From Candidatus Micrarchaeota archaeon (lineage in GTDB: Archaea > Iainarchaeota > Iainarchaeia > Iainarchaeales > JAGVWC01), in contig JAZDJR010000016.1 of NCBI GenBank assembly GCA_043803815.1, positions 1 through 38,386 on the forward strand: 38,386 nt of DNA. The letters run 5' to 3'. The notes below the pieces were generated by a model, which worked only from the letters and a program-made list of their open reading frames with translations, was not told where the DNA came from and did not search any database. A program made the position numbers and the translations under genes. Of the stretch, positions 1-38,386 are shown piece after piece (position 1 is the first letter of the stretch; each line of letters starts with the position of its first letter).

Positions 1-6
1 AACCGT

Positions 7-66
7 AACCACCGCCATTTTCGGTGGTTTCATCCACCGATACGGCTCGGTGGACGTAAATTTACG
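7..66. repeat. Three tandem short inverted repeats
   Basis: AACCACCG(7-14)/CGGTGGTT(22-29), TCCACCGA(33-40)/TCGGTGGA(47-54) and the palindrome CGTAAATTTACG (55-66), read directly from the sequence. Confidence 0.55.
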
Positions 67-366
67 CTGGTAAAACCCAAATGTCAAATCACATTAGGGC
101 AAAAAAATAGCCATCAGCATCGCAAAAGTGGCGAAGTTAAGCTGATAAAAAATATGCAATTTCTCAGCCTAACTGCCGACCCGAACTTTTGTACAAGAAA
201 TAAATTCCTCAAATTTTTTCAGTCTGCAATGTTCCTTTCAATTAATGTTAATACCGTCGCTTTTTCGTTGTTAACATTATCAACGCCCAAAACAGCCGAT
301 TTGCCTTTGGAACGCCGATTCGCTTAAAAAGAAAAAAACCCTATTTTTTGGCGAACCGGTGGCATT

Positions 367-3300
367 GTGGGAATCAAAAACGGCTTGGCGGGAGTGTGGG
401 AAAAACTCGAGGACCCGTATTATCGTTTTTTGGAGTGGCTGGACGACCATGGCATTTCGGTGTTTAATATCACCGACCCCATCGATGCCCATATTCCATC
501 CTTATTGATTTTTCTTGTTTTGATTTTGGTTATTGCCGGCGGCTTAATCTGGCTTTCCAATCCCGCGGCTCCCGCTTTGGTGTCCAACCGCATCGTGTTT
601 GTGGATTCAAGCGATAATCCCCTTTTCGGCGTTTCGGTTGAAATCAACAGCGGTTCGTTTTCCAAAAAAACTGTGACCGCCGCAAGCGGGGAAATGCGGT
701 TTGAATTGCAATCGGGTTCCAAAGTTCAAATCAAAGCCAGCCGCGCGGGGCTTAATCCGGTTGAACAATTGCTGACGGTTCCTAAAGAAGGACTAAACCA
801 AAAAATCGAATTGGCAAGCATTCTTCAGACCGAAACATTTTCAATCCAGTTTGCCGGAACCGACAACCGCGTTATCACGGGAAAAAAACTGAGGTTTGTT
901 TTGTCCTGTTCAAACCAAGGCGCAGTTTTGGACAAAACCGATTTTGAAATCGATTCCGACCAAAAAACCGAAGTCAACCGGCCTGAAAATTGCGGGGCAT
1001 TAATTGTGTCTCTTAAAAGTCCAAGTGAATATCGCCTGGGTTCCTATCCTGTTTCGTCCGGCCAGCCGTTGATTCTTTTGCAGCCGGCGGTAAAAATTGA
1101 GGACGCCCAAACCGGAAGTATTTTGGTTTCTTTATTTTCCGAAGATTCTTCCTTGATTTCACAAAGCGAACCGGTCGCGGTATTGTCCTACAACAACCGC
1201 GTTTTGCAGGAACTGGATGTGGTTAACGGTTCGGTCAGGTTTTCCAATCTGCCTCCGGGGCCTTATTCGGTTTTGGTGTACGATTCCAAACAGGCGTTCA
1301 GCCAAACCGAACCGTCCGCGGTTTTGGTTCAGCCCAATTCCGAAACCATCCAGCGCATCACCGTTTCCAGCCAGGTTGGTTTTTCAGTCAAAGCGCAGGT
1401 TACGGACGGCACGACCAACCAGGCGATTAGCCGTGCAACGGTTCGATTGGTGGAAAAAGAATCGGGTTTGGTTGTCGGCCAAATGCGGACCGCAAATGAC
1501 GGAACCGCGTTATTTAATCTCGAGCACAAGCCCAACCAGGAACTTAATTTGGCGGTGCTGGCAACAGGGTTTTTTTCAACGACGGTTTCGGTTAATCTTT
1601 TGGAAACCGTCCAGTCCGTGGTTCTCAAGCCGGTCGGTCCAAACCAAAACGGCCTAGTTTTAATCCGAATTCAAAACGAACAAGGCGAGGTTGTTGAAAA
1701 CGCGAAAGTTTATTTGCTGGATGAAGCCGGCAACCCAAGGCAGGATATTGCACCGCAAATTTCCGACGCGCTTGGAAAAGCGGCTTTTTCAGGCGTGCCA
1801 CAGGGAACTTTTATTGCTTGGGCCAAAAAAGGTTTTGATGAAGGCCAGTCCGCTGCATTCAACGCCAGTGAAATCCAAAGTGTAGAAGAAACCGTCGTGC
1901 TCAAGCCCGGCAACGCGACCTTGCAAATCAATGCAACGGACGAACAGCAAAAACCCTTGGCCGGCGCCAAGGTAACCGTTTTTAACGAGCAGAACAAGGA
2001 AATTGCGGAATTCGGTTTGGATGACTCCGGAAAGCGCACCGCGAATCTTTCGGCTGGACAAACCGTCCGGTTGCAAATCGAGTATCCCGGTTTTCTGGCG
2101 TTTCGTTCGCAGTTTATTTCCCTGATTTCAAATGCCAACCAAACCGTTAACGCGGTTTTGGTATCCGCAAGTTCCAATCCGGGATTCAAAATCCGGTTTA
2201 CGGGGTTCAAAACCCAAAACGGAAAAACAATCGAACGAATCATTCCCGCAAGTTTAACCTATGCGTTTTTTGAACTGACCGTTCCGCAAGAAATCCAATA
2301 TTCCAAAACGGGAGTTTTTATCCGGCTTGAACAAGGCTCCGACCCGAACGATTGGACAATCCAAAACGTGCAGACTCCGGGCGGAATCATTTTTATGGGA
2401 AACGCGTTTTCCCCGCCCGACGGCGAGACAAAAGATTTGGCGTTAAGCAACCTGGTTTCCGCGAACGGCCAATGGACCAAAATCAGCTTTTCGGATTTGG
2501 CCTCCGGAACGTATTCGATTGCAGTCGGAGTCAAAACGCGGGCGGATATTGAAAGCAAAAGCAGCCTTAAGCTGCATTTTAACGCGTGGGCCGCTGAAAA
2601 AGACAAAACCGAATGGGTAACCTTGCCCGAAGATTTGGCCGCTGCCAATAATTCAAAGCCGCTTTTGTATGCGGATTCGTTTGAACAGCCGGCCATTGTG
2701 GGAAGCGTTTTGGACGAATGCATTTTGTCGATTTGCCTGCAGGATTTCCGTGCCAAGGAAACCGCAAATGACCAGTGGCTTTTGTATCCGTTCGAACTGC
2801 GCAATAACCGCGAGTATGAATTCCTGTTCAGTGTTTCCAATTCCGGCGAAAACTCCGAACATATTGCATTGTCCGCAGCCAACCAAATTTTAGGAGCCGG
2901 CGCGGTTGAAATCCAAATCGGTTCGTACAATGTTGAAACAACCGATGGCGCTTTGCTTTCGGCAGTTGTCAATGATTATGCAACCGCAATGCCGATTGAA
3001 TTTGATTTGGCAAAGCTTGCCAAAGCCGATATTCGGTTTATTCTCAAAGCGCAGGCAAGCCAGCCCAGCCAAATTGCCCTGAATCTGGCCTTGCAAAGCG
3101 GGGGGAAAATAGAAAAAACCGCGGAATTTTTGTCCGCGGGAAACGCGCAATTCCAGGTATCCGTTTCGCCGTCCATCATTCCGGTTTTGACGGAAACGCC
3201 GCTGGAAATAACCGTAACCGAAAAAGATTCGCACACACCTGTTTCCGATGCCAGCGTCCTATTGCAAATAATATCTCCGGACAACTCGGATACATCCCAA

Positions 3301-6300
3301 ACCCAATTCACCACTTCGGAGGGAAAAGCAAATTTTTTGATTCCGCAATTATCCGTCCAAAGCAGTTTAAAAATTCAGGTATCCAAAAACGGCTTTGAAA
3401 CAATCGAACTGGAACAACCGGTAGGTTTAATTGTCCAGTTTGTGCCCGACCATTTGCAAGCCGAACTGGACCTGGCCACCCAGCCCGGTTTTTCCCTTCC
3501 GTTTGTTTTGCAAAACCAAAGCAGCCTGAACCTTTTGGGCCAAGGCGCAGAATTATCCGGACCGATTGACGGGGTATTGGATTTGGATCAATTGTCCCAG
3601 ACATTAAGCCGGTTTAAGGGACTTACCTTAGCCGCCCAAAACTCTGTTAGCGCGGACTTTTTTTCGGTTCAATTGGACCCGAATATTTTTTTGTCCGAAG
3701 ACAGCGTTTTTGAGACCAGCGCACTCCTTTATTTCAAAACAATCAGTTCAGATCAAAACTTTGTTTTTTCCCTGCCCCTAACCCTGACTGTGCATGCAAC
3801 ACAGGGAATTAACGCGGCCGCTTCCACTTGCCTGACCGTTACCCCCGCGGTTTGGAACGGGGTCTTGCAGCAAAACCAAAGCGCATTATCCGTTACCGTT
3901 TCCAACCAATGCGCAAGCGACAATGGAGAAGGAATCGATTTTAATTCCTTGGAAGGCCGCATCGAATGGCCGGGATTTGCTTTGGGCAATGTGGAAATGG
4001 AACTGCAAAGCCAAAACAGCGGCGATTCGTCTGCCGTAGTGCTGAAAAAAACCGAATGGCAAACATTGGCGAACAATTTTGCGTTCAATTCCAATGCCAC
4101 GGCAAACCTGACTTTTACTCCGACCGCGGATACCCTAGGCCAAACCGCGGAATTCAATGTCGTGGTTTCCGGAAAAACCAAAAACGGCCGGCGATTCGTA
4201 GCCGCACCGATTGTATCCAAATTATTGATTGCCAACCTTAAAGACTGCCTGATGTTTACCCCAAAGCCGCGGGAAGGAATCGCTATTCCGTTCGGCGGGC
4301 AAAATACTTTTTCCGTCGATTCCAGCCAATGCGGCAGCATGATTTTAGACATTGCCTTGTGCAAGGATGACCCCGGCTGCATGGGCGGCGCAAGCAAAGG
4401 AAAAATCAATGTAATGCCGTCCGAGTTTTCGCTTTCTCCCGAAACACCCAGCCAAACAGTTACAGTTTCCGGCGGCGACTTGCCCGGCGCCTACGGCATC
4501 ACGGTTTTTGTCGCCACCCAGCAGCAACCCTTTCAGCCCGTAGCCTTGATAGACGCAGTGGTAGACAACGACCCAGCCAAGCATTTTAGCCTGAACAAAT
4601 TCGAGTTTTTTGTCAAAAACAAAGGAACCGACTCCGCAACACTCACCAACAATTACGTGTCCAAACCGGTTACGGTTTCGGCTCCCGCCAAAGTCTGGGC
4701 TGAGATTGCTGCGCCCGACGAAAACGGTTTAAGCGGAATGCAAGCCGCCGGAGACGGCTTAGACCCCAATGCGATTGCCGCACTTACTCCCGCACTTGCA
4801 GAGTCCCGCAACGCGATTCAGCAGCTCGCAAGCCAAGTCGCGGACTCGTTAGATCAAGCCGGAAAATCCGCAGACACTGCAAGCCAGCAAACCAACGATG
4901 CCGCGCAAAAAACCAGCGATTCCAAAGACCAGGTATCGGGTGCTTTGGACCAGGCCGGCCAAGGGGTCGGCATGGCTAACATGATAGTAATGGACTGCGC
5001 ACCATTAACCGCCTGTGCTTCGGGCGCGGTAGTGCTAACAATGTGCCCAACGGCAAAAGCGGATGCCGCCAGGATTTGCGCTTCCGCGCAAAGCCTTTTT
5101 GGGGGAATCGCCAATGCCGTTAAAGCGCCTCTTAGTTCAGCAACGGAAGCCATTAAAGGGGCGACCAAAACAATGGGCACGCCGGCTTCAGGGGGTGGCG
5201 GTTTTGGCGGTAACTCGGGATTGAATGCGGATACCAAAGCAAGCCAAAAAAGGGCGATTTTTGCTTCAATTGGAACAGGCGGGTTCACTGCAGAGCTACG
5301 GCAAACAAGAACCCTTGCCTATTTCCAAGGTACGGGAGATTCGGTAAATTCGACAAGCCAGGCCCAGCAGCAACTTATTCAGGGAAGAGCCGATTCCGCA
5401 GTTGCCAGTTCTTCGCAAGCTTCCAATGGAGCGGCTTTGGCAAGCCAGCAGGCGGCCAATTCGTGCCAGAGCAGCAATCAGGCCGCCCAGCAGGACAAGC
5501 AGGCACAGGACCAAACAAAGGATTCCTCGCAAAATCAGGCAAGCGGAATCAGCGGGCTGGGACAGAACATTGCACAGGCAGCCATATTTGAAACCAATGT
5601 TGCCACGGCGCCTTGTTTGAACACATGGTGCCAGCCGCAAATTATGAAGATGCGCCAGACACTTTATACTTTTAAAGGGCTTCAAACCGCATTGCAGGGC
5701 GCTTCACAAACCGCAAAGGATTCGACGGATAACAAAGCCCAGCCCGGCCAGCAGCAGTCCGAACAGGCATCCAAAGCGGCCGCAGGTCTTGCCTGCGAAA
5801 CCTCCAAGCGCCTGCGCGAATTCGCGGATGCAACTCCCGCCATTTCCAAGGATTCGGGGGATGCCAATGACGAAATCATGCAGAACATCACCAATGCCTC
5901 CAACGCGCAGGGCCTGACCGACGGCCTGACCAACGGAATTTACCGCGACGAAATCGTCAGCAACGTATTTTCCGGATATTTAATCAACCTGGTCAATGAC
6001 GGAAAAGAAATCACGGCAGACAATCCGAAAATAAAAGGAAAATTCAACACCGAACAAGCCAAGGTTTCCAATCATTACAAGGAACAAAAAGTCGGAGTCG
6101 TGTTTGAAAATACGGGACTCAAAAACGACCGGCCGGTATACAGCACGGTGACCATCAAAGCCGACCAGCATGATTACGCAGAACCCCAAAGCGTTCCGCT
6201 TGGGGAAACCGACTGGGGCGCTTTTCGCCTCGAAAAAATCGGTACCACGACTCCATACGAACAGGAATTCCATTTGAAATTCAATGCAAGCGAAAACGCG

Positions 6301-8034
6301 GAAAGCGATTTTGGAGTCAATCCGTCGGAGAACCGCTGCGTACAGGGAAGCCTGATTGGTCAGACTACGGCTGAAGCATTGCCAAAAATAAAATTATCAT
6401 GGAAATGGAGCGACATTTCCGCCGACTTTTGCGATGCCGCAAACCCGAATTACAATTACTGCGATGCCAGCCAGCTGGCCATTGTCGTATCCAAGCGATT
6501 GAACAGCCTGCACGAATTTTTAAGCCAAAACCGCGAACTTTCCTGCCCGGAAAATCCCTATGAACCCAAATTGCAAAAGCAGGCCGACGAGCTTAATCCA
6601 GTGCTCAGCCAAAACGGAATTGCAACCGTCGGCGTCACAGACCAAACCGTCAAATGCTGGATACTTAAAACCACGGACACATTGGACGGCAGGCCGGCAT
6701 TGTCCTATTACGTGGAAGCCAATGCAAACAAGGTCCGCTTTACAACCGATGTTCCCGATGTAACCGCTTTGGAATCGCTCTTGAACTTTGACGCTTACCT
6801 GATACAAGACGGCTTTTCAACCGACTTTGTAAAAGACTTTTCCGATTATTACACCCAGCTGAATTTTTCGGACACGCCAAGCTTTTTCTTCGACGGTTCC
6901 AACGGAGCAAACCAGTTCAAGTTTTTCAGCGGCCAAAAAATTTCATTTCGCCAAAAATTCACGACAGCTAAAACAATGCCGACTAGCGGATTGTACAAAA
7001 TCAATTTAATCGCGGATTTTACCAAGCAGGACCGCTGGCAATTTTTTGATACTGCCAACAAGCCCAGCGCTGATATTTCGATTGACCTGCTTGCGTTCAA
7101 GCAAACCGCCGACAACTCGCCATTTTATTACCTGCCGTTTGACGGACTCGTCGGATTAAACGGAAACCGGTTAAACCGCCAGGGATATGGAACGGCTTTC
7201 ACAGTATCCGAAAATCAGGTGTTTTTCATTTCCCGAAAAACAGGCATAGCCACGGTTCCCGACAGCGGTTCCGTACCGAATCAAACCGTCAAAATCAACC
7301 GCTCCAGTTCGCTTGCGGCGCTCAACTCGCAGCCTTCGCGGCGCGGAATTATTCTGGACGTGCAATCCAAAAACGAAAGCCAAAAACAGCTCGATTTCTC
7401 GCCATCCATTGCAACACCCGTTCTCCTCAAAATTTCACAGGCGGCAACGTCAAAACCGTTTTCGGTTTTTTACGACATTCGAAACGCACAAGTCGGGGAA
7501 ACAACAGGGGACACCTTGGCATTTTGGACCGGAGCAGGAGCCTGCAGGGATTTTTCCGGCAGTATGGTTACGGAAGTATTTTCGGAAAAACCCGACCGCA
7601 AAGCCACCAAAAACGACCATTTTGACGCATGGAAAAACGCATACGCCATAGACTGGGAAAAAGCAGCGATTGGCGGAGACGAATACTTAAAAACCGTTTT
7701 TTATACTCCCGTCAATTCCGCTTACGCATTAAATTCGCAATCCCAAAACGCGGTCATCGGAACCCCCGATCAGGAATTTCAGCCATCGGTTGATTTGCAG
7801 GGAATCCAAAACATGCCGTTTAACCGCAAAGGCCAGACCGAAACCGACCGCATAACCGCACTTGACGACTTATTCAGCCTCGTTGAAAACGGGCAGGTAT
7901 GCGTCACCAACACGGGGCAGCGCACCCGATTCTGGTGGAACCAAAAAACGCTTTACCAGCAAACCGGAAACACCAATAAAAATATTCAAAACATCGAAGA
8001 CGGCCTGCAGTCCCTGACCAGCTGCATCGGATAA
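367..8034 (+). CDS. Giant (2555 aa) N-terminally membrane-anchored extracellular multidomain protein. It has tandem carboxypeptidase-regulatory-like/Ig-like beta-sandwich domains and a central Ala/Gln/Ser-rich helical insert.
   Basis: GTG start and a 7.7-kb ORF. TM helix SLLIFLVLILVIAGGLIWL at about aa 44-62. Repeated 'V.D..G.P(L/V)..A.V.(L/V)......T...G.A.F' type motifs. Paired Cys between domains. Confidence 0.85.
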   Translation: MGIKNGLAGVWEKLEDPYYRFLEWLDDHGISVFNITDPIDAHIPSLLIFLVLILVIAGGLIWLSNPAAPALVSNRIVFVDSSDNPLFGVSVEINSGSFSKKTVTAASGEMRFELQSGSKVQIKASRAGLNPVEQLLTVPKEGLNQKIELASILQTETFSIQFAGTDNRVITGKKLRFVLSCSNQGAVLDKTDFEIDSDQKTEVNRPENCGALIVSLKSPSEYRLGSYPVSSGQPLILLQPAVKIEDAQTGSILVSLFSEDSSLISQSEPVAVLSYNNRVLQELDVVNGSVRFSNLPPGPYSVLVYDSKQAFSQTEPSAVLVQPNSETIQRITVSSQVGFSVKAQVTDGTTNQAISRATVRLVEKESGLVVGQMRTANDGTALFNLEHKPNQELNLAVLATGFFSTTVSVNLLETVQSVVLKPVGPNQNGLVLIRIQNEQGEVVENAKVYLLDEAGNPRQDIAPQISDALGKAAFSGVPQGTFIAWAKKGFDEGQSAAFNASEIQSVEETVVLKPGNATLQINATDEQQKPLAGAKVTVFNEQNKEIAEFGLDDSGKRTANLSAGQTVRLQIEYPGFLAFRSQFISLISNANQTVNAVLVSASSNPGFKIRFTGFKTQNGKTIERIIPASLTYAFFELTVPQEIQYSKTGVFIRLEQGSDPNDWTIQNVQTPGGIIFMGNAFSPPDGETKDLALSNLVSANGQWTKISFSDLASGTYSIAVGVKTRADIESKSSLKLHFNAWAAEKDKTEWVTLPEDLAAANNSKPLLYADSFEQPAIVGSVLDECILSICLQDFRAKETANDQWLLYPFELRNNREYEFLFSVSNSGENSEHIALSAANQILGAGAVEIQIGSYNVETTDGALLSAVVNDYATAMPIEFDLAKLAKADIRFILKAQASQPSQIALNLALQSGGKIEKTAEFLSAGNAQFQVSVSPSIIPVLTETPLEITVTEKDSHTPVSDASVLLQIISPDNSDTSQTQFTTSEGKANFLIPQLSVQSSLKIQVSKNGFETIELEQPVGLIVQFVPDHLQAELDLATQPGFSLPFVLQNQSSLNLLGQGAELSGPIDGVLDLDQLSQTLSRFKGLTLAAQNSVSADFFSVQLDPNIFLSEDSVFETSALLYFKTISSDQNFVFSLPLTLTVHATQGINAAASTCLTVTPAVWNGVLQQNQSALSVTVSNQCASDNGEGIDFNSLEGRIEWPGFALGNVEMELQSQNSGDSSAVVLKKTEWQTLANNFAFNSNATANLTFTPTADTLGQTAEFNVVVSGKTKNGRRFVAAPIVSKLLIANLKDCLMFTPKPREGIAIPFGGQNTFSVDSSQCGSMILDIALCKDDPGCMGGASKGKINVMPSEFSLSPETPSQTVTVSGGDLPGAYGITVFVATQQQPFQPVALIDAVVDNDPAKHFSLNKFEFFVKNKGTDSATLTNNYVSKPVTVSAPAKVWAEIAAPDENGLSGMQAAGDGLDPNAIAALTPALAESRNAIQQLASQVADSLDQAGKSADTASQQTNDAAQKTSDSKDQVSGALDQAGQGVGMANMIVMDCAPLTACASGAVVLTMCPTAKADAARICASAQSLFGGIANAVKAPLSSATEAIKGATKTMGTPASGGGGFGGNSGLNADTKASQKRAIFASIGTGGFTAELRQTRTLAYFQGTGDSVNSTSQAQQQLIQGRADSAVASSSQASNGAALASQQAANSCQSSNQAAQQDKQAQDQTKDSSQNQASGISGLGQNIAQAAIFETNVATAPCLNTWCQPQIMKMRQTLYTFKGLQTALQGASQTAKDSTDNKAQPGQQQSEQASKAAAGLACETSKRLREFADATPAISKDSGDANDEIMQNITNASNAQGLTDGLTNGIYRDEIVSNVFSGYLINLVNDGKEITADNPKIKGKFNTEQAKVSNHYKEQKVGVVFENTGLKNDRPVYSTVTIKADQHDYAEPQSVPLGETDWGAFRLEKIGTTTPYEQEFHLKFNASENAESDFGVNPSENRCVQGSLIGQTTAEALPKIKLSWKWSDISADFCDAANPNYNYCDASQLAIVVSKRLNSLHEFLSQNRELSCPENPYEPKLQKQADELNPVLSQNGIATVGVTDQTVKCWILKTTDTLDGRPALSYYVEANANKVRFTTDVPDVTALESLLNFDAYLIQDGFSTDFVKDFSDYYTQLNFSDTPSFFFDGSNGANQFKFFSGQKISFRQKFTTAKTMPTSGLYKINLIADFTKQDRWQFFDTANKPSADISIDLLAFKQTADNSPFYYLPFDGLVGLNGNRLNRQGYGTAFTVSENQVFFISRKTGIATVPDSGSVPNQTVKINRSSSLAALNSQPSRRGIILDVQSKNESQKQLDFSPSIATPVLLKISQAATSKPFSVFYDIRNAQVGETTGDTLAFWTGAGACRDFSGSMVTEVFSEKPDRKATKNDHFDAWKNAYAIDWEKAAIGGDEYLKTVFYTPVNSAYALNSQSQNAVIGTPDQEFQPSVDLQGIQNMPFNRKGQTETDRITALDDLFSLVENGQVCVTNTGQRTRFWWNQKTLYQQTGNTNKNIQNIEDGLQSLTSCIG

Positions 8035-8048
8035 AACGATTAGATTAA

Positions 8049-8075
8049 ATATTTGTATGCACATATTACAAATAT
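8049..8075. promoter_or_regulatory. Putative antitoxin operator (9-bp perfect inverted repeat)
   Basis: ATATTTGTA(8049-8057)-9 nt-TACAAATAT(8067-8075), ending immediately before the antitoxin ATG at 8076. Confidence 0.55.
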
Positions 8076-8294
8076 ATGGGAAATATAACTTTGGCGGTTT
8101 CGGAAGAACTGCATGAAAAAATGAAGAGCCACCCCGAATTCAAATGGAGCGAAGTGGCGCGCAAAGCAATTGAAGAAAAAATTGACGATGCCGATTTAAT
8201 GGACGACCTTAAGGCGATTCGCCAGGCCGAAAAAGACCAGCAGGAAGGAAAAACGGTTTCGCATAAAGCACTCCTCAAAAAACTGGGGATGTGA
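8076..8294 (+). CDS. Ribbon-helix-helix (CopG-like) antitoxin, type II TA
   Basis: N-terminal [14 protein letters not shown]...[13 protein letters not shown] fits a beta-alpha-alpha RHH pattern. C-terminal [21 protein letters not shown] resembles RelB-type tails. Its stop abuts the toxin ATG (TGAATG). Confidence 0.75.
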
Positions 8295-8546
8295 ATGCCG
8301 TTTGAAATCCAGTACTCGCAATTGGCTGTCAAACAGCTCCAAAAACTGGACAAGGCCGCGCAAAAAAACGTGTTAAAACGAATCGAAAAAATAGCCCAAA
8401 ATCCCGAACTATCCAAGCCGCTTGGAAACGTATTCAAAAACTTTCGAAGCGAACGCATCGGCGGCCTTCGAATCGTTTTTAAAATCCAGTCAAACCTGAT
8501 TTTGATAGCCAAAATAGCGCCGCGAAAAGAAGCGTACGACCCATGA
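8295..8546 (+). CDS. relE: RelE/ParE-family toxin
   Basis: 83-aa basic protein with FEIQYSQLAVKQLQKLD, LSKPLG, RIGGLRIVF and RKEAY, typical of the RelE/StbE fold. Lies directly downstream of an RHH gene. Confidence 0.8.
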   Translation: MPFEIQYSQLAVKQLQKLDKAAQKNVLKRIEKIAQNPELSKPLGNVFKNFRSERIGGLRIVFKIQSNLILIAKIAPRKEAYDP

Positions 8547-8586
8547 AAAGAATTTTAAGGATTATTTACTTTTAGTATTGAGTTTT

Positions 8587-9828
8587 ATGGCAGCATCCAA
8601 ATCGAGCGAATTTGACGCCATCATCGTCGGCGCGGGACCCGGCGGCGCATCCATGGCCATGTACCTGCAAAAGCAGGGCCAAAACGTTTTGCTCCTTGAA
8701 AAATCCGAGTTTCCACGCGACAAAATATGCGGAGACGCCATCGGCGTTCGCGCCATGGTCGTTTTGCGCGAACTTGGAATCGCAGACCAGATGGAAGCGC
8801 AAAAACACGAAAAAACCTACGGCGTGATTTTTTCCTCTCCCAAAGGCCAGACAGTCCAAATCCAGTTTCCCAACACCGACCCCTCAACCGGAAAAGGCGG
8901 ATACGTCTGCCGGCGCATGGTATTCGACAATTTTTTGTTTCAAAACGCCAAAAAACGGGTTTTAAACGTCCGCGAAAACATCCAGGTCACGGATTTGATT
9001 TGGGAAAACGATTTCGTCGTCGGAGTCAAGGCAATCGATTTGAAAACAAAACAACACTTAGAATTCAAAAGCAAAATCGTAATCGGAGCCGACGGAGCGT
9101 CCGGAATCGTCGCAGCCAAACTCGGGCTAAACGCGTCGCTTCCCGAACACGAATGCATCGCGCTTCGCCAGTACTACGAGAACATCGGCGGCTGCACGAA
9201 CAACATTGAAATCCATTTTGTGGATTCGCTTTTGCCCGGCTATTTCTGGATTTTTCCCCTGGAAAACAACACCGCCAATGTCGGCGTCGGCATGCTCGCC
9301 AGCGACATCAAAAAAAAGAAAGTAAAACTGCAGGAATCAATGGATGCGGTCATCAAAAACGACCCGCTCTTTAAGGAACGCTTTGCCAAGGCCAAGGCGA
9401 TTTCGGACATCAAGGGCTGGCGCCTGCCCTTGGGCTCTTTTCACCGCAAATGCCACGGCAACGGATGGATACTGCTTGGCGACGCGGCGTCCCTAATCGA
9501 CCCGTTTTCGGGGGAAGGAATCGGCAACTCCATGACCAGCAGCCGAATCGCGGACAAGATTTTGGCAAAAGCGTTTGAAAAAAACGATTTTTCGGAAAAC
9601 TTTTTGCGGCAATACGACACGGAACTTTGGAAAGAACTCGGCCCCGAACTCAAAACCAGCAGTTATCTGCAGAAGTTGGGAAAAATAAAGCCCCTTTTGA
9701 ATTTTGTCATCAACAAAGCAAGCAAAAATAAACGGGTGCAAAAAGAAATCTCGGGAATGCTGGCCAACGAAAACGCCAAAAAAGAAATGGCCAACCCGCT
9801 GTTTTATTTGAAACTGCTTTTTGCTTGA
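8587..9828 (+). CDS. Geranylgeranyl reductase family FAD-dependent oxidoreductase (paralog 1)
   Basis: Motifs GAGPGG, FPRDKICGD, GADG, PGYFWIFP and LLGDAASLIDPFSGEGI. ATG at 8587 preferred over TTG at 8578. Confidence 0.9.
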   Translation: MAASKSSEFDAIIVGAGPGGASMAMYLQKQGQNVLLLEKSEFPRDKICGDAIGVRAMVVLRELGIADQMEAQKHEKTYGVIFSSPKGQTVQIQFPNTDPSTGKGGYVCRRMVFDNFLFQNAKKRVLNVRENIQVTDLIWENDFVVGVKAIDLKTKQHLEFKSKIVIGADGASGIVAAKLGLNASLPEHECIALRQYYENIGGCTNNIEIHFVDSLLPGYFWIFPLENNTANVGVGMLASDIKKKKVKLQESMDAVIKNDPLFKERFAKAKAISDIKGWRLPLGSFHRKCHGNGWILLGDAASLIDPFSGEGIGNSMTSSRIADKILAKAFEKNDFSENFLRQYDTELWKELGPELKTSSYLQKLGKIKPLLNFVINKASKNKRVQKEISGMLANENAKKEMANPLFYLKLLFA

Positions 9829-9895
9829 AACTAAAAACCAACAAAAGTCGAGTACAGAATAACCAATATCCACAAAACAATTATCGTGTCCAATA

Positions 9896-10096
9896 TCATT
9901 TGAGTCTTTTCGCTAAAATTTCCTGTTTTTTAACCAAAAAAACGACAAACGGAACCGCGCCCAAAAACAAAATACTCCAAAACCCGGGAGTTTCCCAAAG
10001 AGCAATATCTGCTGTTGCTATCAATGAAAATGAACCGGACACAAATCAGATGCAAAAAAGAAGCGATGCCAAAACCAGCAGTTTTCGAATAACCAA
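9896..10096 (-). pseudogene. Possible small two-TM membrane protein gene interrupted by an in-frame TGA
   Basis: Minus strand from TTG 10096 reads MVIRKLLVLASLLFCI*FVSGSFSLIATADIALWETPGFWSILFLGAVPFVVFLVKKQEILAKRLK*. Internal TGA at 10048-10046. Confidence 0.35.
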
Positions 10097-10398
10097 ATCC
10101 AGCCCCTACAAAAAACAGTTCGTTTCAATAAAATGGTATGCTTGGCAAAGCAACCGTGCCTGAAATGCCATTACGAGATGGCCAAAGTTATCCTTCGGGC
10201 GGTTAATTTGCGCAAGAAACGCTCCCCGAAGCCGGCGAAAAATAAATCGGAACGATTTTTCAAGTTCAACAAAGGGTGTTCCGCGAAAAGCCAAACAGCG
10301 CATCCAGTACGGAGCTGGCTGGGACTCCTAAAAGCCGTGCATGAATACGCCCGATTCTCAAAAAAAAAAGCCGAAAAAACCGCTTGGTACAATCCCCG

Positions 10399-10411
10399 AA
10401 AGGTATATAAA
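10399..10411 (+). promoter_or_regulatory. Putative archaeal BRE/TATA promoter of the surface protein gene
   Basis: AAAGG-TATATAAA, about 45 nt upstream of the signal-peptide ATG at 10457. Confidence 0.5.
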
Positions 10412-10456
10412 GGAGGAAAATTCTATTTCATGCAACAATTGTTTTTGGTTTCATTC

Positions 10457-13400
10457 ATGAAAAAATACTTAATTGTCCTGTCCGCATTGTTTTTTTTGGC
10501 GCTTTTTTCGACTGTTTCCGCGGCAATTGTTGACGTTAATGTCTGGAAATTCGGAGCCCAAACCAACGGCTTTAACGGAAGCGACGCCAACTTCCTGTTT
10601 ACCGACGCCAACTACCCGTTTTTCAGTTCCTTTCGCGACGGCAATATCCGCGTCGATTTCAACGTTATCCAACAAGCCGCTGCGGGCGCGCACGCGATTC
10701 GGATGGACCTAAACTTGGTTCGGCGCATAGGCGGAGGCGCTGGCGCTACCGGAATCGATGACAACACCGTAGTTTTCGTAGACCAAAACATAGGCGCATT
10801 CAAACTCCCCGGCAAAAGCATCAACATATGCGACAGCAACAATTTTACAAGCACGGTAAACTGCCGAGTCGACCTTAATATTGGAAAAAACTTTTTGCCC
10901 GCCGACGGAAATTATCTTGTACGCATCAGAATTTATGATGTGAATTCCGCCAGCCAGAAAGGAGGCGCGGACGTCAATAAGGATACCAGTACGAGCGCGA
11001 CGTCAATTGGAATCGACAATACTCCGCCCAGCATAACCTGGGACGGCAACCACGCGACATGGCAGGCAACCGATGCCAATGTCCACCTCAGCTGCTCCGA
11101 TTACAATGTAACAGGGCAAGACGCCAACAACTCGGGATGCGCAACCGCCCAATTTCGACTCGACACCAACCGCGACTCTTCGATTGCGATGCCTGCTTTT
11201 TCAGACTATAACGCCAGCAAAGACCAGAATATTTTTATTGGAATCAACGACGGAAACTACGCGCTGGACTGGAACGTATCCGACCGCGCAGGAAACCGAG
11301 CCGTCAGCAATTCACTCATAAGCGGAACCACGGATTATAACCGAACCTACATTCAAATCGACAATACGGTACCTGACGTTAATGTTTGGAAATTCGGAGC
11401 CCAAATCAACGGCTTAACCGGAAATGACGCCAATTTCCTGTTTACTGATACCAATTACCCGTTTTTTAGTTTCTTTCGCGATGGCAACATCCGCATCGAT
11501 TTCAATGTTTTTCAAGCTGATTCCAATGGACAGCGCGGATTGCTCCTTGATGTTAATTTGGTTCGGCGCATAGGCGGAGGCGCTGGCGCTACCGGAATCG
11601 ATGACAACACCGTAGTTTTCGTAGACCAAAACATTGGCGCATTCAAACTCCCCGGCAAAAGCATCAACATATGCGACAGCAATTCTTTCTCGTCCCGGGT
11701 AAACTGCCGAATCGACCTAAACATCCACAAAAACTTTTTGCCCGCCGACGGAAACTATTGGATTCGCATGCGAATTTATGAGGGAGACAAGGCCAACCTA
11801 AAGGGAAATGCAAACACGGACAGGAATACAAGCAACCTATCCATCGGAGTCGACAACACTCCACCCAGCATAACCTGGGACGGCAACCACGCAATCTGGC
11901 AGGCAACCAACGCTAATGCCCACCTCAGCTGCTCCGATTACAACGCAACCGGACAAGACGCCAACAACTCGGGATGCGCAACCGCCCAATTCCGACGCGA
12001 CACTGACCCAACATATTTAATCGCAATGCCAACGGCATTTTCAGACTATAACTCCGGCACGGACAGTAATATTTCTATTAGAACCGACGGAAACTACGCA
12101 CTGGACTGGAACGTATCCGACCGCGCCGGAAACCGGGCCGTCAGCAATTCACTCATAAGCGGAACCACGGATTATAACCGAACGTATGTTCAACTCGCCA
12201 AAACCGACGTGAATATCTGGCAGTACAACAGCAATAACCAAGACACTAATTACCTGGAAAACGCGAATTACCCTGTCTTTTCCTATGTGCGCGACAAAAA
12301 CATCCAAATTGATTTTAATATCAGCAACACGGTTGGCACGGGAATCGACACCAACCGCTTATTACTGGACCTTAATTATTCCAGCCTTCCAATCTGGGAA
12401 ACCGGAACCTCCATTGTAAAAGACTTAAACCTTCACTCCCTGACCAATGTTGGTTCATACCGGTGTGCAGACATCAACTTCCAAGATCAGACTTCCTGTT
12501 CCGTTGACTGGAATATCAGCGGAGTAACCGACGGAAACTATTACATTCAAATTAACGTCCACGGCGACGGCAACATCGGACCCGACACGTCAAGCCGAAC
12601 CATCGGAATCGACAACACGGGTCCGACGGTAAATATTACTACGACCAATGGTTCAACCAGCACCGAAACAAGTTCAATCAACATTTTGTTCACCGGAAGC
12701 GATGCGGGCGCGGGCATTAAAAACTATTGGATTTCCACGGACAATTCAACGTTTACCAGTAACGGAACCAGCACCACAGCCAGTTTTGCCATTCCATTAA
12801 ATGACCGCCCCTTTTCACGCATCTATTATATCAAAGGCACGGACAAAGCTGACAACAATAGCAGCACGCAAAGCGTAAGCATTACCTATGTTACATCCGG
12901 CGGCGGAGGTAGCGGAGGAGGCAGCGGCGGCGGTTCATCTGGTGGTGGAGGTTCCGGCGACAACACAACAGGACCTGAAACCCAAACCGTTTCCGGCGGC
13001 ACCGCGGGCGAACCGGTCAGTATTATGTTCCAAAACGCCGGCAATTCGGTTTTCGAAATTATTTTAGCCACAGGCCAAGGAATTTCCAGCGGAGCCAACA
13101 TTACAGTGGACAGCAACACTTCGGCCCCGACAGGAGCACCGGCATTTGAAGGATTAGAATCGTTTAAGTTTATTCAAATTATCCCTCATAATATTTCAAC
13201 TGCCGCGCAAGAAAACGCCAAAATCCGCTTTTCGGTTTCCAAAGCATGGCTCGCTCAAAACAATATTCTGCTCGGAAGCGTCAAACTCAATCGTTATCAC
13301 AACGGAGTCTGGGAAAGCCTAGCCACGACGCATATTTCAAGCGACGCCGACAATGAAAATTTTGAAGCAACTACCCCCGGCTTTTCGGTCTTTGCGATTA

Positions 13401-13597
13401 CCGGAAAAAAACTCGAAACCACCGCGTCAACACCGCCGGAAACTCCCCCAGCCACGCCGCCCGCAACGCCACCGGCAACGCCGCCTGCGGCACCACCCGT
13501 GGAACCAGTCTCTGCCAATAATTTCCTTTTAATCGTCGGTTTGGTTGTCATTGTCCTGATTGGCGGGTTCTTTTTTGTACGCAAAAAGAAAAAATAA
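10457..13597 (+). CDS. Secreted, C-terminally anchored surface protein. Architecture: signal peptide, A-B-A-B-A' repeated beta domains, Ig-like domain, Gly/Ser linker, PGF-pre-PGF domain, Pro/Thr linker, TM helix and basic tail.
   Basis: Signal peptide MKKYLIVLSALFFLALFSTVSA from ATG 10457; the ORF-track start at 10133 runs through the promoter. PGF-pre-PGF signature VKLNRYHNGVWESLAT...ATTPGFSVFAITG. C-terminus FLLIVGLVVIVLIGGFFFVRKKKK. Confidence 0.85.
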   Translation: MKKYLIVLSALFFLALFSTVSAAIVDVNVWKFGAQTNGFNGSDANFLFTDANYPFFSSFRDGNIRVDFNVIQQAAAGAHAIRMDLNLVRRIGGGAGATGIDDNTVVFVDQNIGAFKLPGKSINICDSNNFTSTVNCRVDLNIGKNFLPADGNYLVRIRIYDVNSASQKGGADVNKDTSTSATSIGIDNTPPSITWDGNHATWQATDANVHLSCSDYNVTGQDANNSGCATAQFRLDTNRDSSIAMPAFSDYNASKDQNIFIGINDGNYALDWNVSDRAGNRAVSNSLISGTTDYNRTYIQIDNTVPDVNVWKFGAQINGLTGNDANFLFTDTNYPFFSFFRDGNIRIDFNVFQADSNGQRGLLLDVNLVRRIGGGAGATGIDDNTVVFVDQNIGAFKLPGKSINICDSNSFSSRVNCRIDLNIHKNFLPADGNYWIRMRIYEGDKANLKGNANTDRNTSNLSIGVDNTPPSITWDGNHAIWQATNANAHLSCSDYNATGQDANNSGCATAQFRRDTDPTYLIAMPTAFSDYNSGTDSNISIRTDGNYALDWNVSDRAGNRAVSNSLISGTTDYNRTYVQLAKTDVNIWQYNSNNQDTNYLENANYPVFSYVRDKNIQIDFNISNTVGTGIDTNRLLLDLNYSSLPIWETGTSIVKDLNLHSLTNVGSYRCADINFQDQTSCSVDWNISGVTDGNYYIQINVHGDGNIGPDTSSRTIGIDNTGPTVNITTTNGSTSTETSSINILFTGSDAGAGIKNYWISTDNSTFTSNGTSTTASFAIPLNDRPFSRIYYIKGTDKADNNSSTQSVSITYVTSGGGGSGGGSGGGSSGGGGSGDNTTGPETQTVSGGTAGEPVSIMFQNAGNSVFEIILATGQGISSGANITVDSNTSAPTGAPAFEGLESFKFIQIIPHNISTAAQENAKIRFSVSKAWLAQNNILLGSVKLNRYHNGVWESLATTHISSDADNENFEATTPGFSVFAITGKKLETTASTPPETPPATPPATPPATPPAAPPVEPVSANNFLLIVGLVVIVLIGGFFFVRKKKK
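10531..12186 (+). repeat. Intragenic tandem duplication with a ~843-nt period. A third, diverged partial copy lies at about 12205-12630.
   Basis: 10531-11349 matches 11374-12186, including a ~125-nt block (10715-10840 vs 11557-11682) with only one mismatch. Confidence 0.9.
13431..13500 (+). repeat. 12-nt degenerate tandem repeat encoding a (PPxT)n linker
   Basis: Encodes TPPETPPATPPATPPATPPAAPP. Confidence 0.7.
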
Positions 13598-13689
13598 GCG
13601 CTAAAACAGCCTAATGTCCACCGCAGCAATCCGGCTAAAAAAGCGGTTTTTCTCGTTTCTTTAAAAAAACTTCCTTCTTTTTTTATCGC

Positions 13690-14862
13690 ATGACCGATGC
13701 ATTCGACGTGTTAATCATAGGTGCGGGGCCTGCGGGCGGAAACGCCGGACGCAACGCCGCCGAACTCGGATTAAAAACAGCGATTTTGGAAGAGCATAAA
13801 ACCGTCGGGGAACCCGTGCACTGCGGGGAATGCCTTTCGCAATTGGCTTTGGAACGCCAGAATTTGAAGATTCCGGACAAAGCGATTAGTATCCCGGTGA
13901 AAGGAGTGCGCGTAATTTTTCCCAATGAAAAATCCTGCACAGTAACCGAACCCGGATTTGTTTTGGAAAAGCATTTGTTTGAGCAGTGGCTTGCAAACGA
14001 AGCGCAAAAAAAAGGCGCGGAACTATTGCTGGATCACAAGGCCTTGGATTTGAAACGCGAAAACGGATTATGGAAAATCCAAACCAACCACGGGGAACTT
14101 TCGGCCAAAATCGTTATTGATGCCTCGGGAATACAAAGCATCGCTTCCCGAAAACTCGGATTGAATCGCCGGTTTGAAAGCGTAATCGGAATCCAGCACG
14201 AAATAAGGGAAATTCCAAGCGACGACTATTTGGATTTTTTTTTATGGCCGGAATTCGCTCCGCAGGGTTACTGCTGGAGCATTCCCAAAAGCCACAACCG
14301 CGCGAACGTGGGGCTTGTGACCGGCCAAAAAAACAGGGCCAAGGAATTCTGCGACGCATTTGTAAAGCGCAGGAAATGGGAGAACAAAACAATCGTGAAA
14401 ACATTCGGCGGATTAATCCCTTCTTCGGGGCCCTTGCCCAAAACGTATTTTGACGGGTTGATGCTTATCGGGGATGCCGCGGGATTCACCTCTCCCCTGT
14501 TTGAGGGCGGAACGCATTTGGGGCTCGCGAGCGGAAACTTCGCTGCGCAGGTCGCGGCAAAAGCGATTGGAAAAAATAATTGGGGCAGCGGCGCCCTTTG
14601 GGAATATGAACAATTGTGGAAAAAAGAATTTCCCGCATACCATTCGCTCATGAAAGGAAAAAAAGCGCTGTATGATTTTTCAGGCGAAGAACTAAACCAG
14701 ATGGCCCTCCTTTTGCCAAAAGAAATTGGAAACATGGGGGTGGCGGATTACGCAAGCGTCGGGCTCAAACTATTCGGAAAATACCCCAGACTGGTTTCCA
14801 AGGGAATCATGGACGCATTCCAAGCGTTTAAATATTCGCGCGCAAAATATTACGGCTGGTGA
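13690..14862 (+). CDS. Digeranylgeranylglycerophospholipid reductase-like GGR-family flavoprotein (paralog 2)
   Basis: Motifs DVLIIGAGPAG, GEPVHCGECLS, APQGYCWSIPK, ANVGL and LIGDAAGFTSPLFEGG. Confidence 0.88.
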   Translation: MTDAFDVLIIGAGPAGGNAGRNAAELGLKTAILEEHKTVGEPVHCGECLSQLALERQNLKIPDKAISIPVKGVRVIFPNEKSCTVTEPGFVLEKHLFEQWLANEAQKKGAELLLDHKALDLKRENGLWKIQTNHGELSAKIVIDASGIQSIASRKLGLNRRFESVIGIQHEIREIPSDDYLDFFLWPEFAPQGYCWSIPKSHNRANVGLVTGQKNRAKEFCDAFVKRRKWENKTIVKTFGGLIPSSGPLPKTYFDGLMLIGDAAGFTSPLFEGGTHLGLASGNFAAQVAAKAIGKNNWGSGALWEYEQLWKKEFPAYHSLMKGKKALYDFSGEELNQMALLLPKEIGNMGVADYASVGLKLFGKYPRLVSKGIMDAFQAFKYSRAKYYGW

Positions 14863-14913
14863 AAAAATGAAACTGACCTGCACAAAAAAAGAAAAAAATA
14901 AGGAGGGAAAAAA

Positions 14914-15522
14914 ATGACATTCGAATTGCCAAAATTGCCCTATGCATACAACGCGCTTGAGCCTTACATGGACGAACAGACCATGCGTATTCACCACGAC
15001 AAGCATCACCAGGCGTACCTGGAAAAGACCAATTCCTTGCTCGTGGGAAGAAAAGAACTCGAAAACAAGTCCATCGAGGAAATCCTTTCCAACCTTGAAA
15101 AGATTCCCGCGGACATCCGAACCGCCTTGAAAAACCAGGGCGGAGGATACGCGAATCATTCCCTGTTCTGGGAATTCATGGCCCCGAACGCGGGCGGAAA
15201 ACCAAAAGGAGAACTAGCCAAAAAAATCGACGAAACCTTCGGAACATTTCAAGAGTTTCAGAAAAAATTCTCGGAGGTCGCATTAAACCAGTTCGGTTCA
15301 GGTTGGGCCTGGCTGGCCTTAAACCGCGGAAAACTTGAAGTGTTCAATTTGCCGAACCAAGATTCGCCATGGTCCGTGGGGAAAAAGCCCTTGCTCTGCC
15401 TCGATGTGTGGGAACATAGTTATTATTTGCTGTATAACCAGCGGAGAGCAGACTATGTGAACGCATGGTGGAACATTGTGAACTGGAAAAAAGCTGAAGA
15501 ATTATTCCAAAAAGCGAAGTAA
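14914..15522 (+). CDS. sodA: Superoxide dismutase, Fe/Mn family, with Mn-type signature residues
   Basis: Motifs FELPKLPYAYNALEP, HHDKHH, GGGYANHSLFW, FGSGWAWL, PNQDSP and DVWEHSYY. SD sequence AGGAGG at 14901. Confidence 0.95.
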   Translation: MTFELPKLPYAYNALEPYMDEQTMRIHHDKHHQAYLEKTNSLLVGRKELENKSIEEILSNLEKIPADIRTALKNQGGGYANHSLFWEFMAPNAGGKPKGELAKKIDETFGTFQEFQKKFSEVALNQFGSGWAWLALNRGKLEVFNLPNQDSPWSVGKKPLLCLDVWEHSYYLLYNQRRADYVNAWWNIVNWKKAEELFQKAK

Positions 15523-15528
15523 GCCGCA

Positions 15529-15548
15529 TTTTTTTTCTTTTCTTTTTT
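15529..15548 (+). terminator. Oligo-T tract (archaeal-type terminator) after sod
   Basis: 20-nt T-rich run just after the sod stop, between convergent genes. Confidence 0.5.
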
Positions 15549-15551
15549 GAA

Positions 15552-16187
15552 TCAGCGGCCAAGGCGATGCTGGGTTCTGTGTGGCCGGATTCCAATAGGG
15601 AGCCGTTGGCTGCGAACCAATGCCCGCCGTGCGAATCGTCTTTTTCCCGCCAAATCTTTTGGCAGTTTTGGGCCAACCGGCCGAACCGGCCTGCGGCCAA
15701 TAGAATAGCCCGCTGCAAGGCCGCCAAGTCCTGCAAGGATTGAAGCGGACAAGGCATAATGTTTCCACCAATTACGGGAGTTATTAACGCGGAATAATTC
15801 CTGCGCCTGTTTTTGGAAAGCGGGATTTTCATTAAGCCAGATTCTGACTTTAAGGTTTAAATCGTTAATATCTTCATTGCTCAGGCGGTTCTGCAGGCGA
15901 AGAGCAGCCTCTTCCAAGGAAGAAGCGGTCTTGATTTCGTGGTTTACAACATTATCACTTGTCAGCTTTTGCCGGATTTGCTCGCGTAACAGATTCTTCC
16001 ACAGGAAAACAACAAGCTCGGGCTCTTCCATTGGAATTTTATCCGTGCTAACGGAGAATGTTTTTGCGGGCTCTGCTTCTTTGGTCGTGGCGCGGCCGAT
16101 TCCAAAGCCCAAAAAGGCGGCCGCAAGGCCGAGCGCAATGGGGGCTGAAAAACGCGCTGGCCTTTTGGTTGGTTTCATAAAATCCAT
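15552..16187 (-). CDS. Hypothetical membrane protein with two Gly/Ala-rich hydrophobic helices and Arg/Pro-rich termini
   Basis: 211-aa ORF with IALGLAAAFLGFGIG and ALSASILAGLGGLAAGYSIG. TATA-like CTTTTTATA on the minus strand at about 16208-16216. Start may be ATG 16178. Confidence 0.7.
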   Translation of the reverse strand: MDFMKPTKRPARFSAPIALGLAAAFLGFGIGRATTKEAEPAKTFSVSTDKIPMEEPELVVFLWKNLLREQIRQKLTSDNVVNHEIKTASSLEEAALRLQNRLSNEDINDLNLKVRIWLNENPAFQKQAQELFRVNNSRNWWKHYALSASILAGLGGLAAGYSIGRRPVRPVGPKLPKDLAGKRRFARRALVRSQRLPIGIRPHRTQHRLGR

Positions 16188-16355
16188 TAGAATGAACGCT
16201 TATGGGGTATAAAAAGCTGGCGAAGCCCAGATAGAAACGCTAAAAAACGCTCTTTTTTGGCTCTACCTCACCAACCAACAACTGAAACAAAGCCAACCGC
16301 CAAGGAGAAATCTTTTTATAGCCAAAGCATGTACTACTCACTTGGTGGAATTCCT

Positions 16356-19300
16356 TTGAACAGCACCCTAATACCAGCAATAATAATAGTAATAGCGGCC
16401 TTGGCTTTCACCAGTTTTTTTTCTTATTATCAACTCAACGGAATCGGACTAGGAACCGCCAACAATTCAATTCAAAAAAACCTCTCCGAAACAGGAGTTG
16501 CTAGTAATTCAATCCAAAAAAGCCTCTCCGAAACATGCACAGTTCAAACCGGTTCTTTGGAAAGCCCAGTCGAAATCGAATTGTCCACGGTATTCAATAC
16601 GCCTATTGGAAACCAGAACAAGTGCCAACAAGTCGCACAGGAACAAAAACAACAAATTACTTTCTTGCTATGCGCCAACAATAAAAACACCAGTTGGTAT
16701 GATTTGTATTGGAGCAACGAAAAAACCGAAACCAGCCAAAACATAAACTGCGCTCAATTCATTCCACTCGTGCAACCGCCTTCTGCGCAAGAAACCGCGG
16801 CTGATAAAACAAATACTTCTGCTATTGGAACACAAACTACTGATGAGCAACCGACTGAACTTCCAGATAATTTCCAAGGAAAAAAGGTTACAAAAATCTC
16901 CAACGACCAAATTTTTGCTATTGGAGCACAAACCCTGAATGGGCAACTGATTAAACTTCCGGACACTTTCCAAGGAAAAACTGTCGTAAAAACTTCCGAC
17001 GGCCAAAAAGACCATATTCAAGGAAGATTTATTGTCAAGTTTGGGGAAAATGCAGACCGAGAACAGCAAATCCTACACGTGCTTAACGCCAGAGTTGAAA
17101 AAGAAATCCCGCAACTTGGCGTCAAAATAATTCAAATACCATCGGCGCCGAACGAACTTGCCGTTTTGAATGCTTTGCAACAAACCGAAGGAGTCGAATT
17201 CGCGGAATTTGATGAACTCGTGAGGCCCGATTTAATTCCAAATGACCCTTTGTATAGTGGTCAGTGGGGGCTGCAATCAACTGGTGGCATTAATGCCCCT
17301 CCGGCGTGGGATATTTCGACCGGCAGTCCAAATGTCATCATTGCGATTCTGGATTCGGGTGCTGACGCTACGCATGAAGACCTTGCGGCAAAAGTGATTT
17401 CCGGCTGGAACTTTTATAACAACAACTCGAACACCACTGATTTATCGGGTCATGGCACGGCTGTTGCCGGCGTCGCCGCCGCTTCGTCAAACAATAGCAT
17501 CGGCGTTGCCTCAGTCGCCTGGGGCTCCAAGATTATGCCAATTAAAGTTACTGACGAAAACGGCTTTGGGGTTACTTCCCTGTTCGTGCAGGGACTCGTT
17601 TGGGCAGCGGACCATAACGCCAGGGTGGCCAACATTTCATTCACTGTCAGCGGTAACCAATCAATCAGAATTAGTGCTGAATACTTCCAAGCCAAGGGCG
17701 GGATTGTGGTTACTTCCGCCGGCAACACTTATGGGCCTTCCGGTTATTCTGAGGAACCTTACTTTCTCACGGTCGGCGCGACATATTCCGACGGGACAAA
17801 AGCCCCCTATTCAACCTACGGCGCCAATGTAGACCTCGCTGCGCCAGGTACTGCCACAACTACGAGTCGTGGAGGGGGTTATGGGGGCGCATCTGGCACC
17901 TCGATGTCCGCGCCGTACGTTGCGGGCGTAGCGGCCCTTTTGCTGTCGAAAAATCCGGGACTTACCCCAAAACAGGTTGAAGACATACTTAAGCACTTTG
18001 CAACCGACCTTGGCCAGGCTGGCTATGATGAGAGCTTTGGATGGGGGCGCGTGAATGCTGGCCAAGCCCTGGCGAATTGGAACGGCACGGGCGTAGCGCC
18101 ACCCGCTCCACTCTTGGGTTTTCCTGCAAACGGAAGCACACAGACTAGCCTAACCCATTATGACTTTAACTGGTTCAATGTCACTGACCCAACCGGCGTA
18201 ACATACCGGCTTCAAATAGACAATAACGGCAGTTCCTTTCTTTCTCCAGAAGTGGATGTCAACACAACCAACACGAGTTCCTATATGAGCTTTGCCATTG
18301 CGCTGCCAGCGGGAACGTATTCCTGGCGCGTGCGCGCAACGGATGGCGCAAACAATGCGGGCGTTTGGAGCAGTGTACGAACAGTAACCAATTCACCTAC
18401 CGATACCCAGGCACCCACTATCCCCATCCTATTAAATCCCTCCAATGGAGGCAGCACCCAGGATTATACTCCTGCTTTTGACTGGAACGATTCCAACGAC
18501 CAGTACCCCTACCAAGTCCAATACCAACTCCAAGTGGACAACAGCGGTTCAAGCTTTCCCTCCCCGGAAATCAATATTACAACCTGGAATATGTACCGAT
18601 CGTACTACACGCCCACCGAACCGCTTTCGGTTGGAACCTATTCTTGGAGAGTAAGGGCTTTTGACGCTTCCGGAAATTACAGCGCCTGGAGTTCCGTTTT
18701 CACTTTTACCATTACGCCCGATACAACGCCGCCGCCCGCGCCAACTCCGCAATACCCAACCAATGGAAGCGTAACACAATCAGTTTACAATACCTATCAG
18801 TGGACCCAAGTGACGGACAACGCAAATGTGGTAACGTATCAGTTCCAACTCGACAACAGCACATCCGCTTTTCCATCGCCGGAAATTGACCTTTCGGGCC
18901 ATTCTGATAATTTCGCAGACTATCCAGACACTCTTTATTATTATCACAACCCCGGAACTTATTATTGGCGGGCACGGGCAACGGACCAAGCGGGAAATGT
19001 AGGCGCCTGGAGCTCGGTCTGGAATGTTACGGTCGCGCCAGATACAACGCCGCCGCCTGCACCAGCATTGCTTTCGCCTCCGAATGGAAATATCACGACC
19101 AACACAACCCCGTGGTTTGACTGGTCCAATGTAAACGATTTTAACAATGTCAATAATTTTATCAGTTATGAAATTCAAATAGACAATAGCGGCCCAAGCT
19201 TTCCCTCGCCCGAAACCAGCAAGCGGGTTTTATCTTCGGATTATACACCCTACCCGCCTTTTGTTTCGGGGAGTTATTGGTGGAGGGTTCGAGCATTCGA

Positions 19301-21227
19301 TTGCGTGATTCCACCCAATGCAAGTCCATGGTCCACGGTCTACTCGTTCACGATTTCCAGCACCGCTGTATTTTATCGATTAACAGTCACAAAATCCGGA
19401 ACCGGCACTGGACTTGTTTATTCAGGAACCCCTAGTGGAATTGACATTTGGTGCGGTTCAACGTGCTCTGCGTTATTCGAGCCCGGAACTCTGGTTAACT
19501 TATACGAAACGCCAGACACGAACTCGGCATTTTCAAGTTGGAGCGGGGGATGCACAGGAACAGGGGAATACTGTACGGCCACAATGGACGCAAACAAAAC
19601 AGTCAACGCCACATTCAACAGCACTGGCCCAACTCCCACCTATTCTTTGAGCGTAACAAAATCCGGAACAGGAACTGGAACCGTTGCTTCCACTCCGGGT
19701 GGAATTGATTGCGGTTCAACATGTTCCGCACCATTCAGTTCAGGAACTTTGGTTACCTTAACCGCAACGCCAAACGCGGGTTCGGCATTTTCAAGTTGGA
19801 GCGGAGCATGCACAGGAACCGGAAACCCATGCACGGTCACAATGGATGTAAACAAAACAACCAACGCAACATTCACCCTAGACACCAGTCCGCCAACAGT
19901 TTCAATCACTTCTCCAACAAACGGAGCAACAGTAACCGGAACAATTAATATTAATGCAAACGCAAGCGACAACATCGGAGTAACAAGAGTAGACTTTTAT
20001 CGAGACACCAACCTAATCGGAACCGACACCAATTCCCCCTATTCAATTTCATGGGACACTACTTCAGTGAGCAATGGCCAATATAGTTTAACCGCCAAGG
20101 CCTTCGACGCAGCCGACAACAATGCAACCAGCACACCCGTCACGGTAACAGTAAACAACATCATCACCTATTCTTTGAGTGTATCCAAATCCGGAACCGG
20201 AGCAGGAACCATAACCTCCTCTCCTTCCGGAATAAACTGCGGAACAACCTGCACAACAAACTTTCCAATTAACACCACCGTAACACTAACCGCCACACCA
20301 GAAACCGGTTCGATACTCAGAAACTGGACTGGAGCATGCGAAGAACTATTATGCGGCAACGGCACAATTGATCCAGGAGAACAATGCGATGACGGAGGAA
20401 TATGCACCTGCCAAGAAGGCGGAAGTACAGAAAACTGTCCACCAACCTTTGCACCAGTTCATTGCACCACCAACGGCAATCAATGTTCCCTCGGAACCGG
20501 ATACTACTGTAAAACATATTCCGGAGACGGCTGCGATGCTTATTGTCAGATTGAACCAAATAAAATTGAACCAAGCGAACCAACAACAACCTGCACAATT
20601 AAAATGACACAAAACAAAAACAGCAACGCCACATTCAACGACATCCAAAACCCAACCACCAGCATTACCTCTCCAACAAACGAGGCAACCGTCTCCGGAA
20701 CCATCAACATCAACGCAAACGCAAGCGACAACATCGGAATAACAAAAGTAGAATTCTACTACGGAACAACACTAATCGGAACCGACACCAACGCCCCCTA
20801 CTCAATACCATGGAACACCACAACAATAACCAATGGCTCATACTCACTAACCAGCGTTGCCTACGACCTCGCAGACAACACCGGAACCTCAACACCAATC
20901 ACAATAACAGTCAACAACGATACAACCGGACCAGCACTAACAATCACAACCCCCCAAAACGGCATCACTCTACCCCCCAGCGGAACCATCGACATCAGCG
21001 CCACAGCAACCGACCCCAGCGGAATCAACAAAATCGAACTATATGCCAACACCACTCTGATAAAAACCTGCCTAGGAAGCCCCACCACCACAAACCTAAC
21101 CTGCACAAAAAACAACCAAAACGTCAACATCTTCCCAAGCGGAACAAACACCATCACAGCCAAAAGCTGGGACAACAGCGCAAACCAAAACCAAACAACC
21201 ACCAGCATCACGGTTTACAAACCATAA
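16356..21227 (+). CDS. Membrane-anchored S8 (subtilisin/thermitase-like) serine protease. It has a propeptide, four FN3/Ig-like repeats, three InlB-B-repeat-like domains, bacterial Ig-like domains and a Cys-rich insert.
   Basis: Catalytic triad motifs IAILDSG, GHGTAVAG and GTSMSAPYVAG. N-terminal TM LIPAIIIVIAALAFTSFF. TTG 16356 follows GGTGG; ATG 16329 and the ORF start 16257 are alternatives. Confidence 0.9.
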   Translation: MNSTLIPAIIIVIAALAFTSFFSYYQLNGIGLGTANNSIQKNLSETGVASNSIQKSLSETCTVQTGSLESPVEIELSTVFNTPIGNQNKCQQVAQEQKQQITFLLCANNKNTSWYDLYWSNEKTETSQNINCAQFIPLVQPPSAQETAADKTNTSAIGTQTTDEQPTELPDNFQGKKVTKISNDQIFAIGAQTLNGQLIKLPDTFQGKTVVKTSDGQKDHIQGRFIVKFGENADREQQILHVLNARVEKEIPQLGVKIIQIPSAPNELAVLNALQQTEGVEFAEFDELVRPDLIPNDPLYSGQWGLQSTGGINAPPAWDISTGSPNVIIAILDSGADATHEDLAAKVISGWNFYNNNSNTTDLSGHGTAVAGVAAASSNNSIGVASVAWGSKIMPIKVTDENGFGVTSLFVQGLVWAADHNARVANISFTVSGNQSIRISAEYFQAKGGIVVTSAGNTYGPSGYSEEPYFLTVGATYSDGTKAPYSTYGANVDLAAPGTATTTSRGGGYGGASGTSMSAPYVAGVAALLLSKNPGLTPKQVEDILKHFATDLGQAGYDESFGWGRVNAGQALANWNGTGVAPPAPLLGFPANGSTQTSLTHYDFNWFNVTDPTGVTYRLQIDNNGSSFLSPEVDVNTTNTSSYMSFAIALPAGTYSWRVRATDGANNAGVWSSVRTVTNSPTDTQAPTIPILLNPSNGGSTQDYTPAFDWNDSNDQYPYQVQYQLQVDNSGSSFPSPEINITTWNMYRSYYTPTEPLSVGTYSWRVRAFDASGNYSAWSSVFTFTITPDTTPPPAPTPQYPTNGSVTQSVYNTYQWTQVTDNANVVTYQFQLDNSTSAFPSPEIDLSGHSDNFADYPDTLYYYHNPGTYYWRARATDQAGNVGAWSSVWNVTVAPDTTPPPAPALLSPPNGNITTNTTPWFDWSNVNDFNNVNNFISYEIQIDNSGPSFPSPETSKRVLSSDYTPYPPFVSGSYWWRVRAFDCVIPPNASPWSTVYSFTISSTAVFYRLTVTKSGTGTGLVYSGTPSGIDIWCGSTCSALFEPGTLVNLYETPDTNSAFSSWSGGCTGTGEYCTATMDANKTVNATFNSTGPTPTYSLSVTKSGTGTGTVASTPGGIDCGSTCSAPFSSGTLVTLTATPNAGSAFSSWSGACTGTGNPCTVTMDVNKTTNATFTLDTSPPTVSITSPTNGATVTGTININANASDNIGVTRVDFYRDTNLIGTDTNSPYSISWDTTSVSNGQYSLTAKAFDAADNNATSTPVTVTVNNIITYSLSVSKSGTGAGTITSSPSGINCGTTCTTNFPINTTVTLTATPETGSILRNWTGACEELLCGNGTIDPGEQCDDGGICTCQEGGSTENCPPTFAPVHCTTNGNQCSLGTGYYCKTYSGDGCDAYCQIEPNKIEPSEPTTTCTIKMTQNKNSNATFNDIQNPTTSITSPTNEATVSGTININANASDNIGITKVEFYYGTTLIGTDTNAPYSIPWNTTTITNGSYSLTSVAYDLADNTGTSTPITITVNNDTTGPALTITTPQNGITLPPSGTIDISATATDPSGINKIELYANTTLIKTCLGSPTTTNLTCTKNNQNVNIFPSGTNTITAKSWDNSANQNQTTTSITVYKP
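18095..19355 (+). repeat. Four ~105-aa FN3/Ig-like repeats in the S8 protease
   Basis: Recurring P.AP.L..P.NG....W..V.D....Y..Q.DNS..SFPSPE.....G.Y.WRVRA.D..N...WS.V. Confidence 0.8.
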
Positions 21228-21340
21228 AAAAACGATTTTCTAGCCAAAAACTTCCAGGATTCAGCCAACCGACAACTGGAACAAAACCCTTGCAAGCGGA
21301 ACGAAAAACCAATAAAAAGAGTTTTCCGGTTGTTTTGGTA

Positions 21341-22012
21341 ATGCGCTCCAATCCAAAAGCGATTCTGGAAAAACTGAAACAGCAGTATCCCAAACCCGCG
21401 GTTTTTTTGAAACACGCAAACCCGCTTGAACTATTGGTCGCAACTATTTTGTCCGCCCAATGCACGGATGCGCAGGTGAACCGAATCACGAAAAAACTGT
21501 TTCAGAAATACCGGAAACTGGAAGATTATGTGAACGCAAATCCGCGGACGTTTGAAAAAGAAATCAAAAGCACGGGTTTTTTCCGCCAAAAAACAAAAAA
21601 CATCTTGGCGGCGGCCAAAAAAATCAAAAAAGAATTTAATGGAAAAGTTCCGAACACCATGAACAAACTTCTCACACTTCCGGGAGTCGGAAGAAAAACC
21701 GCGAACATCGTACTAAGCCGGGGATTCGGAAAAAACGAGGGAATCGCGGTGGACACGCATGTCAAGCGCTTAAGCCTGCGTTTGGGTCTTTCAAAAAATA
21801 CAATACCGGAAAAAATCGAAACCGATTTAATGAAACTGGCCTTGCCCGGTGAATATGCTTGGCTGTCAAGCGCCTTGATTTTGCACGGCCGCAAAACCTG
21901 CCGCGCGCGAAACCCGGCCTGCGTCCACTGCTTTCTGAACAAAGCCTGTCCTTCGGCGTTCACCTTTAGTCCAACCAACCAAACCCATAAATTCTTGCGA
22001 ATTCAACAATAA
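21341..22012 (+). CDS. nth: Endonuclease III (HhH-GPD DNA glycosylase/AP lyase)
   Basis: Motifs ELLVATILSAQCTD, LPGVGRKTANIVL, AVDTHV and the [4Fe-4S] motif CRARNPACVHCFLNKAC. Start placed at ATG 21341. Confidence 0.95.
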   Translation: MRSNPKAILEKLKQQYPKPAVFLKHANPLELLVATILSAQCTDAQVNRITKKLFQKYRKLEDYVNANPRTFEKEIKSTGFFRQKTKNILAAAKKIKKEFNGKVPNTMNKLLTLPGVGRKTANIVLSRGFGKNEGIAVDTHVKRLSLRLGLSKNTIPEKIETDLMKLALPGEYAWLSSALILHGRKTCRARNPACVHCFLNKACPSAFTFSPTNQTHKFLRIQQ

Positions 22013-22015
22013 GGT

Positions 22016-22294
22016 ATGAGACTCCGAAAACCAACCAATCGAATTCCCACCCAAACAGGTCGACCTTCCACCCATTCCATTCGGCCCACGATTCGAACGT
22101 TTGGCACGTCCAGCCGGGCATCCATCCGGCCAATCGGACCCCCGCTTGGACCGATACAACCGACGCACCCTTCAACTCCGAAAAGGCCGTATGACCCAAA
22201 AAGAGACCGGCCCGATACTCCGCCCAGACCAAAACCAGACCCAAAACAGCCGCCAAAGCCCAAAAAAGGACATGAAATCGACGTTGATGCCTAA
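22016..22294 (+). CDS. Small Pro/Arg/Lys-rich, probably disordered hypothetical protein
   Basis: ATG 3 nt after the nth stop. The ORF fills the gap, and a T-tract follows at about 22310-22318. No recognisable domain. Confidence 0.45.
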   Translation: MRLRKPTNRIPTQTGRPSTHSIRPTIRTFGTSSRASIRPIGPPLGPIQPTHPSTPKRPYDPKRDRPDTPPRPKPDPKQPPKPKKGHEIDVDA

Positions 22295-22342
22295 TTTTGA
22301 CCAAACGCTTGTTTTTTAATCGTTTTATCGGAAAAATCGAGT

Positions 22343-22414
22343 ATGATAGAGATACTATTAGGACTATCGATTGTGGCCATTTTTGTGTACTTGTGGAAGT
22401 ACTATAAGCACTAA
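22343..22414 (+). CDS. Putative 23-aa single-pass membrane micropeptide (MIEILLGLSIVAIFVYLWKYYKH)
   Basis: Manual translation from ATG 22343 to TAA 22412-22414 gives a hydrophobic stretch, an aromatic belt and a basic tail. It ends 13 nt upstream of the next ATG. Confidence 0.5.
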   Translation: MIEILLGLSIVAIFVYLWKYYKH

Positions 22415-22427
22415 AAAGAGGGAAACC

Positions 22428-22655
22428 ATGGCTTTTTTGGACAACATCATCAAAACCATCACAGGAACAGTCCGCACCGTAGTCGCATTCATGTTTTTTG
22501 TTTTCACAGCCGGAATGCTGTTCGGCCTGTTCTTATCGCACAGTTCGCACCCTGAAATCTTATTTGTGCCCCCGATTTTGGGACTGCTCGCGTTCTACAA
22601 CGAAACGATTGCGATTCTCATCCTGATTTTGATTGTGGTTGTATTTTTTATTTAG
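22428..22655 (+). CDS. Small integral membrane protein (75 aa, 2-3 TM)
   Basis: ATG 22428 after GAGGG. Reads MAFLDNIIKT followed by strongly hydrophobic segments. Confidence 0.75.
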   Translation: MAFLDNIIKTITGTVRTVVAFMFFVFTAGMLFGLFLSHSSHPEILFVPPILGLLAFYNETIAILILILIVVVFFI

Positions 22656-22863
22656 CCGACTGCTACATAATACACGCGGATTGGTTTTGAAATTGCATCC
22701 AAAAAAAAGATTGGGCGGATTTTTGAGTGTTTAGTCGAAATCAGCCACGACAATTGAGGAACTTTTAAAACCCTTTTGGTTGATTAATTATTAGAATTGT
22801 GTTTGCCGAGCCAAGGCTTTCGCTTTGGCGTTTTTCACAGGGTTTTTGTTTGGCGGTGTTGTA

Positions 22864-23094
22864 TTGGCGTTTAGTCTGATGGATAATGAATTGGTTCCTT
22901 TTCACGAAATTGTTCCGGAAGAAGAAGCAGCTCAAGTTCTGGCCAAATTAGGGGTTTCTAAAGACCAATTGCCCGTAATTTTGCCCGATGACCCGGTAGC
23001 ACAGGAACTGCAGGCCAAAAGCGGAGACTTGCTCCGAATTTACCGCAAAAGCCCGACTGCCGGACAAACGATTTATTACCGGGTGGTCGAGTGA
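22864..23094 (+). CDS. rpoH: DNA-directed RNA polymerase subunit H (Rpo5)
   Basis: ELVPFHEIV...LPVILPDDPV...GDLLRIYRKSPTAG...YYRVV. First gene of the RNAP operon. TTG start follows GGCGGTG. Confidence 0.93.
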   Translation: MAFSLMDNELVPFHEIVPEEEAAQVLAKLGVSKDQLPVILPDDPVAQELQAKSGDLLRIYRKSPTAGQTIYYRVVE

Positions 23095-24581
23095 CGGCTG
23101 AAAAAGAAACCGTAAATTACTGGCCGCTCGTCGAATCTTATTTTCACGACAAGAGCTTTGCCAAACAGGAAATCGATTCGTTCAACCAATTCATCGACCA
23201 AAAATTAAGCGAAATCGTAGAAGAAAACAAAACCATTGTCCCCAAAATCGAGGAAGTCAAGCTTGAAGTCAGCAACATTGAAATTGAGCGGCCGCGCATC
23301 ATCGAAGCGGACGGTTCGCCGCGCGCCAAATTCACGCCGATGGAAGCGCGCATCAGAAACCGCACCTATTCAAGCCCTGTTTTTTTAACCATGAAATTAT
23401 TGCGCCGAGACGTCGAACAGGACGTCAAAAAAGCGTATATCGGCGAAATGCCGATTATGGTCAAATCGAACCGCTGCTGGCTTTCCGGCCTCTCTGCGGA
23501 AGAACTTATCGAAGCCGGCGAAGACCCGATGGACTTTGGCGGATATTTTATCGTCAACGGAAGCGAAAAAGCCCTGATGACACAGGAAGTTTTGGCTTCC
23601 GACCGCGTAATCTTGTCAGAAAAAGCGGACGAAAGCATTTCAGCCGAAGTCATTTCAACGCGCGGCGCATTCAAGGGGCGCGTCCGCATTTCGCGCACCA
23701 CCGACGGACTGCTCGGCGTAACATTTCCCGCGTCCCCGAAAAAATTGCGATTATTTGTCTTGCTAAAAGCCTTGGGCCTGAAAACCAAGCGCGAAATCAT
23801 GGACGCGTTTCCAAACGAAGCCCAAATCCAAAACGACGTTTTGGTGAATCTGGAAAACACGCCGGTCAAGGACCAGGAAGAAGCGCTCGACCGCATCGGA
23901 AAATTCGTCGCTCCTGGCCAAGTCATCGATTATCGCCTGCGCCGCGCACAGGAAGTAATCGACGCGTTCTTGTTGCCCCACATCGGCCAAAAACCCGAAG
24001 ACCGCCTCGCCAAAGCGTATTACCTCGCAACGATGGCCACCAAAGCCGTCGAGCGCGCGTACCATTTGCGCCAGGAAGACGACAAGGACCATTACGCGAA
24101 CAAGCGCCTTGAACTTTCGGGAAAATTAATGGAGCACCTGTTTCGCTACGCTTTCAAATATTTCATCAAGGACCTGACGTTTCAAATCGACCGGACCATT
24201 ACCCGCCGGCGCAAACTAAACATCAATACCGTCGTGCGGCCGGGCGCGATTACCGAAAGAATCCGCTTTGCCATGAGCACGGGAAACTGGATCGGCAGGG
24301 CAACGGGAGTCGCCAAATTCATGGACCGGACCAATTACCTGGCACCGCTAACCGACCTGAGAAAAGTCAAGTCCCCGCTGGACAAAAACCGCGAATTATA
24401 CGAGGCCCGCGACGTGCACGGAACGCACTGGGGACGATTATGCCCGATTGAAACTCCGGACGGCCCACAATGCGGCTTAGTAAAAAATCTCGCGTTGCTG
24501 TCCGAAGTCACGATTGAAACCAGCGAAGACCCAGTCGAGAAAATGCTGTATAAAATGGGAGTCAAGCTCAAAAAAATTTAA
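23091..24581 (+). CDS. rpoB2: DNA-directed RNA polymerase subunit B'' (Rpo2N)
   Basis: Motifs PMEARIRNRTYSSP, GEMPIMVKS, GGYFIVNGSEK, DDKDHYANKRL and HWGRLCPIETPDG. GTG start overlaps the rpoH stop (GTGA). Confidence 0.96.
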   Translation: MTAEKETVNYWPLVESYFHDKSFAKQEIDSFNQFIDQKLSEIVEENKTIVPKIEEVKLEVSNIEIERPRIIEADGSPRAKFTPMEARIRNRTYSSPVFLTMKLLRRDVEQDVKKAYIGEMPIMVKSNRCWLSGLSAEELIEAGEDPMDFGGYFIVNGSEKALMTQEVLASDRVILSEKADESISAEVISTRGAFKGRVRISRTTDGLLGVTFPASPKKLRLFVLLKALGLKTKREIMDAFPNEAQIQNDVLVNLENTPVKDQEEALDRIGKFVAPGQVIDYRLRRAQEVIDAFLLPHIGQKPEDRLAKAYYLATMATKAVERAYHLRQEDDKDHYANKRLELSGKLMEHLFRYAFKYFIKDLTFQIDRTITRRRKLNINTVVRPGAITERIRFAMSTGNWIGRATGVAKFMDRTNYLAPLTDLRKVKSPLDKNRELYEARDVHGTHWGRLCPIETPDGPQCGLVKNLALLSEVTIETSEDPVEKMLYKMGVKLKKI

Positions 24582-24653
24582 AACAAGCAAATATTTTAAA
24601 AAATTAAAAAATAAAGCAGATTAAAAATTTTTAAACGAAATAAAAACCGGAAA

Positions 24654-24689
24654 GTGAATAGCCCCGCGGCAAGAGTGCGGGGTATTCAC
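24654..24689. other. GC-rich stem-loop in the A-rich rpoB''-rpoB' spacer
   Basis: GTGAATA-G-CCCCGCG-gcaagag-TGCGGGG-TATTCAC. Confidence 0.6.
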
Positions 24690-24762
24690 GATAAAAATAA
24701 AAAAACGCTTAAAAAAACCCGAACAAAAAAATGAATTAAAATTTTAAAAAGAAGGAAATGAA

Positions 24763-26661
24763 ATGGCAATCCAGGGAAAAGTGTATATCAACGGACGATT
24801 AATCGGCTTTCATCCCGACGTTGAAAAACTCGGCAAAGACCTTATTTTGAGCCGGCGCGAAGGAAAAATCTTAAGTCAGGTTAACATCGCTTATCACGAT
24901 GACACCAACGAAGTGTACATCAATACTGACGCGGGCCGCGTGCAACGGCCGCTAATCGTCGCCAAGAACGGAAAGCCCGCGGTTACCAAAGAAATCGTCA
25001 GGCAGGTTCAGGACGGAAAACTGACATGGAACAATCTCGTCGAACAGGGGCTGGTCGAATACTTAGATGCGGAAGAAGAAGAAAACGCCTATGTTGCCAC
25101 CAACGAAGACGATATTACAGGCGAGCACACGCACGTGGAAATCCACGGCGTTGCCATGCTCAGTGCCGTCACGGGAATGATTCCGTATCTGGAGCACAAC
25201 TTGGCTGGAAAATCGCTTCACGGCGCCAAAATGTTCAAGCAGGCGATTGGAATCGGAGCCGTCAACCAAACCATCCGGACCGACACGGAAAGCTACCTGC
25301 TGCAATACCCGCAAAAAAACCTGGTTTCCACCAAAGTCATGGACTTATTGAAAATGCAGGAACGCCCCCAGGTGCAAAATATGGTCGTTGCGATTTTGTC
25401 TTACCGCGGCTACAATATGCTGGATGCCGTAATCGTCAACAAAGGCTCGGTTGACCGCGGCTTGGGGCGCGCGTTTTATTTCCGCAATTACGAATCGTTT
25501 GAAAACCGGTATCCCGGCGGACAGCGCGACCGCTTTGAAAAGCCGACGGATGAAACCGTCGGATATTTCGGGGATGATTATTACAAAAACGTCGGAGACG
25601 ACGGCTTGGTCGAACTGGAAACATTTGTCAAAGACCGCGACATTATCATCGGCAAAACAAGTCCCCCGCGCTTTCTGGAAGAAATGAACGAATTCGGAGT
25701 CGTAAAAGAAAAACGCCGCGAAAGCTCGGTCACCACGCGCAAGGGAAAACCCGGATTCGTGGACACCGTTGTTGTCACGGAAGACGAAAGCGGAAACAAG
25801 CTCGCCAAAGTAAAAGTGCGCAGCGAAATGATTCCGGAAACCGGCGACAAGTTCAGCTCGCGCCACGGGCAAAAAGGAGTCATCGGAGCCGTTGTTGCCG
25901 AAGAAGACATGCCGTTTACCGAACAGGGAATAAAACCAGACCTTATTCTGAATCCCCACTCCGTGCCAAGCCGAATGACCGTCGGCCACCTGCTGGAAAT
26001 GCTGTCCGGAAAAGCCATCAGTTTAAGCGGCGAAAATCAGGACGGAACGCCGTTTGACTCGGTTTCCTACGAAGACCTCAAAAAAATAATGCACCAGCAG
26101 GGATTCCGAAGCGATGGAAAAGAAACATTTTATGACGGCGTCACAGGCCAAAGGCTCGAATGCGAAATCTTTGCCGGAGTCGTCGGATACCGAAGATTAT
26201 TCCACATGGTGGCCCACAAAATGCAGGCCCGAAGCCGCGGACCAGTGCAGATTTTGACGCGCCAGCCGACCGAAGGAAAGGAAAAGGAAGGCGGATTGCG
26301 GTTCGGGGAAATGGAAGGCGAAACCCTCGTCGGCCACGGCACAGCCATGCTGTTGCAGGAAAAATTCATCGATGATTCGGACAAAACAACCGAACTGGTC
26401 TGCGAAAAATGCGGCGTCATCGCGATTAACGACCAGATTCGGAACAAAAAATACTGCCAATTATGCAACGGTTCGCGCGTTTACCCCGTTGAAATGGCGT
26501 ACGGCTTCAAATTATTGCTGGACGAACTCAAGGCGCTTGGAATTTTCCCGCGCCTTGTTATTTCCGACCGCGTTGAAATTTCGGGCCAAAAAAAACAGGA
26601 AATTGTGCTGGTGCCCCCCACGCAAGTCGTCGCACCGGAACCGGAGAAAAAGGTGAATTAA
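24763..26661 (+). CDS. rpoB1: DNA-directed RNA polymerase subunit B' (Rpo2C)
   Basis: Motifs GDKFSSRHGQKG, NPHSVPSRMTVG, RQPTEG..EGGLRFGEME and the Zn ribbon CEKC...CQLC. Confidence 0.97.
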   Translation: MAIQGKVYINGRLIGFHPDVEKLGKDLILSRREGKILSQVNIAYHDDTNEVYINTDAGRVQRPLIVAKNGKPAVTKEIVRQVQDGKLTWNNLVEQGLVEYLDAEEEENAYVATNEDDITGEHTHVEIHGVAMLSAVTGMIPYLEHNLAGKSLHGAKMFKQAIGIGAVNQTIRTDTESYLLQYPQKNLVSTKVMDLLKMQERPQVQNMVVAILSYRGYNMLDAVIVNKGSVDRGLGRAFYFRNYESFENRYPGGQRDRFEKPTDETVGYFGDDYYKNVGDDGLVELETFVKDRDIIIGKTSPPRFLEEMNEFGVVKEKRRESSVTTRKGKPGFVDTVVVTEDESGNKLAKVKVRSEMIPETGDKFSSRHGQKGVIGAVVAEEDMPFTEQGIKPDLILNPHSVPSRMTVGHLLEMLSGKAISLSGENQDGTPFDSVSYEDLKKIMHQQGFRSDGKETFYDGVTGQRLECEIFAGVVGYRRLFHMVAHKMQARSRGPVQILTRQPTEGKEKEGGLRFGEMEGETLVGHGTAMLLQEKFIDDSDKTTELVCEKCGVIAINDQIRNKKYCQLCNGSRVYPVEMAYGFKLLLDELKALGIFPRLVISDRVEISGQKKQEIVLVPPTQVVAPEPEKKVN

Positions 26662-26662
26662 A

Positions 26663-29600
26663 ATGCTGATGAAAAAAATCACCGCCGTTGAATTCAACGT
26701 GCTGAGCCCGGAAATGATACGCAAAATGAGCGCGATGGAAGTCAAGACTCCCGAAACCTACGACAAGGACGGCTACCCGATGGAAGGCGGATTAATGGAC
26801 CCACATCTCGGCGTCATTAATCCCGGGCTTCGCTGCAAGACCTGCGGGCAAAAAATGAAGGATTGCCCCGGCCACTTTGGCGGGCTCGAACTCGTGCGGC
26901 CCGTCATTCACGCGGAATTCGGCAAGCGCGTCGAAGACCTGATGCAAACCACCTGCCAGCACTGCGGACGCATTCCGATTTCGGACGACAAGCTCGAAGA
27001 AGCGCGGCCATTGGCCAAAAAAGACTCCGGAGACGTTTTCAAAAAAATTCTGGCCAAAACCAAAAAAATCAAAACCTGCCCGCACTGCAAAACCGAACGG
27101 TTGGCAGTCATGCTGGACAAGCCGACGAATTTTTACGTGAACAACGAGCGCATTTACCCGAGCCAAATCCGCGAATGGATTGAAAAAATTCCCGAAAAAG
27201 ACCTGCAATTATTGGGCTACAAAACGGATTTGGTGCGGCCCGAATGGTTCATTTTAACCGTCATGCCGATTCCGCCGATTACGATTCGCCCCTCGATTAC
27301 TTTGGAAAGCGGATTAAAAAGCGAAGACGACCTGACGCACAAACTCGTGGATATTATCCGCATTAACCAGCGATTAAAAGACAACATCGAAGCCGGCGCT
27401 CCGCAGCTTATCATCGAAGACCTGTGGGACTTATTGCAATATCACGTGACCACCTACTTTGACAACAACACCGCGGGAGTTCCACCCGCCAAGCACCGCT
27501 CCGGACGCGCTTTGCGAACCATTGTCCAGCGATTAAAAGGAAAAAAAGGAAGATTTCGCCACAACCTGACCGGAAAACGCGTAAACTTTGCGGCCCGCTC
27601 CTCGATTTCACCCGACCCGTTCATTTCGATTAACGAAGTCGGAGTTCCGCAGGCCATTGCCAAAGACCTGACGGTTCAGGAATACGTTACGGACTGGAAC
27701 AAAAAATCAATCGGCGATTTAATCAAAAAAACCGACAAAGTCATTTATCTTGTACGGCCGACCGGCGCCAGAAAACGCATTACGGATGCCAACAAGGACG
27801 AAGCCGTTGCCGAACTGGATATCGGATTCAAAATCGAACGCGAATTAATGGACGGCGACATCGTGCTGTTCAACCGCCAGCCTTCTTTGCACCGATTATC
27901 CATGATGGCGCATTATGCCCGCATTATGCCCGGCAAAACTTTTCGCATCAATCCGATTGTATGCGTGAGCGGCGAAACCCAAGTATCTTTGGATTGCGGA
28001 ACACCCGTTCCAATTAAGGAACTGGAAAATAATTGGGTTCAAGAAGAAATTGAAACCTGCAATCAAAATGATGGGCGCGTTTTAACCACGGAACTGGAAC
28101 GATTCTGGGCGGTTTCTCCGAAAAAACTGGGAAAAAAGTGTTATAAAATAACCACGCAAGAAACCCAGCGATGCGTTCAGGTTACGGGCGACCACCCGTT
28201 TTACACGGAGAATGGAATCGAAACTGCAGAACAGCTTGCTTTAGGAAGGCGCGTTATGGTTCAACCTTCGGATTACCCACCCCTTCAAAAAACCGGACAA
28301 ATTCTTTTTACCGAAAAGGACATGGTTGCGCTTTGCCCGAAAAAAACCTATGTGAAGAGCCTTGTCAAAAAAATAAAAGAAAAACAATTGTTTGATTTGA
28401 CGCTGGATAATCCAAAAAGCCGCGTCTTGGCAAGATTGCTGGGTCACCTGCTGGGGGACGGAACGTTCATAATGAAAAAGTGGGTGGCGCGGGCAATTTT
28501 CCGGGGCGAAGAAAGCGACCTCCAGGAAATCCAGAAGGACATTCAGCGCCTTGGATTCCAAACCGAAAAAATAAAAACTGTCCGAAACAGGGTTTCCATC
28601 CATTCCGCAAAACAAGGAATGCTCACTTTCGAAGGGGAAGGTTCTTTCTTTGAGGTACGGAACAAGGCCCTTTGCTCCGTTCTCCTGCTTTTAGGCGCAC
28701 CAAACGGAGACAAGGTAACCCAAGAAACCCGCATTCCCGAATGGATTTTACGCGCGCCTCTTTTTATCAAGCGCGAATTTTTGGCAGCCTATTTCGGATG
28801 CGAACTCTTAACACCCAAAGCAAGAACCAAAAACCCGACCGGCTTTTTGACGCCAACCTTTAAATTCGCAAAAATTAACCCGAGGCACGCAACCCCTTTG
28901 TTGGCGGACTTCGAAAAAGCACTGAAAGATTTTGATATTTCCATAGCCTCGGTATACCAGGAAAAAGGAAACGTCCGAAAAGACGGCGCCATCAGCCGGA
29001 TTTACTCCGTAAAGCTTTCGGTTCGGAACGACAACCTTCTCCGCCTTTTTGGCCGAATCGGAGCCATTTATTGCAAAGAAAAAGGAAAAAAAATGAAACT
29101 CGCGTTTGAATACCTGCTGGTCAAGCAAAAGGCGATAGGCGAACGAAAAGAATTGTTTCAGCAGGTTCACGGAATGCGGAAACAGAAAGTCCCGTTCAGG
29201 GAAATTGAACTGCGAACCGGAATATCAATAAAAATGCTGGAACGCTGGATGTATTTCAACAAGAACAGCGCGGGTTTGCCAACCTCGTTCCCTTCCTTTG
29301 AAGACTGGAAAAAAAATTCAACTGTTGGCCTTGAAAATACCGGACTTGTATGGGAAACAATCGAAAAAATAGAAGAAATCGAACTTCCCCTTGCATTTGA
29401 TATCACAACAAGAAACGAAACCCATAATTTCTTTGCAAACGGTTTTCTGACGGGAAATTGCAAGCCCTACAACGCGGACTTTGACGGAGACGAAATGAAC
29501 CTGCACGTTCCCCAGACCGAAGAAGGAAAAACCGAAGCCCGCGAACTGATGATTGTCCAAAAAAACATCATTTCTCCCCGCTACGGAGCGCCCGTCATTT

Positions 29601-30754
29601 CGTTTGAAGAAGACCTGATTTCAGGAAGCTTTTTATTGACCCTTCCGCAAACCAAAATCGAACCCAAGCAAATGATGCAATATTTGTACGAAATCGGAAT
29701 TACCGAGCTTCCAAAACCCGAAAAGGGAAAAACATACAACGGCAGGGAGCTTTATTCGCTTTTGCTTCCCAAAGACCTGAACATGAAATATTCCAGTTTT
29801 ACGTATAACATGCTCAAAAAAGCCGAACTTATGGACGAAGACGAGCCCAAAGACGAATACAAAACCCGCATGGAAATCAAAAACGGCGAAATCATCGCGG
29901 GAATCCTTGATGCGGAATCGTTCGGCGAAGGCCGCGGACGCATCATCGACTGGATAGCGCGCAAGCACACCGGAGAATTTTTGGCGGATTTTTATTACAA
30001 ATCATCGCGCATAGCGCTTGAAGCCATTACGCTCAAAGGCCTGACCGTCGGCCTCGACGAATACGAAACCAGCAAATCCGTGGAACGCATCCGGCAAAAA
30101 GCCATCGAAGACTCTTTCGAGGAAGCCAAAAAAACCGTGGAAAAATACAAGCGCGAAACACTGGAACACCTGCCCGGCCGAACCGCCCAGGAAAGCTTTG
30201 AAATTTACATGATGCAAATCGGCCAAAAAGCCAAGCAAAAAGTCGAACGCCAGGTTTTGCAGGAACGAATCAAGGAATTATTGGAAAGCGAAAAGCCCAA
30301 TTACAATTCAATTGTCATGATTTTGGCCAAGTCCCGCGGAAACCCCACCAACCTGACCAACATTTCCGGAATGTGGGGGCAAGCCGCTGTCCGCGAAGGG
30401 CGCCCCAAACGCGGATTCCGCGGGCGATTAATCACCGCGAACAAACGCAACGACCAGGGAATCCTGGCGGGAGGATTCATCCGGCAAAATTTCATGGAAG
30501 GGATGAAATCCCGCGAATTTTTTTACCATGCCATGGGCGGGCGGCAGGGAGAAGTCGACACCGGCGTTGCAACCAAAGTATCCGGATATTTATACCGCCG
30601 GCTTGCCAATTCGCTTAAAGACCTCGTGGTCGCCAACGACCAGACCGTCCGGACCGCATCCAACACCCTGGTCCAGTTCGTGTACGGCGAAGACAACGTA
30701 TTTCCAGCCAACACCCAGCGCGGCAAAAGCGTAAACCTCAGGGAATTTTCATAA
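26663..30754 (+). CDS. rpoA1: DNA-directed RNA polymerase subunit A' (Rpo1N), containing one intein. Spliced product is about 864 aa.
   Basis: Motifs CKTC..CPGHFG, GRFRHNLTGKRV, NRQPSLH, catalytic YNADFDGDEMN and bridge helix FFYHAMGGR. Confidence 0.97.
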   Translation: MLMKKITAVEFNVLSPEMIRKMSAMEVKTPETYDKDGYPMEGGLMDPHLGVINPGLRCKTCGQKMKDCPGHFGGLELVRPVIHAEFGKRVEDLMQTTCQHCGRIPISDDKLEEARPLAKKDSGDVFKKILAKTKKIKTCPHCKTERLAVMLDKPTNFYVNNERIYPSQIREWIEKIPEKDLQLLGYKTDLVRPEWFILTVMPIPPITIRPSITLESGLKSEDDLTHKLVDIIRINQRLKDNIEAGAPQLIIEDLWDLLQYHVTTYFDNNTAGVPPAKHRSGRALRTIVQRLKGKKGRFRHNLTGKRVNFAARSSISPDPFISINEVGVPQAIAKDLTVQEYVTDWNKKSIGDLIKKTDKVIYLVRPTGARKRITDANKDEAVAELDIGFKIERELMDGDIVLFNRQPSLHRLSMMAHYARIMPGKTFRINPIVCVSGETQVSLDCGTPVPIKELENNWVQEEIETCNQNDGRVLTTELERFWAVSPKKLGKKCYKITTQETQRCVQVTGDHPFYTENGIETAEQLALGRRVMVQPSDYPPLQKTGQILFTEKDMVALCPKKTYVKSLVKKIKEKQLFDLTLDNPKSRVLARLLGHLLGDGTFIMKKWVARAIFRGEESDLQEIQKDIQRLGFQTEKIKTVRNRVSIHSAKQGMLTFEGEGSFFEVRNKALCSVLLLLGAPNGDKVTQETRIPEWILRAPLFIKREFLAAYFGCELLTPKARTKNPTGFLTPTFKFAKINPRHATPLLADFEKALKDFDISIASVYQEKGNVRKDGAISRIYSVKLSVRNDNLLRLFGRIGAIYCKEKGKKMKLAFEYLLVKQKAIGERKELFQQVHGMRKQKVPFREIELRTGISIKMLERWMYFNKNSAGLPTSFPSFEDWKKNSTVGLENTGLVWETIEKIEEIELPLAFDITTRNETHNFFANGFLTGNCKPYNADFDGDEMNLHVPQTEEGKTEARELMIVQKNIISPRYGAPVISFEEDLISGSFLLTLPQTKIEPKQMMQYLYEIGITELPKPEKGKTYNGRELYSLLLPKDLNMKYSSFTYNMLKKAELMDEDEPKDEYKTRMEIKNGEIIAGILDAESFGEGRGRIIDWIARKHTGEFLADFYYKSSRIALEAITLKGLTVGLDEYETSKSVERIRQKAIEDSFEEAKKTVEKYKRETLEHLPGRTAQESFEIYMMQIGQKAKQKVERQVLQERIKELLESEKPNYNSIVMILAKSRGNPTNLTNISGMWGQAAVREGRPKRGFRGRLITANKRNDQGILAGGFIRQNFMEGMKSREFFYHAMGGRQGEVDTGVATKVSGYLYRRLANSLKDLVVANDQTVRTASNTLVQFVYGEDNVFPANTQRGKSVNLREFS
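27962..29458 (+). mobile_element. Intein (499 aa) with a LAGLIDADG-type endonuclease region, in RpoA'
   Basis: Junctions NPIV/CVSGETQV ... NFFANGFLTGN/CKPYNADFDGD, with block B VTGDHPF and internal LLGHLLGDG and FLAAYFGCE. Confidence 0.93.
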
Positions 30755-30767
30755 CGGAGCAGTTTAA

Positions 30768-32030
30768 ATGAGCGCAAAACCCAAAGCACCGAAGATTCAA
30801 AAGGAAAAAAAGGCCAAAAAAGCGCCGAAAAAAGAAGAAATCGTCGAACGCGTATACAGCAACAAAAAAAAGCCCGTGCTGCATGAACGCTGGCCCGGAA
30901 TGCAGGGGCTGCCCGAAAGCATTGTTTTGGAATTATTCGACAGCATTAACGACAGAAAGCTCACGGAAAAAACAAGCAGGGAATTTATCGACAACGTGCG
31001 CAACCAATACGAAAGCGCGCATGTTCACGCGGGCGAAGCCGTCGGAATCATCGCCGCGCAATCTTTGGGAGAGCCCGCAACGCAGTTAACCCTGCGAACC
31101 AAGCACTTCGCGGGGGCCGTTGAAGTGTCGGTCGGAAGCGGAATCCAGCGCGTGGAAGAAATCGTGGACGGAAGAAGCAAAGCCAAATTTCAAATCATGA
31201 CGATTCACCTCAAAGAGCCCCTTTGTTTTGACCAAAAAGCCGTCGACCACTTTGCCAAAAAACTGGTCGATGTCCGAATCGGCGACATCGTAAAAGTATC
31301 CGAAAACCTGCAGGAAAACACCATTCTGGTTTCTCCGGACGAAGACGCCGTCAAGGAACGCGGCATCAGCCTGGAAGAACTCGCAGAAAAAACCGAAAAG
31401 ACCTTGGGATTAAAAGGCCGCAAAAAAAAGAAAGGAATCGAATTTTCCTTCGGTCGCGAGCCTTTGCTTAAGGCGCGGCGCCAAACATTAAAATTGCTGG
31501 ACATGCGGATTCAAGGGGTACGCGAAATCGAAAAAACGATTATCCTGCAAAACGGCAAGGAATGGCTCATCAAAACCCGCGGCTCCAACCTAAAAGCGGT
31601 ATTCAAGCTTGACGAAATTAACACCGAAAAAACAACGACCAACGACATCAAGGAAATCTCGCTGAACATGGGAATCGAAGCCGCGCGCAACGCGATTGTC
31701 AACGAACTGCACGGAACATTAAAAGAAAACGGAATTTCGGTCGACATCCGCCACATCATGCTTTTGGCAGACTTAATGACGTTTGACGGGCAAATCCGCG
31801 GAATCGTGCGAACCGGAATCACCAAGGGAAAAGCATCCCCCTTTGCCCGCGCCGCATTCGAAGAAACCGCCAAGCACCTGCTCGACGCCGCATTTTACGG
31901 CGAACGCGAATACCTGCAGGGCGTTGTCGAAAACATCATCGTCGGCCAGCCCATCAAAGTCGGAACCGGAACAGTCGAACTGGTCATGAAAATGAACGCC
32001 CAAAAAACCGCGGCCGATTCAAAGGATTAA
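30768..32030 (+). CDS. rpoA2: DNA-directed RNA polymerase subunit A'' (Rpo1C)
   Basis: Motifs GEAVGIIAAQSLGEPATQ, GIEAAR, DIRHIMLLADLMT, RAAFEET and GVVENIIVGQPIKVGTG. Confidence 0.96.
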   Translation: MSAKPKAPKIQKEKKAKKAPKKEEIVERVYSNKKKPVLHERWPGMQGLPESIVLELFDSINDRKLTEKTSREFIDNVRNQYESAHVHAGEAVGIIAAQSLGEPATQLTLRTKHFAGAVEVSVGSGIQRVEEIVDGRSKAKFQIMTIHLKEPLCFDQKAVDHFAKKLVDVRIGDIVKVSENLQENTILVSPDEDAVKERGISLEELAEKTEKTLGLKGRKKKKGIEFSFGREPLLKARRQTLKLLDMRIQGVREIEKTIILQNGKEWLIKTRGSNLKAVFKLDEINTEKTTTNDIKEISLNMGIEAARNAIVNELHGTLKENGISVDIRHIMLLADLMTFDGQIRGIVRTGITKGKASPFARAAFEETAKHLLDAAFYGEREYLQGVVENIIVGQPIKVGTGTVELVMKMNAQKTAADSKD

Positions 32031-32059
32031 AAAAAACAACGCTTGAAAAAATATGGAGA

Positions 32060-32536
32060 ATGATTATGAATATTGACCAAGCCACCGAAATCCGGCGCGC
32101 GGTAGACACCGGAGAAGTCCTGTTCGGAATCAGGGAAGCCGAAAAAAGCGTTTTGCACGGAAAAGGCGAACTGATAATTATCAGCAGCAATTGCCCGATT
32201 CGCTCGGCCGAAAAACTGCGGCACTTTTCGGGAATTTTTGGAATCCCGATGATTGACTTTTCGGGTTCGGGGCTTGAATTAGGCGCGGTCTGCGGAAAGC
32301 CGTTTGTGGTTTCCACCTTGGTCATCATCAATCCCGGCAAAAGCAAGGTTATCAGCCTGACCCAAACCGCGGCCAAAGCCAAGCCCAAAACCACGCGAAA
32401 ACCCCACAAAGCCGTGCAAAAAAAAGTTACGGCCAAAAAGGCTTTGAAAAAAGCCAAAACAAAGGTTCACAAAAGTGCGGTCAAAACAGCCGGCAAATCC
32501 AAAGGCAAAACCGCCAAAAAAACAAAAAAGCGATAA
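32060..32536 (+). CDS. rpl30e: 50S ribosomal protein L30e with a long Lys/Ala-rich C-terminal extension
   Basis: AVDTGEVLFG...SGLELGAVCGKPFVVSTLVIINPGKS, in the canonical position after rpoA''. Alternative ATG at 32066. Confidence 0.93.
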   Translation: MIMNIDQATEIRRAVDTGEVLFGIREAEKSVLHGKGELIIISSNCPIRSAEKLRHFSGIFGIPMIDFSGSGLELGAVCGKPFVVSTLVIINPGKSKVISLTQTAAKAKPKTTRKPHKAVQKKVTAKKALKKAKTKVHKSAVKTAGKSKGKTAKKTKKR

Positions 32537-32539
32537 AAC

Positions 32540-32956
32540 ATGCGATTGGGAACCCAGGAGATTGCATATCTCAATGTTTTTCAAAACGTCTCCAAAACAC
32601 TGGCCAAGGACTGCATTTACAACGAACAAATGATTTCGTTTGTGGTTCCCAAAGGCCAAATGGGGCTTGCCATCGGAAAACAGGGCATTAACATCAAAAA
32701 ATTAAGGGAACTATTGAACAAAAACATCGAACTGTTCGAATACCAAAAAAACGCGGAAGGATTCGTCAAAAACGCGTTTCCAAACGCCGCTATTTCGGAA
32801 ATCCGGCTGATGGAAGAAGAAGGAAAAAAAACAGTGGTCATTGCGGCGGATGCGGAAAACAGGCGCAAAATCCTCATAAACGGGGCCAAAATCAAGCGTT
32901 TAAAAGAACTTGCCAAACGAAATTATGGCGTAGACGATATCCAAATCGGAAAATAG
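32540..32956 (+). CDS. nusA: Archaeal NusA-like KH-domain transcription factor
   Basis: Motif FVVPKGQMGLAIGKQGINIKKL and C-terminal LAKRNYGVDDI, in the canonical position. Confidence 0.92.
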   Translation: MRLGTQEIAYLNVFQNVSKTLAKDCIYNEQMISFVVPKGQMGLAIGKQGINIKKLRELLNKNIELFEYQKNAEGFVKNAFPNAAISEIRLMEEEGKKTVVIAADAENRRKILINGAKIKRLKELAKRNYGVDDIQIGK

Positions 32957-33015
32957 CGAAAAAACAGCAAAAACGGATTGTATTTAAAAAGTGAAAAACA
33001 AAGCGATGTGAAACT

Positions 33016-33441
33016 ATGGGTGACGGAGAATTTGCGGGTCGTTCGAAAGAAAAACAACGCAAAAAATGGCAGAAAAAAAAGAAGCTTTTCATCAAAAAAA
33101 AATTCCGAAACATCAAGTTTAACCTGCTCGAAGGAGCCCCCCAGGGCCGCGGAATCGTGCTTGAAAAACGAACCGTTGAAGCCAAACAGCCGAACTCGGG
33201 CCTTAGAAAATGCGTTCGCGTACAATTGACCAAAAACGGGCGCCAATTAACCGCGCTTGCCCCCCTTGACGGCGCGATTAAATTCATCGACGAACACGAC
33301 GAAGTAATCGTCGAAGGAATCGGCGGAGCCCAGGGCGGGCCCAAAGGAGACTTGTGGGGAGTAAAATACCGCGTCACCCACGTCAACGAGCAGGCCCTGC
33401 AAATGCTGCGCACGGGACGAAAAGAAAAAGTCAAGCGTTAA
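33016..33441 (+). CDS. rps12: 30S ribosomal protein S12 (uS12)
   Basis: [31 protein letters not shown] and [13 protein letters not shown]. Confidence 0.97.
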
Positions 33442-33468
33442 ATACTCAAACGATTTTTGTGAAAACTT

Positions 33469-34101
33469 ATGGCCGCTAAAACAGAACTGGAAGGATTCGA
33501 ACCCAAAGTATTCGGGAAATGGAGCACCTCCGAAGTCCAAATCCGAGACTTCAGCCTCGCGCCATACTTAAACCTGGAAAACCGGAAAATCTTGCACACG
33601 TTTGGAAAACACGCGTCGCACAAATTCGAAAAAGCGAATGTAAACGTGGTCGAACGATTAATCAACAAAATCATGCGCTCGGGGCAGGGAAAGCGAAAAA
33701 TGAGCGGAAAATTTATCCGCGGACGAAACTCGACCGGCAAAAAAATACAGGCCATGCAAATCGTCGAAAAAGCGTTTGATTTAATCGAAAAAGAAACCAA
33801 GCAAAACCCCGTGCAAGTACTGATTTCAGCCGTTGAAAATTCCGCGGCACGCGAAGACGTCACCCGAATCCAAAAAGGCGGAGTCGCCTACACGGTCTCG
33901 GTCGATGTCGCCCCCATGCGCCGCGTGGACGACGCACTCAAAAATATCGCCTTAAGCGGATTTGCGGGTTCGTTTAACAATAAAATTGCCGCTCACGAAG
34001 CCTTGGCCAAAGAAATCATCGCGGCCGCCAAAGGAGACGGTACGTCGTTTTCCGTCAAGCGCCGCGACGAAATCGAACGCATCGCCATGGCCAGCCGATA
34101 A
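33469..34101 (+). CDS. rps7: 30S ribosomal protein S7 (uS7)
   Basis: Motifs VFGKW, VVERLINKIM, NPVQVLISAVENS and KRRDEIERIAMASR. Confidence 0.97.
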   Translation: MAAKTELEGFEPKVFGKWSTSEVQIRDFSLAPYLNLENRKILHTFGKHASHKFEKANVNVVERLINKIMRSGQGKRKMSGKFIRGRNSTGKKIQAMQIVEKAFDLIEKETKQNPVQVLISAVENSAAREDVTRIQKGGVAYTVSVDVAPMRRVDDALKNIALSGFAGSFNNKIAAHEALAKEIIAAAKGDGTSFSVKRRDEIERIAMASR

Positions 34102-34114
34102 AAAAGGAATTTCT

Positions 34115-34504
34115 ATGAAAATTACGCCTTTAGATGCGATATTCGGGATTATCCTTATCCTTTTACTATTTGGCGTCTGGAATGGAACAGCAGGAGCAAT
34201 AAAAGTATTTGGTCAGCCAATGGACCTCAATCAATATTATACCCAAAACATACCACTCCCATTGGAATTTTATTTATCCGTGATTTTGGGGTTGGCAGCA
34301 ATTGGTTTTTTTTGGATTACAAAAAAATGGTTTGCCAAACTTCGATATGACTTTGCAATATTTAAAATTTTCCCAGAGAAATTTTTGACCAGCGAAAAAG
34401 AACCAATGATCGCGGTTGAAAAATCCATTGAAAAACTTTGCGTTTTTGCAGCAACGACTTTAATTTTAATTTTGGTTATAGGGTTTATACAAACAACGTG
34501 GTGA
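34115..34504 (+). CDS. Hypothetical 3-TM membrane protein (129 aa) between rps7 and EF-2
   Basis: ATG 34115 after AAGGA. Three hydrophobic segments. Visibly more AT-rich than the flanking genes. Stop lies 4 nt before the EF-2 ATG. Confidence 0.75.
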   Translation: MKITPLDAIFGIILILLLFGVWNGTAGAIKVFGQPMDLNQYYTQNIPLPLEFYLSVILGLAAIGFFWITKKWFAKLRYDFAIFKIFPEKFLTSEKEPMIAVEKSIEKLCVFAATTLILILVIGFIQTTW

Positions 34505-34508
34505 AAAC

Positions 34509-37500
34509 ATGGGACGATTTGAAGACATGGTGGCGCTGGCCGGACGGCTTATGTCCGACCAGGACAATATCCGAAACATCGGAACCGTCGCCCACATCGA
34601 CCACGGAAAATGCGTAACCGGCAACACGCGATTGCAATTGACCGACGGAAAGTTTGTTTCTGCACAAGAATTATTCGACCACTTACAGCTGGATGCGCCA
34701 ATTGCCCGGCAAACCGATTCCGAAATCGTGCATGACGTATTGCACAAAAATTTTGTTATTTTTTCATTAAACAAACAAACCGGGCAAATCGAAAAAAAAA
34801 GCATTTCGCATGCGTGGAAACTGGTTGGCGGAAAAACCGTTAAAATCAAGCTTCGAAACGGCCTTCAAGTCGAAACAACGCCCGAACACAAATATATCGC
34901 TTTTAACGGCATTAACTTTGTAGAAAAAGAAGCCAAAGATATTTCAACCGACGATTTTGTAGTTTGTCCGCGCGAAATCAAAACCGATTCGTTAATGGAT
35001 TTTAAAGCCGAGTTTTTGAAACGAATTTCAAGAAAACCGATTTATGCGATTGTTTCAGACGAATTAAACCAAAAAATCAAGCAGGAACTTGGCTCTATTG
35101 TCGGCGTTTCTAACGAGGCTTTCAAGGAAAACCTAAAGCGCCGACGCTACAACATCGAAACTTTGCTCAAAATAGCTCCCGAAATCGGCGTTTCGGAAAA
35201 TGAACTATACGGCCAAATCGAACAGGTTTTTTATCGCAAAGGCGGCAAAAACAGCAAAAATGCAAAGCCTATGAAACTCCCGCAAAACCTTGAAAACTTT
35301 TATTATTTGGCGGGATTGCTGTTTGGCGACGGAAGCGAAGACAAACTTGTGGTTGGAAAACCCGCACTCGGAAAAAAATTCGATGAAATTTGTGCCGAGC
35401 TTGGAATCAAAACGTTTAAACGAAACTATGCAGGCAAAACGCCCGAAATCAGTACGGGCTGCAAAACGCTATTAGAAATCCTCAATGCAATTTTTGATTA
35501 TCCAACCAAACAAAAATCTCATAATATCTTCATTAATTCGTTTTTGCAATCATCCGAAAACCAAAACATTGCCGCTTTTTTGCGGGCCTACTTTGACTGT
35601 GACGGAACCGTTGAAAAAAGCCGAAGCGCGGTTTCAATTACTTCAGTAAGCCCCAAAATGATTAGCGGACTGCAATTACTGCTGCTTCGCTTTGGCTGCC
35701 CGTCAGCCATTGAAACGGACACGCTTTACATTAGCGGTTTTTCCGTCAAACCGTTTGTTGAAAAAATCGGCTTTGGTTTGATTGAAAAACAACAAAAAGC
35801 AGTTTTTTTGGCGGAAAAAGCAACCGGAAGCCAAACATTGGATTTAGTCCCTATAAATCAAGCCGCGTTTGAACAACTCCGAAAAAACGTCTCCATGAGT
35901 TCCATTTCTCACCACTATTACAAATATGAAAAAGGAACTTACAAACCGACCATGCAGACCTTTGCCGGAATTCTGCAAAAAATGGTTCAAAAAGGAATCA
36001 ATACTGAATTGTTAAATAAAATCAATTTGCAAGAACTGGCATTTATTCAAGTCAAAGAAATTTCTGAAGATTTTTCCGAAACGGTTTATGATTTCACCGT
36101 ACCAGACAATCACAACTTTGTCGCCGAAGGAATGTTCATTCACAACACCACTCTTTCTGATTCATTGATTGCCGCAGCGGGACTTATTTCAGTCGAATCC
36201 GCGGGCAATACCCAGTTCATGGACTACGAAGACCAGGAACAGGACCGCGGAATCACGATTAACGCCGCCAACATCACCTTGGTATACGACAGCGGAGAGC
36301 ACAAACTTCTTGTCAATTTAATCGACACTCCCGGACACGTGGACTTCACCGGCGAAGTCATCCGCGCCATGCGCGCAGTCGACGGCGTCATTTTGGTTAT
36401 CGACGCGGTCGAAGGAATCATGCCCCAGACCGAAACCGTTGTCCGCCAGTCCCTAAAAGAAATGGTCAAACCGGTATTATTTGTCAACAAAGTCGACCGC
36501 TTAATTTCCGAACTGCAGGTAACCGAAGAAGAAATGCAAAAGCGGTTCATGAGGCTGATTTCGCAGGTCAACCAGCTCATTGTCAAAAACGCGCCCGAAC
36601 AATTCAAGCAATCCTGGCAAGTCGATCCCCTCAAAGGCTCGGTCGCTTTCGGAAGCGCAAAGCGAAAATGGGCCGTATCGGTTCCCTACATGCAAAAAAC
36701 CGGAATCAATTTCAAAAAAGTTTACGAGTATCTGAAAAACGACCAGCAGGCCGAATTATCCAAAGTAAGCCCGACCGCGAACGTCGTGTTTGAAATGGTG
36801 CGCATGCACTTGCCGTCCCCAAAGCAATCCCAAAAATACCGAATCAACCGCATCTGGGGCGGGGACATGGAACTGCCGGTGGCCAAAAGCATGGTGGCCT
36901 GCGATCCTGCGGGACAATTGGCCATGATGATTACGGATGTTTCAGTCGACAAGCACGCCGGAGAAATTGCAACAGGCAGGATTTATTCCGGAACGCTTAC
37001 TCCAGGCATGACTGTCAGATTAATCGGTTCGCAAAAAGACGTGCGCATTCAAAAAGTCGGCGTGTTTATGGGAAACGAATACCTTGATGTTGCCAAAATC
37101 GGCGCGGGAAACGTGGCCGCTTTGGTCGGATTAAAAGACACTTATGCGGGTGAAACCATTTCAACCGAAGTAATCAAGCCGTTTGAAAGCTTTATGTCCA
37201 ATGTGGAACCGGTCATTACGGTTTCAATCGAAGCCAAGCAAACCAAGGACCTGCCAAAGCTGATTATGGTTTTGCGCCAGCTGACCAAAGAAGACCCCAA
37301 CTTACGCGCTTCCATCAACCAGGACACGGGCGAACACCTGCTTTCCGGAATGGGCGAACTGCACCTGGACGTGAACCGCTACCGCATTGAAACTCACCAC
37401 GGCGTTCCGATTACGGTCGGAAACCCGATTGTCGTTTACAAGGAAACCATTACCAAAAAATCGCTTTCACTCGAAGGAAAAACACCCAACCGCCACAACA

Positions 37501-38237
37501 AATTTTTGATGCGCGCGGAACCGATTCCTGCGAACGTCTTGGCCAAACTGGTGGATGTTAACATCGACGCTAAAATCAGGGACAAAGACAAGGAACTCGT
37601 GCTAAAGCTGATTGAATGCGGATTCGAGCGCGAAGAAGCCAAAAAAATATGGATGGTGCACAACAACTGCGTTTTGGTGGACGGAACCCGCGGAATCCAG
37701 TCCTTGTTTGAAATCAGGGAACTCGTAATCCAGGGATTTTCCGACGCGGTCGACCAATGCGCCTTGGCCAAGGAAAAAGCGTTCGGAATCAAAATCATTC
37801 TGGAAGATGCAAGCCTTCACGAAGACTCGATTCACCGCGGACCAGCACAGGTATTGCCCGCGATTACGCGCACCATTTACGCATGCGTGCTCAATTCGGG
37901 GCCCGTGCTGTTTGAACCCAAGCAATTATTGACCATTACCGTTCCCCACGACCAAATGGGAAACGCTTCCAAGGAACTCGGTTCCCGAAGAACCCAAATC
38001 ATTGAAATGCGTTCCGAAGGCGATACCACGATTATCATCGCCAAGGCGCCGGTCAAGGAACTCATCGGCTTTGCCGCGGCTATCCGCGGAGCAACACAAG
38101 GCCGCGCCCAATGGACCGCGGAATACGCGGGCTACGAATTATTGCCGCGCGAACTGCAAACCCCGACGGTCACCGAAATCCGAAAACGAAAGGGACTTGA
38201 ACCCGACATCAAGCCTTACACGTTCTTTTTGGACTAA
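34509..38237 (+). CDS. fusA: Elongation factor 2 (aEF-2), containing one intein. Spliced product is about 730 aa.
   Basis: Motifs IRNIGTVAHIDHGK/TTLSD, RGITI, DTPGHVDF, NKVD, GMGELHL and the diphthamide-loop LHEDSIHRG. Confidence 0.97.
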   Translation: MGRFEDMVALAGRLMSDQDNIRNIGTVAHIDHGKCVTGNTRLQLTDGKFVSAQELFDHLQLDAPIARQTDSEIVHDVLHKNFVIFSLNKQTGQIEKKSISHAWKLVGGKTVKIKLRNGLQVETTPEHKYIAFNGINFVEKEAKDISTDDFVVCPREIKTDSLMDFKAEFLKRISRKPIYAIVSDELNQKIKQELGSIVGVSNEAFKENLKRRRYNIETLLKIAPEIGVSENELYGQIEQVFYRKGGKNSKNAKPMKLPQNLENFYYLAGLLFGDGSEDKLVVGKPALGKKFDEICAELGIKTFKRNYAGKTPEISTGCKTLLEILNAIFDYPTKQKSHNIFINSFLQSSENQNIAAFLRAYFDCDGTVEKSRSAVSITSVSPKMISGLQLLLLRFGCPSAIETDTLYISGFSVKPFVEKIGFGLIEKQQKAVFLAEKATGSQTLDLVPINQAAFEQLRKNVSMSSISHHYYKYEKGTYKPTMQTFAGILQKMVQKGINTELLNKINLQELAFIQVKEISEDFSETVYDFTVPDNHNFVAEGMFIHNTTLSDSLIAAAGLISVESAGNTQFMDYEDQEQDRGITINAANITLVYDSGEHKLLVNLIDTPGHVDFTGEVIRAMRAVDGVILVIDAVEGIMPQTETVVRQSLKEMVKPVLFVNKVDRLISELQVTEEEMQKRFMRLISQVNQLIVKNAPEQFKQSWQVDPLKGSVAFGSAKRKWAVSVPYMQKTGINFKKVYEYLKNDQQAELSKVSPTANVVFEMVRMHLPSPKQSQKYRINRIWGGDMELPVAKSMVACDPAGQLAMMITDVSVDKHAGEIATGRIYSGTLTPGMTVRLIGSQKDVRIQKVGVFMGNEYLDVAKIGAGNVAALVGLKDTYAGETISTEVIKPFESFMSNVEPVITVSIEAKQTKDLPKLIMVLRQLTKEDPNLRASINQDTGEHLLSGMGELHLDVNRYRIETHHGVPITVGNPIVVYKETITKKSLSLEGKTPNRHNKFLMRAEPIPANVLAKLVDVNIDAKIRDKDKELVLKLIECGFEREEAKKIWMVHNNCVLVDGTRGIQSLFEIRELVIQGFSDAVDQCALAKEKAFGIKIILEDASLHEDSIHRGPAQVLPAITRTIYACVLNSGPVLFEPKQLLTITVPHDQMGNASKELGSRRTQIIEMRSEGDTTIIIAKAPVKELIGFAAAIRGATQGRAQWTAEYAGYELLPRELQTPTVTEIRKRKGLEPDIKPYTFFLD
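34611..36146 (+). mobile_element. Intein (512 aa) with LAGLIDADG homing endonuclease, in the EF-2 P-loop
   Basis: Junctions HGK/CVTGNT ... VYDFTVPDNHNFVAEGMFIHN/TTLSD, with block B TTPEH and internal LAGLLFGDG and FLRAYFDCDG. Confidence 0.95.
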
Positions 38238-38251
38238 ACACACACATGACG

Positions 38252-38272
38252 ATAGGGGGCTACGCCCCCTAT
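38252..38272. terminator. Perfect 9-bp GC-rich hairpin downstream of EF-2 (terminator or REP-like element)
   Basis: ATAGGGGGC-TAC-GCCCCCTAT, beginning 15 nt after the EF-2 stop. Confidence 0.5.
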
Positions 38273-38386
38273 AACCCCCTTGCACGACCGCGGGTCTTCG
38301 CTTTTGGGCTCAGACCGCGCGGTATCGCCCCGCTACAACGCTGGAACGTCTGCCACGATTTCGACTTTGTGATGCGCTTGTTGGTC

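Follow-up and report, generated by a model that had tools for sequence, protein, structure and literature searches.

Why does a surface protein place most of its aspartates two residues ahead of an asparagine, and what might select for such an arrangement? The question is raised by a gene in a 38,386-nucleotide stretch of archaeal DNA (contig JAZDJR010000016.1, positions 1 to 38,386, hereafter the window), which encodes a membrane-anchored protein with the tripeptide D-x-N at up to one site per ~13 residues. The DNA comes from a tiny groundwater archaeon. The open reading frame as listed opens upstream, at 10133; amino acids are counted here from MKKYLIVL, the likely start. The protein and one neighbour are laid out as follows.

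10457..13597, + strand: gene for the membrane-anchored surface protein, 1046 aa, from the likely start MKKYLIVL
10457..10522, + strand: signal-like hydrophobic N-terminus, aa 1-22, read off the sequence, with the same start in homologues
10523..11365, + strand: repeat 1, aa 23-303 (281 aa), two beta-sandwich domains, 23 D-x-N for 29 Asp, 0 Glu
11366..12202, + strand: repeat 2, aa 304-582, with 77% identity to repeat 1, D-x-N at 21 of 27 Asp
12203..12628, + strand: third copy, diverged, first domain only, aa 583-724, 11 D-x-N for 14 Asp
12686..12886, + strand: Ig-like domain, aa 744-810, a weak OmpL47-type match (E 0.0011, below cut-off)
12896..12958, + strand: Gly/Ser linker, aa 814-834, read off the sequence
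13001..13405, + strand: PGF-pre-PGF domain, aa 849-983 (TIGR04213, E 3.3e-22, 79.1 bits against a curated cut-off of 28)
13424..13510, + strand: Pro/Thr-rich stalk, aa 990-1018, read off the sequence, a 12/24-base tandem repeat
13514..13594, + strand: C-terminal transmembrane anchor followed by KKKK, aa 1020-1046
16257..21227, + strand: neighbouring gene for an S8 protease carrying Big_7 repeats, a milder excess of D-x-N (15, with 6.5 expected)

For the D-x-N-rich part of the protein, neither Pfam nor NCBIfam offered a family that passed its curated threshold, a PDB sequence search with the repeats gave 0 hits, and a fold search returned generic tandem Ig matches only, the best of them being the Ca2+-binding adhesin SiiE (TM 0.38-0.41). 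Towards the C-terminus the protein resembles PGF-pre-PGF surface proteins of Euryarchaeota in its TIGR04213 domain, which scores above cut-off, but here the domain is followed by a Pro/Thr stalk and a separate transmembrane anchor rather than directly by a PGF-CTERM tail; an LPXTG-type anchor profile matched the hydrophobic tail only. A search of sequencing runs returned one DNA run, with a 0.09 share of words, and listed no RNA run.

The excess of D-x-N in this protein is real. Across aa 23-724, 55 of the 70 Asp lie in D-x-N and 55 of the 91 Asn have an Asp at -2, whereas shuffling leads one to expect 9.04 such motifs (s.d. 2.65, maximum 20 in 20,000 shuffles), and 9.9 ± 2.8 (maximum 22) are expected when the shuffling preserves the order of hydrophobic and polar residues. 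Other spacings and orders of the two residues are free of enrichment (DN 6, D..N 4, N.D 4, D.D 1, N.N 4), Glu is scarce (3 in 702 aa), and Ser/Thr follows at +2 in only 14 of the 55 sites. In the DNA, frame 0 has 57 instances of GAY-NNN-AAY, the other frames of that strand have one apiece, and those of the opposite strand have 5, 1 and 0; because it is confined to frame 0, the signal lies at the level of the protein. One might still suspect an artefact of composition, internal duplication or a DNA-level signal, since Asp and Asn abound in the protein and two of its repeats are 77% identical, but the controls refute this: 0 of 20,000 shuffles reached half of the observed count under either null model, so that composition, which the first-pass annotation had named as a possible cause, is rejected by both; neither the other spacings nor the other frames carry the signal; and 83 of 86 distant homologues, with a 3-10-fold excess (the remaining 3 are non-enriched), share the motif with unrelated families.

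The hand counts of the first-pass annotation held up throughout. It had placed 23 of the 29 Asp of repeat 1 in D-x-N in a unit devoid of Glu, with five of the 23 completing an N-x-S/T sequon (repeat 1 has seven such sequons in total), and had seen the motif persist in the second and third copies, where we count 21 of 27 and 11 of 14 Asp, respectively. It had also described the motif as fading in the membrane-proximal part, and the C-terminal 322 residues (aa 725-1046, including the PGF-pre-PGF domain) hold 2 D-x-N against 0.7 expected; the occurrence that it reported in the S8 protease was likewise borne out. Its argument that recent duplication does not account for the pattern is strengthened by the distant homologues, as these hold the motif too. 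An origin of the Asn codons in a diversity-generating retroelement was considered and dropped, the sites being conserved as Asn across homologues.

To place the motif in the context of the 1.08-Mb genome, we compared 152 exported-type with 695 cytoplasmic ORFs, a check that had been put forward with the original observation. The exported-type ORFs hold 434 D-x-N where 254.0 are expected (1.71-fold), or 381 against 242.9 (1.57-fold) once the family of the surface protein is masked, N-x-D then standing at 1.00, whereas cytoplasmic ORFs are at 1.02-fold. At Poisson p<0.01, 16 of the 152 exported-type and 3 of the 695 cytoplasmic ORFs are enriched. Asp alone is used, not Glu (E-x-N is at 0.75-fold), and N-x-S/T reaches just 1.03-1.19 times expectation in exported-type proteins. 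An HMM of the surface-protein family matched two proteins in the genome, plus one weakly. Beyond it, a YadA-like protein (29 D-x-N against 6.1 expected), an LVIVD/VWA protein (25 against 6.1, its alpha/beta VWA domain alone having 5 against 0.9), pilin-like proteins (13 against 2.1) and the N-terminus of a deacetylase are enriched. Since these exported proteins are unrelated, D-x-N is not the property of one fold, and the suspicion that the motif might be specific to a single fold, which the first-pass annotation had also voiced, can be set aside. Nor is the excess found in every surface protein: a giant neighbour has 7 D-x-N against 9.0 expected.

The pattern is lineage-wide, extending across Iainarchaeota and at least some Micrarchaeota. 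Archaeal-type VWA+LVIVD proteins (n=25) hold 469 D-x-N against 127.3 expected (3.68-fold), whereas other LVIVD proteins (n=95, including ones named Patescibacteria, which are common in groundwater) hold 297 against 335.0 (0.89-fold), so that D-x-N is a lineage overlay on a shared fold. All 30 of the LVIVD/VWA orthologues have observed/expected ratios of 2.3-5.9 and, with every one of them enriched, this ratio is uninformative as a gauge of individual genomes; in two genome samples (G006 and G001) the exported D-x-N ratio is 1.00 and 1.12, with 3.24 for the LVIVD orthologue of the latter. In this family the density of D-x-N is retained while its positions turn over: among 21 orthologues, 222 of 433 D-x-N have no counterpart at that place in the query, and the motif Asp and Asn are 54% and 44% identical, against 37-40% for other residues. 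Conservation in the Ig-like family is highest at Cys and next highest at the motif residues (76% and 73% identity against 29% for others), and the Asp/Asn pairs are lost together, with 244 pairs both kept, 59 both lost and 36 with one residue lost.

D-x-N is independent of fold and of secondary structure. Of the 23 sites of repeat 1, strands hold 7, strand edges 8 and loops 8; of the 25 sites of the LVIVD/VWA model, strands hold 4, strand edges 7, helices 3, a helix edge 1 and loops 10. Over 3254 family sites, Pro (0.11-fold) and Asp (0.14-fold) are depleted from the middle position; Pro is similarly scarce there in unrelated enriched proteins (2 of 469 sites, 21.8 expected, and 1 of 121, 5.2 expected), and its depletion is absent from the family-masked exported set as a whole (27 sites, 1.45-fold). 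Asp is depleted at each flanking position from -4 to +2, falling to 0.23-fold at +1 after the Asn, and Lys and Glu are depleted around the motif. Aromatic residues are enriched close by (Trp 3.5-fold at -4; Tyr, Trp and His at +1 after the Asn), and the flanks alternate with hydrophobic residues, which puts the Asp and Asn on an exposed face. Ser/Thr occupies +2 in 26.2% of family D-x-N, compared with 20.6% for other Asn.

An enzyme that might act on such a motif is AglB, the single STT3-family gene of this genome, which adjoins a GT4 initiating transferase. Its product matches PF02516 above cut-off (56.9 bits) and, aligned to STT3A at both ends, retains the first catalytic Asp motif, an SVSE-like EL5 motif and the DK-type Lys, all of which it shares with canonical AglB/STT3 (N-X-S/T, WWDYG). 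It departs from the canonical enzyme in the sequon-binding motif WWDYG, which here reads WWDEGH, and in a setting where N-x-S/T is barely above expectation in exported proteins. Inspection of the AglB pocket, another of the checks first suggested, showed WWD and the DK-type Lys kept and WWDYG changed to WWDEGH. Across the phylum, AglB was found in 134 of 151 genomes, which makes its presence or absence uninformative as a test, and in 9 of the 26 genomes examined the Asp of WWD has given way to G, N, S or E. When eight genomes were sampled, the two with WWDYG ranked lowest and third lowest in exported D-x-N excess (1.00 and 1.30), and the two that have lost the WWD Asp stood at 1.65 and 2.66; the eight are related to one another, and a rank count gives a one-sided p of ~0.07. 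Ser/Thr at +2 of D-x-N followed no consistent pattern by AglB type in seven genomes. A Lys is conserved 11 residues past the EL5 Glu (R331 of PglB being at +12), in an insecure alignment, and is also present in the family that lacks the excess; a PDB search with the AglB EL5 stretch, made to place R331, gave no useful hit. On the AglB contig (C35), two membrane proteins of 527 and 482 aa match the putative glycosyltransferase family NF047440 weakly (E 3e-13 and 2e-12, far below cut-off). Our literature search returned nothing on WWD decay in DPANN archaea.

The best explanation of these data is that D-x-N is a selected linear motif in a subset of exported proteins of Iainarchaeota and at least some Micrarchaeota. 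A linear motif is favoured over a single structural element by the specificity for export and lineage, the independence of fold, the directionality, the avoidance of Pro and Asp between the two residues in the enriched proteins, the turnover of positions in the LVIVD/VWA family and the altered WWD of AglB. The carriers are adhesin-like beta-rich proteins, pilin-like proteins and domains attached to these.

What such a motif would be for is a matter on which we offer a tentative proposal, drawn from sequence comparisons: D-x-N may be a linear acceptor motif for the modification of Asn, most likely N-glycosylation steered by the Asp at -2. In this scheme a lineage-specific enzyme, most probably the divergent AglB of the phylum, would read D-x-N in the unfolded chain outside the membrane and modify its Asn, the Asp at -2 serving as a PglB-like acceptor determinant that supplements or replaces Ser/Thr at +2; a glycan coat of very high density would result. 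The PglB sequon bars Pro at X, and the parallel with bacterial PglB (D/E-X-N-X-S/T) lies in the acidic residue at -2, the barring of Pro between the two residues, the restriction to exported proteins and the linear nature of the motif. It differs in that Asp but not Glu is used here, that Ser/Thr is missing from +2 at about three quarters of them, and that the enzyme is an STT3-like archaeal AglB and the D-x-N glycan putative. A passage of PMC7226087 gives the PglB sequon as D-X-N-X-T/S, with R331 binding the acid at -2. Counting against modification, WWD and the DK-type Lys are retained in this genome's AglB, an enzyme whose +2 pocket may thus be intact. One site per ~13 residues would, to our knowledge, be denser than in any known N-glycoprotein. 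The low Ser/Thr at +2 (26.2%), the conservation of pairs in the Ig-like family, the uneven excess among surface proteins and among genome samples, the undepleted Pro of the family-masked exported set, the small number of related genomes behind the link to the AglB motif and the presence of the EL5-proximal Lys where the excess is lacking also speak against it. Doubtful, in our judgement, is the broader proposal that in the whole phylum Iainarchaeota, and in at least some Micrarchaeota, the N-glycosylation acceptor rule may have shifted from N-x-S/T towards D-x-N as the AglB WWD decayed and adhesins and pilins gathered D-x-N at up to one site per 13 residues, yielding what would be the densest N-glycan coat known.

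The main rival to Asn modification, which we hold to be rather unlikely, is that exposed Asp(i) and Asn(i+2) bind Ca2+ or Mg2+, or form networks of side-chain hydrogen bonds, and thereby rigidify secreted domains, aid folding outside the cell or bridge into a lattice, in the manner of BIg adhesins and S-layers. The residue pairs of the Ig-like family, which are conserved and lost as units, behave as a structural motif would, and the exposed Asp and Asn, the scarcity of Glu and Lys, the match to SiiE and the retention of WWD and the DK-type Lys in this genome's AglB all point the same way, as does the account, in a passage of PMC12518558, of Ca2+ outside the cell acting as a 'chemical foldase' on BIg adhesins. 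With Ca2+-rigidified adhesins (SiiE BIg, cadherin, RTX) the protein shares Asp/Asn-rich tandem Ig-like domains on a membrane anchor. However, known Ca2+ motifs (DxDxDG, the DxNDN of cadherins, RTX) cluster their acidic ligands and D-x-N does not: D-x-D is avoided (1 in 702 aa) and Asp is depleted in the middle (0.14-fold) and at +1 (0.23-fold). Nor do the motifs sit at domain junctions; they are spread over strands, helices and loops alike, and over unrelated folds as well. A structural role also has to contend with the turnover of positions in the LVIVD/VWA family and with the fact that neither cytoplasmic proteins (1.02) nor bacterial proteins sharing the fold (0.89; two named Patescibacteria) show an excess, and a hydrogen-bond or checkerboard model leaves the unequal use of N-x-D unexplained.

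Two further readings appear less probable still. The motif may reflect some other selected property of exported proteins, such as a different modification of Asn or Asp, for example by the GT-C-like proteins of contig C35, or resistance to proteases; the weak NF047440 matches of those two membrane proteins and the depletion of Lys and Glu around the motif are compatible with this, but nothing connects the C35 genes with D-x-N, protease resistance is not known to select for such an ordered pair, and we consider it improbable. Very unlikely is a ligand-binding surface, conceived by analogy with the mannose site of GNA-type lectins, in which arrays of Asp and Asn with neighbouring aromatics would form multivalent carbohydrate or mineral sites for attachment to a host or matrix. 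The aromatics beside the motif and the adhesin-like make-up of the proteins (VWA, YadA-head and pilin-like parts) would suit such a role, and the sole paper matched to 'Asp-X-Asn' in our literature search concerns GNA-type lectins. Yet 23 sites in 281 aa, in all the secondary-structure types of repeat 1, are unlike discrete binding pockets. That mannose site is QxDxNxVxY, and none of its Gln (-2), Val (+4) and Tyr (+6) shows up as enriched around the motif. The two functions raised by the first-pass annotation, modification of Asn independent of a +2 Ser/Thr and a Ca2+-binding or self-assembly lattice, are partly supported candidates.

We did not find the D-x-N pattern described in print in our literature search. 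The N-x-S/T sequon and its WWD reader are regarded as all but universal in archaea, bacteria and eukaryotes, and here a lineage pairs a decayed WWD with a different, strongly selected Asn motif on its exported proteins. An alternative STT3-type acceptor rule can be tested directly in this case, because the enzyme sequences and their natural substrates are both in hand. If cation binding were instead the true role, D-x-N would be a novel surface-stabilising motif of great simplicity, one that is absent from today's motif libraries. Either way, D-x-N density offers a practical marker of the surface proteome in these uncultured, symbiont-like archaea.

The protein on which the first-pass annotation centred is encoded by a single gene, and its features, with the two genes that flank it, are as follows.

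Surface-protein gene, its product and flanking genes
Window 10457-13597, + strand: surface-protein gene, 1046 aa, start taken at MKKYLIVL
N-terminus: signal-like
Repeats 1 and 2: 280 aa each, 77% identical to one another
Repeat 3: diverged copy of the repeat's first half
After repeat 3: Ig-like domain
After the Ig-like domain: Gly/Ser linker
PGF-pre-PGF domain: TIGR04213, E 3.3e-22
Between PGF-pre-PGF domain and membrane anchor: Pro/Thr stalk
C-terminus: transmembrane anchor, terminating in KKKK
Window 8578-9828 and 13690-14862, + strand: geranylgeranyl-reductase-like flavoproteins (GGR_cat and FAD-binding domains), one on either side

The repeats match no Pfam family above the curated cut-off, and a sequence search of solved structures returned no match. 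Repeat 1 is all-beta in an AlphaFold model (mean pLDDT 75.4) and forms two sandwich domains; its closest fold is the tandem BIg adhesin SiiE, a weak similarity (TM 0.38-0.41). The Pro/Thr-rich stalk is coded by a 12/24-base tandem repeat (TPPA units; window 13428-13485), and its length is likely to be variable. The flanking flavoproteins could act on membrane lipids or dolichol-type carriers.

An extreme excess of D-x-N (Asp two residues before Asn) had been counted in this protein by hand, and all of those counts were reproduced. The motif takes up 23 of the 29 Asp in repeat 1, which lacks Glu; repeats 2 and 3 follow with 21 of 27 and 11 of 14. It fades in the C-terminal part, where the last 322 residues, with the PGF-pre-PGF domain, hold 2 vs 0.7 expected. 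Residues 23-724 contain 55 D-x-N among 70 Asp and 91 Asn. Shuffling them yields 9.0 +/- 2.65 (highest of 20,000, 20), and a null model that retains the hydrophobic/polar pattern yields 9.9 +/- 2.8 (maximum 22); composition is rejected as the cause. Other arrangements are not enriched (N-x-D 4, D-x-D 1, N-x-N 4, DN 6, D..N 4), and of the GAY-NNN-AAY in the gene 57 fall in the reading frame, against one in each of the other frames. Hence the excess is genuine and has a direction, and selection for it acts on the protein.

Is it a property of one fold? The annotation had proposed comparing secreted with cytoplasmic proteins, and we did so across the organism's own genome (1.08 Mb, 36 contigs) using 954 ORFs, crudely called as the longest non-overlapping frames of at least 100 aa. 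Classes were set according to whether the N-terminus was hydrophobic and how many hydrophobic segments the ORF had, a rough scheme whose misclassifications weaken the contrasts and do not produce them.

D-x-N by ORF class, observed vs expected (O/E, observed/expected)
Exported-type, n=152: 434 vs 254.0, O/E 1.71
Exported-type, five top proteins left out, n=148: 306 vs 228.5, O/E 1.34
Exported-type, family-masked (domains matching the repeat HMM removed), n=152: 381 vs 242.9, O/E 1.57
Multi-pass membrane, n=107: 66 vs 58.3, O/E 1.13
Cytoplasmic, n=695: 420 vs 409.8, O/E 1.02

Control motifs in the exported-type set stayed at or below expectation (N-x-D 0.98, D..N 0.95, DN 0.92, E-x-N 0.75), as did N-x-D after family masking (1.00). 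At Poisson p<0.01, 16/152 exported-type ORFs were enriched vs 3/695 cytoplasmic ones. Besides the surface protein, the repeat HMM matches only a C24 paralogue and, at a weak score, one further protein. The other enriched proteins are unrelated in architecture: a YadA-head protein (29 vs 6.1 expected), an LVIVD + VWA protein whose N-terminus is pilin-like (25 vs 6.1) and the small pilin-like proteins adjoining it (13 vs 2.1, 5 vs 1.0, 3 vs 0.3). The excess runs through each segment of the enriched proteins, the alpha/beta VWA domain included (5 vs 0.9), and the C24 paralogue (61 vs 11.2) is likewise enriched in its deacetylase part; the motif is thus not specific to a single fold. Some surface proteins lack the excess, and the 2555-aa neighbour in the window (7 vs 9.0 expected) provides an internal contrast.

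Loci of the proteins compared
C24:23951-28300, - strand: paralogue with N-terminal polysaccharide deacetylase domain, repeats and Cys-rich C-terminal part
C36:16935-22667, - strand: pilin-like gene cluster, products with a short charged N-terminus ahead of a hydrophobic helix, all D-x-N-rich; contains the LVIVD beta-propeller + VWA protein (1143 aa) and resembles a type IV pilus-like adhesion operon in which the VWA protein would be the tip adhesin
Window 367-8034, + strand: 2555-aa surface-type protein, CarboxypepD_reg domains, long Ala/Ser/Gln-rich low-complexity middle, Glu- and Lys-rich

The excess is also a lineage trait. A phmmer search of 1.84 billion representatives with repeat 1 returned 86 proteins, 83 of them with whole-protein O/E of 2.96-10.2 (exceptions 0.31, 0.73 and 1.09); summed, they hold 3149 D-x-N vs 667.9 expected, and 540 N-x-D. 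Related loci from the species-genome collection number 33 (titles: 17 Iainarchaeum/ainarchaeum/Diapherotrites, 14 'archaeon' only, 1 Micrarchaeota, 1 bacterium), and in these D-x-N reaches 4.78x in family domains, 2.69x in non-family parts of exported proteins and 1.57x in the 'cytoplasmic' class, a value raised by truncated surface ORFs. The clearest lineage control comes from the LVIVD fold, which archaea and bacteria have in common. The 120 top-ranking homologues of the LVIVD/VWA protein include 25 that were grouped before D-x-N counting by Pfam architecture and source names (24 with VWA and one LVIVD protein named Diapherotrites without it), and these hold 469 D-x-N vs 127.3 expected (O/E 3.68; one member at 1.42). 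The remaining 95, two named Patescibacteria, hold 297 vs 335.0 (O/E 0.89; four at 2.1-3.3). From genomes of the phylum 30 LVIVD/VWA orthologues were retrieved, and O/E is 2.3-5.9 in every one.

Across 3254 sites in the repeat family, the positions before, between and after the pair alternate in hydrophobicity, so that Asp and Asn lie on the same exposed face. The middle position all but excludes Pro (0.11x) and Asp (0.14x), and Glu, Lys and Asp are depleted throughout the surroundings. Unrelated enriched proteins show the same exclusion, with middle Pro at 1/121 sites (expected 5.2) and 2/469 (expected 21.8) and middle Asp at 0/469; over the family-masked exported set as a whole, whose sites are mostly background, Pro is not depleted (27 sites, 1.45x). 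Ser/Thr follows at +2 in 26.2% of family D-x-N vs 20.6% of other Asn, and Asp stands at -2 in 44.6% of the family's N-x-S/T sequons. Mapping on structural models, also proposed in the annotation, placed the motifs of repeat 1 in strands (7), strand edges (8) and loops (8), and those of the LVIVD/VWA protein (mean pLDDT 79.7) in strands (4), strand edges (7), helices (3), a helix edge (1) and loops (10); on these models D-x-N has no fixed local structure.

Conservation gives ambiguous evidence, since the two families examined differ in direction. In 19 homologues of the Ig-like family, motif Asp and Asn are 76% and 73% identical vs 28-29% for hydrophobic and other residues, and the two go missing together (244 pairs both kept, 59 both lost, 24 + 12 with one lost). 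In LVIVD/VWA orthologues the motif residues are 54% and 44% identical vs 37-40% elsewhere, many sites occur in no more than one or two sequences, and 222/433 orthologue motifs fall where the query has none, yet every orthologue keeps the excess, a pattern of selection for density, not place.

The oligosaccharyltransferase AglB belongs to the STT3 family, which is present in 134/151 genomes of the phylum (52/55 of high-quality ones). The organism has one such gene (724 aa; C35:9612-11786), followed by a GT4 initiating-transferase gene; the best alignment of its product is to eukaryotic STT3A, and it carries the first catalytic Asp motif as well as an SVSE-like EL5 motif and a DK-type Lys. In the pocket, singled out earlier for inspection, WWD and the Lys are kept, and WWDYG is altered to WWDEGH. 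According to PMC7226087, WWD forms hydrogen bonds with the +2 Ser/Thr and is strongly conserved. Three distant archaeal homologues have WWDYGYW; among 42 close ones, the Asp is replaced in 6 and Tyr holds the fourth place in 4. In a survey of 26 genomes, one copy each (further STT3 copies in three genomes set aside), 17 have WWD, 3 of these as WWDYG, and 9 replace the Asp (WWG 4, WWN 3, WWE 1, WWS 1); the motif was not found in one further genome, and a Lys 11 residues past the EL5 Glu is conserved. WWDYG has decayed in the phylum's AglB. On the same contig, C35:22603-25968 and C35:33015-36359 encode multi-pass membrane proteins of 527 and 482 aa. They weakly resemble, at scores below threshold, PMT_2 and the putative glycosyltransferase family LA_3751/LA_3752, and could be further GT-C-type transferases. 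Motif and excess were compared in the organism's own genome and in seven more from the phylum, each of the seven sampled at 100-400 kb.

AglB motif and exported-type D-x-N O/E
WWDYG: G006, 1.00
WWDYG: G004, 1.30
WWDQG: G001, 1.12 (sample lacked its enriched LVIVD/VWA orthologue, O/E 3.24)
WWDNG: G002, 1.65
WWDEG: own genome, 1.71
WWDEG: G014, 1.73
WWGEG: G010, 1.65
WWGLG: G017, 2.66

The trend agrees in direction with the sequon hypothesis, but it comes from only eight related genomes, with a one-sided p of ~0.07 by our own rank count. Cytoplasmic O/E was 0.86-1.17 and exported-type N-x-S/T 1.03-1.19x in all eight; Ser/Thr at +2 of D-x-N followed no consistent pattern with AglB type in seven.

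Asp/Asn pairs might serve cation binding or hydrogen bonding, which would account for their conservation in the Ig-like family and for the Glu/Lys-poor composition; this leaves unexplained, however, why clustered acids are avoided, why N-x-D is absent, why motifs lie in helices and loops and why same-fold bacterial proteins show no excess, and we consider it possible but doubtful. That something else lies behind the excess is unlikely, ligand binding by a D-x-N surface improbable, and an artefact scarcely conceivable.

The Asn of D-x-N may be modified outside the cell, a prediction that we hold likeliest, though at less than even odds. AglB, with its altered acceptor-binding motif, would be the candidate enzyme, and no other is known to us to work on Asn outside archaeal cells; granting modification, AglB would probably carry it out, while modification by AglB remains, taken overall, less likely than not. 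Bacterial PglB comes closest as an analogue: according to PMC7226087, it requires an acidic residue at -2, to which R331 binds; D-x-N likewise has Asp at -2, but unlike sequons with Ser/Thr at +2, three quarters of its sites lack that residue, which speaks against modification. So do the WWD retained in the organism's own AglB, the Ig-like family, which keeps its pairs as structural residues would be kept, and the implied N-glycan density, for which we know of no precedent. Full-text searches (D-X-N/Asp-X-Asn, archaea, sequon, Diapherotrites/Iainarchaeota surface; WWDYG with DPANN) found no description of the motif or of WWD decay in these archaea. What best explains six features jointly is that D-x-N would be a linear motif read by an enzyme, preferred because the excess is export-specific, lineage-specific and directional, because it is independent of fold and secondary structure and excludes Pro and Asp from its middle, and because its positions turn over while its density stays.
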